Shown: one piece after another, positions 1-43,281 of the stretch
Layout of the letters: the number at the start of each line of letters is the position of its first letter
Position numbering within the stretch: position 1 is the stretch's first letter
DNA from: Candidatus Gottesmanbacteria bacterium CG_4_10_14_0_8_um_filter_37_24
GTDB taxonomy: Bacteria; Patescibacteriota; Microgenomatia; 2-02-FULL-39-11
Direction: 5' to 3'
NCBI GenBank assembly: GCA_002785215.1
Contig: PFMK01000091.1
Location: 1-43,281, forward strand
Length of the DNA: 43,281 bases
The notes under the pieces: model-generated
What the model was told of the DNA's origin: nothing
What the model saw: the letters and a program-made list of their open reading frames with translations, nothing else
Databases searched by the model: none
Made by a program: the position numbers and the translations under genes

Positions 1-335
1 GGGAATAGCCAAACTGTATGCTTAAAAATGTTGCAGTAATATTTGTCCCTTGCAACAAACCACGAAGATATGTAAAAATCTGGACAGGCATAGCTTTACC
101 TCCTAGTAAGACTATGCCTCATTTATATTTAGCTTGTCAAATCAATCACTATGTTGTTAAGGTGCGTAAGTACTGCTTGGGTATTAAAGGATAGATAATG
201 AGTCAGTGATTTCATGAAGGTAAAATATAAGAATCAGTATACATCTCCTTGGATTTGAATCCCTGCTTTACTGGAAGGAAGAGCTTCTACTTCATCTGTC
301 TAGAAAGTCCGGCTTTCCCCCTCAAGATCCTTCGG

Positions 336-407
336 TGGGCCTGCTTGGGATCGAACCAAGTACCTGTTGTTTATAAGACAACCGCTCTACCGGTGAGCTA
401 CAGGCCC
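336..407 (-). tRNA. tRNA-Ile with anticodon UAU (AUA decoder)
   Basis: The reverse complement folds as a cloverleaf. Acceptor GGGCCUG/CAGGCCC; D arm GCUC-ACCGGUA-GAGC; anticodon arm GUUGU-CUUAUAA-ACAAC; variable AGGUA; T arm CUUGG-UUCGAUC-CCAAG; discriminator A. The 3' CCA is not fully encoded (CCG follows). Confidence 0.9.
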
Positions 408-613
408 GATATAATCAGTAATATGATGATAGACGATATAAAATATAACGACGAAGGAATTTTAACAAGTATTTATTATTTTGACAAATTTCCGGTACTA
501 TTGATTAAACTGTAGGATTATAATCCTTACTTTATAAATCAGTAAAGTGCTTAATCATGAACTTATCTCAATTATTCCCCATATCCCCATCTTTCCTAAT
601 TCCTCTCTATGTT

Positions 614-2971
614 CTACAACTTCGCCCTTTGTGAGATTTCTGCTTCCACCAACTCTCTCGGCCGTCCGTATTTCAACCGGGATAGCGAAAGTATTGCTTC
701 TGCTACCTTCTGGTTTTCCATTTTTTTCATGGCACTCATATCTTTTCTTAAATCTACAGAGAAAGGCGGCATGGGTTTGTTACCTACAATTGTGTTGATA
801 TAAGCATTGTAAACATCCACATTTATTAAGTCAGATTCAGTAAATACAGAAGAGAACCAGTGTTGTAGATAATTGGCATCAGTTACACCTACGCGAAAAG
901 TAATCAGAGTACCTACGTTGCCGAATACGGCATTTTTTACTTCTTCATCCATCTGGCCGATAAACTGGTTTGCCACACATAAGTTCAGACGGAACTTTCT
1001 GGCTTCAGACAGTATTTGAGCAAAGTCGGGTGTTGCGAAATTCTGGAATTCATCAACATATAAAAAAAAGTCACGCCTTTTATCCTCAGGTGTGTCTACC
1101 CTGCTCATTGCTGCCGCCAGTATTTTCGGAATCATAATAAGACCTAAGAAGCTGGAATTCTCTTCACCAAGCTTACCTTTGGCAAGATTAATAAGAAGAA
1201 TCTTGCCTTCATCCATGACTTTTCGGAAGTCAAAGGCGCTTTTACTCTGTCCAATTATGTTTCTCATCAGTTTATTTGTAACAAACCGTCCAAACTTGGA
1301 GACGATATAATCCAATACTTCTGACTTATGAAAATCAGATGTCTGTGCGATCTGATCAGTCCAATATCGCCTGACAATAGGATCCTGAACTTTTGGTAAT
1401 AACTCCTGGACATACGCGGCGTCAGTAAGCACGCGGACTATTTCCACAAAAGATGCACCCGGTTCGACCATCACTGTAAGCATGGCGTTTCTTATGGCAT
1501 GTTCAAATCTGGGTCCGATAATACCGGTTTTCTGGGGATCGTAAAGCTTGTACATCAGACCGATTATTGAAGAACAAATAAAATGCTTCTGTTCTTCCGT
1601 ATAAGCTTCTAGCATATTAAGTCCCATTGGCCTCTCAGTATCAGAAGGATCAAAATATATGACATCTTCGGCTCTCTCCGGCGGGATAAGAGGCAAGATA
1701 CCTTCGACTAGATCACCATGCGGATCAATCACTGCCAAACCATTCCCTGCCCTTATATCCTGTAAAATCATATCTTTTAAAAGTACAGATTTCCCCACAC
1801 CGGTTTTCCCAATAATATAAAGATGTCTTCTCCTATCATCAAGTTGCATATACACTGGCTTTGATATACCTCTATAAGTACTTTTACCTACAAACATACC
1901 TGAAGAAGGAATTTCTACTGGTGCCGGAGCTCTTTTTGAGGTCAACCAACTTATATGTGGAGTCTCAATTGATTTATTAGGGAAATGGAAAATGGTTGCC
2001 AGTTCCTCACTTGACAATACAGAATATTGCTTCCTGGGCCAGTTAAAAACAGGAAAATATCTGTATATGAAATCAACCATAAACGATCCTTTCATAAATT
2101 GTTTGGCTCTCACGAAATGATTCTGATCGGAGGAAAATTGAGCCAGGGTAGTCTCTATATTATGCAGATGCATTTTCGCTGATTCCAAAGATGAAGAAGA
2201 AATAACCACCCTTATTACCGTATCGAAACCGGGTTTAGAAACTTTACTTTCAATTGATTCTAATACTTTTGGATCTACATTATAATGAGCTTTTTCCGGG
2301 TCGGCCTCTGTCTTTTTAATACTTGAAATATAGCTTCTACCTGTTTTTTTATATTTCTCGCCGCCTGGAGAAACCAGTATTTGAATGGCTGCACCTTCAC
2401 CTGTCTGCATTTTACCTAAGGCTGAGGTTATGGCAGAAAGAGGATCAACAGGAAGGTCTTTATATACTTTCATCGGATAGAAATCATTATGTTTCAAGAT
2501 GTAAGACGCATATGCCACCTTACCTTTTTCATCAAAAATATTGTATTCGTCTACTTCTTTGATGTCTGCTCCCGGATACATACCATATATCTGTTTCTCG
2601 AGAAGATCCCTGATATGGTGATTTACGGAAACATAAAATCGTATATCCCCTGGTAAGCCGATAATCTCAAAAGCAATATGTTCCTTGGGCGTAAGAAATG
2701 AAAAAAGACCTCCATGGGAAAGTGAAGAAAGTACGCCGAAAAATTGTTCCGCAGCATCTATCTTTACCTCATTGGCCTTTGGTACCACAATTTGTAGTAA
2801 AACAAACTCCAAACTCTGTTTTTCCCGATTCCGGTATTTCCACCACAGGAAAAGAAAATAAAATAGTAAAAAAAAGCCTATAAAGAAAAGAGTTACAGCC
2901 GCAAATGAAATGGCAAAATTCTCTATCTGATAAATAAAATTTGGATTGATACCACTGTCAATAATTGGCAT
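614..2971 (-). CDS. Membrane-anchored P-loop NTPase of the TraD/TraG/VirD4 (type IV coupling protein-like) family
   Basis: 785-aa ORF with an N-terminal hydrophobic segment (AVTLFFIGFFLLFYFLFLWW). Walker A is GKTGVGKS and the Walker B-like motif is FFLYVDEFQNF, followed by ARKFRLNLCVANQ. This layout is typical of DNA-translocating coupling ATPases. Confidence 0.7.
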   Translation of the reverse strand: MPIIDSGINPNFIYQIENFAISFAAVTLFFIGFFLLFYFLFLWWKYRNREKQSLEFVLLQIVVPKANEVKIDAAEQFFGVLSSLSHGGLFSFLTPKEHIAFEIIGLPGDIRFYVSVNHHIRDLLEKQIYGMYPGADIKEVDEYNIFDEKGKVAYASYILKHNDFYPMKVYKDLPVDPLSAITSALGKMQTGEGAAIQILVSPGGEKYKKTGRSYISSIKKTEADPEKAHYNVDPKVLESIESKVSKPGFDTVIRVVISSSSLESAKMHLHNIETTLAQFSSDQNHFVRAKQFMKGSFMVDFIYRYFPVFNWPRKQYSVLSSEELATIFHFPNKSIETPHISWLTSKRAPAPVEIPSSGMFVGKSTYRGISKPVYMQLDDRRRHLYIIGKTGVGKSVLLKDMILQDIRAGNGLAVIDPHGDLVEGILPLIPPERAEDVIYFDPSDTERPMGLNMLEAYTEEQKHFICSSIIGLMYKLYDPQKTGIIGPRFEHAIRNAMLTVMVEPGASFVEIVRVLTDAAYVQELLPKVQDPIVRRYWTDQIAQTSDFHKSEVLDYIVSKFGRFVTNKLMRNIIGQSKSAFDFRKVMDEGKILLINLAKGKLGEENSSFLGLIMIPKILAAAMSRVDTPEDKRRDFFLYVDEFQNFATPDFAQILSEARKFRLNLCVANQFIGQMDEEVKNAVFGNVGTLITFRVGVTDANYLQHWFSSVFTESDLINVDVYNAYINTIVGNKPMPPFSVDLRKDMSAMKKMENQKVAEAILSLSRLKYGRPRELVEAEISQRAKL

Positions 2972-2996
2972 ATTATAAAATCAAAAAATTTGTTGT

Positions 2997-3461
2997 TTAA
3001 GTTCTCACTCGGATTATCTTACCGTGAATTACCTTTAACGCAATATGTGCTTTCTGCAGTTTTCTGATACACCAAATAGATAACCATTTAAGCGCGTTGG
3101 TAATACTTATATGTAATCCCGTAACCACTTGCTGATCAGAGATCGGTAACACTATTTTTGGTAAAGTCTGAGACGCGGAAACCGGTACAGAAGATCCTGA
3201 AGGAGTCACTCCTAATTTCTTAATATCAGGCGGCAACTCGATAGTTTCGGAGACTTTCATAACCCCGGCTCTCTCTACTTCTTTTGGGACTTCTATCTCT
3301 GAAGATATCTCTCTTGCCGTCTCACTCCCACCGCTTATTGGCATTACCTCACGCTCTTTACTTATTGAAGCAGAACCTGTTTGGACATTACTTTTATTTT
3401 TAAGATCAGGAACCTGATCATTAGAATTTTGGGATGATTTCCCCTGAACGGCAGTATTCAT
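2997..3461 (-). CDS. Hypothetical protein (polar low-complexity N-terminus, hydrophobic helix near the C-terminus)
   Basis: 154-aa ORF, 25 nt upstream of and co-oriented with the ATPase gene. I recognised no motif. Confidence 0.45.
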   Translation of the reverse strand: MNTAVQGKSSQNSNDQVPDLKNKSNVQTGSASISKEREVMPISGGSETAREISSEIEVPKEVERAGVMKVSETIELPPDIKKLGVTPSGSSVPVSASQTLPKIVLPISDQQVVTGLHISITNALKWLSIWCIRKLQKAHIALKVIHGKIIRVRT

Positions 3462-3554
3462 AAAATTATTATTAAATTGTATACCTTAGTAAATTTATAC
3501 TAAAAAACTTAAGGCTATTCCATTTTATACCCTTTTACACTGGAAATGATATTT

Positions 3555-4166
3555 TCAGTGCAAATCTGCTTTATTTCTTTTTGCCGCAAATCGGAGTAAA
3601 ACGGGTATAAATTTATACGATTTGCTGAGCTCCACAATTGTGAACGTCAAGGGAATAATAACCATATTCCCGATTAGATTGTATTTTAAAAACGGTATAC
3701 CAAGTATATATGCATCAAACAGGCCGGAAAAACTCCTGTCATACATACCCCAGCTATCCAGAATCCAAACACCGAAATTCGTCCATAGATAAAACCATAC
3801 GCTCGCACCTAAGCCTAAAAATGTTGACTGTATAATTTTATAAAATGACTTTTTTTTAATGAAATGCTTTAATAATCCATTAATACTGCTATTCTTGAAA
3901 AAGGCAATACTTACCAGACCAATAATAATATAAGCACTCCAGGTGAAAATAAAAATATTTGTATTTCCTATGACCACATCAGATACTAACATTATCCCTA
4001 AGGGCACAAATACCGACCAGTAAATCCCGAGATACGAAGCAGCAAGTAAAGTTGCTACGGTAACAAATTCAACATTCGGTCCGAGATGAAAATAGGTTCT
4101 TGAGAAAATTCCCAGCAAGACCAGAATAATCGCCGGGATTAATTTATTTTTTTTTATATTAAGCAT
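3555..4166 (-). CDS. Polytopic membrane protein, possibly a vitamin/cobalamin transporter S-component-like protein
   Basis: 203-aa ORF with about 5-6 hydrophobic helices. It starts 15 nt after the DUF4430 gene, in the operon downstream of the cobalamin riboswitch. The function is inferred from context only. Confidence 0.6.
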   Translation of the reverse strand: MLNIKKNKLIPAIILVLLGIFSRTYFHLGPNVEFVTVATLLAASYLGIYWSVFVPLGIMLVSDVVIGNTNIFIFTWSAYIIIGLVSIAFFKNSSINGLLKHFIKKKSFYKIIQSTFLGLGASVWFYLWTNFGVWILDSWGMYDRSFSGLFDAYILGIPFLKYNLIGNMVIIPLTFTIVELSKSYKFIPVLLRFAAKRNKADLH

Positions 4167-4181
4167 AAAAGTAAATCAGTT

Positions 4182-4640
4182 TTAGAATGAACTGTATTTC
4201 CATTCAACCGTATCTCCGGGTTTAATTATATATTGATCTGCCGACTTATCCCCTGATCGATCGTTTACCGAGTACATCCACGCCTTTTCATTTGAGTTCT
4301 GTTTCCCTCCAATAGAGGTAACCATCAAACCAAAATCGTATTCTTTTGTAAAAATCTCTAAACCGCTGTCTTTTGAAGCGATCACTAATGACTCATAAGC
4401 GTTATTTGCTTTTACTTCACCCGTAATTATATTACCGTCACCAAAATCAATTACAACTTTCTCCGTGGTTTTTTCCGGAATCTCAGTCGGAGAAATAATT
4501 TTTGGTCCGCTTTTCTTTCCTGCTATCTGACTGTTAGATTTATCTGGATAATAATTTCCGCCTCTTAGACTTAAAGTTGCTCCAACAAACAGAAAAATAC
4601 TTGCAATGATTATTATTTTTATCAGGTTTTTTCTGATCAT
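4182..4640 (-). CDS. DUF4430 domain protein (transcobalamin-like fold family), membrane-anchored/secreted
   Basis: N-terminal signal/anchor IIIIASIFLFVGATL. The C-terminal signature WMYSVNDRSGDKSADQYIIKPGDTVEWKY matches the DUF4430 pattern (W.Y.VNG...y.lk.GD.i.w.y). Confidence 0.7.
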   Translation of the reverse strand: MIRKNLIKIIIIASIFLFVGATLSLRGGNYYPDKSNSQIAGKKSGPKIISPTEIPEKTTEKVVIDFGDGNIITGEVKANNAYESLVIASKDSGLEIFTKEYDFGLMVTSIGGKQNSNEKAWMYSVNDRSGDKSADQYIIKPGDTVEWKYSSF

Positions 4641-4657
4641 ACATGTAATCTATTTTG

Positions 4658-7168
4658 TCATATATAATCCTCTATCACAAGTGGACGATATTGATAAATA
4701 ACTTTAAAAAGAGGAAAAATCAACTGCTTTTTTTTCTGACTTTGTTTTTGAGTTGGATCAAAATTATTCATCTTTTTACTAAATCCAATTCTTGACAAAT
4801 ATTCAATACTGCGAAGACTCTCCATCCTACAGGACGGGGTTCCTTTAAGGTATTGTCTGAAACCCCGTACCGAAAGTCCCAAAGTACCACTCATCCCCGT
4901 TTTGACAAGGCGGGGTCTTCTGGTACTGGGGTAAGGATAAGAAATTGAATACCTGTCAGGATTTATTGAGCCTATATTACCTGATATGTTTCCAATGTCT
5001 GTATGGGGAAAAATTGCATTCGTAGAAAATCCCAATTGAGAAATTATTTCACCCTTCAACGCTAGATATACCCCTCCCAAAATACAAGCTAGGATAAAAA
5101 TAAGTGAACAAGAATCAGGAATTATTCCAGATTCCGGATGTTGAATTCTACTGGAATATGTCTTATCGTCTAATAATACCAACTCAAACTCATTGAGTAG
5201 TCTTTCGTATGACCTAAAAGTACTACCAAGTGATTCAACATCAACTAATTTATCATCGAACGAATCAACCTCTATCAAAACACGACTGGCTGCCTCTTTC
5301 ACTTCCCGATACAAAAGAGCAGAAAAGAAACACCTTTTTGCTTTTGTCACATCCTTTTTGTTGATTAATGAAATTAATGCAATGATTCTAACTACAGCTT
5401 CATATCTTTTATCTTCTATAGATATTTCATTTTCATGATTAAGGTGGGATATAAAAACTACCAGCACTTTTTGTCCTAATATAATTATCGCGTCGGAGAG
5501 TGGTTTTTCATCTACCTCATCTTCAATATCATCCTTTTTATCATGATCTAAACTAATACGGTCATCTGTTTCTTCTTCCGTCAAAATCCTAAATAATATC
5601 TCCAGACCAGGTGCAAAAGCAGTTACCATATCCTCCGTATACATTACCTCAGGCTCGGTAAAATTGTTACCCAATAGATCTATAACTGACCTGTCAATTA
5701 TACCGGTAGCATTATTGGGGATTACGTCCGAGAAGTATGATAATAATCCTTTTCGTACTTCCCTTTCTGTACTTTCAAATACTCTCATATACGGATCCGG
5801 AAAATCAAATATTTGTTTTGGAAAGACCCTACACTCAATAGCAGGACTAATATTTATATCTTCAGATGCAGCGGTAAGATTTGAATAAGAACGATGCGAT
5901 ACTTCTACCCTTATTTGTCCGTTTGATTCAGGTAAATTGTCGACTTTTTTATCCGTTGACTTCCCGGGTTTTTCCATCATAGTGTCTTCACCATATAAAA
6001 TATTTGTGAAGGCTTTGTTCACACCATTTTTATCGGATGCAGTTCTGCCTACAACCGACATAACTGCGAACAAACGATTTAGTAACTGTTCTCTTGACCC
6101 AAATAATTCAGTTATTCTCCTGCTACCCGTACGTTCTTCTGTATTTTCAGGTTTACGATCTTCAGCCTGAATATTTTCTTTCTGAAATAATGCACCTGTC
6201 TTTGGTTTTGCAGAAAGGATCATAGTTATTTCTGACTCTGTATTGGCATCTCCCTTATTTTTTCTTTTTTCATCTTCTTTCACATCTTGCGTATCTTTGT
6301 TAGAAAGAAAAAGAAATCCATGTACTATAGATTGAAAAGCAACTGCAATATCAGATGTATATGCTTCCTTCAGCCTGCTTTCATAAGTATCCTTATAAGC
6401 TTCGATCTTTTGTTGTCTTTCTCTATCAGGTACTTGTACATCTTTCTCAAATCTCCTTACAAATTCTTCATAAAGACCTTTTTCCTGAATGCTTAATGAA
6501 GATCTATAAGCATGATAAACATGCTTGTTTCCGAAGTCAGACTTACCTTTTATTATTAATGTCTGATCTTCTACCCTAGAATCCGTATCTTTCCCCCCAC
6601 CCAGTCGCCTCATCATATTTGTCAAAGTCTCCCTAGTTCCGTAAAGTTGATATGAATATGCAGTCACCATATCTCCATCTTTCTTCCATAAATATGCACG
6701 ATGGGGAGGATGAGACGCCTCTTCTCTATTGTCTTTGCCGGGACTTACCCAAAACATGGAGATAGCACCGTCTGTACTGGCCAAATTACGGGCCCGTTTA
6801 TCAATCCTTTCCCATTCCTTCCTTTCACCAAATCCGTATTCGCCCGCAGCTGTCCAAACTTGAATCGGCTCATTATTAAAATCGGGTGAAATCAGCGTTT
6901 GTTCTTCCTTAAATTCCCCTGTGATTTTATCTCTGTATTGTTTTCTAGCAACTTTTAATCTGTAAATACCTATTGGATCAATATCTATATGTTCGCTTTT
7001 CAAAGTAGCCAGATCAGAAGCTTGAGATTTAATTGCCATCTCTTTTCCCTCCCGCAAATGTCTTCCAAAAGATATTCTGGAAAGTGAAGAACTGTAACCG
7101 CATAGACCGTCCTGCGAGACAGTTCCCGCGGTATTTCCAATCATTTCCGATAGTGTTTCAATCGACAT
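4658..7168 (-). CDS. Large uncharacterised protein (836 aa as drawn) with one C-terminal-proximal TM helix; first gene after the cobalamin riboswitch
   Basis: Uninterrupted ORF. The ATG at 7168 lies only 14 nt after the terminator U-tract and has no SD. The internal ATG at 7037-7039 (MAIKSQ...) is preceded by GGGAGGG (7047-7053) at 7-nt spacing and may be the true start. I recognised no family motif. Confidence 0.7.
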   Translation of the reverse strand: MSIETLSEMIGNTAGTVSQDGLCGYSSSLSRISFGRHLREGKEMAIKSQASDLATLKSEHIDIDPIGIYRLKVARKQYRDKITGEFKEEQTLISPDFNNEPIQVWTAAGEYGFGERKEWERIDKRARNLASTDGAISMFWVSPGKDNREEASHPPHRAYLWKKDGDMVTAYSYQLYGTRETLTNMMRRLGGGKDTDSRVEDQTLIIKGKSDFGNKHVYHAYRSSLSIQEKGLYEEFVRRFEKDVQVPDRERQQKIEAYKDTYESRLKEAYTSDIAVAFQSIVHGFLFLSNKDTQDVKEDEKRKNKGDANTESEITMILSAKPKTGALFQKENIQAEDRKPENTEERTGSRRITELFGSREQLLNRLFAVMSVVGRTASDKNGVNKAFTNILYGEDTMMEKPGKSTDKKVDNLPESNGQIRVEVSHRSYSNLTAASEDINISPAIECRVFPKQIFDFPDPYMRVFESTEREVRKGLLSYFSDVIPNNATGIIDRSVIDLLGNNFTEPEVMYTEDMVTAFAPGLEILFRILTEEETDDRISLDHDKKDDIEDEVDEKPLSDAIIILGQKVLVVFISHLNHENEISIEDKRYEAVVRIIALISLINKKDVTKAKRCFFSALLYREVKEAASRVLIEVDSFDDKLVDVESLGSTFRSYERLLNEFELVLLDDKTYSSRIQHPESGIIPDSCSLIFILACILGGVYLALKGEIISQLGFSTNAIFPHTDIGNISGNIGSINPDRYSISYPYPSTRRPRLVKTGMSGTLGLSVRGFRQYLKGTPSCRMESLRSIEYLSRIGFSKKMNNFDPTQKQSQKKKQLIFPLFKVIYQYRPLVIEDYI

Positions 7169-7181
7169 ATTTCAAGACATG

Positions 7182-7208
7182 AAAAAACCCTCTTTCCGAA
7201 GGAGGGTT
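7182..7208 (-). terminator. Intrinsic terminator, probable expression platform of the cobalamin riboswitch
   Basis: The minus strand reads AACCCUC-CUUCGGAAA-GAGGGUU followed by UUUUUUC. It lies about 100 nt downstream of the aptamer and immediately upstream of the 836-aa ORF. Confidence 0.7.
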
Positions 7209-7287
7209 ATTATAAATCAGTATTTTTGATTTAAAAGGTTAGAGAATAATCGTCAAATTAACTGATCTTTTCTATCTCCTGCTCGGG

Positions 7288-7418
7288 ATTTCCCGTCTTA
7301 ACGGGATATGCTTGAAGGTACGTGTCGGACTTGTATTGGCAAACAGATAAAGCTTCACCAATATTTACCGTTGCGGCACAGTTCCCAATTTCCATGGGAT
7401 TCCATAACACATCAAGCT
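7288..7418 (-). promoter_or_regulatory. Cobalamin (B12) riboswitch
   Basis: The minus strand carries a P1 helix GCUUGA (7412-7417) / UCAAGC (7310-7315). The core UGGAAUCCCAUGGAAAUUGGGAACUGUGCCGCAACGGUAAA aligns almost position-for-position with the E. coli btuB core GGGAAUCCAGUGCGAAUCUGGAGCUGACGCGCAGCGGUAAGG. A B12-box-like AAGUCCGACACGUACC is present. An extra hairpin UCCCGU-UAAG-ACGGGA lies at 7291-7306. Confidence 0.85.
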
Positions 7419-7965
7419 ATTTCTTATTTTTTTTCCAAATTGATTCAGTAACACCTGCTTTGAAATTCAAGTATCTTGCCATGATAAAAAATAAGTCTGA
7501 TAGACGATTTAAATAGATGATTATTCTGCTGTCGACTTTTTCCTTTAAGGATAAACCTACTATCTCCCTCTCTACCCGCCTGCATACGGCTCTGGCAAAA
7601 TATAGAAAGGTCGCACCTTCAACGCCTTCAGGTAGTATAAAATTGGACAATTCAGGAAGTTTGTTATCCAGATCGTCAATTATTCTTTCCATTTCCGTCA
7701 CTCTTTTTTCTAATTCGTTAATATTATCAGGAAATCCTGCAAGAGAACTACCGACTATAAACAAGTCTTTTTGTATTACGTTGATGAATTTTTCCAACCT
7801 CTTGTCATGAAGTTTAACAATAACAATCCCAAGTAAGCTATTTAGCTCGTCAATAGATCCATAAGTATGAACACGCAAATTATTCTTGAAAAGACGCTGT
7901 CCGCCGTAAAGGGATGTTTTTCCAGAATCCCCTGTACGGGTATATATATTTACTTTCGAAGGCAT
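7417..7965 (-). CDS. pduO: PduO-type ATP:cob(I)alamin adenosyltransferase
   Basis: The N-terminus IYTRTGDSGKTSLYGGQRL is the PduO/MMAB family signature. Length is 182 aa. Confidence 0.88.
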   Translation of the reverse strand: MPSKVNIYTRTGDSGKTSLYGGQRLFKNNLRVHTYGSIDELNSLLGIVIVKLHDKRLEKFINVIQKDLFIVGSSLAGFPDNINELEKRVTEMERIIDDLDNKLPELSNFILPEGVEGATFLYFARAVCRRVEREIVGLSLKEKVDSRIIIYLNRLSDLFFIMARYLNFKAGVTESIWKKNKK

Positions 7966-7990
7966 ATTGTTTCTTTATCTGAAGGACAAT

Positions 7991-8030
7991 ATATTTTCCC
8001 CTGTCAGCATATATTTTCCCCTGTCAGCAT
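7991..8030. repeat. Perfect 2 x 20-bp tandem duplication (atattttcccctgtcagcat)
   Basis: Copies at 7991-8010 and 8011-8030 are identical. The second copy contains the nrdJ stop codon (8024-8026). Confidence 0.95.
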
Positions 8031-10345
8031 TCGGAATATCCGCAGCTATAACATTTCTTGCATCCTTCCTCATACGCAAGCGCAGCCTCGCCACAAGAAG
8101 GACAAAGATCATATTCTGATTTCTCCACCGGAATAGCCTGTTGGGTCATAACCGATAAATTTGCCTGAACCGTCTCCGGTGAAGAAGGTTTATGCCCATT
8201 TTTTACTTTGTATCCAAAGTGCATTGCTAGTATTTTTGCCACAGCATCTGGAAGAGATCTTACTTTCTTATCACCAAAACCCAACGATTTTGATCCTCCT
8301 ATACCTATCAGCTGATTGAAAATCTGCTTGGCTCTTTCGCTGGTTGATACGTTCGATTGCATTCTAAGAACCAAAGAAGCAAGTCTCCCCATCGCTTCTG
8401 CCATTGCGGTTACGTCAGAACCTGCTTTTCCTACGTTAATAAACAATTCCATAGGTTCATTATTCCCGTTGGTATTGATGGTGACAAATGCCACTCCAAC
8501 TGGAGTATCTATTTGGTAAGTAGCTCCATGCACCATCATAGGTCTGGGCTTAATTTCTACAACTGCTTCCCCATTTGATTTAGGTTCTTTTTTCTCCTCT
8601 TTCTTGTCAACTATTTTTTCAAGCACACCTGGTCTGCTACCATCTCTCATATACGTCAACCCTTTGCATCCAAGGTCGTATGCAAGCGTATAAAGTTTTT
8701 TAACATCATCTATTGTATGGCTGCTTGGGGCGTTGACTGTTTTTGAGATTGAGGCATCTACATATTGCTGAATCGCTACCTGTACTTTTATATGTTCTTC
8801 CGGAGTTAAATCAGTGGCAGAAACAAAATATGAAGGAATTGGTTCGTCTGGATGTGTCTTTTTCCATTCTTCAAATAAAGGATGGAAAAGCCTGTGCTCT
8901 CCCAATCTGTCTCTTCTGATAAATGAAAATTCATAAACCGGTTCTATTCCTGAAGACACGCCCGACAGAAGCGAAGTGGATCCTGTAGGCGCTTGTTGGA
9001 GGAGAACTGAGTTTCTTATACCGTATTTTTTTATGTTGTCGCGGGTTTTTTTGGGAAGTTTTTTGATAAAATATCCCTTTAGATATTTACTTGCGTCAAA
9101 TTTTGGGAAGGGGCCTTTTTCTTTTGCAATTTCTATAGACGATTCGTAAGCTGCGTCTCTTACCGTCTTATATATCTTGTCAATGATTATGAGAGATTCC
9201 GGTGAACCGTATCTTATTTTCATCTTTATTAAAGCGTCACCAAGACCCATTGTTCCTAGTCCTATTCTTCTTTCACCGTTCTGTTGAACTTCTTTTATTT
9301 GCGGAAAAATATAAGTATCCGCATCAATGACATTATCCTGGAAACGAACTCCTATTTTGGCAATTTCCTCAAGTCTCTTAAAGTCAAATTTTCCATTATT
9401 TACAAGTGCTGCCAAATTAATCGAACAGAGATTACAAACCCCCCAGGCTGGTAATCCTTCTTCTCCGCATGGATTGACACAATTCACTTTGTTGAAATAC
9501 CAATTGTTAAACCATTTATTATATCTTTCCATAAACACAATCCCCGGCTCCGCAGAACTCCATGCCGCTTCACAAATAAGATCCCATATTTTTCTGGCTT
9601 TTACTGTTTTATATACCTTTACCTTCTTCCCCATTTTTTTCCAGTCATCTAGATACCCATCCCAGACTTGATCATAATCCTTATCATTTATATCAGGAAA
9701 CACCAGATCCCAATCAGCATTTTTTTTGACTGCTTCCATAAATTTGTCTGAAACACAAACTGACAGATTGGCCCCGTTTATTCTCCGCAGATCCTTTTTT
9801 ACGGTAATAAACTCTTCTATGTCCGGATGCCAATCCCACAACATCAGCATTAATGCGCCTCTTCTTGTACCGCCCTGCTGAATTATATCTTTGGTCGCAA
9901 CAGAAAAAAGTTCTGCCCAATTGCACGGACCGGAAGAAAAACCATTCACTTTTTTGACTCTGGCACCTCTGGGCCGAAGTGAGGAAAAATTTATTCCCAC
10001 TCCTCCACCTCTTGCCATAATCTCTACCATTTGCTTAAGATTATCTAAGATTCCGTCTCTGGAATCTTTAGGAGAAGGAATGACAAAACAATTATAGTAA
10101 GTTACTTTGTAACCGGTACCTGCCCCCGACAAAATCCTGCCCCCGGGTACGAATTGGAAATCCTCCATCACGTTATAAAATTTCTTTTCCCATAAATCCC
10201 GTACCTTCTCGTTTTCAATCTTGGCAATACAATTGGCGACTCTTTTCCACATTTGTAGAGGATTTTTCTCAACGGGTATGCCTTTTTCGTTTTTGAGAGA
10301 GTATCTGTCTAAAAATACTTGCTGGCGGATTCCTGTCAGTGTCAT
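8024..10345 (-). CDS. nrdJ: Class II (adenosylcobalamin-dependent) ribonucleotide reductase
   Basis: 773 aa. The N-terminus VFLDRYSLK..., the GGGVGINFSSLRPRGA motif, the NPCGE catalytic-Cys region and the C-terminal Cys-rich tail CPSCG...CKKCYSCGYSEC are all typical of NrdJ. Confidence 0.92.
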   Translation of the reverse strand: MTLTGIRQQVFLDRYSLKNEKGIPVEKNPLQMWKRVANCIAKIENEKVRDLWEKKFYNVMEDFQFVPGGRILSGAGTGYKVTYYNCFVIPSPKDSRDGILDNLKQMVEIMARGGGVGINFSSLRPRGARVKKVNGFSSGPCNWAELFSVATKDIIQQGGTRRGALMLMLWDWHPDIEEFITVKKDLRRINGANLSVCVSDKFMEAVKKNADWDLVFPDINDKDYDQVWDGYLDDWKKMGKKVKVYKTVKARKIWDLICEAAWSSAEPGIVFMERYNKWFNNWYFNKVNCVNPCGEEGLPAWGVCNLCSINLAALVNNGKFDFKRLEEIAKIGVRFQDNVIDADTYIFPQIKEVQQNGERRIGLGTMGLGDALIKMKIRYGSPESLIIIDKIYKTVRDAAYESSIEIAKEKGPFPKFDASKYLKGYFIKKLPKKTRDNIKKYGIRNSVLLQQAPTGSTSLLSGVSSGIEPVYEFSFIRRDRLGEHRLFHPLFEEWKKTHPDEPIPSYFVSATDLTPEEHIKVQVAIQQYVDASISKTVNAPSSHTIDDVKKLYTLAYDLGCKGLTYMRDGSRPGVLEKIVDKKEEKKEPKSNGEAVVEIKPRPMMVHGATYQIDTPVGVAFVTINTNGNNEPMELFINVGKAGSDVTAMAEAMGRLASLVLRMQSNVSTSERAKQIFNQLIGIGGSKSLGFGDKKVRSLPDAVAKILAMHFGYKVKNGHKPSSPETVQANLSVMTQQAIPVEKSEYDLCPSCGEAALAYEEGCKKCYSCGYSEC

Positions 10346-10381
10346 ATGTATTTATCTAAAAAATATTAATGATAAATTTCT

Positions 10382-10828
10382 TTATAACAGTTTATTTAAT
10401 TCTTTTTCGAAGTCCTCAACATCAACAAATCTTCTGAATACCGAAGCAAATCTGATATAGGCTACTTTATCTATCTTTTTTAATCTCCCGGCAATTAACT
10501 GACCGATTTTTTTACTTTCTATTTCTACTGAATCAAATCCCCGCATTTCTCTTTCCACTTCATCTGCAATTGTCTCAATATCTTCAATACCAACCATCGT
10601 TTTTTCGCAAGCCTTTAGCATACCGTGTTTTAATTTATCTCTATCAAACTGTTCTTTTTTTCCATCCTTTTTGATTACTATGAGCGGAACGTTTTCTATT
10701 CTCTCGTAAGTCGTAAATCTCTTATTACAAATACTGCATTCTCTTCTTCTTCTGGTGGTTCCTAAATCTTCACTGTCGCGTGTTTCTACTACTTCTGTGT
10801 CTTTATGGTTGCAATATGGGCATTTCAT
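10382..10828 (-). CDS. nrdR: NrdR transcriptional repressor (Zn-ribbon + ATP-cone)
   Basis: MKCPYCNHKDTEVVETRDSEDLGTTRRRRECSICNKRFTTYERIE is the canonical NrdR N-terminus. An ATP-cone follows. Confidence 0.93.
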   Translation of the reverse strand: MKCPYCNHKDTEVVETRDSEDLGTTRRRRECSICNKRFTTYERIENVPLIVIKKDGKKEQFDRDKLKHGMLKACEKTMVGIEDIETIADEVEREMRGFDSVEIESKKIGQLIAGRLKKIDKVAYIRFASVFRRFVDVEDFEKELNKLL

Positions 10829-10880
10829 CTTTTTTTGATAATTGTCGAATATTAGATTATTAAAATTTTGGCCATAAAAA

Positions 10881-10956
10881 ACACGCTTAGGTGTGAAAAC
10901 ATAAAAGCGCTATCTATAGTGTCCGATGAAATATTAAGACACTACATATCTTGTGT
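10881..10956 (-). promoter_or_regulatory. Putative NrdR operator region (three ACAC...GTGT palindromes)
   Basis: The palindromes are acacgcttaggtgt (10881-10894), gcgctatctatagtgt (10907-10922) and acactacatatcttgtgt (10939-10956), upstream of nrdR. The last two have AT-rich cores resembling the NrdR-box consensus acaCwAtATaTwgtgt. Their centres are about 33 bp apart. Confidence 0.5.
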
Positions 10957-11109
10957 CAAGATATCAAAATGTAACATTGCATAGCAGTTTTTTTTATAGC
11001 CTCGACTATTTGATTCGACATAAGAAAAATTTTATTTTGGGATTTGAAATTATCAAAATTGTTCATTAATACGGGATATGAAATAAAAAGTGATCAATTG
11101 AGTAATTAT

Positions 11110-11664
11110 TTACTTTATTGTGGTGATTTGTTGACTTGCCTGATGATTGATACTTAAGACGTTATTTAGCTTATTTAACATACCACTCTCTGAAGTAGTC
11201 GTGAGAATATTTTTAATAACCTCTTCATGCTTTTTGGCAGCAAGTTTAATCTTGTCTGTGAACCCGGGAGGTAAGGTTTCTCCATTTTGATTTTTCAGAA
11301 GAACTAATATTGAATTGAGTAAATGACTTTCTCCCTTTTCTAAAGATTTTACGCTCTCATCATAGTTCTTACTCTCCCATAACATTTGACCCATAACCAA
11401 ACTTTTATCTGATAACAGTAGATATAGATTTGACTTCTCATTTGTCTTCCTTGTGATTATGATAAGTATCTTGTCGCGTAACTCTTTCAGGAAAAATAAA
11501 GGATGATTCGGAAGAATCCCCGGGTAAGGCAGAACATACACAATCGTCGGAACTGGGATTGAGGACATGTTATCTGGTTTTTGCGCTTCCTGGGCATTGA
11601 CTGCCTCCTGAAACAAAATTAAGGAAAATAAGATTAATAATATGAAAGTTAATACATGCTTCAT
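11110..11664 (-). CDS. Secreted hypothetical protein
   Basis: 184-aa ORF with signal peptide MKHVLTFILLILFSLILFQEAVNA. The remainder is helical and I recognised no motif. Confidence 0.55.
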   Translation of the reverse strand: MKHVLTFILLILFSLILFQEAVNAQEAQKPDNMSSIPVPTIVYVLPYPGILPNHPLFFLKELRDKILIIITRKTNEKSNLYLLLSDKSLVMGQMLWESKNYDESVKSLEKGESHLLNSILVLLKNQNGETLPPGFTDKIKLAAKKHEEVIKNILTTTSESGMLNKLNNVLSINHQASQQITTIK

Positions 11665-11851
11665 GGGAATTTCAGATATCCTTATTATATACCATTTGCT
11701 CCTTCAGATAAAATTTATCAATCTGGCTGTATACTTCTCTACTGGAAGTCCACTTGCTTTCAAAATACAATAAGAAGGGTATATCTAGCATATAGTTACT
11801 AATCTGAAGGCTTGTTAGTATTTCTTTCAACAATATAATAGAGATATTAAT

Positions 11852-13450
11852 ATGAATAATGAAGAATTATTGGATGTCTCAATTAGCGACCTTACGGTCG
11901 ATTTGGAAGAAAGGCTTTCCATTTTAAAGAATAATCTTGCTTTATTAAATCAATTTTCTTCAAAATTGAACCTGCTTAAGATACAGCTCCTACAGAAATC
12001 TTATAAAGATGTGGATCGGAATATCAAATTTCTGAAAGAAAAATATTCAGAATCTCTTACGATATACAAGCAATTTCATAAGACAATCGAAGGAAGAAAT
12101 AATAAATTGTTTCTCATAAACAGTCTGAGAAATAAAAAAAGAGAATTGTCGGAATTTATAAGAACCCATCAAAGCATCCTTGGATCCCTTCTCACCTCTG
12201 CAGATTGGCAATCCCCTTCTTATAGCTACTCAATATATCCTTTGTCCGGGACTCAGGAAGGAAAAATACTTGGTACAATCAATGACTATAAAAGAGATGT
12301 TCATCTAGATGAAGAAGACTTCGAAAATAATTTCGTGAAGGAGTATGTTGACCGTCGTGCAGATCAAAAGATCCAAGCTTTATTGACAAACAGCGGTATG
12401 GCCGCCTTCACAACTATATTGAACTTTCTTCTGTCAGAAAAAAAGACAGAAGGTACGATTCTGATCGGAAAATCCGTCTATTTTCAATATAAACAAATAA
12501 TAAGCAAAAGCTTTTATAGGAGCGTCATTGAGATTAGTGAAGTGGATACTGATAGACTCATCAAAACAATCTTCACCCGAAAGCCTAAGGTGGTCTATAT
12601 CGATTCCCTTTCTAACTCTATAGACATACCTGTGCCCGATCTGAAATGGATTTTCGAAAGTGTGGTAAAAAGCTATAAAGAAGAAATCTATTTTATTATT
12701 GATAACACCTGTCTTTCGAAAACATGTCAACCATATAAATTAATACCACATCACTGTAATAATCTACATCTCATTATTTTCGAAAGCCTGATGAAGTATG
12801 TACACCTAGGTCTGGATAAAATAACAGCAGGAATTATACTTTCAAAAGGGCAGGACTCATCAAAAATATTTGAATACAGAAAACATTCCGGCACTAATAT
12901 TCTCGACAGTTCAGTATATGTGATACCAAGACCAAACCGCCTGATTCTCTCAAAAAGGCTTGACAGATTCCAAAGAAATGCTTTTTTTCTGGCCACTAGT
13001 CTGCAGGAATTCGTCGATAATAATGAAAATTGTCCTCTAAAAAAGATCATCTATCCCGGCCTTTCGAACCATCCATCCTACCCATGGTCTCGAAAAATGA
13101 GCTTTCAAGGTAGTTTCGTAAACCTATTATTTCGTGAAGAGTTTGACAGTATCAGTCAGCATAAAAAATTTATTGACCAGGCGATCAAAGAGGCAAAAAA
13201 AAGAAATGTGGAACTTGTAGCCGGTACCAGTTTTGGTTTGGATATTACCAGGATTTATCTTACCTCTCTATGGACAGATTTTGGAAGGCCTTTCATAAGA
13301 ATTGCCGTCGGGACTGAGGACATGATGATGATGGGTGAAATTGCCCATGTGATAATAAGTACTTTGTCACACTTCAGAAGTATCGTTCCCTCTTCAGTTC
13401 TAAGGACTATAAACAGAACAAAAAAAAGAACAGGCCTAAAATATCTATAA
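11852..13450 (+). CDS. PLP-dependent enzyme of the Cys/Met-metabolism (fold type I) family with a ~150-aa coiled-coil N-terminal extension
   Basis: The core shows LLTNSGMAAFTTIL, DNTCLS and FESLMKY (candidate PLP lysine), in the order seen in cystathionine synthase/lyase-like enzymes. The N-terminal 150 aa are heptad-like and charged. Confidence 0.55.
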   Translation: MNNEELLDVSISDLTVDLEERLSILKNNLALLNQFSSKLNLLKIQLLQKSYKDVDRNIKFLKEKYSESLTIYKQFHKTIEGRNNKLFLINSLRNKKRELSEFIRTHQSILGSLLTSADWQSPSYSYSIYPLSGTQEGKILGTINDYKRDVHLDEEDFENNFVKEYVDRRADQKIQALLTNSGMAAFTTILNFLLSEKKTEGTILIGKSVYFQYKQIISKSFYRSVIEISEVDTDRLIKTIFTRKPKVVYIDSLSNSIDIPVPDLKWIFESVVKSYKEEIYFIIDNTCLSKTCQPYKLIPHHCNNLHLIIFESLMKYVHLGLDKITAGIILSKGQDSSKIFEYRKHSGTNILDSSVYVIPRPNRLILSKRLDRFQRNAFFLATSLQEFVDNNENCPLKKIIYPGLSNHPSYPWSRKMSFQGSFVNLLFREEFDSISQHKKFIDQAIKEAKKRNVELVAGTSFGLDITRIYLTSLWTDFGRPFIRIAVGTEDMMMMGEIAHVIISTLSHFRSIVPSSVLRTINRTKKRTGLKYL

Positions 13451-14413
13451 TTTCCCACCCATGTCCTTCAACTCTAATCCTTCGTATCCTATACAAAAAA
13501 GCGTCTCATTTTCTCTGCATATCATCCCATATTTACTCCATAAATACTCGCCATCTACCGTCGAAACAACGTCTTTCAAATGATCTCCTGCTAGGGATCG
13601 GATTTCCCCTATTTTTTGATTTTTGAAAATATTTTTATTTTTTATCTCCGCTGGGATCCATATACCTGCCCTATCAGTGCGATACTCCACAATTTTTCTA
13701 TATACTTTGGAATGAATATTTTTGTTTTTTCTTATTCCAATCATTCCGAGTACTCCCATTATCCTTTTTGTCCACTCCAAGTGTTTGCTTATTGATGCTT
13801 TATCTCTCCTGCCCAAACAGCCTGCTTCTGCCATAACGTAACCAATATTTTGCCCTGCCAGGATTTCAGCTTTTTGACAAATATTTTTTTTCAGGAAAAC
13901 TATTTTTTTTGCGGAGGTCGCCATGATAAGCGATTTCATAAGGATATTCAGCTTTTCATTTCCCGTTTCGTAAAAAAAAATGAACGGATCCAGCTTTTCA
14001 TCTGTCGCGCCTCCGTGAAGATCAAGCCAAAAATCCGCATTTTTTATATAATTTGTATCCAGCCAGTAAATCAATCTTTCCGTAGGACTGCCTTTTATAT
14101 TTCCAGGATAAATATGCTTCGGATACTTGTTATCCAGCGGATTGACGCCTGATCTATTTTCAAAACCGGGAATATTTAGTACAGGGAAAATAATTAGTCT
14201 TCCCCGAAATTTATTATTTTTATATAGTTCTATCAGTCTGTATGCCGCTTCAATACCGGCATACTCATCACCATCTGACCCTGCTGTAATAATAAGAGTA
14301 CGTCCTGGTTTTTCACCCGTGATCATAGCAACTGGAATTCTCACTTTCCTGACCCCCAAATCAGCGGCGGCGAGGATAATCCGATGATTATTTGTTTTTA
14401 ATGAATCAGACAT
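13445..14413 (-). CDS. Succinylglutamate desuccinylase/aspartoacylase (AstE/AspA, M14-like) family protein
   Basis: TAGSDGDEYAGIEAAYRL occupies the position of the HGNE.G metal motif, and WLDLHGG follows. Length is 322 aa. The gene is convergent with the PLP enzyme gene and overlaps it by 6 nt. Confidence 0.6.
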   Translation of the reverse strand: MSDSLKTNNHRIILAAADLGVRKVRIPVAMITGEKPGRTLIITAGSDGDEYAGIEAAYRLIELYKNNKFRGRLIIFPVLNIPGFENRSGVNPLDNKYPKHIYPGNIKGSPTERLIYWLDTNYIKNADFWLDLHGGATDEKLDPFIFFYETGNEKLNILMKSLIMATSAKKIVFLKKNICQKAEILAGQNIGYVMAEAGCLGRRDKASISKHLEWTKRIMGVLGMIGIRKNKNIHSKVYRKIVEYRTDRAGIWIPAEIKNKNIFKNQKIGEIRSLAGDHLKDVVSTVDGEYLWSKYGMICRENETLFCIGYEGLELKDMGGKL

Positions 14414-14491
14414 CGTAATGAAGGTTATATCTAAGTTTCATAAATGTATATACTGGAACACACTTAAGTTGTTTTGGTATATTTGAAGAAA

Positions 14492-15283
14492 TTATGACAG
14501 AATATTGGTCAAAAGAAAAATAATCAGGGAAATAACTACAATTGTACCCCCGCTTGCCAGATCAAAATAATAGGAGGTAAATAATCCTATTGTCACGGCA
14601 AGTATAGAAAAAACAACGGATAATATCAGTGTCAGCATAAAACTTCTTCTAAACTGGAAAGCGGTAAGAACCGGGATCACCATCAGAGCACCGATAAGAA
14701 GTATACCTACTACCCTCATCGATAAGGTGATTGTTATCCCTGCCAAAACTACCAGGATAGTATTAAGAAGATTTACCGGAATTCCACTGGCTCTGGCTAG
14801 CTCCTCATCTAAAGAAATCAGAAAAAAACCTTTATACAATAAGCCTATTGAGGTAAGCACCAAAAGTCCAAGCCCTAATATAAATAATAAATCCAAAGAG
14901 GACACTGTGGAGATGCTGCCAAATAAGTAACTTCCAATATTGACGTTTATTCCTTTGACAATAGAGAATATAACTACAGCCAACGCCAGACTACCGGAAA
15001 GAAAAAGAGCTAGTACAGATTCACCCATAATTTTTTTGGATGCTCTTAGTTTCTCTATTCCAACTGCTGCTAAAATAGACACGATTATAGCCGTAAAGAA
15101 AGGATAGATTTTCGTCAGAAATCCTATCGCAGTACCCAGAAGCGATACATGAGCCAGGGTATCTGCCATTAAAGAATAACGCCTTACCACGAGGAAAATA
15201 CCAATAAGCGGCGCGATAACAGCAATCATCAGACCTGCCATGAAAGCTCGGATCATGAAATCATATTGAAAAATTTCCAGCAT
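14492..15283 (-). CDS. Metal (Zn/Mn-type) ABC transporter permease
   Basis: 263 aa and very hydrophobic. The ADTLAHVSLLG motif is typical of the ZnuB/TroC/MntB family. Confidence 0.85.
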   Translation of the reverse strand: MLEIFQYDFMIRAFMAGLMIAVIAPLIGIFLVVRRYSLMADTLAHVSLLGTAIGFLTKIYPFFTAIIVSILAAVGIEKLRASKKIMGESVLALFLSGSLALAVVIFSIVKGINVNIGSYLFGSISTVSSLDLLFILGLGLLVLTSIGLLYKGFFLISLDEELARASGIPVNLLNTILVVLAGITITLSMRVVGILLIGALMVIPVLTAFQFRRSFMLTLILSVVFSILAVTIGLFTSYYFDLASGGTIVVISLIIFLLTNILS

Positions 15284-15284
15284 A

Positions 15285-16037
15285 TTATTTATGAATTACT
15301 TTTTTCATGTTGTCTCCATATAGCTCTTCAAGATATGAACCTTTATCGAGTTCTTTTGAAAGCGTATGGCAGACAAGCTTGCGGTTTAAACAAAGTACAT
15401 ATTTTGCCTTTTGGGAAATCGCGTCAATATCATGCGAAACAAAAATAATTGTTAGACCAAAGTCACGGTTCAGATATTCCAATAAATTGAAAAAATTGTC
15501 CTTTGCTGTCATATCAACTCCCATTGTCGGCTCGTCAAGTATGAGAATTTTTGGTTCCCCGGCAAGAGCGCGTGCTATAAATACGCGCTGTCTCTCACCT
15601 CCGGAAAGGTCGGAAAGCAAACGGTCTTTAAGATTGTCAATCTTTGAAATAACCATTACTTCTCTTATTTTATTTATATCTTTCTTCTCTAATCTCTTTA
15701 AAATACCTACTTTTGCAAATCTGCCGCTTGCTACCACTTCCCATACTGTTACCGGAAACTGAGTATCTATTTGGGCAATCTTTTGGGGAACGTAACCCAC
15801 CTCGTATTTTCTCTTATATAACTTACTATTTTGCCCGAATATTTTTATTTCTCCCGAAGTCGGGGCAGTCAGTCCGAGAATAACCTTAAGTAGAGTTGTT
15901 TTTCCTGCTCCGTTTGGACCGATTAAAGCCACATAATCGCCCTGATTTATGGAAAAACTGATATTTTCCAAAACTGTCTGGTTTTGATATTTGACTTCTA
16001 TGTTTTTTACTTCTATGGCTTTTATTGCTTGTTTCAT
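15285..16037 (-). CDS. Metal ABC transporter ATP-binding protein
   Basis: Walker A GPNGAGKTT, signature LSGGERQR and Walker B ILILDEP. It sits between the permease and binding-protein genes. Confidence 0.88.
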   Translation of the reverse strand: MKQAIKAIEVKNIEVKYQNQTVLENISFSINQGDYVALIGPNGAGKTTLLKVILGLTAPTSGEIKIFGQNSKLYKRKYEVGYVPQKIAQIDTQFPVTVWEVVASGRFAKVGILKRLEKKDINKIREVMVISKIDNLKDRLLSDLSGGERQRVFIARALAGEPKILILDEPTMGVDMTAKDNFFNLLEYLNRDFGLTIIFVSHDIDAISQKAKYVLCLNRKLVCHTLSKELDKGSYLEELYGDNMKKVIHK

Positions 16038-16942
16038 TTGCAGGAAAGGGCAAGTTTTAGATTAATAATATTATCTTCCATAAGGGAAATGTAATCCTTG
16101 TTTTGGGCAATTTCTTCACTGGTCAAACTCTCAACCGGGTTCAAAACCAGCGTCTTGGCTCCCACTTCTTTAGCCAAAGTCTCCGATAATTTTGGACTCA
16201 CCAGAGTCTCAAAGAAAATATATTTGATATTTTTCTCCTTGGCTAATTTTGCTGTTTCACCAATACTTCTCGGCGAAGGTTCCTGATCAGGTGAGATACC
16301 CGCAATAGACAGCGTCTGGAAATTATATCTTTTTGATAAGTACGAAAAAGCATTATGAGATACGATTATCTCATTTCTACTGCAGTCTCCCAACCCAACT
16401 ATCATCTCTTTATTTAGAATATCCAGTTTACTAATGTACTCATGGCTCTTTTCCTGATAGTAGTTTTCGTTACTTTTATCAATTTTTATTAATGCCTCAG
16501 AAATCAACTCCATCTCTCTTTTGGCGTTGACAGGATCGACCCAAACATGAGGATCGGTAACAGTCTTGTCCTTATCTGTCTTCAGAAGATCAAAATAATC
16601 AGACATTTTTAATATAACAACTCCTTTACCTTCTAAATCGTCAACGATTTTATCAGCCCAAGGTTCAAAACCGGCTCCGTTATAAATAAAGAGGTTTGAA
16701 TTATAAATTCTACCTATATCTGAAGGACTTGGTTCAAAGTCATGCGGCTCAATTCCCATAGGCAGTATTTGTACCACATCGATTTTATTACCGCCTGCCT
16801 GCTCGGCAAAATGAGCCAAAGGATAGAAACTCGCACTCACTCTTATTTTCCCTTTAACATTTTCCCTATTTGATTTTCCTGTAAGTAATAATACCCCAGC
16901 TATACCTACCAATATCACTAGAAATAAAATTAACTTCTTCAT
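16034..16942 (-). CDS. Metal ABC transporter substrate-binding protein (ZnuA/TroA family)
   Basis: N-terminal anchor, then EPHDFEPSP, DPHVW and VSHNAF motifs characteristic of cluster A-I metal-binding proteins. It overlaps the ATPase gene by 4 nt. Confidence 0.85.
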   Translation of the reverse strand: MKKLILFLVILVGIAGVLLLTGKSNRENVKGKIRVSASFYPLAHFAEQAGGNKIDVVQILPMGIEPHDFEPSPSDIGRIYNSNLFIYNGAGFEPWADKIVDDLEGKGVVILKMSDYFDLLKTDKDKTVTDPHVWVDPVNAKREMELISEALIKIDKSNENYYQEKSHEYISKLDILNKEMIVGLGDCSRNEIIVSHNAFSYLSKRYNFQTLSIAGISPDQEPSPRSIGETAKLAKEKNIKYIFFETLVSPKLSETLAKEVGAKTLVLNPVESLTSEEIAQNKDYISLMEDNIINLKLALSCK

Positions 16943-16978
16943 ATTTTTATAAGCTATTTACCCCAGTACCAGACAAGT

Positions 16979-17476
16979 TTAACTTGTCGGTACAGGGTTT
17001 CGCCTCTTTATATCAGGAAGTCCCGTGCTTTCAGCCCGGGAAGGCTCACATTTATTACAGATGCCAATAAATTCCAATGAATGTTCGATTATATGAAATT
17101 CATTCTCTTTTATGATATTTTCTTCGAGCTGATTGACAGTTTTTTCCAATGCGCTGGAGACAACCGGAGTAATTTTGTTGCACATCTGACAGACTGCATG
17201 ATGATGGTGATTGTCCTTAAGCTGAATCTCGTAACGCATTTTCCCGTCTTTGAACTGAATTTCCTTGACGATCCTTTCTTTGACTAATGTGTTTATTTCC
17301 CGGTAAACGGTGGTTTTATTTACAATCATCCCCTTTTTTATTAAGAGTCGATTAAGTTCAAAAACGTCAACCGGTTGCCCTGCTATTAACAAGAGATTTA
17401 TGATAATTTTTCTTGCATTGGTAAGCCTGTAGCCTTTTGACTTTAGGTTCTTCAAAATCATTTGTATATTATTCAT
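16979..17476 (-). CDS. Fur-family metalloregulator (Zur-like)
   Basis: A wHTH (RLTNARKIIINLL...TVYREINTL) is followed by HHHHAVCQMCNKI and CNKC metal sites. The ORF track extends to 17557, but that extension overlaps the operator/promoter and a palindromic element, so I prefer the start at M28 (17474-17476). Confidence 0.8.
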   Translation of the reverse strand: MNNIQMILKNLKSKGYRLTNARKIIINLLLIAGQPVDVFELNRLLIKKGMIVNKTTVYREINTLVKERIVKEIQFKDGKMRYEIQLKDNHHHHAVCQMCNKITPVVSSALEKTVNQLEENIIKENEFHIIEHSLEFIGICNKCEPSRAESTGLPDIKRRNPVPTS

Positions 17477-17483
17477 TAAGCAT

Positions 17484-17512
17484 ATTTTAATGCAACTAAG
17501 TTGCAATTGCAA
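17484..17512 (-). promoter_or_regulatory. Predicted promoter with an embedded Fur/Zur-box palindrome
   Basis: The minus strand reads TTGCAA(-35)-TTGCAACTTAGTTGCAT-TAAAAT(-10)-ATGCTTA-ATG. The 17-nt spacer contains a perfect 7-1-7 inverted repeat, TGCAACT-t-AGTTGCA (17491-17505). The -10 element lies 7 nt from the ATG, which implies a leaderless or near-leaderless mRNA. Confidence 0.5.
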
Positions 17513-17552
17513 GAAATGATAATTCCTCGACAGGTTGACGGGGGTATCAGTC

Positions 17553-17664
17553 GTCATTCCGAGCGTAACAAAGTGAAGTCGAGAAATCCTCCAACACTCA
17601 GATCGTGGAAGATCCCTCCACGCGCTTCGGAACGTCTAACGTTCCTTCGCTTGGTCGGGATGAC
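17553..17664. repeat. Imperfect long palindromic (REP/MITE-like) intergenic element
   Basis: The arms gtcattccgagcg... (17553-) and ...cgcttggtcgggatgac (-17664) are inverted complements. The GC-rich interior stands out from the AT-rich flanks. Confidence 0.5.
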
Positions 17665-17754
17665 TTTCTTAAGTAGCACGCTGTGAGGAATTACTACTCT
17701 GCGGTATCCTTGAAATTAATATTAATCTGCTGATAAAAAAAGAGGTAGAGCTGA

Positions 17755-19302
17755 TTATTCAAAGACCTGCGCTTCGAAAGTATAAAGCTTAGTATCTTTG
17801 TCTTTGTAACAATCCGATGGCAATCCCGCCTTTTGGCTGCATAACTGACCTAAGAATTCTTCCAAAGACCAACCTGACTCTGCAGCAACTTGAGGCAGGA
17901 AAGTACCTGAACGGTTATCTTTCGCAAGCACCACCCCTTCCCTGCCCAGTTTGATCCTGGTCCAGTCCGAGATGCTTTTCTTAGGGGTTAAAACTGATAT
18001 CTCAATTTTTATGTCCTTAAGCTCGCTTTTCTCCACAGGTAAAAAACGTCTATCCTCGCTGGCTGCAGCAATTGTCATCTCCTGTATAACCTGGTATAGC
18101 GGTATATTTGGCTCAAATCTTCCAACGCAACCCCTAAGATTTCCATCTTTACGCAAAGTTACAAAAGCGCCTGACTTTGTAAACAATGCCCCGTTTATCG
18201 GCTTTATTTGGCTCTTCTTTTTATTTTGCACGAATTCATCTAAAGTATTTCGAGCAATTGAAAGCGCCTCTTTTTGGGCCGCATCATCCAGAAACCGGGT
18301 GCTGACAATTTCATCCTGGGTCCAAAATCCTATGGACGCGTAACCAACGACTCTTGTATTGTCTCCTGTGATGTCTCCGGAATTTTGATATTTTATTTTC
18401 CCAATATTGCGGATTTCCAATAAATTTGCCACTTTCAATCCTACTCTGACTGCCCGGAAACCACAGGCAGCGGTTTCTACATTCTGATAATTGCCGCTTT
18501 CAATCCCTGTTATCACTTCCATGAAATTCTTTTCATTGCCGCTCAAAATCGACTTAATGGTTTTTTGATCAACCACGTTTGCCGTTGTACTTGTAGGATA
18601 ATGAGAAAGATCGGTACTCACCACAAGCAGAGTGTCACTATCAATATTCTCAGAGATTTTTTGAGCCAGTCTGTCCAGCGTCTTTTCATCTGTCTCGCCT
18701 ACAAGTATCGGTACAATCTTAAAATCTTTCAAAACTTTTTGAAGAAAAATAAGTTCCACTTCCAGGGAATGTTCTCCCTCGTGAGAAGAGGAATCACTTA
18801 AAATGTTACTTTCTTTTTCAATAATATTGTCAGCTAATGCTTCATCCACTTCCACTTTACCAAGAGGTGTTTCCCATACGCCCTTAGGATAAACAGCTAT
18901 ATGTTCAATATATGATCTGTGGGGAGCACCGATTATTATCACTCTCTTATATGATTTATTTTCAATTTGCCGGAAACCCCAGGCTGCTACGCTTCCCGAA
19001 TAATCAATACCGGCATGCGGGACAATTAAAACTGTTAATCTGCCTTTTTCGTTAATAAGGCCAGTTTGACTTAGAAGTAAGGTCAATTGGTCATCCAGAA
19101 TTTTTTTGTCAGAGGGATAAAAACTGCCTGCTACAGCTGCCTGGCGCAATAATCTGCTTTCATTTCCAGTGATTTGCTTACTGTTCTCTACCTTGTTTCC
19201 TCCTGTTTTTATGATAATCATAACTGAAAATATTATTCCGGTTATTATGATAAACCACAGAACATAGTAACTTATGAACCTCATATCCTTATATACGATC
19301 AT
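17755..19302 (-). CDS. Memo-like (AmmeMemoRadiSam system protein B) fused to an AMMECR1 domain, with an N-terminal TM anchor
   Basis: LIVPHAGIDYSG and TDLSHYP are Memo-family motifs. The C-terminal GAFVTLRKDGNLRGCVGRFEP is the AMMECR1 signature. The N-terminal helix is YYVLWFIIITGIIFSVMIII. Confidence 0.8.
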   Translation of the reverse strand: MIVYKDMRFISYYVLWFIIITGIIFSVMIIIKTGGNKVENSKQITGNESRLLRQAAVAGSFYPSDKKILDDQLTLLLSQTGLINEKGRLTVLIVPHAGIDYSGSVAAWGFRQIENKSYKRVIIIGAPHRSYIEHIAVYPKGVWETPLGKVEVDEALADNIIEKESNILSDSSSHEGEHSLEVELIFLQKVLKDFKIVPILVGETDEKTLDRLAQKISENIDSDTLLVVSTDLSHYPTSTTANVVDQKTIKSILSGNEKNFMEVITGIESGNYQNVETAACGFRAVRVGLKVANLLEIRNIGKIKYQNSGDITGDNTRVVGYASIGFWTQDEIVSTRFLDDAAQKEALSIARNTLDEFVQNKKKSQIKPINGALFTKSGAFVTLRKDGNLRGCVGRFEPNIPLYQVIQEMTIAAASEDRRFLPVEKSELKDIKIEISVLTPKKSISDWTRIKLGREGVVLAKDNRSGTFLPQVAAESGWSLEEFLGQLCSQKAGLPSDCYKDKDTKLYTFEAQVFE

Positions 19303-19434
19303 TTTAACACTGTCAAAGCATATCCGCCCTCAGCTCTGCTAAAAAGATATTGAATTAGTAATTGTAATCAGGACCTATATTATACTAGAATCAAATAAGA
19401 ACACTTTCAGAAAATAAAGGAGAGGAGGTGAAAT

Positions 19435-19713
19435 ATGCAATCGGATCTTCCTAAAGGACCATTCTGTCAAAGTTGCGGTATGCCTATGGAAAAAGCGGAT
19501 GACTTCGGTACGCTTGTTAACGGAACCAGAATAAACGATTATTGCCATTTTTGTTTCACCAACGGCCTGTTTATCGAACCGGAGATCACCTTAGCACAGA
19601 TGATCAGTAAAGTATCAGGTATCATGTCAATACACATGAATATACCTGAAGAAGATGCAAGACTACAAGCTGAGTCTCTAATACCCACTCTTAAAAGGTG
19701 GAAAACCGAATAA
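19435..19713 (+). CDS. Small zinc-ribbon domain protein
   Basis: CQSCGMPM...DYCHFCF Cys pairs. A strong SD, AAGGAGAGGAGGTGA, lies upstream. Confidence 0.7.
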   Translation: MQSDLPKGPFCQSCGMPMEKADDFGTLVNGTRINDYCHFCFTNGLFIEPEITLAQMISKVSGIMSIHMNIPEEDARLQAESLIPTLKRWKTE

Positions 19714-19872
19714 ATAGTATCATAGAAAAATTCAAAACACCTTTTACTCCTTATTCTCTAGTCTGACTATCTTATTTTCGTAATAAAAAAGTACCTCCTG
19801 GATATGTTTTTAAGTCCAAAACTAAAATATAACGAGTATGATAATATTTACATAACTAATATTTCAGCATTT

Positions 19873-20847
19873 ATGAAAAGAGAAAAATGGATTGACGTGC
19901 TTCGCGGAATTGCGATAATTGCAGTTATCACGGACCATCTGTTTGTCTTTTTCCCGAAAATCAGAATTACCGAAGTCGGCTGGCATACATTTTTCTCCGT
20001 CAATTGGTTCATTTTCCTGTCGGCTGTTACCAATACTCTGTCATATCAAAAAAAGAAAATGTCTTTTCCTGGTTCATATCTTCCTTATCTAAAAAAACGT
20101 GCCGTTATTTTGCTTCCTTATATTTTTGCCACCGTTATCTATTATCTTTTTTATTCCTATCAGCATCTCAATCTTCCCACTCTGGCGGAACAAATCTTTT
20201 ATTTCACCGGCAGCGTACATTTTTATTTTATCCTGGTAATTATTGAACTTTACCTTGTCTTCCCTCTTCTTTATATGATTTTTACCAAAGTAAGTAAAAT
20301 CTGGTGGCATCTGGCTGCCATTTTTATCATTGCATTTTCCACAATGAAGCTGTTTCCCTTAAACCAACCTCCCTGGATGTATCATCCCTATACCACTTTT
20401 ATTGCCTCGTCGTATCTTCTGACTTTTTCTCTTGGTATTTTGTATATGATTTACGAAAAACATTTCGGCAAATTACTTTTTATTTTCTCCATCGTCGTTT
20501 TTTCCATCATGGAAGTATTCCTCTTTTATTCGAAAGGGATATTTATTATCTCCATACCTAACCTGAAACTTATAGCGTGGTCTGTCTCTGGGATTATTAT
20601 CTCTAAAACTATCATCTCATATCCGGCAATAGGCAGATTTCTTCCCAGGAAAACACTTGCTTTTTTAGGGAAACACTCCATGTTTATTTACCTTTTCCAT
20701 TTCCTGATTCTTGAACTGATGTCAAAAATAAATATTTTCTTCATCGCAATTTTGGCATTTGTAATTTCAATACTGGGGTCTTTGATGATTGAGTATTTAT
20801 ATAATCGTCTACAAACCGGCGTAAATATCATTTTGAAGAGAGAATAG
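19873..20847 (+). CDS. Acyltransferase family 3 integral membrane protein
   Basis: KWIDVLRGIAIIAVITDHLF is the typical N-terminus of acyltransferase_3, and the protein has about 10 TM helices. The ORF track starts at 19804. I prefer M24 (19873) because family members usually begin just before this motif. Confidence 0.75.
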   Translation: MKREKWIDVLRGIAIIAVITDHLFVFFPKIRITEVGWHTFFSVNWFIFLSAVTNTLSYQKKKMSFPGSYLPYLKKRAVILLPYIFATVIYYLFYSYQHLNLPTLAEQIFYFTGSVHFYFILVIIELYLVFPLLYMIFTKVSKIWWHLAAIFIIAFSTMKLFPLNQPPWMYHPYTTFIASSYLLTFSLGILYMIYEKHFGKLLFIFSIVVFSIMEVFLFYSKGIFIISIPNLKLIAWSVSGIIISKTIISYPAIGRFLPRKTLAFLGKHSMFIYLFHFLILELMSKINIFFIAILAFVISILGSLMIEYLYNRLQTGVNIILKRE

Positions 20848-20861
20848 TCCGTATACAAAAA

Positions 20862-21692
20862 TTAGTCTTTATGCTCGTGATCTGTGACGTGAATATGCAA
20901 ATGCTTGTGTGTCTCCTTCTTATGTTTGTGTCTGTGATCGTGTACCAAATTATGCTTCGACAAAAAGGGTATATCTTCTAAAATATTCATAGGCTTGCCC
21001 AGTCTGACCATTTTGTGCTCCTCAGATAAAACCAGGACTCTATCTGCCATATCTTCCACAATCGACAGGTCATGGGTGGCAATAACAACTGTATTTCCCC
21101 TATCTGACAGTGTGTCTAAAAAATCAAGAAACCTGCTTTGGCTTCTGGGATCGAGACTGGCGGTCGGCTCATCAAATAACCATACTTCCGGATTGAAGGC
21201 TAATACCGTAGCAAGCGCTACTCTTTTTTTCTCACCTCCAGACAAAAGGTATGGCGGACGGTTTTTCAGGTGTTCAATATCCAGTAATTTTAATGCTGTT
21301 TTTGCGCGTCTCAGCACTTCACTATTACTGAAACCCAGATGAAGCGGGGCAAAAATCACTTCATCCCAAACTGTCGGGGAAAAAAGCTGGACATCAGGGT
21401 CTTGGAAAACAAAACCAACTTTTTTCCTGAAATCATAAAAATTTTCCTCATTTTGGAAAAAATCAGCATCGATTTTAACACCAAAAGCTTTGATACTGCC
21501 TTTACTCGGAAAATATAATCCGTCCAACATCTTAAGGAGAGTACTTTTACCTGATCCGTTGGCACCCAATATGATCAACCTTTCTCCTTTGGAAATCTTC
21601 AGGGAAATATCTTCCAAAGCCTGTTGATTCCGGTAATAGTAGCTTACCTTCTCCAGTTCAAATACCGGACTATCGGAATTTTGTTTCTTCAT
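20862..21692 (-). CDS. cbiO: ECF/cobalt-type ABC ATPase (CbiO/EcfA-like) with a His-rich C-terminal tail
   Basis: Walker A GANGSGKST, signature LSGGEKKR and Walker B WLFDEPT. The tail is HDHRHKHKKETHKHLHIHVTDHEHKD. Confidence 0.85.
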   Translation of the reverse strand: MKKQNSDSPVFELEKVSYYYRNQQALEDISLKISKGERLIILGANGSGKSTLLKMLDGLYFPSKGSIKAFGVKIDADFFQNEENFYDFRKKVGFVFQDPDVQLFSPTVWDEVIFAPLHLGFSNSEVLRRAKTALKLLDIEHLKNRPPYLLSGGEKKRVALATVLAFNPEVWLFDEPTASLDPRSQSRFLDFLDTLSDRGNTVVIATHDLSIVEDMADRVLVLSEEHKMVRLGKPMNILEDIPFLSKHNLVHDHRHKHKKETHKHLHIHVTDHEHKD

Positions 21693-21694
21693 GG

Positions 21695-22528
21695 TTATTT
21701 GACAAACAAAATGATATTAACACAGAGAATCAGGCATCCTGAAAAGAATAACAGGTCATGACTGTCAAGCTTGAAACTGTCCAATGTTACAATTTTATTC
21801 CTGTATCCTCTGGACTGCATGGACAGATATATTTCCTCGCTTTGGACAAATGATCTGGCAAACAAAGTGCCTATAAGCGATGCCAGCCATTTTCTGTTTT
21901 CCCGCCCTGAAACCCTACCCGCCAACCGGCTTTTCCGGGAAAGAAACATATTGTTTACCGTCTGTAACAAAACGAAAATATAACGGTATGTCATTCCAAG
22001 AATAACAACAAACACCTGTGGAACAAACAGGACCTGCAGTGATTTCAACAGATCATACCAGGGTGTACTAAGAACTGCCAACACTACTAATGATACTGAT
22101 ACGGCAACGCGAAAAATAATATTGAAAGCGGTCAATAGACCCGGTACGGTTATTGATAAATTAATATGCAATGCCGGAAGGTTTACTAGTTCCAAAAGAG
22201 TAGTTCCGGGCGTCACAATATTAAAAATCAGAGGAAAAACAATAATTCCGGTAAAAAAGGGAAGAAAAAGCCAAACTCTTTTAAGAAAAAACTTCATAGG
22301 TATAGAAGAAACAATTGCCAGAAAAAGTATAAATACATATATGAGGACCAGTGAAAGAAATTTGTGTACAAGGTTTACCGTAAGAAGCAGAATGATAAGA
22401 CTGATTACTTTTACTCTGGGGTCAAGACTTTGCAGGTAGCCTTTTTTTTGGGAAACCTCCTGGGTGAAAATTACTTGAAGGAGTAAACTGCCTATACCTG
22501 CAACCGTTTTTTCAAAGAATTTACCCAT
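21695..22528 (-). CDS. cbiQ: ECF transporter transmembrane T component (CbiQ family)
   Basis: 277-aa polytopic protein between the CbiM and CbiO genes. It carries the conserved Arg-rich loop region SRKSRLAGR...ARS typical of CbiQ/EcfT. Confidence 0.8.
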   Translation of the reverse strand: MGKFFEKTVAGIGSLLLQVIFTQEVSQKKGYLQSLDPRVKVISLIILLLTVNLVHKFLSLVLIYVFILFLAIVSSIPMKFFLKRVWLFLPFFTGIIVFPLIFNIVTPGTTLLELVNLPALHINLSITVPGLLTAFNIIFRVAVSVSLVVLAVLSTPWYDLLKSLQVLFVPQVFVVILGMTYRYIFVLLQTVNNMFLSRKSRLAGRVSGRENRKWLASLIGTLFARSFVQSEEIYLSMQSRGYRNKIVTLDSFKLDSHDLLFFSGCLILCVNIILFVK

Positions 22529-22573
22529 ATGAATTTCCCCATTACCTTTCTGAAAGAAGTGGTAGACTTTAGC

Positions 22574-23590
22574 TTATTCGTGATTAGACTTTTTCTTTCC
22601 ACCCAGTTTGTTTATAACGGACAATAAAAAGAATATAAATAATCCTGTCAATAATACCCCTAAACAGGCTGAGAATATATAAAGTAGAGTCGGATTTAAG
22701 ATCCCGGGAATGTCATAGTCCGGGATAGGCGCTCTCCAAAAAGATGACCACTTGTCAAATCCCGCCGGAATATATGACAGTCCCAACAAAGCAAGTTCTT
22801 CCCTGCCCCATTCACCCCAGGCAGTTCCCGGCGCCAGAAGACCTAAGGGAGTAAGAAGAATAAGAAAAATAAGGCCTAAAAAACTGAATTTGAATAGTTT
22901 TTTACTTGTCAATGATTTACCTTCGGAAAAAATAAGATCAGGCTGAACCCTCAAAATCCAGGCAAATACCAACCCTGTGACTATACCTTCCGCAAGTCCG
23001 GCAATGGTCAGATGTCCGATCATCATGACAGGAACTGAAACATACAGGTTATAGGGGAAATACAATGCCTGGCCCAGGGAATTTTTATAAAGCATCGGTT
23101 GTATCCCCAACTCTACGGCGGTAAGCAGTGCGGCGATATTTACGGAAATATACCCGGAGATTGATGCGATGACTATTTTTTTCCTGGCAGAATCTTTGCT
23201 TCTAACCAAAAGTCTGTACAAAAAATAACCTGTTAAGGACATCACTATCCCCATATTGAAAATATTTGCGCCCAAAGACAGTATGCCTCCGTCTCCGAAA
23301 AACAGAGCCTGAATAACCAAAGCGACAGTTGCAGACAGTATAGAAGCCCATGGACCAAGAACGATTGCTGATATGGCTATCCCTGTGGCATGACCTGTGG
23401 TTCCGCCGGGAAGCGGGATATTGAACATCATAATAACAAAGGACAAAGCGGAAAAAACTGAAATTAGGGGAATCATCCTACTGTTTAATACCTTTTTGAC
23501 ATTTCGTGAGGCTCGGACTAGAAACGGCAGACTCGCCGCATACATCGCGCCAGAGGTGTAGGGACTCAGATAACCGTCAGGTATATGCAT
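22574..23590 (-). CDS. cbiM: CbiM/NikM substrate-capture component fused to a PDGLE (CbiN/NikN-like) domain
   Basis: MHIPDGYLSP is the invariant metal-binding N-terminus of CbiM/NikM. The C-terminal LLAPGTAWGEWG...IPAG region matches the PDGLE domain pattern. Confidence 0.85.
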   Translation of the reverse strand: MHIPDGYLSPYTSGAMYAASLPFLVRASRNVKKVLNSRMIPLISVFSALSFVIMMFNIPLPGGTTGHATGIAISAIVLGPWASILSATVALVIQALFFGDGGILSLGANIFNMGIVMSLTGYFLYRLLVRSKDSARKKIVIASISGYISVNIAALLTAVELGIQPMLYKNSLGQALYFPYNLYVSVPVMMIGHLTIAGLAEGIVTGLVFAWILRVQPDLIFSEGKSLTSKKLFKFSFLGLIFLILLTPLGLLAPGTAWGEWGREELALLGLSYIPAGFDKWSSFWRAPIPDYDIPGILNPTLLYIFSACLGVLLTGLFIFFLLSVINKLGGKKKSNHE

Positions 23591-23614
23591 TACTTTCTTT
23601 TATCAATTCCCATA

Positions 23615-24403
23615 TTAAGTATTTACCTCCAAAATACCGCATTTTATCTCAATATCGTTCTTATCCGTAATTGTAGGAATTGCCCTGGAACCTTCTTTGC
23701 CAATCCCGCTAAGGACTGCCGTTTCCAGGCAAACCAGTGGGCCTTTCTGGTAACCTGTCGAGCTGCCAATTGTTCCTGCGCCAATGTTGTAAACATCTAT
23801 CTTGAATCCGTTTTCTTCAAAATAGCTTCCTATCAGCTTTTTTTTATCGCCTGATACTTCACTGGCTGTATAACCCTGTCCTACTACTTCAAGGTCATTT
23901 GTGTTTATCTCCTTATCTGTCTTTGTCCCCTCTATCATCCATTTGAAACTGACTTTTTGTACGTCAGAAAAGGCAATCCCGGACTTTATCTTCAGCCCGT
24001 CTAATATTCCCAAAAGCGGAGCACTTGCTGTCGCTTCCTTTTTCTCTCCTTCCTCGGCGATTGCTCCTGTGCACCTCCAATTTACTTCAGCTGACCTGTC
24101 ATCCTCTTTTATTACACAGGCCGGACTGCAACCTGCTTTCCCGGCGTCAAGATCAATCCACCAAGTACGCGTGAAATCGTTATACTGATAATTTTCTGTC
24201 AGATTGCCTGTTTCAATACAGCTGCTTTTTAAAGCAATATTTCTGACCTCCTGGTAAGATAATTTTCCCTGTTTTGCCAATTCCCCCCCTGTCTCTTTCG
24301 ACTCTCCAAAAGAATTCAAGGAGAGATTATTGGATGAAAGGTAAAAAACCCCTGCGCCAGAGATAATAATGAGTAGTATTATTATAAGAACTATTTTTTT
24401 CAT
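23615..24403 (-). CDS. Membrane-anchored/secreted hypothetical protein upstream of cbiM
   Basis: 262-aa ORF with N-terminal anchor KIVLIIILLIIISGAGVFYL, 24 nt upstream of cbiM. I recognised no motif. Confidence 0.55.
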   Translation of the reverse strand: MKKIVLIIILLIIISGAGVFYLSSNNLSLNSFGESKETGGELAKQGKLSYQEVRNIALKSSCIETGNLTENYQYNDFTRTWWIDLDAGKAGCSPACVIKEDDRSAEVNWRCTGAIAEEGEKKEATASAPLLGILDGLKIKSGIAFSDVQKVSFKWMIEGTKTDKEINTNDLEVVGQGYTASEVSGDKKKLIGSYFEENGFKIDVYNIGAGTIGSSTGYQKGPLVCLETAVLSGIGKEGSRAIPTITDKNDIEIKCGILEVNT

Positions 24404-24432
24404 GACTTTTTGTTTTTTGAATTATGATAGAT

Positions 24433-25233
24433 TCACTTGATAGTAAATTCTTTCAGCAGCTTTTTTTCCGTCTCCCCCTGTACGTAAGCTTTCACCTCAA
24501 TATATTTTTCAATCCCCGAGCCTATCAGTTTCCTTTTCAAAAGTTCATCAACCTGGAAAAGTCCTGCGGAATTATTCATGTGAATGCTGATTTCAACCGG
24601 TTTGGTTTTTCCCATCGCAATCTCCACATTTTCAATGGCCATGGCAGATACTGAATGAATGTCCACCTTACCGGCCTCATAAGGAATCCTGGACCGACCT
24701 TGATTCATGTCCAATGCATCAGCTACTCTGACAATGCCTGCTTCAATAGTGAACGGCTGGCCGTCTGACCGGTGACTGATTATGGCATGCAGACTTTCGG
24801 AAATAACAATTGTTTTTTGGACAACGGGAAGAAAATCGATAATCTCATGAAGAAGGTTGTTTGCCAAAAAGAGACTGAACTCTTCATGCTCATCCCTCTG
24901 GATACTCATCCCCAGATCATGGAAAAGACTGGCCAGAAGGACCACCAGTTCTGCATGTTTCCCTGACAATCCAAAGTCTTTTGTAATGGACATCTTAATT
25001 CCGCTTTTGACAAGAAGCCTGACAAGTCTCACAGCAATGTTTGAAACTATCTGGAAATGTACCGGCCCGTGGTCTGTCATCCCCAGCCTGTCTATGGCAT
25101 TCACATTTACTACCTGCCAGAGGGTAGTTACTTCCTCGTTTCGATTAACCTTTTCCAAAGCCTTATCCAATAGCTCATTTCCCTCTGTAGGCAAATGGAT
25201 TTTTATATTCGTGTGAGTTTTTGTCTGGTCCAT
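24433..25233 (-). CDS. HD-domain phosphohydrolase
   Basis: H...HD pattern: TDHGPVHFQIV and LASLFHDLGM. Confidence 0.7.
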   Translation of the reverse strand: MDQTKTHTNIKIHLPTEGNELLDKALEKVNRNEEVTTLWQVVNVNAIDRLGMTDHGPVHFQIVSNIAVRLVRLLVKSGIKMSITKDFGLSGKHAELVVLLASLFHDLGMSIQRDEHEEFSLFLANNLLHEIIDFLPVVQKTIVISESLHAIISHRSDGQPFTIEAGIVRVADALDMNQGRSRIPYEAGKVDIHSVSAMAIENVEIAMGKTKPVEISIHMNNSAGLFQVDELLKRKLIGSGIEKYIEVKAYVQGETEKKLLKEFTIK

Positions 25234-25320
25234 AGAAATTATATTTTTCAGTATACCATAGGATATATTTCCCTATTTATTTAATTGATAATTGTTAGTT
25301 GCTAGTTGATAATTAGGAAA

Positions 25321-25669
25321 ATGCGCTACAAAGTATCAATCCAAGAGCGAACTTTCCAGTTTGGCATACGCATTATCAAGATGATTAAATCTCTCCCCAA
25401 AAATCCTGCCGGATATGCGATTGGCAATCAAATCGTAAGAAGCGGGACTTCGATCGGAGCAAATATTTGTGAAGCGCAAGATGCTGTATCCAAGGCTGAT
25501 TTCATCCATGAATGTTTCTTTAAAAGAAGCAAGGGAAACTGAATATTGGATAAAAACGATTGTAGCCTCAGAAATTCTTCCGAAACAAAAAATGGCGTTG
25601 CTACTTGCAGAAATAGAAGAAATTGTTAAAATACTAAGAGCTAGTTTGAAAAAGTTGAAGAGTAATTAA
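25321..25669 (+). pseudogene. Four-helix-bundle protein (23S rRNA intervening-sequence protein family), frameshifted
   Basis: IVRSGTSIGANICEAQDAVSKADFIH (frame of 25306-25542) continues as NVSLKEARETEYWIKT (frame of 25469-25669). Together they form the family signature, so a 1-nt shift near 25505-25515 is required. Confidence 0.75.
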
Positions 25670-25701
25670 ATTATCAATTAATAATTAACAATTGAATATT
25701 T

Positions 25702-25993
25702 TCCCCTGTAGCTCAATGGTAGAGCGGCTTCCTGTCAGATTAAGGCAGCTTTACGCAGAAATGCGTAATGAAAAATCGGGCTAATTCGGGGAACTCCCGT
25801 CCCGCACCGTATGGTACAGGACAGGACAATCCCGAGCTAAACGATGTACCGTCTGGTACGTCGAAATGTGTAGAGACTATATACCCGATCCCTCGTAGCT
25901 TTATGCGAAGTGGGAATAAGATAGTCCAAACCTTTTGGCAACAGAAGGGTATTTGTAAGAAGAAGGTTCGTGGTTCGAGTCCACGCGGGGGAG
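25702..25993 (+). tRNA. tRNA-Asn(GUU) interrupted by a group I intron in the anticodon loop
   Basis: The spliced sequence is UCCCCUG-UA-GCUC-AAUGGUA-GAGC-G-GCUUC-CUGU/UAA-GAAGA-AGGUU-CGUGG-UUCGAGU-CCACG-CGGGGGA-G. This closely parallels E. coli tRNA-Asn: U1-A72, G73 discriminator and CUGUUAA loop. Confidence 0.85.
25736..25955 (+). ncRNA. Group I intron (IC3-like, Azoarcus/cyanobacterial tRNA-intron type), 220 nt, no ORF
   Basis: The 5' exon ends in U (CUGU), pairing with the internal guide GCAG (U-G wobble). P2 is UUACGCA-GAAA-UGCGUAA. P3 is AUCGGG/CCCGAU. P4 is UUCGGGG/UCCCGAG, and the UAUGG receptor is present. P6 is CGAUGUACC-GUCU-GGUACGUCG. GUGUAGAGACUAUA matches Azoarcus GUGUAGAGACUAGA. 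P7 is GACUAU/AUAGUC. The terminal G is at 25955. Confidence 0.85.
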
Positions 25994-26120
25994 CAAGATT
26001 GTTCTTACTCGAACTTAGCCTCGTTTTTAATGAATGAGCAGTTCGTTGTAAGTCTTCATAATAAACTTTCTTCATTAATTTAAGTCCTCAGTTTGTGTAA
26101 TGATTACATATTTACCCTAT

Positions 26121-26218
26121 CTTGTGACTCCCGGGGGGGTGGGTGGCGTGGTTAAAAGAACCGTTTACCTCCCCTAATGGAACCAGCGCGACTAGTAAAG
26201 TACTAATTATGTCCAGAC
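26121..26218 (+). repeat. Non-coding element A (related to element B), containing a G7-T-G3-T-G2 run
   Basis: It shares cttgtgactcc ... gcg..agtaaagta.ta....tgtc.aga with 27141-27195. A carries an extra GC-rich insert of about 45 nt (26132-26185). Confidence 0.4.
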
Positions 26219-26315
26219 CTGTTTATTTAAATATAATCAATATTTTTAAAATTGACAGACTTATAGATATGGGAGTATTATTCAGGTAATTATTGATATT
26301 TATATTAAAATAAAT

Positions 26316-26750
26316 ATGAAGCACATTTTTGCAGTAATCGGATCAGTTCTTATTTTATCCCTTTCAACTACCACGGTATCAGCCGCAAATAATTCTACTT
26401 TTATCCCTCAAAATATATTTGATTCTCTTTTTAAAAATATAAAACAAGGTTCAACAGGAGCAACAGGAAAACAAGGACCAGTTGGAGCAACAGGACCGAA
26501 AGGAGTAACGGGTCCTATAGGACCAATAGGACAAACAGGACTACAAGGACCTACAGGATTGGGTGGACCAACAGGATCAACTGGATCCACTGGGGGGTAT
26601 GGCTGGATCAACAGGTCCAACAGGTCCAAGTGGTCTAGAAGGTCCGACAGGAGCTACTGGGATACAAGGGGCAACTGGTTTAATTGGTCCTGTAGGCTCA
26701 ACAGGTGTACCAGGTTTACTCCCAACAGTAGCAGAGTTCGATTTGATTGA
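26316..26750 (+). CDS. Collagen-like (Gly-X-Y repeat) secreted protein, N-terminal fragment before a frameshift
   Basis: Signal peptide [23 protein letters not shown], then [50 protein letters not shown]. The G-X-Y register is lost directly after the G6 run at 26592-26597. Confidence 0.75.
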
Positions 26751-27018
26751 TGGAACATATGGGCCACTGCATCATTCCCCTGATATGAATTTGACCGGTA
26801 GACGACTTTTATTCGTAAAAATGACATCAATAGGGACCGGGACTTTAACAATACGCAACGGACCCGATATATATAATCACTGGACTGATCAGGAAACATT
26901 CTATTTAGATTCTGGTACTATGCAAAGTCATCAATTTGTCGTACCGGTAAAGGATGCAATTTATGGTTTAAGGATTAATGGAAATTTCACAATGAAAATT
27001 ACAGCGTTTGCGATATAA
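26563..27018 (+). CDS. Collagen-like protein, C-terminal fragment (G-X-Y repeats plus a ~100-aa globular C-terminal domain)
   Basis: In the +1 frame the repeat resumes right after the G6 run: [41 protein letters not shown] beta-rich domain follows, ending ...[10 protein letters not shown]. Confidence 0.75.
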
Positions 27019-27140
27019 TTATACATAGAATATCTCAATAACTAAATTATATCTTCCCTCATCTTTTACTTTTTTCCCCACGTTTGCAAATTACTACAAC
27101 ACGACATAGACCATCCGCCTCGGTGGCCTTATTATAACAA

Positions 27141-27195
27141 CTTGTGACTCCTTGGCGCATCACAGAGCGGAGTAAAGTATTAGATCTGTCTAGAT
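27141..27195 (+). repeat. Non-coding element B (related to element A)
   Basis: cttgtgactcc-ttggcgcatcacagagc-ggagtaaagtattagatctgtctagat, with ACUCC/GGAGU able to pair. It lies in the convergent intergenic region after the collagen-like gene. Confidence 0.4.
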
Positions 27196-27350
27196 GTTAT
27201 CAGTCTATTTGAAAAAGGTACTTAATATAAATACTTCTCTAAGAAGGAAGTATTTTATGTTTCAAAAAATATAAAAAGTATATAACAAATAACTAATAGG
27301 ATTCCCCCAATAATATTTGGATCGAACCTTATACTTACAGATAAAATTTA

Positions 27351-27965
27351 TTATCTCTTTATTTTTTTACATGCCTCTTTTGACGTAGTAATCCAGCTAT
27401 TATCTATCTGACAGCAAACAGTATCAATACAATTTTCAAGCGTCATCTTTTTTATTCCACCGCCACATTCTCTTGCAATTTGACAATCATATAGTGTTGG
27501 TGTTGGTATTTGGGTTATTACTAGACTTGAAGCGTTCCTATGGTATTCTTCACCATTTATAATATAACAAGCCCAAAGAATTTCATTCTGTTTTTTCGCT
27601 ATTTCGCTTTCTTCAATACTGGCTATTACATCTTTTCCGATTACAGATTTTAACCAATCTAATACTAATCCTCCAGGTGGACATTCCGTATAATTTTTGG
27701 CATAAATATCTAAAGCTTCCTCTCGGTCGCTTAATATTAGTATAGGAGTAGGAGTAATTACAGGAGTGGAAGTAGGAGTTACAGACGGTCGACGGAAAAA
27801 TGACATATCGAAAAATTTATTATTTTCAAACGGTTTTACTAAAAAAAATAATAATAAGATTACTACCACTCCAATAATTATTAAAAGTTGTTTATATGTT
27901 GGGGAAAATACAAACGTTATGCGGGGCTCTGTATTATTTTTCTGATTCTTTTCTACTTTTTTCAT
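27351..27965 (-). CDS. Membrane-anchored hypothetical protein with a Cys-rich C-terminus
   Basis: 204-aa ORF. TM helix LLIIIGVVVILLLFFLV, a Thr/Pro linker, and a C-terminal CQIARECGGG...CIDTVCCQ... Confidence 0.55.
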   Translation of the reverse strand: MKKVEKNQKNNTEPRITFVFSPTYKQLLIIIGVVVILLLFFLVKPFENNKFFDMSFFRRPSVTPTSTPVITPTPILILSDREEALDIYAKNYTECPPGGLVLDWLKSVIGKDVIASIEESEIAKKQNEILWACYIINGEEYHRNASSLVITQIPTPTLYDCQIARECGGGIKKMTLENCIDTVCCQIDNSWITTSKEACKKIKR

Positions 27966-28070
27966 AGGTTTTTATTTAAAACCCATTTAAAATACACCTA
28001 ATATCCATATTATTATCTATATGCCTTAAGTTAGCAATGACAATTGATTTTGAGTTATGACGAATGTATG

Positions 28071-28628
28071 TTAAGAATAAAATCCATCATATTTTCCATT
28101 ATTACCTTTTTTCGGATAATATTTATCAATCATGACATTACCCCCTATTTGGACTAATTCAAATACATATATCTTTTTTCCGTCATCAACCCAGCCACCA
28201 CCCATGTTATCATAACTAGAACGAGTTTCTTCTACCTCCACACGAAATCCTCTTTCAGCCTTCAATATGGACCCTAATTTGTATTCTGTGACTTTATATC
28301 CGAATCCTGCGGTCTTAAAGAGGCGTGGTGATGAATTCTCCAAGTCTAATGCCAGAAGAAAAGAGTATGTATCTGCTTCATCATTTGAAGAGGAGGGAGT
28401 GAAGAGCTTAAGAATGTCAGAGTTTCTTACCTTTTGAAGATCTTCAAATTTTATTACTACAGATTTAGCTACTTCTTCTGAGGAGGGAAAATCGGTTGGG
28501 GTAACAACTTTTGATGGTAGAGCAATTGGATTATTCGGTGTTTTTTCTGTTGTCTTAATAAGTGATTTTGTGGTATATCCTACAAAAAAAGCTAATATTA
28601 CAATGATTAAAACCCATACTTTGTTCAT
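28071..28628 (-). CDS. Membrane-anchored/secreted hypothetical protein
   Basis: 185-aa ORF with N-terminal anchor VWVLIIVILAFFVGY. I recognised no motif. Confidence 0.55.
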   Translation of the reverse strand: MNKVWVLIIVILAFFVGYTTKSLIKTTEKTPNNPIALPSKVVTPTDFPSSEEVAKSVVIKFEDLQKVRNSDILKLFTPSSSNDEADTYSFLLALDLENSSPRLFKTAGFGYKVTEYKLGSILKAERGFRVEVEETRSSYDNMGGGWVDDGKKIYVFELVQIGGNVMIDKYYPKKGNNGKYDGFYS

Positions 28629-28664
28629 ATAACAGAAATTATTTTTAAAATTAATCAGTTAAAT

Positions 28665-28847
28665 TTAATAGTCTTCAATAAATTTTGTAATTATCAATTG
28701 TGGACACTTTAAACCAAGTACATAATATATCCTCGCCACATTGTCGTTGTATTTATTTGTGAATAATATAGGAAAATTATTGTTTAATAAATCTTGTTTT
28801 ATATGTTTTCGTATTTTCTCTTTATCTAGTTTTATAAGTACAGTCAT
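28665..28847 (-). CDS. Small hypothetical protein (weak call)
   Basis: 60-aa ORF only. A further 56-codon Cys-containing ORF (28822-28992, minus strand) overlaps its start. Confidence 0.3.
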   Translation of the reverse strand: MTVLIKLDKEKIRKHIKQDLLNNNFPILFTNKYNDNVARIYYVLGLKCPQLIITKFIEDY

Positions 28848-29096
28848 CTACTTCAGCGTGTCGTCGATCATCTAAATATTTTGCTACTGATGTTGGTAAA
28901 CGACAGTCACTTAATAAGCCTCTTTCCAAGCAGGTGGTATTCCAAGAGTACAAATAAGCCTTATCAACTTTTTGGACACAGTCTGCAATCATTGTAGATT
29001 TCCGTTCTGCTTCCTGTTGGGCTACTATACCTGTTAAAATAATCTGTTCCTGTTGGGATTTGTTGTTAAAATACCCATACCCCTTTCGAGATATGA

Positions 29097-29146
29097 CCTA
29101 CACAAGGTTTCTGACGAGGAGCTCTCGCCCCTTGTGTAGGTTTTTT
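29097..29146 (+). terminator. Strong hairpin + U6 (intrinsic terminator/insulator) at the left edge of the defence operon
   Basis: cctacacaagg (29097-29107) pairs perfectly with ccttgtgtagg (29130-29140), followed by tttttt (29141-29146). The 22-nt loop contains a nested CGAG/CUCG stem. Confidence 0.6.
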
Positions 29147-29253
29147 CGCCATGCTCTCTTTTTTAGAGAGTTTAGGTATTAAACTATAAATATTTTACGC
29201 TAGTCCTTCAAAATACTCAACGAAAGAAGTAGAATAAAAGCAATTTACTTGAT

Positions 29254-29598
29254 ATGAGCAGTAGAAAAGAAACTCCTAAAATTACTAAGACAAAAGATGG
29301 TAAATTGGTTTCATGGCGACATCCTGGAGGTAAATTGCTACGAGTCGGTCCTGATTCTTTAACAGATAGTGAACTTATTGCGATTCTAATAGGTAGTGGG
29401 GTTCCAGGTAAATCAGCAGAATCTATTGCTAACGAACTTTTATCTCGTTTTCAATCTTTCAGAGGACTTGCAAATCAACAATTAGAAAAGTTTAAGGAGA
29501 TAAAAGGTTTAAAAACTGTAAAAGTTGTTAGAATTGCTGCTGCATTTGAAATTGCAAAGCGAATTGTTAATCAAGTTCTTAAAGAGAGAGAGAAATGA
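29254..29598 (+). CDS. RadC N-terminal helix-hairpin-helix domain protein (no JAB/MPN domain)
   Basis: LTDSELIAILIGSGVPGKSAESIANELLSRFQSFRGLANQQLEKFKEIKGLKTVKVVRIAAAFEIAKR matches the N-terminal third of RadC/UPF0758. The ORF stops where the JAB domain would begin. Its TGA overlaps the next ATG. Confidence 0.7.
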   Translation: MSSRKETPKITKTKDGKLVSWRHPGGKLLRVGPDSLTDSELIAILIGSGVPGKSAESIANELLSRFQSFRGLANQQLEKFKEIKGLKTVKVVRIAAAFEIAKRIVNQVLKEREK

Positions 29599-32500
29599 TT
29601 AGAAATCCCAATCCATTTGATACTACTATCACAAAGACAGAACGCACTGATAACCAAAAAATTGTGGAGTGGATGAACCAAATTATAAGAGAAGAAAATC
29701 TTCATTTTGGACTGGCAGAACAGGAAACAAGTGGTAGTGATAGAAAGCAACCAGACATTATCCTTTTTAAAGCTCCACAAAGTACATTAGTATCATTAGT
29801 ATTAGAACTTAAACCACCTTATTTTGACCCATTAGATTATGAAGAAGTGAAAAAACCAGCATGGGATAAAGCAAATATAAGAAAAGCTCCGTATTTTGCT
29901 ACGTCTAATTTTAAGAGTTTATATCTTTTTAACACCGAAAAAGCAAATAAGTTTGAATCAGAGGAACGACAAATAATCGATAAATATACCCTATCAAGTT
30001 TAGAAGATTTAAATTTAATAGAAGAACTAATATATAAGAACTCGATACTAAAGAGTCTTACTATCTTTTTAAAAGACCTTGATGGTTATGTACATGGCCA
30101 AAAACCGGAGAAATTACTGGCAATCGATGAGTGGTTAATTTATAGACTGCAGGAGAAAGTAAAGATACTTTCAAATTACTACCGAAGACTGATAGAAGAA
30201 AAGAGTCTAAATGATATTGAATTTAGAAAAAGACTGAGGATTTGGTTTAATAGACAAGGTTGGGGGTTTACAGCCCAAACACAAGATTTTGCTAAAGCAG
30301 CAAGGCAAACAGCTTATCTTCTGGTTAATAAGATACTTTTCTATGATGTATTACGTACATCGTTTCCCCAAAATTTCCCACAGATGCATATACCAGACGA
30401 TTTCAATAAAGGTGGAATGGTGCAAAGACATTTACAAAACTTTTTCGATGAGGTTTTAAAAATTGATTATGAAACAATTTATTCAACTGATTTTATCGAC
30501 GAAACAGCTTTTCCTGATGATGAAAATGTTATTTATCACATAAGGGAATTAGTAAAGAGTCTTAATCGTTTTAATTTTGCGAAGATAGAATTTGAAGTGT
30601 TGGGACGGATTTTTGAGAGTTTAATTCCTCAAGAAGAAAGACATGTTCTAGGTCAGTATTTTACTCACTCGGATATAGTCGACCTCATTCTTTCTTTTGC
30701 TATCAGAAATGAGAAAGATAAAATATTTGACCCTGGTTGTGGAGCAGGAACTTTTCTTCGTCGTGCTTACCATCTAAAGAAGTTAATAAATCCCAATCTT
30801 ACCCATGATGAAATCATTCCGACTCTTTGGGGAAATGATATTGCGAAATTTCCCGCACATCTTGCTACTATCAATTTAGCCATTGCTGATTTAAAGAGTA
30901 AAGATAATTATCCTCGTATTGTGCAAAAAGACTTCTTTGAATGGAGACCTGGAATTGTTGACCTTCCTGAAAGTACCAAAAAAGTGTTTTTAAAAAGTCT
31001 AGGTAAGGAGGAAAAAGAAGTAGTAGTTCCAAAGTATTTCGATGCGATTGTTGGTAACCCACCTTATACTCGACAGGAAGAAATGGATGATTTAATGGGA
31101 AGCCAAGGTCAGAAATATAAAGAGGAATTAATTGAAAAAGCAGTCAGAGATGAGAGTGGAAGGTTATATGCAAATATATCAAAACGTGCTGGTCTTCATG
31201 CATATTTCTTTGTTCATGGGACTAAGTTTTTAAAGAGTAACGGACGATTTGGGTTTATCGTTTCCAATTCATGGTTAGATGTTGATTATGGAAAAGGCCT
31301 TCAAGAACACTTTCTAAAACACTACAAATTAAAGGCGGTTATTGAATCGAAGATAGAGAGATGGTTTGAAGATGCAGAGATAAATACTTGTATTGTTTTA
31401 CTTGAAAAGTGTGAGGGTGAAAATAAAGAAAAAGCTAAAGAGCGAGAAGAAAACCTTGTTAGATTTGTTTACCTCAAAAAGTGTCTGTCAGAATTTATAC
31501 CTAAAGCATCAAGGATATTTGAAGAAACTGTTGAAAGAAAAGAATCGGTAGAAAGACTTTTACAATATATTTTTTCCAAAACTGTTTTTTTTGAAAATGA
31601 TGACCTTAGAGTTTACTGTAAACCTCAAAAGGAGTTATGGGATGAAGGCTTTGATGATGAAATGCAAGAATATACCGGTTCTAAATGGGGTAAGTATATT
31701 CGAGCACCACAGATATTTTTTACCATACTAGAAAAAGCTAAAGACCAATTGATTCCACTCAAAAAAATCGCTACAGTAAGACGGGGTATTACCACAGGTG
31801 CAAATGAATTCTTTTACTTAACTGAAGATGAGATAAAAAGGAAAAAGATAGAAAAAGAATTCTGGATGCATAAAGACGAAAGTGGCAAATGGGTACCAAA
31901 TTACATTATCAGGTCTCCAAGAGAATGTAAGAGTATTATAGTAAATCCTCAAGATTTGAAATATAGAGTTCTGTTGGTACATAAGAATAGAGATGAACTT
32001 AAAGGAACACATTTATTGAGTTACATAAAAGAAGGAGAAAGAAAAGGTTTTCATAAAAGGCCAACATGTGAAAGTAGAAAAAAATGGTGGGATTTGGGTA
32101 GAAGAAGACAAGCATTACTGAATGTTAATTATTTAATCAATGATGTAGGAAGAGCATACATTGGAAAATATTGGGCAAGTGATGATTTTCAAGAAATTCA
32201 TACGGAAAAGAAAATAGAGGTATTTCTTAACTCTTCTATTTTTTGGCTCTTTCAGAATATCGAAGGTAGGACATCTTTTGGGGGCGGTTTACTAAAAATT
32301 CAGACGTATGAGTTTAAAAATTTACTTGTGGTTATACCTAATGATAAAGCAATAGAGTTATTTAAGAAACTGAGTACGAGACAAATTAATTCAGTATTTG
32401 AAGAGATAGGTGCCAATACAAGTGATGAGGTATCTATGTCTAAAATAAAACCTGATAGACATATTCTTGATAGTGTAATTATGGGAAATATACTGGGATT

Positions 32501-33035
32501 GACAGAGTTAGAGCAAATCGAGGTATATAAATCGGTGATAGACTTAGTAAGAAGTCGACTAGAGAGAGCAAAAAGTGTTAAGAAAAAAAATAAGACCAAA
32601 GAGGGAATAGACATTTCATTACTTGTTAAAACAATAATAGATAAAATTGGAGAGAATAGACTTGGAGAATTTTATAGGAAACATATTTTGAGTAGAAAAG
32701 ATTTGAAAAAGATAATTTTACCTGAGCTTACAGAGTCCCCCACAATCAGTCAAACTTTAATGGATTTCAGACTTATAAGCGGACGTAAGTCTATTGACTG
32801 TAATACTGAAGAAGAAGCAAAGTATTGCAAAGTATTTTTAGAGGCTGGTTGGAGTGAGGTAAAAGTCCCAAAAGATGCAGAATATTTAGGAAATATCTTA
32901 CTTCAATTAGAAAAAATCGGCAGAGAAGTAAAAGAGGCAATCACTTATTATACCGAAGGTGTTTTAGATACAAAAATCCAGAATCAAGTTGAACATATAG
33001 TATGGCAGGAGGTTTCAAGTTTAGAAACAAATTAA
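29595..33035 (+). CDS. Type IIG-like fused restriction endonuclease / N6-adenine DNA methyltransferase (Eco57I/TaqI-like gamma class) with a C-terminal specificity region
   Basis: The N-terminal HsdR-N/PD-(D/E)XK-like motif is QPD54IILF...LVLE71LK73 (29754-29813). Motif X is GQYFTHSDIV and motif I is FDPGCGAGTFL (from 30729). Motif IV is GNPPY (NPPY at 31056-31067). A TaqI_C-like RRGITTGANEFFYL is present, plus about 450 more residues. Confidence 0.8.
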   Translation: MIRNPNPFDTTITKTERTDNQKIVEWMNQIIREENLHFGLAEQETSGSDRKQPDIILFKAPQSTLVSLVLELKPPYFDPLDYEEVKKPAWDKANIRKAPYFATSNFKSLYLFNTEKANKFESEERQIIDKYTLSSLEDLNLIEELIYKNSILKSLTIFLKDLDGYVHGQKPEKLLAIDEWLIYRLQEKVKILSNYYRRLIEEKSLNDIEFRKRLRIWFNRQGWGFTAQTQDFAKAARQTAYLLVNKILFYDVLRTSFPQNFPQMHIPDDFNKGGMVQRHLQNFFDEVLKIDYETIYSTDFIDETAFPDDENVIYHIRELVKSLNRFNFAKIEFEVLGRIFESLIPQEERHVLGQYFTHSDIVDLILSFAIRNEKDKIFDPGCGAGTFLRRAYHLKKLINPNLTHDEIIPTLWGNDIAKFPAHLATINLAIADLKSKDNYPRIVQKDFFEWRPGIVDLPESTKKVFLKSLGKEEKEVVVPKYFDAIVGNPPYTRQEEMDDLMGSQGQKYKEELIEKAVRDESGRLYANISKRAGLHAYFFVHGTKFLKSNGRFGFIVSNSWLDVDYGKGLQEHFLKHYKLKAVIESKIERWFEDAEINTCIVLLEKCEGENKEKAKEREENLVRFVYLKKCLSEFIPKASRIFEETVERKESVERLLQYIFSKTVFFENDDLRVYCKPQKELWDEGFDDEMQEYTGSKWGKYIRAPQIFFTILEKAKDQLIPLKKIATVRRGITTGANEFFYLTEDEIKRKKIEKEFWMHKDESGKWVPNYIIRSPRECKSIIVNPQDLKYRVLLVHKNRDELKGTHLLSYIKEGERKGFHKRPTCESRKKWWDLGRRRQALLNVNYLINDVGRAYIGKYWASDDFQEIHTEKKIEVFLNSSIFWLFQNIEGRTSFGGGLLKIQTYEFKNLLVVIPNDKAIELFKKLSTRQINSVFEEIGANTSDEVSMSKIKPDRHILDSVIMGNILGLTELEQIEVYKSVIDLVRSRLERAKSVKKKNKTKEGIDISLLVKTIIDKIGENRLGEFYRKHILSRKDLKKIILPELTESPTISQTLMDFRLISGRKSIDCNTEEEAKYCKVFLEAGWSEVKVPKDAEYLGNILLQLEKIGREVKEAITYYTEGVLDTKIQNQVEHIVWQEVSSLETN

Positions 33036-33082
33036 AAGTATTATTTTTATGAAAATAAATATTAAAAATTCATTTTACATTT

Positions 33083-35104
33083 ATGCTAGGTAAGAATATT
33101 AACGGATATAAAGTTGAGGAATTTTTAGGTAAGGGAGGATTTGGTGAAGTTTATAAAGCTACAAAGAATGGTTCTCAATATGCTATCAAGTTTATTCGCG
33201 AAGATTTTATATACAAGGATTATCAAAAAGAGTTATTACGGAGAGAAATAGCAGCACTTAGAAAAGTAAAAAGCAAATATACTGTAACTTTCTTCGAGGA
33301 TGGTACACATACAGAAGGTTATACTACTTATCGATATATTGTAATGGAGTTAGTAGAAGGACTTACTCTTAGAGAAATATTAGATAAGTATCCTAAACCA
33401 TGGCCACAAGATAAAGCCATCAAACTTATAACCTATGTACTTATGGGTTTATCAGATATTCATAAAAAAGATATTATCCACCGCGATTTGAAGCCAGAAA
33501 ATATAAAGATAACTCCAAATAAAGAAGTAAAAATATTAGATTATGGTTTATCAAAAATTATTGATTATTCCTCAATTACGCAAACAGGTGTACCAGTTGG
33601 CTCTTTTTTCTATATGTCTCCAGAGCAAGTGAAAGGAGAGAAGCCATTAAAATGTGGAAGCGACTTTTATGCTATAGGAGTTGTGCTTTATGAGCTACTT
33701 ACCGGTCAAATACTGTTTTATCCCTCCACAAATGCTGAAATAATACATAAAACTATTAATGTTAAACCACCATATCCAACTTCTCTAAACCCTAAAATAT
33801 CCAACAATATTGAGAATGTCATCCTTAAGTTATTAGAAAAGGAAGTATACCAAAGGTATAGGACTATTGATGAGATTATCGAGGCATTAAACCAAAAGCC
33901 TATTACAGCTGTATCTGTTGCAACAGATAGAATAAAATTCTATCCGCGGGTAATTCAAAATGACACAAATATATTACAAGACTTTCTTAAGAATAATGAA
34001 ATAGATGGTGCCGATTTCCCAATAAATCTACATGCTCAATATAAAACTTTAAGTGCACTTTTACGCAGAAAAGCTAGTAAAATTGATTTCTTTTCAGACC
34101 CAAGTACTAATAGAATGGTTTATACAAATTTCAGAAAAACAAAAGGTCTGAGAGAATTACCTTATGCTCCTTCCGGGTATGACCCACTTACGACAGACGA
34201 TTTTAACAGTCAAATATCTATACAAAACTATGCTCAGAAAGTTATTGAATTACAGATTGCAAATGGTTGCAGTATTCTGACTGCTCCATTTTTCTATTTT
34301 GATAATACCAGTGATGAATGGTTTGTAGTCAATCTAAAACTATTAAGGGAAAGCGTTGATTATGTCAGAAAAAAGTATCCGCAATATAAAGTATCTGGTG
34401 CTATCTGCACTCAAGCAGAAATACTATGTAGACCTAAAGAACGTAAGACAATAATTGAAGATTTTGGTAATTGTGCAATGGATTTTTGCCAATTTTATAT
34501 CGATAAAATTTCTGAGACTATAGTAGATGCACAACTTTATAATTTTATTTCTACAGCTTTAGGTATCAAAAACTATAACAAAGCCAGGATTGTTAGTTGT
34601 AGAGTACCAGTAGTCGCATTGGGATTATTGACGATTGGATTTGATGCTATTACTTCTGGTTTAGGTGTTTTAGACTCTTTTAATAAAGGCGTGATAATTA
34701 AAGAAGAAGATATTACAGTGATGCCAACGAAGTACTATTTTCCAGATTTACTTATATCAGTAACTTATAGCTCAAAAACTAGGATGTATCAGGATATTAT
34801 AGCCCAAGAGTCAGATTTAAAAAAACAGCTACCTCAACTAAATATTAAATTAAAGTGTGATTGTTCTGGATGCATGCATACTTCAATGTCGGATACATAT
34901 CAAAAACCCCGATTGCACTTTTTACATGCTATAAAGAAAGATATTGATGAAATAAACTCAATAAGTTCAGCACAAAGAAAGAGTTATTTTATAGAGAGAA
35001 TTGATAAGGCGTATGATTTACAACAGAAGCTCATTGGGAGAGGTATACGATTACAATCTCCAACTTTTTTAAAGACTTGGAAAGAGATTTTAATGAAATT
35101 TTAG
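33083..35104 (+). CDS. Hanks-type Ser/Thr protein kinase fused to a ~390-aa unassigned C-terminal domain (CxCxxC...H motif)
   Basis: The kinase core has GKGGFGEVYKA, AIKFI, HRDLKPENI, DYG and SPEQ within the first ~270 aa. The C-terminal region has alternating short hydrophobic strands and helices, and C592-D-C594-S-G-C597-M-H599 ... H612-F-L-H615 (from 34856). Confidence 0.8.
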   Translation: MLGKNINGYKVEEFLGKGGFGEVYKATKNGSQYAIKFIREDFIYKDYQKELLRREIAALRKVKSKYTVTFFEDGTHTEGYTTYRYIVMELVEGLTLREILDKYPKPWPQDKAIKLITYVLMGLSDIHKKDIIHRDLKPENIKITPNKEVKILDYGLSKIIDYSSITQTGVPVGSFFYMSPEQVKGEKPLKCGSDFYAIGVVLYELLTGQILFYPSTNAEIIHKTINVKPPYPTSLNPKISNNIENVILKLLEKEVYQRYRTIDEIIEALNQKPITAVSVATDRIKFYPRVIQNDTNILQDFLKNNEIDGADFPINLHAQYKTLSALLRRKASKIDFFSDPSTNRMVYTNFRKTKGLRELPYAPSGYDPLTTDDFNSQISIQNYAQKVIELQIANGCSILTAPFFYFDNTSDEWFVVNLKLLRESVDYVRKKYPQYKVSGAICTQAEILCRPKERKTIIEDFGNCAMDFCQFYIDKISETIVDAQLYNFISTALGIKNYNKARIVSCRVPVVALGLLTIGFDAITSGLGVLDSFNKGVIIKEEDITVMPTKYYFPDLLISVTYSSKTRMYQDIIAQESDLKKQLPQLNIKLKCDCSGCMHTSMSDTYQKPRLHFLHAIKKDIDEINSISSAQRKSYFIERIDKAYDLQQKLIGRGIRLQSPTFLKTWKEILMKF

Positions 35105-35761
35105 TGAAATAACCTGGTGAAGAAACAGTTCTTTAGCAAATAATCCCATCGATTCCTCGTAAAAAGAAAGGAATGAGTTTTGAGAAGGTTTCCGTTTGAA
35201 GTAAATCTCTCCATTCTTTTGATTAAATAAAATTAAGCCTATATCATGTCTATCAAGATAAGAATAGTCGATATTTGTTTCGTAGTTAGATAAGATTGCT
35301 AGATAACATTCATCGGTGTAACTTTTATATCTTCTTGCCTGCAGAACCCCTTGTTTCCAATCCTTTATTTTAGCCTCAATTGCTATAAGTTTCTTAATAG
35401 GATTTAAAATAGTATTTACTTTTTTAAAGTATTTTCTTCCGTCTTTAACAATATAATCACCAACTGCTAACAACTGAATAATCTCTCTACTAATATATTT
35501 GCTTGTGCCAGAGATTCTTATAACATCTTCTACTGTAAAAAGCGTGTCATTTGGTAATGAAAGAAAACTTTTTAGAGCGTAATAATTATTTATAGGTTTT
35601 CTATTTATAGAATTATTATTTGTAAAGAAGTCTTTTGCGAAGGCTAAATCTGCTATCCCATAACCTGCGGAGAATTCTTGAATAGCAATATCGGTATGGA
35701 AGGTTTTTTTTAATCCTTTGGCTAATTCAGCTACCAACTGATTTTCTGTCTGGATTTGCAT
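35090..35761 (-). CDS. PD-(D/E)XK nuclease-fold protein with an inserted winged-helix-like segment
   Basis: E29...GIAD38LAF and, about 90 residues later, IAIE128AK130IKDWKQGVLQARRY form a split D...ExK motif. The segment between them (FTVEDVIRISGTSKYISREIIQLLAVGDYIV) looks wHTH-like. The gene is convergent with the kinase gene and overlaps it by 15 nt. Confidence 0.55.
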   Translation of the reverse strand: MQIQTENQLVAELAKGLKKTFHTDIAIQEFSAGYGIADLAFAKDFFTNNNSINRKPINNYYALKSFLSLPNDTLFTVEDVIRISGTSKYISREIIQLLAVGDYIVKDGRKYFKKVNTILNPIKKLIAIEAKIKDWKQGVLQARRYKSYTDECYLAILSNYETNIDYSYLDRHDIGLILFNQKNGEIYFKRKPSQNSFLSFYEESMGLFAKELFLHQVISLKFH

Positions 35762-36015
35762 TTCTGTATTTAGAATAGCACAAATAACTTTTTTTTACTC
35801 TAGCATCAATTTAACAGCTAAATGTATCTATTTTCATTAAAACGAGATAATGATTCGGAAAGAAAAGTGTACATGAAAATTACTTTAAAGGTATTGCATT
35901 TATCAGTATACAGGAAATCAGACTGGTATTAGTAGCATATTATTTGTGAAAGATGGTACGAAGAAGTATAATTCTTAGCATACAGTAATAGATGATTAGG
36001 ATAAGATAATTTATT

Positions 36016-37026
36016 ATGGATATACAGAAAATAAAAATCAAAGGTGATTACAAACTGGCAGATATTGTCCATGATATTGAAAAGGGGATATTGCGGATTC
36101 CACAGTTTCAAAGAGAGTTTGTGTGGGATAAGCCAAGAGTGATTAAACTTCTAGAGAGTATATATCTTGAGTATCCAATTGGCTCTTTTTTCTTCTGGGA
36201 TGCACCAAGAAAATACTATGACTTTTATCGGGATATTGCCGAGTTGGGACTTCCTAAGCCTGATAAATACGAAAAGATTGTTTTTATTCTTGACGGCCAA
36301 CAACGGCTTACTTCCCTTTATGTAACAGTTAAAGGATTAACTCTATATGGCAGGGATTATAAAAAGATTTGTTTTGATTTAGACGAGAAAGTTTTTGTTG
36401 ACAGAACTCCAGACAATCAGCGGTATGTTTCCATCTGTGATTTGCTTTCCAACGAAAGATATGATGTTTATGAAGGTTTGACTGTTGAGCATAAAAAAGC
36501 GTTTAATGAGTGTTTTCAAAGGTTTAACAATTATCCTTTTTCGGCCATTGACGTTCGGGATAAAGAATTGGATGAGGTATGCGATATTTTTGAACGGATT
36601 AACCAAGGCGGGCAAAAACTTAATTTGTTTGACCTTATATCCGCCAGCACCTGGACACCCGAATTTGATTTACGGCTAGCGGTCAAAGGAGAAAACGAGA
36701 AGTTAAAAACAAAGGGATTCGGAGAAATTGACAACGAAGTCTACCTTCAGGCACTTTCTCTTATTGCCAAGGGTTCATGCACCAGACCTGTTCAGTTACA
36801 GTTGAAAGCCGAAGATGTCGGTAAGTTTTGGCAGAATACTATCGAATCCATCGCCCTGGCGATTGATTATTTGAGAAACAATTTAGGCGTTGTTAATTCT
36901 ATCTTTATTCCTTACCGCAGTATGATTGCCTTGGTTGCCTATCTGTTTTTCAAAAGTGGTAGGAAGCTTAAACCACGAACAATCAGAACTTCTAGCTCAA
37001 TGGTTCTGGCAGACCACATTCTCTGA
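36016..37026 (+). CDS. GmrSD-like type IV restriction enzyme, N-terminal DUF262 (ParB-like) fragment before a frameshift
   Basis: IPQFQREFVWDKPRVIKLLESIYLEYPIGSFFFWD and ILDGQQRLTSL are the DUF262 signatures. The reading frame ends in nonsense (KLKPRTIRTSSSMVLADHIL) after the T5/A4 runs at 36946-36955. Confidence 0.8.
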   Translation: MDIQKIKIKGDYKLADIVHDIEKGILRIPQFQREFVWDKPRVIKLLESIYLEYPIGSFFFWDAPRKYYDFYRDIAELGLPKPDKYEKIVFILDGQQRLTSLYVTVKGLTLYGRDYKKICFDLDEKVFVDRTPDNQRYVSICDLLSNERYDVYEGLTVEHKKAFNECFQRFNNYPFSAIDVRDKELDEVCDIFERINQGGQKLNLFDLISASTWTPEFDLRLAVKGENEKLKTKGFGEIDNEVYLQALSLIAKGSCTRPVQLQLKAEDVGKFWQNTIESIALAIDYLRNNLGVVNSIFIPYRSMIALVAYLFFKSGRKLKPRTIRTSSSMVLADHIL

Positions 37027-38425
37027 AAGATATGGAGCATCAATTTTGACTCTTATGACGGAAGACAGAAGAATTATGGATAAAATCGCTGAAGAGAGAG
37101 ATGTTACTATACGCTATCCCAATGATATAAATATAGAATCATTGATGGATATAAGGATGTATAGGAAGTCCGCTATCAAAAATGGAGTGTTATGTCTTCT
37201 TACTAGACGAAACCCTCTTCATTTTAAAAACAACACACAGCTACCTTTGAGAGACGTCTACTACTCAGATTTCAATAACGCTGAAAGACACCATATCTTC
37301 CCAAAATCTATTGTACAGAAAGCCTACCCCGCTATAAAAGTCCATTCACTGCCTAATTTCTGTTTTATACCAGCAGAACTCAATAAAGAAATTTCAAACA
37401 AAAAGCCAAGTAAATACTTTGCAGAGTTTGCCTCTGAAAATCCAGATTTTGAAGATACGCTCAAGACACACCTTATCAAATACGATGAATCTATTAAGAC
37501 CGATGATTTTATTTCCTTTCTCTCTTCAAGAGCAGCAGCTATGCTTGAGGAAATAACAAGAGCTACAGGTTCAAAAATAAGTAGAGTATCAGCTGATGAC
37601 GCTAATAAGGCGATAGACAAGGTAGAGAAATCCTTAAGGAATTTGTTGGATAAGAAGTTATCAGTAAAGAATGTAAATTACTGGAAAGGTCCTATTCCGG
37701 GCGATATTGTAGACGTAGTAAAAGGAAGATTGGACGATTATTTGAAGAAAGACCCTTCAAAAACAGTTAACGATTTTACCCCAAGAGATTTACTCGATTT
37801 CTGTGACATCATGGATTACTACAAAATAATCATCTGCAACTGGGACATATTCCAATCTCTTTTTAGGTCGAAAGTAGAAACTGAAAAAAGGTTTATCAAC
37901 CTCAAAGAATATCGCAACACTGTAAAACATAACAGAGGAGAAATCGTACCTTTTATAAAGAAAGAGGGAGAAGCGGCATTAGAGTGGTTATCGATTATCT
38001 TGGAGGAAAAAAGTAAAAAGAAGGAAGAAAAGTCTATAGCCCAAGATGATATTGGTATCGTATCTCACAAGATAAATAGCAAAGAAGAAATAGACACGAT
38101 TGTCTGCCCGGCAAAAGAAGATGGTTTTAAAGCGACCTTTTTAGGTGAGAAACAATGGTATTCAATAAGAATATCTTCATCAGTCATACCAAGACTTAAA
38201 TACTTGGCAATTTATGAAGTTTCACCAGTTAGCGCTATACGTTGGGCAGGTAAAGTACTGAAAGTTGAACTATTTGAGAATGGACCTAAATATAGAGTCT
38301 ATCTTTCAGAAATATTCAAAGTAGGACCTATTGAAAAAGATAGCCCAAAATTTGTTCCTCAGGGTTCTCGATATACGAAGTTTGATTTGCTCTCCAAAGC
38401 TAAAAAACTCTCTGATATTTTTTAG
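36926..38425 (+). CDS. GmrSD-like enzyme, C-terminal fragment: DUF262 helical part + DUF1524 (His-Me finger) + Swt1-like HEPN + small beta-rich terminal module
   Basis: The +1 frame continues with SLNHEQSELLAQWFWQTTFSERYG (DUF262 middle region), then NNAERHHIFPKS (DUF1524), then NLKEYR-NTVK-H (Rx4H, 37913-37930). A terminal module, YLAIYEVSPVSAIRWAGKV...RYTKFDLL, follows. The TTG start in the track is an artefact of the frameshift. Confidence 0.78.
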   Translation: MPWLPICFSKVVGSLNHEQSELLAQWFWQTTFSERYGASILTLMTEDRRIMDKIAEERDVTIRYPNDINIESLMDIRMYRKSAIKNGVLCLLTRRNPLHFKNNTQLPLRDVYYSDFNNAERHHIFPKSIVQKAYPAIKVHSLPNFCFIPAELNKEISNKKPSKYFAEFASENPDFEDTLKTHLIKYDESIKTDDFISFLSSRAAAMLEEITRATGSKISRVSADDANKAIDKVEKSLRNLLDKKLSVKNVNYWKGPIPGDIVDVVKGRLDDYLKKDPSKTVNDFTPRDLLDFCDIMDYYKIIICNWDIFQSLFRSKVETEKRFINLKEYRNTVKHNRGEIVPFIKKEGEAALEWLSIILEEKSKKKEEKSIAQDDIGIVSHKINSKEEIDTIVCPAKEDGFKATFLGEKQWYSIRISSSVIPRLKYLAIYEVSPVSAIRWAGKVLKVELFENGPKYRVYLSEIFKVGPIEKDSPKFVPQGSRYTKFDLLSKAKKLSDIF

Positions 38426-38438
38426 AAACGATTATTCT

Positions 38439-38591
38439 ATGAAGATAAACAAAGAGTGGCATCTGAAAAATAGGATGCCTAAAAATCCCTCACTTGAAGA
38501 ACGAATAAAGTGGCATATAGAACACGTCAAGAATTGTGCTTGCAGACCTATACCGAAGAGACTGCAGACAGAAATTGAAAAGAGTATATAA
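38439..38591 (+). CDS. Small conserved hypothetical protein (50 aa, Cys-x-Cys)
   Basis: MKINKEWHLKNRMPKNPSLEERIKWHIEHVKNCACRPIPKRL resembles a recurrent small-protein family of unknown function. I prefer the ATG at 38439 to the track start at 38331, which overlaps the preceding gene. Confidence 0.5.
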   Translation: MKINKEWHLKNRMPKNPSLEERIKWHIEHVKNCACRPIPKRLQTEIEKSI

Positions 38592-38626
38592 AGACAATAA
38601 TACTTCAGTCCTTATAATATGACATT

Positions 38627-39184
38627 ATGTTTATAAAAGATTTATTATCTGAATTTATTTCAAAAATATCCAGTGGAGAATTGGAAATATACAATGAGGC
38701 AAGTATTCAATATGAGCTTGCTATCTTTCTCAGACAAAGACTTCCTAATTACAAAGTGCAACTTGAGAGAAGCATTAGATATTTTGGACTAAAGAAGCAG
38801 GGGTTTGAAAAGAGAGAAATTGACATTGTCATCTACGATACTGCTTTGCAGGATAAACATGCTATTGAGTTAAAATATCCGACAAATGGTCAATATCCTG
38901 AGCAGATGTTTAGTTTCTGTAAAGACATACGATTCTTAGAGCAATTAGCAGAGAACGGCTTTCATGAGAACTTATTTATCGTATTTGCAGATGACGCAAA
39001 CTTTTGGACAGGAAAATCCGCAGAAGACTCAATATACAGATTTTTTAGGGGTGGAATAGAGCTTCAAGGAACAATTACAAAACCCACAGGGAAAAAGAGC
39101 CATGAAATAGAACTCAGAAGAAACTATACTGTAAAATGGGAAAATATGAATGAAAAATTAAAATACTGGATTGCCGAAATATAA
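38627..39184 (+). CDS. PD-(D/E)XK nuclease-fold protein
   Basis: N-terminal helix with E..IQYELAIFLR, then EIDIVIYD...HAIELKYP (D...ExK). Length is 185 aa. Confidence 0.55.
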   Translation: MFIKDLLSEFISKISSGELEIYNEASIQYELAIFLRQRLPNYKVQLERSIRYFGLKKQGFEKREIDIVIYDTALQDKHAIELKYPTNGQYPEQMFSFCKDIRFLEQLAENGFHENLFIVFADDANFWTGKSAEDSIYRFFRGGIELQGTITKPTGKKSHEIELRRNYTVKWENMNEKLKYWIAEI

Positions 39185-39186
39185 TC

Positions 39187-39927
39187 ATGACAAGAAGACT
39201 GAATTCTTTTGAGCTTCATTTCAAAGATAAGAATGACCATGATAATGCAGTAATTATAGACAAAGAACCTGATACATGTCCTCTCTGTAATCATGGTATT
39301 GAGGCACTACTTATTGATGCATATGGTAAATCTGACTTAAACAAAGGTCATTTTATTCAATCCATATACAAGTGTCCTCGTATAGATTGTCAGACAGTTT
39401 TTATCGCATATTACACTTCGGGCTCTTGGTATGGACCTAGAAATATCAGTGAGTATGTTTTTCTTCAAAATACTTTTATACCAGCATATATAAAAGAGGA
39501 GAACTTTGAAAAAGAGATTGAAAGATTATCACCACAGTTTGTAGAAATATATACCCAAGCAAGTATTGCTGAAAACATGGGATTGAAAGCTATTTGCGGA
39601 GCAGGATACCGCAAGGCTTTAGAATACCTGATTAAAGACTATCTAAAACTGACCATGCCCACGATTACTAAAGAAGTAGAGAATCACTATTTAGGTTATG
39701 TGATAGCTAACTATGTTGGAAATGAAAGAATCAAAAAAATGGCAGGTTTAGCAAAGAACGTAGGCAACGATGAAACTCATTACATAAGGAAAATAGACAA
39801 ACTATCTTTAGAAGATTTAAAAAAGCTGATAAGACTTACTACTCATTGGATAACTGACGAATTGCTTACAGAAGAATACGCCACAATTTACGAAAAGTTA
39901 ATGACTAATGACAAAGATAAAAAATAA
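39187..39927 (+). CDS. Zn-ribbon + DUF4145 (HEPN-superfamily) protein
   Basis: CPLCNHG...CPRIDCQ at the N-terminus. The C-terminal AICGAGYRKALEYLIKDY...LAKNVGNDETHY fits the DUF4145 pattern (R.alE.l......GN...H). The gene starts 2 nt after the preceding stop. Confidence 0.6.
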   Translation: MTRRLNSFELHFKDKNDHDNAVIIDKEPDTCPLCNHGIEALLIDAYGKSDLNKGHFIQSIYKCPRIDCQTVFIAYYTSGSWYGPRNISEYVFLQNTFIPAYIKEENFEKEIERLSPQFVEIYTQASIAENMGLKAICGAGYRKALEYLIKDYLKLTMPTITKEVENHYLGYVIANYVGNERIKKMAGLAKNVGNDETHYIRKIDKLSLEDLKKLIRLTTHWITDELLTEEYATIYEKLMTNDKDKK

Positions 39928-39993
39928 TCGTTAAACACTGTTTATTTAACGATTTAAAGATAACTGTCGATAAGTTAATGTTTAAACGATACT

Positions 39994-40905
39994 CTAACTC
40001 ATCTTCAGTAATTTTGAAGCAACCACAGCTAAAAGACTGCCTGTAAAATTTGAAATTGTGTCTGTAGCCACCCTTTTTAACCAAGCAACAGCCTTATTTT
40101 TAAAATTTTTATCTTTTTTAATCCTTTTCTCAAATTCATTCTTCACTATTCTATGGATTCTCCTTTTCAAAACATCATCACTAACTTCTGAATAAGTCTT
40201 ATCAATCTTTTTAATTATTTCAGTCCATTTACTCAATGGAGATTCACTTAATAAGTCAACATTCTTAGAAATGTCTTTAACAATTTTTTGATGATTTATT
40301 TTTATTATTTGTGGGGAGTTTCTTTTATTTATTGAAGCATCGATATTTGAATTTATGACATCTCCCCCTACATTAATATTAGTTATTTGATTAATGCCAT
40401 TTTTTTTGGAAAAGATTTTTTTATAAATTATTACTTGTCTTTCATCTGCTTCTCTAAATTTATAGAATACATTTTTTCTTGGGACTATTCTCAAAATCTC
40501 TGCAGCTACTTCTAATTCTCCTTCTTTGAATAAAACATTAAACCATTTTAAAAAATTTCTACCTAGTATAGGACAAGGCACTTCTATTTTGGGAGAAAAA
40601 AAGACATCCAAAGGAAATTCGACAGTAGAAAGTCTACAACTAAGTTTAGTACTATATACATTTATTACACGACTGTCGATACCTATAACCTGATTAGTCT
40701 CTAATTTTTTATAGTTAACTTTACCTTCAAATAATGACAGTATTATTTTATAAGGAACTAAGGACATGTCTGCCCCTGTATCTAATAGAAAACGAAAACT
40801 GTAGGCTCTATTTTTTAACCCCAAAATATCTACAGGGATTATAGGGGTAGCTATCTTGCCAAAACCAATACTATCTCGAAATTCATAAGGGAATCTATAA
40901 ATCAT
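39994..40905 (-). CDS. Retropepsin-like (clan AA) aspartic protease domain protein with a ~170-aa C-terminal extension
   Basis: FRFLLDTGADMSLVP carries the D-T-G-A catalytic motif, and ILGRNFL is the typical downstream strand. The C-terminus is Lys-rich and ends in a hydrophobic helix (SLLAVVASKLL). Confidence 0.6.
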   Translation of the reverse strand: MIYRFPYEFRDSIGFGKIATPIIPVDILGLKNRAYSFRFLLDTGADMSLVPYKIILSLFEGKVNYKKLETNQVIGIDSRVINVYSTKLSCRLSTVEFPLDVFFSPKIEVPCPILGRNFLKWFNVLFKEGELEVAAEILRIVPRKNVFYKFREADERQVIIYKKIFSKKNGINQITNINVGGDVINSNIDASINKRNSPQIIKINHQKIVKDISKNVDLLSESPLSKWTEIIKKIDKTYSEVSDDVLKRRIHRIVKNEFEKRIKKDKNFKNKAVAWLKRVATDTISNFTGSLLAVVASKLLKMS

Positions 40906-41010
40906 ATCAATAGACTTCTTGCGTAATTAGGTAATGACTGTATTTCTTGTTACGCAATACGTTTATTATACTACAGAGATATATCGTGAGTAAGACTGTG
41001 GGGTAAATGA

Positions 41011-41043
41011 AAGAGGCTAGGTTATTTTACTTCCTAGCCTCTT
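41011..41043 (-). terminator. Hairpin terminator between the small-gene cluster and the protease gene
   Basis: aagaggctagg (41011-41021) pairs perfectly with cctagcctctt (41033-41043). The minus strand continues UCAUUU, a weak U-tract. Confidence 0.5.
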
Positions 41044-41060
41044 TTAACCAAGCTTAATCT

Positions 41061-41459
41061 TTACTTTTTTATATTCCTTGGTTTTAGAAATGGAGCTACC
41101 ACGTCTATCTCTCTTATAGCATCATCTATACTCTCAAACTCTTTCCCTAAGTCTTTTCCTGATGGTGTCATTATCCGTGTAGAACCGTCTTTTAACCCGC
41201 CATAGACTTCTATCACACAGCTCTTGTATGGCAGTATTAAATCTGGCATATGAAGTCCTGCTGGATTCTCTTTTGAGTGTATATTTAACTCTTCTTCCTC
41301 TCTAGCTTCTTGTTCAGCTGCTAAAACTATCCGAGAGGTTTTTCCCAATCTTTTATGACTTACCAACACGTATCCTAAAGCTAAGAAGAACAGCCAGTAT
41401 TCTCCGCTTATAAGAGTTCCAAGGACTAATAGAATTTCGTATGGTAGTAACGACTTCAT
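41061..41459 (-). CDS. Small membrane protein, hypothetical
   Basis: 132-aa ORF with an N-terminal TM pair (LLVLGTLISGEYWLFFLALGYVLV). It overlaps the upstream gene by 4 nt. Confidence 0.5.
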   Translation of the reverse strand: MKSLLPYEILLVLGTLISGEYWLFFLALGYVLVSHKRLGKTSRIVLAAEQEAREEEELNIHSKENPAGLHMPDLILPYKSCVIEVYGGLKDGSTRIMTPSGKDLGKEFESIDDAIREIDVVAPFLKPRNIKK

Positions 41460-41710
41460 GCTTTTTTGTTTTGCTTTTTAACTTCTTTCTTATTATTAAC
41501 AGCCTCTTGTTTGACTGTATTTGCTTTGTCATTTACAGATTTAACCTCTAATGGTTTTAGTTCCTTATTTGCTTTCTTTAGAGCTTTTCGCTTCTCATAG
41601 TATCGTTTTGCTGCCATTTTGCCCTTTTCCGATTGTTGGTATTTTTTTCTTGAAGCTACACCTTTCGAACTGTAATAATAACGTTTTTGTGATTCTGTCC
41701 ATTTACCCAT
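41456..41710 (-). CDS. Small Lys-rich basic protein, hypothetical (phage/plasmid-like)
   Basis: The ORF track starts at 41731. The ATG at 41708-41710 (MGKWTESQKRYYY...) lies 8 nt after AAGGAGGTGAT. Confidence 0.5.
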   Translation of the reverse strand: MGKWTESQKRYYYSSKGVASRKKYQQSEKGKMAAKRYYEKRKALKKANKELKPLEVKSVNDKANTVKQEAVNNKKEVKKQNKKA

Positions 41711-41746
41711 TTTCATCACCTCCTTAAACATTTATTAAACTAAACT

Positions 41747-41929
41747 TCAAAACAGATTTACTAACACTTCTTTTGGCACTAGATTCTTTCTAATCATTTG
41801 AGCGAGCAATTTGTCTCCTTTTTCACTATCAAACTCTACAAACTCTGGAAGTCTGTCTAATGGTACTTTCCTGAATTGTTTTAATCTGTAATCTACTGTA
41901 TAGCCTTTATATGTAGGTAATATATTCAT
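41747..41929 (-). CDS. Small hypothetical protein
   Basis: 60-aa ORF preceded by GGAGGTGATGAAGC-ATG. Confidence 0.45.
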   Translation of the reverse strand: MNILPTYKGYTVDYRLKQFRKVPLDRLPEFVEFDSEKGDKLLAQMIRKNLVPKEVLVNLF

Positions 41930-41985
41930 GCTTCATCACCTCCTGACGATATAAATAAAGTTAACAACGGCCTTTTTAGGCCCTG

Positions 41986-42189
41986 TTATTCCAGAACCTT
42001 CACTATGACCACATAGTAGGTATTTGAGCTGTTCCAGCCACTATACAAGAAGTTGCATTTTGTGATATTAAGCCTGTTACATACCTCGTCTTTGAAATCA
42101 TCCTCGCTGTCCGCTTCCATCTTCTCAGCCTGACTTGCAGTTAACACCAATACTTTGGTTGTTTCGTTGTCGATGATTTGTTCTTTCAT
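41986..42189 (-). CDS. Small acidic hypothetical protein
   Basis: The ORF track starts at 42228. The ATG at 42187-42189 (MKEQIIDN...) is preceded by AAGGAGAGAAAT. Confidence 0.45.
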   Translation of the reverse strand: MKEQIIDNETTKVLVLTASQAEKMEADSEDDFKDEVCNRLNITKCNFLYSGWNSSNTYYVVIVKVLE

Positions 42190-42782
42190 ATTTCTCTCCT
42201 TCTTTGTAACCTTGATAACTCTATCCATACCATCTGCACTTCAGAGAAAAAGGTCAACAGTCAAAATAGAGTTTTGGATTGTTGGGAAAAGATAAAGTCT
42301 TCAATCAGAAGAGGTCAGAAGTATTTAAGAAAGATATTCCAGTTATGGAGTATCTCAGGCAAGATAAGAAACATTCCGTCATTGATTAGGGAAATGCAAT
42401 AGATTGATATAGTTACTCCGTCTATTTAAAATACCTTCAATTTTTGGTATATTACGAATACACATAAGCAAAAGAGGTTTGTGTGTTGGCTTGAGAACCG
42501 TAGTTAGGTCACAGCAGGAATAAGAGCAGGTTTCACTCTTTCTATCTCTTCTCTTATTTGCTGTACTAGTTTGAAATCTTGGAATATCTCGATAACCCTT
42601 CGATACTGAGCGGAGCCGAAGTACTCAGGATAAATATGCAGAAATCGCTTGGTTATATTAGAGTTACGATTCTCGAGCCAGGTATTTTCCGCACGACTTC
42701 TGCATACAAATTACCTGGAAAAATCCTATAATACATTGCTATCTTCTACTCTTCCTGTTATACTGATGAGAACGAAAATATA

Positions 42783-43178
42783 ATGATAATACCTTTTTTT
42801 ATTCCCTCCTCTCTTTCTATAACAAAATGGGCATACCAAAAATCAAAACTTAAGTCCATACCAGAGTGGGATGAACTGATAACTACTATAGAAAATGCTG
42901 ATCTTCTATTAACCCTTGCATCAGATCAAAATTGTCCCCAGAGAGCCTCTATTTTGAAATGTCTATACTCTCTCGTAGGAACAAGTGCATCAAAACATAT
43001 TGATGTGGATATTGTGAAAATAAATATGTTACTGGATAAAGCAAAATCATCTCCTGACCAGGTTATTCTCAATTGGGTGAACAGGTCACGGATGATATTA
43101 GGTGATCTAAGAAAGTTTGATTATATAGAATGGTGCCGAGGTGGTTTTTCGGAAAAAGATTTACCCGCAGTCCATTAG
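42783..43178 (+). CDS. Hypothetical protein
   Basis: 131-aa ORF. I recognised no motif. Confidence 0.4.
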   Translation: MIIPFFIPSSLSITKWAYQKSKLKSIPEWDELITTIENADLLLTLASDQNCPQRASILKCLYSLVGTSASKHIDVDIVKINMLLDKAKSSPDQVILNWVNRSRMILGDLRKFDYIEWCRGGFSEKDLPAVH

Positions 43179-43281
43179 GGAAATTGAACACAGCTTCTCA
43201 TAGTTAGTTTTGACATCTTGCAAGTTATACCCAAACTCAACCTTTCTGTTCCTGAATATGTTAACCAGGGGAGCTAAGTTT

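Follow-up and report, generated by a model that had tools for sequence, protein, structure and literature searches.

Results

Organization of the locus

We analyzed a 43,281-nucleotide contig (referred to as the window) of Candidatus Gottesmanbacteria bacterium CG_4_10_14_0_8_um_filter_37_24. Table 1 lists the features of the locus. The genes for NrdR, NrdJ and PduO are followed by a cobalamin riboswitch aptamer, which starts 1 nt past the pduO stop codon, and by the three tightly spaced genes that the earlier note had described behind the riboswitch, with intergenic gaps of 17 and 15 nt. NrdJ and NrdR are a B12 consumer and its regulator. The earlier note had correctly recognized NrdJ in the window but had missed PduO and the CbiM/CbiQ/CbiO transporter, whose CbiQ/CbiO module is encoded 17 kb from the riboswitch operon. 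The CbiMQO-type set was the only ECF module seen, and cobalt or nickel may be its sole substrate.

Table 1. Positions of the features in the window
Feature	Positions	Strand	Basis
NrdR	10382-10828	minus	phmmer match to orthologous genes with recorded NrdR Pfam domains
NrdJ, class II AdoCbl-dependent ribonucleotide reductase	8024-10345	minus	Pfam
PduO-type ATP:cob(I)alamin adenosyltransferase	7417-7965	minus	PF01923, 3.7e-51; TIGR00636, 3.5e-53
Cobalamin riboswitch aptamer, resembling class II (AdoCbl-II)	7308-7418	minus	covariance model R1, Rfam, covariation
Extra hairpin UCCCG-UUAAGA-CGGGA, between aptamer and switching motif	7291-7306	minus	sequence reading
Switching motif UCCCGAGCAGGA, proposed antiterminator strand	7277-7288	minus	leader comparison and duplex search
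Intrinsic terminator	7182-7208	minus	stem 7186-7208, T-run 7182-7187, dG -8.8
Two-codon mini-ORF ATG TCT TGA	7172-7180	minus	sequence reading, leader comparison
836-aa protein, first gene behind the riboswitch	4658-7168	minus	ORF; family HMM search
N-terminal alpha/beta domain of the 836-aa protein, residues 1-290	6299-7168	minus	alignments A3, A5; AF2
C-terminal tail of the 836-aa protein, lysine-rich run then FPxxG[IV]IYxY	4661-4735	minus	conservation across the family
DUF4430 protein, 152 aa	4182-4640	minus	PF14478
DUF6580 membrane protein, 203 aa	3555-4166	minus	PF20221
154-aa protein, syntenic downstream	2997-3461	minus	conserved synteny
T4CP/HerA-like membrane ATPase	614-2971	minus	synteny; weak TrwB/TraG/DUF87 matches
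CbiM/CbiQ/CbiO transporter	20862-23590		

The pduO gene lies directly upstream of the aptamer and outside riboswitch control. The best promoter-like site was found upstream of nrdR (10930-10959), while none was found between pduO and the aptamer, and transcription that continues into the riboswitch probably begins at the nrdR-nrdJ region. Since another promoter-like site (3465-3493) precedes the gene for the 154-aa protein, this gene and the ATPase gene may form a separate unit, and it is uncertain whether the pair belongs to the riboswitch-controlled unit.

Conservation and covariation of the aptamer

The aptamer, which the earlier note had placed at 7310-7417, was borne out by R1, a covariance model built here (86.4 bits; boundaries in Table 1). 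The Rfam scan of the whole window at the gathering threshold did not report the aptamer, and in E-value mode RF00174 matched it with 28.9 bits (E = 1.2e-5), below the gathering threshold of 31.5. The earlier note had named such a sub-threshold Infernal score as refuting its reading, and formally the one copy in the window falls under this. However, the comparative evidence from orthologs, R1 and covariation overrides it. Two orthologous leaders scored above the gathering threshold of RF01689 (38.2 bits in L002 and 43.8 bits in L007). In all the loci searched (15 in a first set and 7 in a second, some redundant between the sets), R1 had exactly one match, just 5' of the large gene, and the position was constant also in rearranged loci. 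Since the single match fell in the same place in every locus, including 7 of the 15 first-set loci that had been left out of model building, chance was excluded. The covariation analysis revealed compensatory changes in 15 of the 22 base pairs, a level that none of 500 shuffles reached; 90.5% of the alignment cells were paired, compared with 34-48% in slid controls. The conservation and covariation confirmed a genuine cobalamin-type riboswitch, and we infer that its ligand is cobalamin.

The aptamer resembles the class-II riboswitches (RF01689 AdoCbl-II, clan CL00101) in its compact P1/P3 core with a P4 hairpin, in a P5 with a GCC-containing loop, in CGGUAAAAGUCCGG as P6, in the AGGAG-rich regulatory element directly after P1, and in having no P6 extension in 6 of the 15 loci (L001, L002, L007, L008, L012 and L016). 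It differs from them in a plain hairpin of variable form within the P6 loop of the window copy and of several others, and in large insertions around P4 in L001, L008, L014 and L015. Johnson et al. in 2012 reportedly found that env8-type class-II riboswitches prefer aquo- or methylcobalamin. In env8, the ribosome-binding site is said to be masked by a kissing loop, whereas the expression platform here is a terminator with the ribosome-binding site in its 3' arm.

Terminator and antiterminator in the leader

The terminator was found as a hairpin with a T-run exactly where the earlier note had it, and the two were kept in 14 of 15 loci. The GAGGG in its 3' arm is the sole Shine-Dalgarno-like sequence, and in about half of the loci with hairpin and T-run the start codon adjoins the T-run. 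The mini-ORF, which was found in this window only, occupies the site of the true start codon in other loci.

Fourteen of the 15 leaders have the switching motif UCCCGAGCAGGA letter for letter. The exception, L015, has UCCCGUGCAGGA and is without the terminator, and the GGAG of its motif stands 5 nt ahead of the start codon. The best duplex partner of UCCCGAGCAGGA in the downstream leader was the terminator hairpin, mostly its 5' arm, in 13 of 14 loci, with a duplex dG of -10 to -18.6 kcal/mol. A search for complementarity between motif and aptamer that could explain ligand-dependent sequestration found none. The extra hairpin between aptamer and motif is variable across loci, a similar insertion being present in L007 and missing from most others. 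These comparisons showed the terminator/antiterminator anatomy of the leader and supported the earlier proposal that riboswitch and terminator control the gene trio.

Putative uptake proteins

The DUF4430 assignment of the 152-aa protein held up well (PF14478, 51.7 bits, cutoff 23.8; 1.2e-13). In this protein a linker joins the N-terminal membrane anchor or signal to a domain like the C-terminal one of transcobalamin (alignment A8); in transcobalamins, DUF4430 forms the C-terminal domain (PMC4350170). The membrane protein of the earlier note was also present and belongs to DUF6580 (PF20221, 93.3 bits, 2.5e-26), a family that NCBI names "putative transport protein"; one family member also matched PF12822, and the family has no invariant Cys. 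AF2 modelled the protein as an all-helical bundle (pLDDT 86), for which six of the best seven Foldseek matches were ECF S-components (RibU, PanT and ThiT; probability 0.80-0.97), with E-values that were weak (0.13 or worse) despite the high probabilities. When the DUF6580 profile was searched against PDB sequences (E<=10), the only match was a marginal one to 6FNP_A, a 182-aa chain of ECF-CbrT (E=0.032), and BtuM was not matched. We take this chain to be CbrT, judging by its length and the composition of the complex.

The DUF6580 protein has an ECF S-component fold and is distantly related to CbrT. We propose that it is a B12 translocator and that the DUF4430 protein is an extracytoplasmic B12 binder. 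Both are credible parts of a B12-uptake system, the regulated function that the earlier note had expected, and the two presumably act in transport. Because the entire block keeps its synteny within a single lineage, proximity to the transporter genes is by itself weak evidence.

A new protein family linked to the riboswitch

Searches of Pfam, NCBIfam, PHROGs and PADLOC returned nothing for the 836-aa protein, and its sequence resembles none of the structures in the PDB. The protein matched no enzymes, including ribonucleotide reductases and methionine synthases, and no B12-binding protein by homology or fold, and it contains no recognizable B12-binding domain. The gene is thus uncharacterized, as had been claimed. 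An exhaustive HMM search retrieved about 56 cluster representatives of the family. All members traced to named genomes were Gottesmanbacteria or "Patescibacteria group", and four of four GTDB matches were Gottesmanbacteria. Judged from its sequences, the family is small, fast-evolving, uncharacterized, Gottesmanbacteria-restricted and new.

The earlier note had asked whether the large gene is linked to B12 riboswitches in related genomes. This was answered, since the large gene had the riboswitch directly upstream in every homologous locus examined. The large gene occurs without the transporter genes in five loci: L016 has riboswitch and large gene without the DUF4430 and DUF6580 genes, and the stand-alone loci L007, L008, L021 and L023 retain the riboswitch away from any B12 gene. 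Across loci, identity was 21-49% in the N-terminal domain of the large protein and about 20-28% in its tail, compared with 67-86% in NrdJ and the ATPase. Of all the proteins compared, the large one evolves fastest, and the DUF4430 protein comes second.

In the N-terminal domain, E59 and R157 are invariant and T91, S142, V168 and S224 nearly so (alignments A3 and A5). D107 is invariant among close homologs, and the window allele is D107A. The AF2 model of the domain (pLDDT 73.9, pTM 0.74; pLDDT below 50 for arm residues 1-27) had no significant fold match in the PDB (Foldseek) or BFVD. A flexible Gly/Pro-rich arm precedes the domain and carries Cys23 (codon 7100-7102). One aligned arm position is Cys or (G)D(x)H in full-length members and Asp-His in distant relatives, a pattern that hints at a corrin or metal ligand without proving it.

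The C-terminal motif was still recognizable in members whose N-terminal domain is only ~20% identical. The variable charged tail comprises 400-1100 aa, which is unusual for a cytosolic cofactor chaperone and speaks against corrinoid handling. The protein has no N-terminal signal peptide, as the earlier note had said, and no lipobox context. The transmembrane helix that the note had placed near the C terminus did not stand: the hydrophobic stretch of residues 686-704 lies in an insertion absent from the 7 closest homologs, so no conserved transmembrane helix is established.

Discussion

The locus is best compared with the Lactobacillus cluster nrdJ-cbrS-cbrT-pduO, in which ECF-CbrT is a vitamin B12 transporter (Santos et al. 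2018, PMC5997447; PDB 6FNP). In L. rhamnosus, a DUF4430 gene adjoins rtpR (PMC9963975). CbrS may be the DUF4430 protein. Both clusters form an auxotroph-style salvage set with a class II ribonucleotide reductase, PduO, an S-component-fold protein and an accessory gene. In contrast to the Lactobacillales cluster, however, the S-component here is of Pfam DUF6580 and no recognizable CbrT beyond the marginal PDB match, the 836-aa gene is inserted as the first regulated gene, the riboswitch divides a constitutive half (nrdJ, pduO) from a B12-repressed half, and no shared group-II ECF module (EcfAA'T) was seen, only CbiQ/CbiO. Given the S-component fold, the 6FNP match, DUF4430 and the adjacency of NrdJ and PduO, the transporter is a divergent version of a known type. 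The phrase "novel B12 acquisition system" in the earlier note was thus overstated for the transporter, while the large protein family is indeed new.

Two further systems offer precedents. BtuM is a solitary S-component-like B12 transporter and decyanase in which a cysteine thiolate serves as axial cobalt ligand (Rempel et al. 2018, PMC6072759). The DUF6580 protein is likewise a small membrane protein with the S-component fold and a putative part in B12 uptake, and it too may work without an ECF module of its own; by analogy similar Cys-ligand chemistry may apply to the arm of the large protein. Unlike in BtuM, the candidate Cys/His ligand lies on a separate soluble protein. In Bacteroides B12 loci, the accessory B12-binding proteins BtuG, BtuH and BtuJ (PMC8941943, PMC10404256, bioRxiv 10.1101/2025.07.01.662609) are also lineage-specific, riboswitch-linked extras beside a core transporter, and several are new B12-binding folds. 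Those are lipoproteins with signal peptides in diderm cells, whereas the 836-aa protein has neither signal peptide nor lipobox.

We propose that an OFF-type cobalamin riboswitch at the 3' end of an nrdR-nrdJ-pduO unit gates read-through into a B12-starvation operon. When B12 is scarce, UCCCGAGCAGGA would pair with the 5' arm of the terminator to form an antiterminator, freeing the Shine-Dalgarno-like GAGGG of the 3' arm. When B12 is bound, the aptamer would withhold UCCCGAGCAGGA, by analogy with class-II riboswitches through a tertiary contact, so that the terminator could form, transcription would stop and the ribosome-binding site would be masked. The membrane-anchored DUF4430 protein would capture cobalamin outside the cell, and the DUF6580 protein would move it over the membrane, alone or with the CbiQ/CbiO module, for adenosylation by PduO and use by NrdJ. 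In the large protein, the N-terminal domain would provide a pocket (E59, R157, T91, S142), and the flexible arm, whose modelled placement is of low confidence, may supply Cys23 as an axial or metal ligand. For the large protein, this reading draws on the riboswitch kept in the stand-alone loci and in L016, on the Cys or Asp-His arm position, and on polar residues conserved in a domain that is modelled with confidence. Points against the model are the sub-gathering Rfam score of the window copy, the lack of complementarity between motif and aptamer, the marginal CbrT similarity and weak Foldseek E-values, a CbiMQO set that may serve only cobalt or nickel, and, in the large protein, the lack of any match to B12-binding proteins, the long variable tail and the D107A allele. 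We consider this model as a whole, an OFF riboswitch gating a B12-salvage operon with transporter parts and a corrinoid-handling large protein, to be reasonably likely.

Alternatively, the large protein may be exported, as a surface or secreted B12 scavenger or as an effector that an episymbiotic CPR cell directs at its host. Type IV secretion substrates are guided to VirD4-type coupling proteins by C-terminal signals that carry positive charge. By analogy, the lysine-rich and FPxxGIIYxY tail could be recognized by the syntenic T4CP/HerA-like ATPase (weak TrwB, TraG-D_C and DUF87 matches). The protein indeed has no N-terminal signal peptide, yet its basic and hydrophobic C-terminal motif is kept family-wide; the ATPase and the 154-aa gene lie downstream in nearly all syntenic loci and in L016 directly after the large gene; and the fastest-evolving protein of the locus is the large one, followed by the extracytoplasmic DUF4430 protein. 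However, no further parts of a secretion system were seen, in the four stand-alone loci the ATPase gene does not adjoin the large gene, the ATPase and 154-aa genes may be transcribed separately, and the block is syntenic across the lineage regardless of function. The high conservation of the ATPase and its strong match to a PHROG of unknown function also hint at a general, unrelated role. We regard export as unlikely.

B12 regulons include cobalamin riboswitches that shut off metE or B12-independent ribonucleotide reductases. The large protein could similarly have a B12-sparing or substitute function without handling B12, being repressed when B12 is plentiful. This would fit the self-contained riboswitch and large gene far from B12 genes in the stand-alone loci, and a protein with no detectable B12-binding domain. 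On the other hand, the protein is unlike any enzyme, its long low-complexity tail is not isozyme-like, its gene leads an uptake operon in most genomes, and the swap between Cys and His at one site hints at coordination of a ligand or metal. A B12-sparing role is likewise unlikely on this balance. That the RNA is only a chance or decayed resemblance, with constitutive expression by read-through from pduO, might be read from the sub-gathering Rfam score and the omission of the window copy from the default scan, but this is hardly credible, being already contradicted by the comparative data (a single copy in the same position in every locus, two orthologs above gathering, strong covariation, and a conserved switching motif and terminator).

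We commit to a corrinoid-binding or -handling function as the inferred role of the large protein. A part in B12 acquisition finds no support in its sequence, which has no signal peptide, conserved transmembrane helix or recognizable B12-binding domain, or in the five loci where its gene occurs without the transporter genes. At this locus, a B12-sensing switch would turn off an uptake operon whose transporter genes resemble the known Lactobacillus system, and the novelty lies in the large lead gene of the operon, which is riboswitch-linked throughout.

Gene order at the riboswitch locus

The large 836-aa ORF is the first gene 3' of the riboswitch, and the genes for a DUF4430 protein and a DUF6580 membrane protein follow it at spacings of 17 and 15 nt. 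The features of the locus and of the rest of the window are collected in the table. The terminator of the earlier note was recovered at the head of this trio.

Features at the riboswitch locus and elsewhere in the window
Feature	Position	Strand	Basis or remark
nrdR	10382-10828	-	first gene of block
nrdJ	8024-10345	-	3' of nrdR
PduO-type cob(I)alamin adenosyltransferase	7417-7965	-	PF01923 3.7e-51; TIGR00636 3.5e-53
Leader, 248 nt	between pduO and 836-aa ORF	-	gene reading
Terminator	stem 7186-7208; T-run 7182-7187
836-aa ORF	4658-7168	-	gene reading
DUF4430 protein, 152 aa	4182-4640	-	PF14478, 51.7 bits (gathering, 23.8), residues 98-150
DUF6580 membrane protein, 203 aa	3555-4166	-	PF20221, 93.3 bits
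154-aa protein	2997-3461	-	gene reading
T4CP/HerA-like membrane ATPase	614-2971	-	weak TrwB, TraG, DUF87 matches
tRNA-Ile, anticodon UAU	334-407	-	directly downstream of ATPase gene
CbiM (+PDGLE), CbiQ (EcfT-like), CbiO cobalt/nickel ECF-type set	20862-23590	-	CbiQ and CbiO at 20862-22528
ZnuA-ZnuC-ZnuB-type metal ABC transporter with adjacent Fur-family regulator	14492-17557	-
Memo-AMMECR1 fusion protein	17755-19302		follows ZnuA-ZnuC-ZnuB transporter region
LOOT RNA (RF03000)	29055-29178	-	73.3 bits (gathering, 46.4)
114-aa ORF and 1146-aa ORF	29254-33035	+	LOOT RNA lies upstream

At the far end of the block, the ATPase matched phrog_5156 (1.5e-89; unknown function) and PADLOC mad8 (3e-17). 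In the homologous loci from other genomes and metagenomes (numbered L001 to L023), it was always preceded by a protein of about 150 aa without a family, and tRNAs occupied the same post-ATPase position in L001, L004 and L005. The NrdJ of L012 (1779-5210) has 1143 aa versus about 775 aa elsewhere, which suggests an intein or other insertion.

A divergent cobalamin aptamer precedes the large gene

The earlier note had read a cobalamin riboswitch upstream of the trio and had proposed an Infernal scan as a check. An Rfam scan of the whole window at the gathering threshold did not report a cobalamin element, and in E-value mode the window aptamer matched RF00174 at 7300-7473 with 28.9 bits (gathering score, 31.5; E = 1.2e-5). 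Since the window copy alone thus fell below the score on which the proposal depended, the aptamer was tested comparatively. RF00174 and RF01689 (AdoCbl-II; gathering score, 36.5 bits) form Rfam clan CL00101. Against RF01689, two of the equivalent leaders scored above the gathering threshold (L002, 38.2 bits; L007, 43.8 bits), and the remaining orthologous leaders scored 22 to 32 bits.

For the leader comparison, loci were retrieved with seven word-index homologs of the 836-aa protein. The alignment of eight leaders contained an invariant core, CUGUGCCGCAAC, and a conserved GUCCGGAAC box, with variable helices on either side. The spaced G.C.G..AC positions of the box were invariant in the eight loci, and the window version reads GUCCGACAC. 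By RNAalifold, 12 of the 22 pairs in these eight leaders show compensatory change.

We then seeded a covariance model (R1) with the eight aligned leaders. R1 gave exactly one match per locus in all 15 loci, each directly 5' of the large gene, and the seven non-seed loci among them scored 40 to 81 bits. A further seven metagenome loci, some of them redundant with the first 15, likewise contained one match each. In the 15-sequence alignment, 90.5% of cells were paired and compensatory changes occurred in 15 of 22 pairs; as controls, 0 of 500 shuffles reached covariation as high, and sliding the 3' partners left 34 to 48% paired. We conclude that the aptamer is almost certainly a genuine cobalamin riboswitch, the binding of the ligand itself being predicted from sequence comparison.

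The window copy is divergent, its P6 loop holding an inserted plain hairpin. The P6-loop hairpin is absent in 6 of the 15 loci, which is the class-II layout. Structured insertions of 50 to 100 nt were found around the P4 hairpin in L001 (7719-7892), L008 (2434-2570), L014 (5672-5824) and L015 (2173-2306). The riboswitch copies of L001 and L008 have in common a hairpin, GCCCTAAAC...GTTTAGGGC, perhaps a short repeat or mobile element.

The expression platform pairs a conserved motif with the terminator

Directly after P1, every leader carries the motif UCCCGAGCAGGA, exact in 14 of the 15 loci and with one substitution in L015. L015 is also the one leader without a terminator; the other 14 have one with a T-run. 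In 13 of these 14, RNAduplex run over the whole downstream leader placed the best partner of UCCCGAGCAGGA in the terminator hairpin, usually in the 5' arm. The predicted duplexes had free energies of -10 to -18.6 kcal/mol versus -7 to -15 kcal/mol for the terminators themselves. Pairing of this kind would be a competition between antiterminator and terminator. The only Shine-Dalgarno-like sequence lies in the terminator 3' arm (GGAGG or GAGGG) and the start codon abuts the T-run in about half of the loci; therefore, the hairpin would block both transcription and translation. In L015, the GGAG of the motif itself sits 5 nt before the start codon.

Because no consistent base-pairing partner for UCCCGAGCAGGA was found inside the aptamer, in the P5 loop or elsewhere, we rely on analogy with class-II cobalamin riboswitches in proposing that the ligand-bound aptamer would withhold the motif. 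The aptamer starts 1 nt after the pduO stop. No promoter-like site was found between pduO and the aptamer, and the best candidate lies upstream of nrdR. Probably, the switch is an attenuator internal to an nrdR-nrdJ-pduO transcript.

Just 3' of the T-run, at the site of the true MxE start in other loci, the window has a mini-ORF of two codons (ATG TCT TGA; 7172-7180, minus strand). The real start of the 836-aa ORF, at 7168, lacks its own Shine-Dalgarno sequence; this points to re-initiation or to duplication of a short stretch.

The riboswitch and the large gene form the conserved unit

The standard block reads nrdR-nrdJ-pduO-riboswitch-large gene-DUF4430-DUF6580-150aa-ATPase. It recurs where the identity of the N-domain of the large protein (residues 1 to 290) has dropped to about 21 to 28% (L014 to L017), and it was also recovered starting from a DUF6580 homolog. 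Synteny within one lineage proves little. The large gene also stands alone, with its riboswitch kept, in L007, L008, L021 and L023, beside greA, a cupin gene or a methyltransferase-like gene, and in L016 riboswitch and large gene are kept while DUF4430 and DUF6580 are missing. Since the pairing persists in these rearranged loci, the conserved unit is the riboswitch plus the large gene. From this linkage, the large gene would be wanted specifically under B12 scarcity.

The large gene is also the fastest-evolving member of the block. Its N-domain is 21 to 49% and its tail about 20 to 28% identical; the neighbors have identities of 74 to 86% (NrdJ), 67 to 83% (ATPase), 46 to 59% (DUF6580) and 33 to 53% (DUF4430). 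Across Gottesmanbacteria, where the ATPase has the identity just given, the value for the protein of about 150 aa is 48 to 61%.

In two of the stand-alone loci, a small cupin-like protein lies 3' of the large gene (L007, 3336-3668; L023, 4453-4764). The L007 protein is a Cupin_2 by Pfam, and the 103-aa ORF of L023, in the same position, was judged by eye. The cupin-like protein may be a second recurring partner of the large gene.

DUF4430 and DUF6580 resemble parts of a CbrT-type uptake cluster

The DUF4430 orthologs of the other loci are likewise annotated PF14478. In the alignment, a linker joins a hydrophobic anchor at the N-terminus to the conserved domain. The putative link to transcobalamins comes solely from Pfam and the literature, which places DUF4430 in transcobalamins as their C-terminal domain (PMC4350170). 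When PDB was searched with the DUF4430 sequence and profile, there was no meaningful transcobalamin or intrinsic-factor match, and the matches returned were spurious ones to repeat proteins. BtuH was dropped as an identity for DUF4430, which is not mentioned in the BtuH papers.

The AF2 model of DUF6580 (pLDDT 86, pTM 0.80) has the six-helix fold of an S-component. Six of its seven best Foldseek matches were RibU, PanT and ThiT (probability 0.80 to 0.97, TM 0.41 to 0.60), with CbiM and FolT as lower matches (0.44 to 0.47). One family member also carries PF12822, and the NCBI label of the family is "putative transport protein." A single-sequence search of PDB gave no match. A 29-member profile searched against 177,635 PDB chains gave a single, marginal match over 82 positions to 6FNP_A (E = 0.032), a 182-aa "membrane protein" chain of the ECF-CbrT B12 transporter that, judged by its length, we take to be CbrT. 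A BtuM type was rejected for DUF6580, which has no invariant Cys and whose profile found no BtuM match in PDB at E <= 10. Our literature search found no paper on DUF6580, nor on Patescibacteria together with cobalamin riboswitches. Altogether, a role in B12 uptake is probable for DUF4430 and DUF6580.

The only EcfT/EcfA-like energizing module in the window is CbiM-CbiQ-CbiO, and no riboswitch was found upstream of this set. CbiQ/CbiO may serve DUF6580, or DUF6580 may work alone, as BtuM does. The set, with CbiM fused to a PDGLE domain, lies in a stretch without B12 biosynthesis genes.

Rodionov et al. reportedly defined cbrS and cbrT in 2009. In L. delbrueckii, the cluster that holds cbrT reads nrdJ-cbrS-cbrT-pduO, and cobalamin is a substrate of ECF-CbrT (PMC5997447); in L. 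rhamnosus a DUF4430 gene neighbors rtpR (PMC9963975). We infer that CbrS is the DUF4430 protein. Because its parts match this literature, the Gottesmanbacteria locus is a divergent version of the Lactobacillus salvage cluster. Of the "novel B12 acquisition system" proposed earlier, the switch and the theme of uptake hold up; the cluster itself is of a divergent CbrT type, and what is new in it is the large protein.

The large protein family

A profile search run exhaustively over 1.84 billion representatives returned 56 clusters of the 836-aa family. All four matches in GTDB species genomes were Candidatus Gottesmanbacteria, and one related locus came from a genome labeled only "Patescibacteria group bacterium." The divergent protein alignment (A5) had no conserved stretch, and the narrower one (A3) led only to 4 GTDB loci and 8 metagenome loci. 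All members share an N-terminal domain of about 285 aa, a variable charged region of 400 to 1100 aa and a C-terminal tail, in which a lysine-rich run is followed by FPxxG[IV]IYxY. The TM helix earlier placed near the C-terminus was not sustained: nothing in the seven closest homologs corresponds to the window stretch at residues 686 to 704, and marginal hydrophobic segments occur in about half of the family at inconsistent positions.

No consistent match was found for the protein in Pfam, NCBIfam, PHROGs or PADLOC; the single sequence was scanned against Pfam and NCBIfam, and every member of the two alignments against Pfam. The family profile found nothing better in PDB than an annexin (E = 0.05). 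The AF2 model of the N-domain was of moderate quality (pLDDT 73.9, pTM 0.74) and showed a six-stranded sheet with flanking helices. Foldseek found no significant neighbor for it (best in PDB, E = 0.06 with TM < 0.25; best in BFVD, 0.007 with TM 0.14). CblC/MMACHC, the B12-binding Rossmann domain, BtuF, BtuG and BtuH were rejected as homes for the protein, these searches having shown no consistent sequence or fold similarity. Bacteriophytochromes attach their tetrapyrrole to an N-terminal Cys, and the likeness of the large protein to their PAS/GAF domains was far too weak (Foldseek probability 0.13 to 0.23, TM about 0.2).

In the N-domain, E59 and R157 are invariant and T91, S142, V168 and S224 nearly so. 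The first 20 to 35 residues form a Gly/Pro-rich arm that is modeled as disordered and yet is conserved. At one aligned arm position, full-length members have either Cys (GGSC, DGPC or TPDC; about 40) or, in about 14 distant members, Asp-His (GDH or DxH). Exchange of Cys for His at a fixed site would fit an axial ligand of a metal or corrin, and cobalt ligation by Cys has a precedent in BtuM (PMC6072759). Reading the N-terminal G-G-S-C as a lipoprotein or signal-peptide feature was rejected because a basic n-region and a Leu-rich core are absent and the sister clade has Asp-His in place of Cys. Codon 107 of the window ORF (6848-6850) is GCT (Ala). Asp stands here in the near-identical database protein P0001 and in all seven close homologs, as part of an invariant WTDAGE motif; the Ala may reflect strain variation, inactivation or misassembly.

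From these features, a corrinoid-binding or -handling role is tentatively predicted for the large protein. It is unlikely that the protein is an exported scavenger or effector that leaves the cell by way of its basic C-terminal tail and the neighboring coupling-protein-like ATPase, although the conservation of that tail and the weak TrwB and TraG matches of the adjoining ATPase are suggestive of type IV export. Slightly less likely still is a B12-sparing function unrelated to the cofactor. A bolder form of the corrinoid-binding role, which we also consider unlikely, is that this family of 700 to 1400 aa is a new class of corrinoid binder: the alpha/beta domain, of a kind not seen before, would hold the corrin, the Cys thiolate of the flexible arm (Asp-His in the sister clade) would be the axial cobalt ligand, and the protein would be exported via its basic C-terminal tail by the ATPase to serve as a "cobalaminophore," or as a thief of B12 directed at the host, under starvation. 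If this were true, episymbiotic Gottesmanbacteria would make an exported corrinoid binder only when the riboswitch senses B12 starvation.

Implications

The about 19 related leaders provide a compact natural series for RNA biology. One aptamer core is seen both with and without the P6 hairpin and puts up with large insertions at P4, and the platform varies from a terminator with masking of the ribosome-binding site to direct control of that site (L015). The sole firm property of the large protein family is its obligate coupling to a B12 riboswitch; the Bacteroides proteins BtuG, BtuH and BtuJ, found by riboswitch coupling, proved to be B12 binders of a new kind. A simple mutational test is available in the Cys/His arm.

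CPR bacteria have tiny genomes. The locus carries the CbrT-type logic of uptake over from lactobacilli to CPR via the uncharacterized families DUF6580 and DUF4430, and presents a concrete, testable salvage pathway of sensor RNA, outside binder, S-component, adenosyltransferase and reductase. Deoxyribonucleotide synthesis in this lineage relies on a B12-dependent reductase, and the source of the vitamin bears on the dependence of these bacteria on other cells.

Follow-up and report, generated by a model that had tools for sequence, protein, structure and literature searches.

The window, that is, the whole analysed stretch of 43,281 nucleotides, comes from a CPR (Patescibacteria) genome and carries, between positions 29055 and 38425, an RNA element, two abutting gene pairs (modules A and B) and a restriction-like gene, laid out as follows.

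29055–29178, minus strand: LOOT RNA (Rfam RF03000), full length by cmscan (model positions 1–121 of 121)
29254–33035, plus strand: module A, RadC-N-only helix-hairpin-helix (HhH) protein and type IIG-like nuclease/N6A-methyltransferase
29254–29598, plus strand: module A gene 1, 114 aa, RadC N-terminal HhH only, without the JAB domain (PF20582)
29595–33035, plus strand: module A gene 2, 1146-aa type IIG-like enzyme (Pfam, PADLOC, motifs)
29754–29813, plus strand: N-terminal PD-ExK motif of the IIG-like enzyme (D54, E71, K73)
30522–31439, plus strand: gamma-class N6-adenine methyltransferase (MTase) of the IIG-like enzyme (about aa 310–615)
31755–32342, plus strand: M.Eco57I-C-like specificity region of the IIG-like enzyme (aa 721–916)
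33083–35761, plus and minus strands: module B, Hanks kinase/TGT-like TIM barrel fusion and convergent PD-(D/E)xK/wHTH protein
33083–35104, plus strand: module B gene 1, 673-aa kinase/TGT-like fusion
33107–33877, plus strand: Hanks Ser/Thr kinase domain (aa 9–265; Pkinase, 1.2e-47)
33935–35101, plus strand: TGT-like TIM barrel and helical tail (about aa 285–673; AF2, Foldseek)
34856–34873, plus strand: CxCxxC motif (aa 592–597)
35090–35761, minus strand: module B gene 2, predicted 223-aa PD-(D/E)xK nuclease carrying a winged-helix insertion
36016–38425, plus strand: GmrSD-like (DUF262) type IV restriction-like gene in two ORFs (36016–37026 and 36926/37055–38425)

The three plus-strand ORFs described in the earlier note (29254–29598, 29595–33035 and 33083–35104, encoding 114, 1146 and 673 aa) were confirmed, together with the ATGA stop/start overlap of the first two at 29595–29598 and the 47-nt spacer between the second and third. 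GC content is 0.31–0.34 across 27–41 kb of the window versus 0.36–0.42 to the left, and module B sits between the IIG gene and the GmrSD-like gene. The latter, with GmrSD_N at 1e-32 and PADLOC PDC-M55C and HEC-05 matching both of its halves, is split alike in all six metagenome copies and belongs to the island, to neither module.

A hairpin followed by U6 at 29097–29146 had been taken as the feature preceding the genes. The hairpin exists (13-bp stem, −25.2 kcal/mol, z = −4.6), but as the longer, second stem within the antisense, minus-strand LOOT RNA (73.3 bits, gathering score 46.4, E = 4.6e-12; MFE −45.1 kcal/mol, z = −6.1). The ‘U6’ is the complement of the conserved A-rich linker in LOOT, so it is not simply a plus-strand terminator setting off an operon. 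A search at 16 other RadC-N/IIG loci did not find LOOT RNA, which is therefore not part of module A.

The 114-aa protein matched Pfam PF20582 (UPF0758_N) at 2.4e-18 and the NCBIfam RadC models at positions 3–89 of 212 only, in agreement with its initial description as the N-terminal part of RadC alone. For the 1146-aa protein, the proposed combination of a PD-ExK motif, an N6A-MTase and a specificity region was borne out by the invariance of D54, E71, K73, DPGCGAGTF and GNPPY across 15 homologues, by Pfam matches to Eco57I, N6_Mtase, MmeI_Mtase and M_Eco57I_C, and by PADLOC REase_MTase_IIG (PDLC03606), which matched aa 46–753 at 2.2e-52. Its 1292 homologues at E ≤ 1e-10 are spread across phyla, and the solved structures nearest by sequence are type I HsdM, BseCI, MmeI and TaqI. 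Like type IIG/IIL enzymes (MmeI, Eco57I-type), it unites PD-ExK, a gamma N6-adenine MTase bearing NPPY and a specificity region within a single polypeptide; unlike them, it ends in a further conserved stretch of about 230 aa at the C terminus and is paired with the RadC-N HhH protein. Of 80 loci spread across phyla, 79 encode a RadC-N homologue upstream of IIG, with its stop overlapping or abutting the IIG start. The two genes are probably translationally coupled, and the RadC-N protein would act as a DNA-binding accessory or controller subunit of the enzyme. No description of a small RadC-N partner of type IIG/IIL enzymes was found in the literature.

The N-terminal part of the 673-aa protein of module B is a complete Hanks kinase core, as first reported, with K36, E55, H133-R134-D135, N140, D153-Y154-G155 and P180-E181 invariant in 30 homologues. 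This domain matches the profiles of PD-T4-6, a single-gene kinase defence like Stk2, at 7e-69, and an automated PADLOC run might call the gene PD-T4-6. The match is confined to the kinase domain, however, and module B, unlike PD-T4-6/Stk2, adds a 390-aa TGT-like domain and an obligatory nuclease partner, and its kinase may instead be a separate protein or give way to PIN. The ∼390 residues beyond the kinase, where an extra enzyme-like domain had been suspected, have no Pfam match and by fold appear to form a TGT-like TIM barrel. AF2 modelled the full protein with pLDDT 86.8 and pTM 0.85, and the C-terminal domain alone with pLDDT 82.4 and pTM 0.83. The top Foldseek matches of the domain were tRNA-guanine transglycosylases, aligned over the full length (about 415 columns) with E-values from 9e-6, the best, to 5e-4 and TM 0.45–0.55, whereas most other TIM barrels did not exceed TM 0.39. 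The fold match is moderate (TM about 0.5, identity 10–13%), and sequence-level tests of the relationship were negative or non-significant. Transglycosylase chemistry is doubtful, because conservation across the family is limited to D339-P340, Q391, P402, G526 and H612, many proteins of the family lack the CxCxxC zinc motif, which aligns with the Tgt zinc cysteines, and a second conserved Asp was not found. We found no report in the literature of a TGT-like domain fused to a Hanks kinase. The kinase/TGT-like family is rare and patchy, with 270 clusters at 50% identity among 1.84 billion representatives, and 5,426 complete E. coli genomes contain no member of it.

The second gene of module B is convergent with the kinase gene and shares 15 nt with it where their 3′ ends meet. 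Neither the TGT-like domain nor the 223-aa partner is matched by any Pfam, NCBIfam or PADLOC model; relatives of the partner give weak Mrr_cat, HTH_46 and PD_DExK matches. Residues E6, E29, D38, E129, K131 and Q141 are 100% conserved in 81 partner sequences, and the protein is predicted to be a PD-(D/E)xK nuclease with a winged-helix insert.

The partner adjoins the TGT-like domain in 84 of 88 loci, the four misses lying near contig ends, and such loci occur in Patescibacteria, Bacilli, Proteobacteria, Chloroflexi and Archaea. The kinase is fused, encoded by a separate gene, or has a PIN gene in its place, the architectures being fused and convergent (33), fused and co-directional (10), split (25) and kinase-less (16). 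In 13 kinase-less CPR loci a PIN_3 gene lies between the TGT-like gene and the partner, and a haloarchaeal plasmid carries partner, kinase and TGT-like gene as a co-directional operon. Metallophos or PP2C (Ser/Thr) phosphatases abut the module in 6–7 loci, large serine recombinases lie near it in 18 of 82, and tRNA genes are found at its edges; other neighbours include type I RM, T4CP/relaxase, RhuM, Psu and a Schlafen-like helicase. Immediate neighbours are heterogeneous, with RM components in only about 10 of 136 and many unrelated housekeeping genes, and the defence-island signal of module B is therefore moderate. Many loci have no mobile-element genes within 6 kb.

Judged by comparative synteny, the interval is best read as two separately conserved, unrelated gene pairs that abut, rather than as one three-gene defence operon. 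The RadC-N and IIG pair lies beside the kinase/TGT module in none of 82 independent loci carrying the latter, and neither kinase, TGT-like domain nor partner is found downstream of RadC-N and IIG in any of the 54 loci with at least 1.5 kb of downstream sequence. The trio was seen in the window genome alone. Among divergent relatives of the kinase fusion the neighbours all differ, save for a convergent gene of ∼224–236 aa; grouping the kinase with RadC-N and IIG, the earlier note had missed its conserved partner, the minus-strand ORF at 35090–35761.

Established for module B are its gene content, its conservation, its architecture variants, its fold similarity and its intact kinase and nuclease catalytic motifs, and every functional step is one that we infer. 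The TGT-like barrel would recognise a nucleobase or nucleic-acid cue and would control the attached kinase, whose place is taken by a PIN RNase in one clade. Phosphorylation would gate the DNA-cleaving partner or host targets, and a PP2C or calcineurin-like phosphatase, where present, would reset it, so that invading DNA would be restricted or the infected cell arrested.

Type II R and M genes commonly lie as convergent pairs that overlap at their 3′ ends, and a TGT-fold protein also occurs within a defence gene set as Cap10 of type IV CBASS. Module B, which shares this layout with many such pairs, could be restriction-modification-like, with the TGT-like domain marking host DNA by base exchange or removal, as DpdA does, the partner cleaving unmarked DNA, and the kinase, PIN and phosphatase parts merely regulating. 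This reading, which we consider unlikely, would agree with an invariant core of TGT-like domain and nuclease, the kinase being dispensable in 16 loci, and with the fold match to TGT, since DpdA is a TGT-fold protein within a conflict/defence gene set and the TGT homologues of Dpd systems do modify DNA (PMC12839542). Across the module B family, however, neither the Asp pair of the TGT active site nor its zinc site is conserved, and this poor conservation of TGT catalytic residues sets the module apart from DpdA and Cap10. The NCBIfam DpdA, DpdB and DpdC models and the PADLOC Dpd models gave no match; no preQ0-synthesis genes, DpdB/C, QueC-like protein or CD-NTase were seen nearby; and an always-active kinase domain would be costly as a mere regulator.

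Ser/Thr kinases also serve in conflict modules carried by compact mobile cassettes, such as the TerY-P triad and the type VII toxin–antitoxin (TA) system TakA/TglT. Module B resembles these in its compact, mobile make-up, in which such a kinase is accompanied by an effector and by a PP2C or metallophosphatase; it differs in having no TerY/vWA protein, in its PD-(D/E)xK/wHTH effector and in the constant presence of the TGT-like barrel. Somewhat less probable again is that module B is an addiction module stabilising its integrative elements, the nuclease or PIN being a toxin restrained by phosphorylation as in TakA/TglT. The 18 loci with large serine recombinases, the relaxase/T4CP genes, the tRNA-adjacent insertion sites, the PIN domains, which are classic TA toxins, and the compact two or three genes with overlapping ends would all suit such a function, but it is hard to see what a 400-aa TGT-like barrel would do in a simple TA pair, and mobile-element genes are wanting near many loci. 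TA and abortive-infection defence functions can, moreover, coexist.

That RadC-N, IIG and kinase form one BREX-2/Pgl-like or MADS-like methylation-plus-kinase operon, as the earlier note proposed, is very improbable and largely refuted by synteny, each pair being conserved without the other. The three genes do share one strand with tight spacing, and because no terminator was predicted in the 47-nt spacer, transcription of the IIG gene may continue into the kinase gene here; this adjacency is not conserved in other loci. In five independent loci out of 82, or 6 out of 83 once the window is counted, the kinase/TGT gene is immediately preceded, in the same orientation, by a restriction system with an N6A-MTase; these systems belong to different families (type I, MmeI-like and IIG). 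The kinase/TGT module may weakly favour RM systems as neighbours, or may have a functional, though optional, link to them, which the reading as two independent modules could underrate. The window resembles BREX type 2/Pgl in that a Ser/Thr kinase gene adjoins an N6A-MTase gene, and MADS, an eight-gene operon (mad1–8) that requires MAD6, MAD7 and MAD8 (bioRxiv 10.1101/2023.03.30.534895), in that the PADLOC mad2 and mad6 profiles match its MTase and kinase domains. Scores nevertheless fall far below the NCBIfam cut-offs (MAD2, 66 versus 720; MAD6, 141 versus 460; PglW, 46 versus 990; PglX, 19 versus 400), and MAD7/8, PglZ, BrxC, BrxD and BrxHI are absent; the reported lack of PglZ, BrxC and BrxL was confirmed among the 26 ORFs scanned. 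PglW is a protein of 1400–1600 aa with a NERD nuclease, pseudokinase, kinase, three wHTH modules and an iSTAND domain (PMC12839542), whereas the window protein has 673 aa, kinase plus TGT-like barrel, and none of the other parts. A BREX-2 or MADS identity for module B was rejected on the absent core genes and the profile scores. We concur with the rejection of ordinary BREX-2 and read the region as a defence/mobile island with undescribed components.

Although its closest structural matches are tRNA-guanine transglycosylases, module B is most improbably a housekeeping, kinase-controlled tRNA-modifying TGT paralogue with an unrelated neighbour, given the rarity and patchiness of the family, its absence from the E. 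coli genomes searched, its location in variable islands, its strict linkage to a nuclease with intact catalytic residues and the poor conservation of TGT active-site residues.

Taken together, the interval is likely the junction of two independent two-gene modules in a low-GC mobile/defence island of a CPR genome, with module B acting along the lines proposed above. The pairing of a kinase/TGT-like fusion with a nuclease is apparently rare and undescribed, and the most probable identity of module B is a new mobile module serving conflict or defence, in which a nucleic-acid cue would be relayed through phosphorylation.

Three open reading frames (ORFs) follow closely upon one another on the plus strand of the window, at the places and with the lengths described in the earlier note. 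With their immediate surroundings, the features of the interval are as follows:

29055-29178, minus strand: LOOT RNA (RF03000), 73.3 bits against a gathering threshold of 46.4, model positions 1-121 of 121
29254-29598, plus strand: 114-aa protein with the RadC N-terminal helix-hairpin-helix (RadC-N HhH)
29595-33035, plus strand: 1146-aa type IIG-like protein (IIG)
33083-35104, plus strand: 673-aa kinase/tRNA-guanine transglycosylase (TGT)-like fusion protein
35090-35761, minus strand: 223-aa predicted PD-(D/E)xK/wHTH protein (the partner)
36016-37026 and 36926/37055-38425, plus strand: GmrSD-like (DUF262) type IV restriction-like gene, split in two

The ATGA overlap of stop and start codons at 29595-29598 and the 47-nt spacer ahead of the kinase gene were also as reported. 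The earlier note took the three plus-strand genes for a single operon; its observations are largely accurate, and this interpretation is wrong. The region consists of two conserved gene pairs, module A (RadC-N and IIG) and module B (the kinase/TGT-like fusion gene and its convergent partner), neither of which appears to be described in the libraries and literature searched. This two-module architecture is put forward with high confidence.

The exact kinase protein is found on many contigs, all from one repeatedly sampled genome with identical gene order. Where the kinase protein is represented by divergent relatives (44-62% identity), neither RadC-N nor IIG was found, and the sole constant neighbor was a convergent gene of 224-236 aa with its 3' end abutting or overlapping the 3' end of the kinase gene. 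Its counterpart in the window is the minus-strand ORF at 35090-35761, which shares 15 nt with the kinase gene. Homologues of IIG were examined directly in 3 loci and in 80 more from metagenomes. A RadC-N-only gene lies upstream of IIG on the same strand in 79 of the 80 metagenome loci with enough upstream sequence (spacing ≤150 nt in 73 loci, with an insert of 440-820 nt in 6), and no kinase, TGT-like domain or partner follows IIG in any of the 54 loci whose sequence extends 1.5 kb or more beyond it. The earlier note had held that a lack of synteny in related genomes would speak against its operon, and this is what was found: IIG loci occur without the kinase and kinase relatives without RadC-N and IIG, so that each pair is kept without the other. 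The kinase/TGT gene is immediately preceded, in the same orientation, by an N6A-methyltransferase (MTase) restriction-modification (RM) system in 5 of 82 distinct module B loci and in the window; the families vary (MmeI/Type ISP-like or type I HsdRMS; L015 10699-13821, L016, L034, L038 and L049, where L numbers denote module B loci in other genomes), and in L038 the HsdS stop codon overlaps the start of the TGT-like gene by a few nucleotides. The pattern is confined to a minority of loci and may stem from clustering within islands or from a link that is optional. A tight same-strand cluster in a defense island can be a chance juxtaposition, and the true partner may sit on the opposite strand.

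Protein 1 of module A comprises the N-terminal HhH part of RadC only, as first proposed, matching PF20582 (2.4e-18) and positions 3-89 of 212 of the NCBIfam RadC model (75 bits, cut-off 180, N-terminal domain only). Members of the RadC (UPF0758) family combine this domain with a C-terminal JAB/MPN domain, which protein 1 lacks, and its homologues in the pair are 103-114 aa long. IIG has Pfam matches to Eco57I, N6_Mtase, MmeI_Mtase and M_Eco57I_C and matches the PADLOC REase_MTase_IIG profile PDLC03606 at 2.2e-52. The nuclease and N6A-MTase motifs picked out in the earlier note are borne out by conservation, with D54, E71, K73, DPxCGxGTF and NPPY invariant in 15 homologues of 53-71% identity. 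Judged by its sequence, IIG is a predicted type IIG enzyme, a single polypeptide that joins a nuclease motif to motifs I and IV of an N6A-MTase and a target-recognition region. The closest solved structures to its MTase by sequence are type I HsdM, BseCI, MmeI and TaqI. The family numbers 1292 proteins at E ≤ 1e-10 and reaches into Chloroflexi, Deltaproteobacteria, Nitrospirae and CPR with full-length members of 52-57% identity. Past the M.Eco57I-C-like region, a conserved C-terminal tail of ~230 aa (residues about 917-1146; window 32343-33035) has no family match and might be where the RadC-N subunit docks. The near-obligatory HhH partner and the start/stop overlap suggest that module A is either a two-subunit enzyme or a IIG with a dedicated HhH controller; no description of a RadC and type IIG pairing was found in the literature searched. 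This suggests that type IIG enzymes of a large group spanning phyla are not truly single-chain, which would bear on the annotation and expression of such enzymes.

The hairpin that the earlier note placed ahead of the genes (29097-29146), with a run of six U, is real (13 bp, z = -4.6), but it forms the long second stem of the minus-strand LOOT RNA, and the "U6" is the complement of the LOOT A-rich linker. The RNA is divergent from the RadC-N gene and lies 76 nt upstream of it. As a component of module A it is ruled out by its absence from 16 other RadC-N/IIG loci. In a Saccharibacteria MAG, a second LOOT RNA (L007 863-985, plus strand) is separated by 1.9 kb from a module B pair. Speculatively, LOOT might flag the edge of an island or a site of integration.

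Of the two gene pairs, module B is the more unusual. As described from the start, its kinase protein contains a complete Hanks kinase (residues 9-265) and ~390 residues with no Pfam, NCBIfam or PADLOC match; residues Lys36, Glu55, HRD133-135, Asn140, D153-Y-G and Pro180-Glu181 of the kinase are invariant in 30 homologues. AlphaFold2 modeled the whole protein with a pLDDT of 86.8 and a pTM of 0.85. A fold search with this full-length model returned kinases only, and the C-terminal domain was therefore re-modeled alone (pLDDT 82.4, pTM 0.83). The best PDB fold matches of this model were TGTs (mouse and human QTRT1 and Z. mobilis TGT; E 9e-6 to 5e-4), with TM scores of 0.45-0.55 over about 415 columns versus ≤0.39 for most other TIM barrels, and a search of viral folds in BFVD gave no match nearer than the cellular TGTs. 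Members of the TGT/DpdA superfamily pair a TIM barrel of the TGT type with a zinc subdomain at the C-terminal end; PDB sequence and profile searches with the domain yielded nothing usable. In a non-significant hhalign comparison of the C-terminal profile with E. coli Tgt (probability 1.6%), the aligned segment consisted of a CxCxxC motif only (residues 592-597), which falls on the CDCYTC motif of Tgt, with its zinc cysteines C302, C304 and C307. Of 30 close homologues, 22 have the motif at the corresponding position, and elsewhere in the family it is lost; an essential zinc site is ruled out by its absence from the other 8 and the lack of family-wide conservation. Conservation across the whole TGT-like family is limited to Asp339-Pro340, Gln391, Pro402, Gly526, His612 and a few others. 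The catalytic aspartate pair of TGTs is D102 and D280 in Z. mobilis; here, Asp339 of the D-P motif is 92% conserved family-wide and no second Asp reaches 85%. On the basis of the predicted model the domain is described as TGT-like, and no transglycosylase activity is claimed.

In the partner, Glu6, Glu29, Asp38, Glu129-x-Lys131 and Gln141 are 100% conserved in 81 sequences. Its variable middle region gives weak winged-helix matches and its relatives give weak Mrr_cat and PD_DExK matches; PDB sequence and profile searches with the partner found nothing usable. PD-(D/E)xK nucleases carry an E...D...(D/E)xK catalytic signature on a restriction-endonuclease-like core; the conserved residues make the partner a predicted member of that superfamily, with a wHTH inserted.

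The partner profile picked out 80 loci in species-representative genomes, and adjacency was scored with iterated HMMs for the three parts in 88 loci, which include a few duplicates (82 distinct). The partner adjoins the TGT-like domain in 84 of the 88, and in the 4 misses it lies close to a contig end. The arrangements were:

kinase and TGT-like domain fused, convergent with the partner: 33 loci
kinase and TGT-like domain fused, co-directional with the partner: 10 loci (Bacilli and others)
kinase and TGT-like domain as separate neighboring genes: 25 loci (Proteobacteria, Chloroflexi, Actinobacteria)
no kinase detected: 16 loci

A PIN_3 gene of ~150 aa occupies a gap of ~430 nt between the TGT-like gene and the partner in 13 CPR loci that lack a kinase (L036-L039, L041-L044, L046, L047, L049, L054 and L062), so that in this clade the kinase domain is replaced by a conserved PIN_3 gene. 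Partner, kinase and TGT-like genes form a tight co-directional operon on the haloarchaeal Natribaculum breve plasmid CP095393.1 (L180, 3426-6182), in a region that carries no annotation in the database record. A calcineurin-like or PP2C phosphatase gene abuts module B in 6-7 loci, directly beside the partner of split-type loci (Metallophos in L048 9101-9868, L053 and L057; PP2C in L051, L079 and L086 9317-9985). The presence of two unrelated Ser/Thr phosphatase families at this position implies reversible phosphorylation at module B.

The TGT-like family is rare, with 270 clusters at 50% identity among 1.84 billion representatives. Module B had no match in complete E. coli genomes or the phage collection, and the plasmid search gave a single, haloarchaeal match. 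Large serine recombinases lie ≤6 kb from module B in 18 of the 82 distinct loci, type I RM genes are nearby in 5-8 and relaxase/T4CP genes in 3-4; RhuM, Psu and a Schlafen-like helicase are single cases, and tRNA genes border the module in 3 loci. Immediately upstream of the module B pair in L011, a DUF3800-IX RNA (RF02968; 4765-4835, plus strand) sits beside a DUF3800 gene, MazG-like genes and a Schlafen-like helicase. The context is thus flavored by mobile elements and defense, with many immediate neighbors unrelated.

In the window itself, GC content is 0.31-0.34 across 27-41 kb (27000-41000) compared with 0.36-0.42 to the left, consistent with a horizontally acquired island, and housekeeping genes make up the left part of the window (ribonucleotide reductase, CbiM, Memo/AMMECR1). 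Both halves of the GmrSD-like gene match PADLOC HEC-05 and PDC-M55C, the second half also PDC-M34B; a sequencing error is ruled out as the cause of the split, which is identical in six independent metagenome assemblies. At the left end, a tRNA-Ile(TAT) gene (334-407, minus strand) adjoins a gene (614-2971, minus strand) whose 785-aa product has TrwB/DUF87 (type IV coupling protein-like) domains, perhaps what is left of a conjugative element. Immediately to the left of the island lie an ORF with collagen-like G-x-y repeats (26563-27018, plus strand) and, in the JGI gene calls, a small gene (~25481-25669, plus strand) with a weak match to the 23S rRNA intervening-sequence protein (PF05635).

Module B is neither BREX type 2 nor MADS, in agreement with the earlier view that the locus is no ordinary BREX type 2. 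PglW is a protein of 1400-1600 aa with a NERD-REase, a pseudokinase, an active kinase, three wHTH modules and an iSTAND (PMC12839542), whereas the kinase protein has 673 aa and only Pkinase and the TGT-like barrel. It scores 45.7 bits against NCBIfam BREX_PglW (cut-off 990), and IIG, at 18.6 bits against BREX_2_MTaseX (cut-off 400), is not of the PglX type. PglZ, PglY/BrxC, BrxD and BrxHI are absent from the 26 window ORFs by Pfam, PADLOC or NCBIfam. MADS is an eight-gene operon with MAD6, MAD7 and MAD8 mandatory in its authors' model (bioRxiv 10.1101/2023.03.30.534895); the match to NCBIfam MAD6 (140.7 bits, cut-off 460) covers the kinase domain only, and the 16 ORFs scanned with PADLOC include no mad7 or mad8. 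The PD-T4-6 profile likewise matches only the kinase domain (7e-69), so automated tools may mislabel the gene; unlike PD-T4-6, a stand-alone single-gene Ser/Thr kinase, the protein carries a second conserved domain, and its gene has an obligatory partner. The Dpd system also uses a TGT-like protein, but neither a sequence-level match nor partner genes link it to module B, which lacks its set of DpdA, DpdB (ParB-like ATPase), DpdC and restriction genes dpdD-K; the Dpd NCBIfam models gave only a chance-level DpdI match (E 0.035) in one relative. Type IV CBASS uses a TGT-like protein as well, and it too has no sequence-level match or partner genes in common with module B. No prior description of a defense system with a kinase, TGT/DpdA and REase was found in the literature searched.

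The invariant core of module B is the TGT-like barrel and the nuclease, with kinase and PIN alternating and phosphatases optional. Interchangeable parts are typical of prokaryotic conflict systems, and by this likeness the pattern suggests sensor, transducer and effector roles: the barrel would sense or modify, the kinase or PIN would be a transducer or an effector, and the PD-(D/E)xK/wHTH partner would be an effector that targets DNA. Module B is probably a conflict, defense or addiction module. A specific scheme, in which the sensor gates the kinase and the kinase gates the nuclease, is offered more tentatively and falls somewhat short of an even chance.

Alternatives to this scheme are an RM-like base-exchange system and a toxin-antitoxin-like addiction module, both less likely, and, very unlikely, the single operon of the earlier note and a housekeeping role.

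The most far-reaching reading, which is unlikely to hold in its entirety, takes module B as an unrecognized immune or conflict system of Bacteria and Archaea and module A as a type IIG subclass needing a RadC-N HhH subunit. A barrel of TGT descent would either read a nucleobase on DNA, tRNA or protein or chemically exchange or conjugate it, and this event, coupled directly to Hanks-kinase signaling (with PIN RNases as the alternative), would control a restriction-type nuclease. If true, it would represent a new sensing principle in which nucleobase chemistry is linked to protein phosphorylation. Should module B be a working defense or addiction system, a TGT-like barrel wired to a eukaryotic-type kinase would be a new component there. 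The family offers built-in comparisons in its fused, split, PIN-swapped and phosphatase-equipped forms, and its presence in culturable Paenibacillus, Silvania and Variovorax and on a haloarchaeal plasmid makes it directly testable. In Patescibacteria, with their tiny genomes, retention of a 2.7-kb cassette implies strong selection.

Follow-up and report, generated by a model that had tools for sequence, protein, structure and literature searches.

Several described defense systems share parts with the locus analyzed here. PD-T4-6, a single-gene kinase defense, and MAD6 of the MADS system have a kinase domain closely similar to the one encoded at this locus, where the gene lies in a defense island; the PD-T4-6 and MAD6 models, however, match the kinase domain alone and cover neither the remaining 400 residues nor the partner nuclease found here. 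Membership in MADS was rejected, as the kinase reaches 140.7 bits with the MAD6 model (cutoff 460), the upstream methyltransferase matches the MAD2 model in part only, at 66.5 bits (cutoff 720), and the other mad genes are absent. Similarly, PglW of BREX type 2 (Pgl) has both Ser/Thr kinase and PD-(D/E)xK-type nuclease parts and likewise belongs to a defense context with an Eco57I-like methyltransferase neighbor, but there the NERD nuclease and the kinase form a single 1400-aa protein accompanied by PglX/Y/Z, whereas here they are encoded by separate genes. BREX-2 was also rejected, given an NCBIfam PglW score of 46 bits where the cutoff is 990, the absence of PglZ, BrxC and BrxD, and an upstream methyltransferase neighbor that is not conserved, being absent at all other loci. 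Two-gene sensor-nuclease cassettes (e.g., Shedu-like) are, like this locus, small mobile units with a PD-(D/E)xK nuclease and variable effectors, fused or adjacent, in prophages, plasmids and islands; a TIM-barrel/zinc partner is, in contrast, undescribed for them, and their PADLOC and Pfam models match neither protein here. TGT-family proteins are also known in defense systems (Dpd, CBASS Cap10). The TGT/DpdA proteins (PF01702; PDB 1PUD, 1IQ8, 7UI4) have in common with the C-terminal half of the kinase protein a barrel, a CxCxxC motif after β8, a His in a later helix and an Asp at β3, and differ from it in that the domain described here has a fused kinase and a nuclease partner gene, and is without linkage to preQ0 genes, DpdB or DpdC.

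The window, the whole stretch of DNA that was analyzed, comprises 43,281 nucleotides of contig PFMK01000091.1 from Candidatus Gottesmanbacteria bacterium CG_4_10_14_0_8_um_filter_37_24 (assembly GCA_002785215.1). It encodes a 673-aa protein (ORF 33083..35104, forward strand) and, next to it, a nuclease-type partner (Table 1). The kinase core of the 673-aa protein matches Pfam Pkinase (PF00069) over residues 9-265 (E 1.2e-47; 163 bits, cutoff 31.7), all of the kinase motifs are intact (K36, E55, H133-R-D135, N140, D153-Y-G, S179-P-E181), and the catalytic residues are invariant across 25 homologues. The PADLOC matches, to PD-T4-6 (7e-69) and mad6 (3.9e-62), are confined to this kinase part.

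Table 1. Features of the kinase-TIM protein and its partner gene, in window coordinates.
Feature	Position	Strand	Evidence
Hanks-type Ser/Thr protein kinase, N-terminal, residues 1-274	33083..33904	+	Pfam Pkinase, PADLOC
Predicted (β/α)8 TIM barrel with β-hairpin, residues ~285-561	33935..34765	+	AlphaFold2 model, Foldseek, conservation
Putative Cys3-His zinc knuckle (C592, C594, C597, H612)	34856..34918	+	sequence, conservation, model
C-terminal three-helix region, residues ~607-672	34901..35101	+	AlphaFold2 model, conservation
Partner gene, 223 aa, predicted PD-(D/E)xK-type nuclease	35090..35761	-	motifs, weak profile matches

The original prediction, made from the sequence, had read residues ~275-673 of this protein as an alpha/beta domain of TIM-barrel-like fold with a zinc site reminiscent of TGT and DpdA. 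The AlphaFold2 model of these residues (pLDDT 85.1, pTM 0.88) agrees as to the fold, with strands at protein residues 285-289, 309-311, 336-338, 398-400, 436-444, 468-474, 502-505 and 522-525 and helices alternating between them; the seven peptides that had been named as strands are correctly placed, at 286-528, and correspond to seven of the eight modelled strands, β2 alone having been missed. A Foldseek search of the PDB returned 49 matches at E ≤ 1e-3, and the 50 matches listed are all TIM-barrel enzymes (probability 1.00), assigning the region to this fold. Together, the model and the structure search indicate that the C-terminal half of the kinase protein is a real (β/α)8 TIM-barrel domain.

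Conservation scored over 91 distant family representatives outlines a pocket at the C-terminal strand ends, with D339-P340-x-T342 (β3), Q391, P402-F/Y403 (β4), N417, D474 (β6), G519...S525-G526 (β8), D/E531 and Y552. The segments conserved after β7 and β8 are Gly-rich (G-x-x-G-F/Y-S-S-G). Many TIM barrels have a standard phosphate-binding motif that is Gly-rich, and the likeness of these segments to it would suit a barrel whose ligand or substrate is a small phosphorylated compound (a nucleotide, a signalling nucleotide or a sugar phosphate like PRPP). Such a barrel would either sense its ligand and thereby license the nuclease and the kinase, or be an effector that depletes nucleotides. The compact matches that score best by structure are small phosphate-binding or aldolase-type barrels and point the same way, namely MJ1099 with PRPP (TMt 0.56-0.61), AroD (0.54) and KDPGal aldolase (0.52), but the matches from Foldseek are generic ones, searches by sequence and by profile gave no match to such families, and the gene tables of related loci hold no conserved cyclase or signal-generating gene nearby; we regard this explanation as unlikely. 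The conserved barrel residues could equally be the active site for a small-molecule reaction outside immunity.

Beyond the barrel, C592, C594 and C597 are located in a loop past the post-β8 insertion and H612 in the opening turns of the next long helix, in a part of the model with pLDDT ~89-93. The residue numbers first given for these four positions and for H599 and H615 are correct on the sequence. Among the 91 representatives, C592 is conserved in 95%, C594 in 78%, C597 in 93% and H612 in 98%, which bears out the proposed CxCxxC...H motif after β8 and, in these alignments, is conservation far beyond chance; of the three His that had been put forward as candidates, H612 (+15) is conserved, whereas H599 (+2) and H615 (+18) are not. 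The third Cys and the conserved His are 14-17 residues apart in 72 of 85 sequences. In the close Patescibacteria clade, 7 of the 21 aligned sequences form a sub-clade in which the three Cys and H612 are jointly lost, as fits a metal site that is structural and not catalytic; a structural zinc site of Cys3-His type probably pins the post-β8 insertion. The C-terminal helices (333-351, 355-378 and 387-398 in model numbering) carry the conserved H612-F-L, R632, A643, L663 and W666; as a fragment, this helical region had no match in a structure search of the PDB.

Residues ~275-673 constitute a previously unannotated domain that founds a broad family, comprising 258 clusters (50% identity) at E ≤ 1e-3 and 95 at E ≤ 1e-10. 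The family takes three forms: stand-alone proteins, of which there are many (~380-430 aa), proteins with a PIN-domain gene after them, and, as in the window, fusions in which an active Ser/Thr kinase precedes the domain. Its members are annotated as "hypothetical protein" throughout in their sources, and in 63 diverse members the domain is unmatched in Pfam, NCBIfam and PADLOC. Neither the single sequence, a 21-sequence clade profile nor a 55-member stand-alone profile matched the domain to anything in Pfam, NCBIfam, PADLOC, PHROGs or PDB sequences; in Pfam, the domain has no match at E ≤ 10 and the 63 members none at E ≤ 0.01. The statement that no description of this architecture was known also stands, as none was found in literature searches on kinase/TIM-barrel/TGT-like defense, nor in Pfam, NCBIfam, PADLOC or PDB sequences.

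The gene adjoining the kinase gene is convergent with it and overlaps its 3' end by 15 nt. Motifs and weak profile matches identify the product as a predicted PD-(D/E)xK nuclease with a winged-helix insert; the signature of that superfamily is E...D...(D/E)xK, joined in RecB-like members by QxxxY, on a restriction-endonuclease-like fold. The putative catalytic residues (E29, D38, E129-x-K131 and Q141-x-x-R144-Y145) are 100% conserved in 121 homologues, and residues ~59-110 appear to be a winged-helix DNA-binding insert that splits the nuclease, with a weak PDB profile match to MarR/Crp wHTH proteins (E 0.007 and 0.03). While the partner protein of the window has no Pfam, PADLOC or NCBIfam family match, some members of its family match HTH_46 in Pfam (9.5e-4), and one has a weak match to NERD (0.04). 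Of 20 distinct loci, the window counted, 19 have a ~220-aa homologue of this partner next to the TIM/Zn gene; the pairing is present in the window, in Patescibacteria loci, beside stand-alone forms, with a second kinase fusion and on the Priestia megaterium plasmid p6_CACC119, where the two proteins are WP_322552809.1 and WP_322552810.1. A reverse search, with the partner as its starting point, leads back to the TIM/Zn gene; in a single divergent member, carried by a Clavibacter plasmid, no partner is detectable. The accessory part of the locus varies, being either the kinase fusion or a PIN_3 gene sitting between the pair.

In the window, the pair is set in a low-GC defense island with a type IIG restriction enzyme and a GmrSD-like enzyme; other members are found in prophage lysis/recombinase regions and on plasmids, with neighbors that include toxin-antitoxin (e.g., RES-Xre), PIN and methyltransferase genes. 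The original prediction had set the kinase protein beside a restriction-modification enzyme, which is true of the window but is not conserved elsewhere, a homologue of that enzyme being absent from 32 other loci (some redundant). The conserved neighbor is the convergent nuclease gene instead of the type IIG enzyme. As candidate parts of the system, the type IIG restriction-modification enzyme, a RadC-N ORF and the GmrSD-like enzyme were rejected, with no homologue at any other locus.

The zinc site of TGT and DpdA has the form CxCx2C-x22-26-H, with the Cys in the β8-α8 insertion and the His in α8, and three invariant active-site Asp of these enzymes serve as general acid/base, in base recognition and as nucleophile (PMC10164549). 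The CxCxxC after β8 and the His in the next helix reproduce this arrangement (PMC10164549), and the domain might accordingly be read as a highly divergent TGT/DpdA member that exchanges or attaches a base, on DNA as DpdA does or on protein as CBASS Cap10 does; the nuclease would then be the cognate restriction or effector enzyme of a minimal modification-restriction pair, with the kinase as an add-on. Restriction-modification systems typically have convergent, overlapping gene pairs such as this one. Among the PDB matches listed, TGT chains have the highest TM-scores (7b2i_C 0.52, 7ovs_C 0.51, 6h62_B 0.49, 7nq4_A 0.48) as well as the longest alignments, and the viral matches include several uncharacterized phage proteins of ~290-320 aa and one phage TGT. 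D339, at the end of β3, is 89% conserved and falls at the site of the general acid/base Asp (D63 in CAjan DpdA), making it a plausible first TGT Asp, an equivalence drawn from model position and not from superposition. D521 at β8, the putative equivalent of the nucleophile, is present in over 90% of the Patescibacteria clade to which the window belongs.

Several lines of evidence weigh against this reading, which we consider unlikely. The TGT matches have Foldseek E-values of ~1e-4 and rank sixth or lower, amid IPMS, GH53, MJ1099 and MetH barrels, and DpdA (7UI4) is not among the best 50; these E-values are no better than those of unrelated TIM barrels, and membership in the TGT/DpdA superfamily is not established, although the barrel and the conserved motif that had suggested it both hold. 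A confident model (pLDDT 85) of the zinc-knuckle fragment, from β7 through the C-terminus, retrieved no TGT or DpdA and nothing significant from the PDB (best E 3.3), which counts against membership. So does the His spacing, for which the original prediction had rightly urged caution: 14-17 residues, not 22-26. The nucleophile Asp is found in only 13% of distant members, which have S, A, T or N instead, and β4 ends in A-P-[Y/F], with an invariant Pro and, by model position, no Asp at the base-recognition site, both of which again count against membership, as do the complete loss of the zinc site in one sub-clade and the lack of conservation of the restriction-modification neighbor.

A 7-deazaguanine connection, also raised at the outset, was not borne out: tblastn searches of the window with CAjan FolE, QueD, QueC, QueE and YhhQ and with E. 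coli TGT and QueA all gave E > 1, and the gene tables of related loci hold no queC/D/E, folE, tgt or dpdB/C-like Pfam families. This absence of preQ0 and dpd genes from the window and related loci further counts against membership. Comparison of family profiles with Pfam and PDB sequences likewise yielded no sequence or profile link to TGT/DpdA, and no TGT was found; a genuine phage DpdA profile, however, also finds no PDB TGT, and phage DpdA itself has no Pfam match. Because a true DpdA fails the same tests, missing HMM similarity is weak counter-evidence. In hhalign, a 112-sequence family alignment gave probabilities of 0.5% against a CAjan DpdA alignment and 3.5% against E. coli TGT, but hhalign was dropped as a discriminating test since the positive control, DpdA against TGT, reached only 1.7% with thin templates; the DpdA relatives listed are all at least 68% identical (at least 59% in viral contigs). 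The top hhalign segment, which is insignificant, pairs "DPxT" with "DSGA" of DpdA. A TGT-like base-exchange activity is possible but otherwise unsupported, the resemblance being at the level of the fold alone. We consider it quite improbable that the TIM/Zn domain is a deep TGT offshoot performing base exchange or nucleobase conjugation on DNA or protein, coupled to the winged-helix nuclease and, here, to a kinase, as a new and minimal modification-dependent immunity shared by CPR bacteria, plasmids of Bacillota and Asgard archaea.

The TIM/Zn gene is nearly always beside the nuclease gene, which argues that the functional unit is a mobile two-gene cassette. The explanation we favor, held with somewhat better than even confidence, is that this is a novel cassette of defense type consisting of the TIM/Zn protein and the nuclease, with the kinase and PIN parts exchangeable. 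Such a cassette may be an anti-phage or anti-mobile-element module in which the TIM/Zn protein, through its acidic/polar pocket centered on D339, would be the constant sensing or substrate-processing subunit, working with or controlling the DNA-binding nuclease through physical or functional coupling; an exchangeable second effector or regulator would be supplied by the kinase here and by PIN elsewhere. The resemblance of the kinase to the defense kinases PD-T4-6 and MAD6 speaks for a defense role, while against it no experiment or curated family ties either protein to defense, and the PADLOC 2023 models are without both.

Inference from genomic context can mislead, and the cassette could have a toxin-antitoxin or mobile-element maintenance function. 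The tight linkage and overlap of the genes, and their presence on plasmids and prophages and near RES-Xre and PIN toxin-antitoxin genes, might be expected of an addiction module of mobile elements without an immune role, with the nuclease as toxin and the TIM/Zn protein as antidote. An enzyme-like barrel of ~400 aa with a conserved pocket would, however, be atypical as an antitoxin, a fused active kinase and a place in a defense island suit defense better, and many toxin-antitoxin-like modules act in defense anyway; such a module is, in our estimation, very unlikely.

Two families without a Pfam, NCBIfam or PADLOC model or a solved relative thus pair up in one tightly linked unit in distant phyla. 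The domain occurs in Patescibacteria, Bacillota, plasmids of Actinomycetota and one Asgard archaeal MAG. If the cassette is an immune system, its zinc-pinned TIM barrel would be a new sensor or enzyme fold in the anti-phage repertoire, and the system would be a rare defense common to ultra-small CPR bacteria and cultivable Bacillota; if the barrel is TGT-derived, nucleobase-exchange chemistry in immunity would be widened beyond Dpd and CBASS Cap10. The presence of the cassette in cultivable Bacillota makes it directly testable, with versions from a Priestia megaterium plasmid and stand-alone pairs from Paenibacillus terrae and Aneurinibacillus terranovensis. A scan of genome contigs with the clade alignment recovered 10 loci, all of them in Patescibacteria MAGs. 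Three unannotated PHROGs (4972, 14300 and 9248) match 9-11 of the 63 diverse members, through a region that may be the kinase or the barrel.

The kinase-barrel gene is one half of a conserved two-gene cassette, in which a TIM-barrel protein with a putative zinc site is paired with a predicted winged-helix PD-(D/E)xK nuclease. In all Patescibacteria loci examined, a convergent gene of 223-232 amino acids lies after the kinase-fusion gene and overlaps it slightly; it is homologous to the window's partner gene (51-60% identity). The pair is also present at 10 of 10 loci from species-representative Patescibacteria MAGs. The partners found with other forms of the family are 26-31% identical to that of the window, with HMM E-values from 1e-15 to 1e-91. 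Counting all distinct loci, the window included, the partner adjoins the barrel gene in 19 of 20, and a reverse search from the partner recovered the barrel gene as its neighbor. In the remaining locus, on a Clavibacter plasmid, the family member is divergent, a nuclease partner was not detected and an adjacent gene encodes a 325-aa hypothetical protein. The cassette is mobile across phyla, occurring in islands, prophage accessory regions and plasmids; that the pair serves purely as an addiction module we regard as very unlikely.

Features of the window, of the 673-aa kinase-barrel protein, and of the other loci examined (L-numbers)
Feature	Location	Strand	Detail
tRNA-Ile	334-407	-	sole tRNA of the window
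RadC-N ORF	29254-29598	+	114 aa
Type IIG enzyme	29595..33035		Eco57I/MmeI-like, 1146 aa, upstream of kinase-barrel gene
Kinase-barrel ORF	33083..35104	+	673 aa; barrel encoded by 3' 60%
Partner gene	35090..35761	-	predicted nuclease
GmrSD N-terminal ORF	36016-37026	+	GmrSD_N, 1e-32
Second GmrSD ORF	36926-38425	+	matches C-terminal part of HEC-05
Unannotated ORF	38627-39184		185 aa
DUF4145-like gene	39187-39927	+	246 aa
Aspartyl protease-like gene	39994-40905	-	303 aa
Barrel strands	residues 285-289, 309-311, 336-338, 398-400, 436-444, 468-474, 502-505, 522-525		AlphaFold2 model
Beta-hairpin after barrel	residues 550-553 and 558-561		AlphaFold2 model
C592	residue 592		95% conserved, 91 distant members
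C594	residue 594		78% conserved, 91 distant members
C597	residue 597		93% conserved, 91 distant members
H599	residue 599		not conserved, mostly Gly, 91 distant members
H612	residue 612		98% conserved, 91 distant members
H615	residue 615		not conserved (Tyr, His or Phe), 91 distant members
Stand-alone member and partner	L007-L009; L100 (Aneurinibacillus terranovensis)		prophage-like regions
PIN_3 gene between barrel gene and partner	L010-L012, L101, L102
Second kinase fusion with partner	L093/94
Metagenomic contig with partner	L095/96
Heimdallarchaeota MAG	L097		short 128-aa partner version
Priestia megaterium plasmid p6_CACC119 pair	L098, NZ_CP140272.1 27082-29751		WP_322552809.1 and WP_322552810.1
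Clavibacter michiganensis plasmids	L099, e.g., NZ_CP085108.1 3788-5017		409-aa divergent member

No Pfam, PADLOC or NCBIfam model matches the window's partner protein. Across 121 homologues, E29, D38, E129-x-K131 and Q141-x-x-R144-Y145 are 100% conserved, and together they read as a predicted PD-(D/E)xK signature that includes the QxxxY of RecB-like members. The middle of the protein (~59-110) shows weak similarity to MarR/Crp winged helices in a PDB profile search (E 0.007 and 0.03), and some members give weak matches to Pfam HTH_46 (9.5e-4) and NERD (0.04).

A profile search against 1.84 billion representatives identified 258 family members at E<=1e-3, of which 95 reach E<=1e-10, in three architectures: kinase fusions of ~670-690 aa, stand-alone proteins of ~380-430 aa, and a few with other N-terminal extensions. 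Members are named 'hypothetical protein' throughout; Pfam, PADLOC and NCBIfam gave no match outside the kinase in 63 diverse members, family libraries from 2023-2026 hold no model, and no description of a kinase/TIM-barrel architecture was found in the searchable literature. We rate both proteins as unannotated families and the cassette as akin to small mobile nuclease-containing defense-type cassettes, with generic sensor-nuclease cassettes among the closest comparison points. The Priestia megaterium pair, a kinase-barrel fusion and its convergent partner on a mobilizable plasmid of a cultivable Bacillota host, offers a convenient experimental entry point; it adjoins Y-family polymerase and YolD-like genes. 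The Clavibacter member lies beside a RES-Xre toxin-antitoxin pair.

The additional modules of the cassette are exchangeable, being either a fused kinase with intact catalytic motifs or an adjacent PIN gene. In the window protein, a canonical Ser/Thr protein kinase domain spans residues 9-265 (Pfam Pkinase, 163 bits, E 1.2e-47), and all its catalytic motifs (K36, E55, HRD133-135, N140, D153-Y-G, S-P-E181) are invariant in 25 homologues. One stand-alone sub-family has a PIN_3 gene in place of the kinase as accessory module; this gene encodes 150-153 aa and overlaps the end of the barrel gene. The defense-kinase models PD-T4-6 (7e-69) and mad6 (3.9e-62) of PADLOC cover only residues ~5-275, such that the likeness to PD-T4-6 and MAD6 is confined to the kinase, while PglW is comparable in its kinase plus nuclease logic. 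Membership in MADS or BREX-2 was rejected because scores are too low and components are missing.

The residue numbers and peptide segments of the original prediction all agree with the sequence, and its expectation of a TIM barrel after the kinase is confirmed by the predicted structure. The AlphaFold2 model of residues 275-673, built from a 21-sequence alignment of the domain (mean pLDDT 85.1, pTM 0.88), has eight strands alternating with helices, seven of which coincide exactly with the hydrophobic segments that had been singled out. In a Foldseek search of the PDB, 49 matches reached E<=1e-3; every one of the 50 matches listed is a TIM barrel, and among them are isopropylmalate synthase, GH53 galactanases, MJ1099, the MetH homocysteine domain, GH84, DHDPS, AroD, KDPGal aldolase, and eukaryotic and bacterial TGTs. 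That some of the compact matches are PRPP-binding and aldolase-type barrels, and that the family has Gly-rich loops, would suit a barrel that binds a phosphate ligand or processes nucleotides, a reading we consider unlikely.

Beyond the beta-hairpin, the model continues with two short helices, the C592-x-C594-x-x-C597 loop and then three long helices; H612 lies in the first. Among the close homologues (44 clusters at 90% identity, all Patescibacteria and all ~670-aa kinase fusions), the CxCxxC...H motif is kept in two thirds of sequences. When 91 distant members were aligned with this clade, the proposed motif held for the three cysteines and H612 and lapsed for H599 and H615, leaving H612 as the candidate fourth ligand of the putative zinc site; 14-17 residues separate the third Cys from the His in 72 of 85 sequences. 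In one sub-clade (homologues P0034-P0043) the three Cys and H612 have all been replaced as a set, which fits a structural, dispensable metal site, presumably binding zinc.

The motif had been likened to the zinc site of TGT and DpdA enzymes, CxCx2C-x22-H, in which the Cys lie in the beta8-alpha8 insertion and the His in a following helix (PMC10164549), and the order of elements in our model is analogous. Among the PDB matches listed, TGT chains also score highest by TM-score and align over the greatest length (7b2i_C 0.52, 7ovs_C 0.51, 6h62_B 0.49, 7nq4_A 0.48), D339 (89%, the best-conserved polar residue, in D-P-x-T at the end of beta3) plausibly matches in position the general acid/base Asp (D63 in phage CAjan DpdA), and D521 at beta8 of the window's own clade falls where the nucleophile would be. 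However, the TGT matches, with E-values of about 1e-4, are no stronger than unrelated barrels, and DpdA 7UI4 is absent from the best 50 Foldseek matches. TGT and DpdA have three invariant active-site Asp (PMC10164549), whereas Asp stands at position 521 in just 13% of the distant members, and after beta4 the base-recognition Asp gives way to an invariant Pro (97%). No Pfam TGT match was found in the domain or in the 63 diverse members, nor any match to PDB sequences with family profiles. Moreover, a model from beta7 to the C-terminus including the zinc knuckle (pLDDT 85.3), designed as a discriminating test, retrieved no TGT, no DpdA and nothing significant from the PDB (best E 3.3). Homologues of folE, queC, queD, queE, yhhQ, tgt and queA are absent from the 43-kb window (tblastn, all E>1), and the related loci examined contain no preQ0-type, tgt or queA genes. 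Negative hhalign comparisons of the family with DpdA/TGT are uninformative, since the true DpdA-TGT relationship itself scores only 1.7% with thin templates; phage DpdA likewise had no Pfam match and found no PDB TGT. Collectively, the TGT reading is supported in part: the resemblance is one of fold and motif placement, family membership is not demonstrated, and two defining features do not hold. That the barrel is a genuine TGT-like enzyme carrying out base-exchange 'modification' alongside a restriction nuclease appears improbable.

We instead favor a module directed against phages or other mobile elements, in which the barrel would be the constant subunit that senses or processes a substrate. 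Its predicted pocket lies where the strands end C-terminally (D339/T342, Q391, P402-Y/F, N417, D474, the Gly-rich beta7/beta8 loops, D/E531 and Y552), and the barrel may work with or gate the putatively DNA-binding nuclease, the kinase or PIN adding a second effector or regulatory arm.

Within the window, GC content is 0.29-0.34 across ~27-41 kb, below the 0.35-0.43 of the remainder, and this block (~27000-41000), which holds the type IIG enzyme, the kinase cassette, the GmrSD-like type IV enzyme, the DUF4145 protein and other genes, is therefore consistent with a horizontally acquired defense island. The neighboring restriction-modification enzyme, which the original prediction noted beside the fusion, is not a conserved context: the type IIG enzyme, the RadC-N ORF, GmrSD and the other neighbors have no homologue in the other loci examined (tblastn 1e-5), which argues for local co-residence rather than a conserved system, and the type IIG enzyme was rejected as a component. 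The stop of the RadC-N ORF, which retains only the RadC/UPF0758 N-terminal helix-hairpin-helix (E 2.4e-18) without the JAB domain, overlaps the type IIG start (29595). The GmrSD-like enzyme is seemingly split into two overlapping ORFs: the gene could be frameshifted, a pseudogene or truly bipartite, or the split could stem from a sequencing error. The second ORF has a long extra C-terminal region, of which residues ~228-337 match PADLOC PDC-M34B. The 246-aa protein combines an N-terminal Cys-rich zinc-ribbon-like segment (CPLC...CPRIDC) with weak similarity to DUF4145 (E 0.0066; 16.9 bits, under the Pfam cutoff of 23.1), a domain often found in restriction-modification and abortive-infection contexts, and with the 185-aa ORF directly preceding it may form another two-gene module. 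At the island edge, the 303-aa protein begins with a domain of the retroviral aspartyl protease type (Pfam RVP 5.3e-5, 'LLDTGADMSL' motif), followed by a Lys-rich, uncharacterized C-terminal half. The tRNA-Ile has the anticodon TAT (UAU), an unusual means of reading AUA that is typical of lineages without the lysidine synthase TilS.
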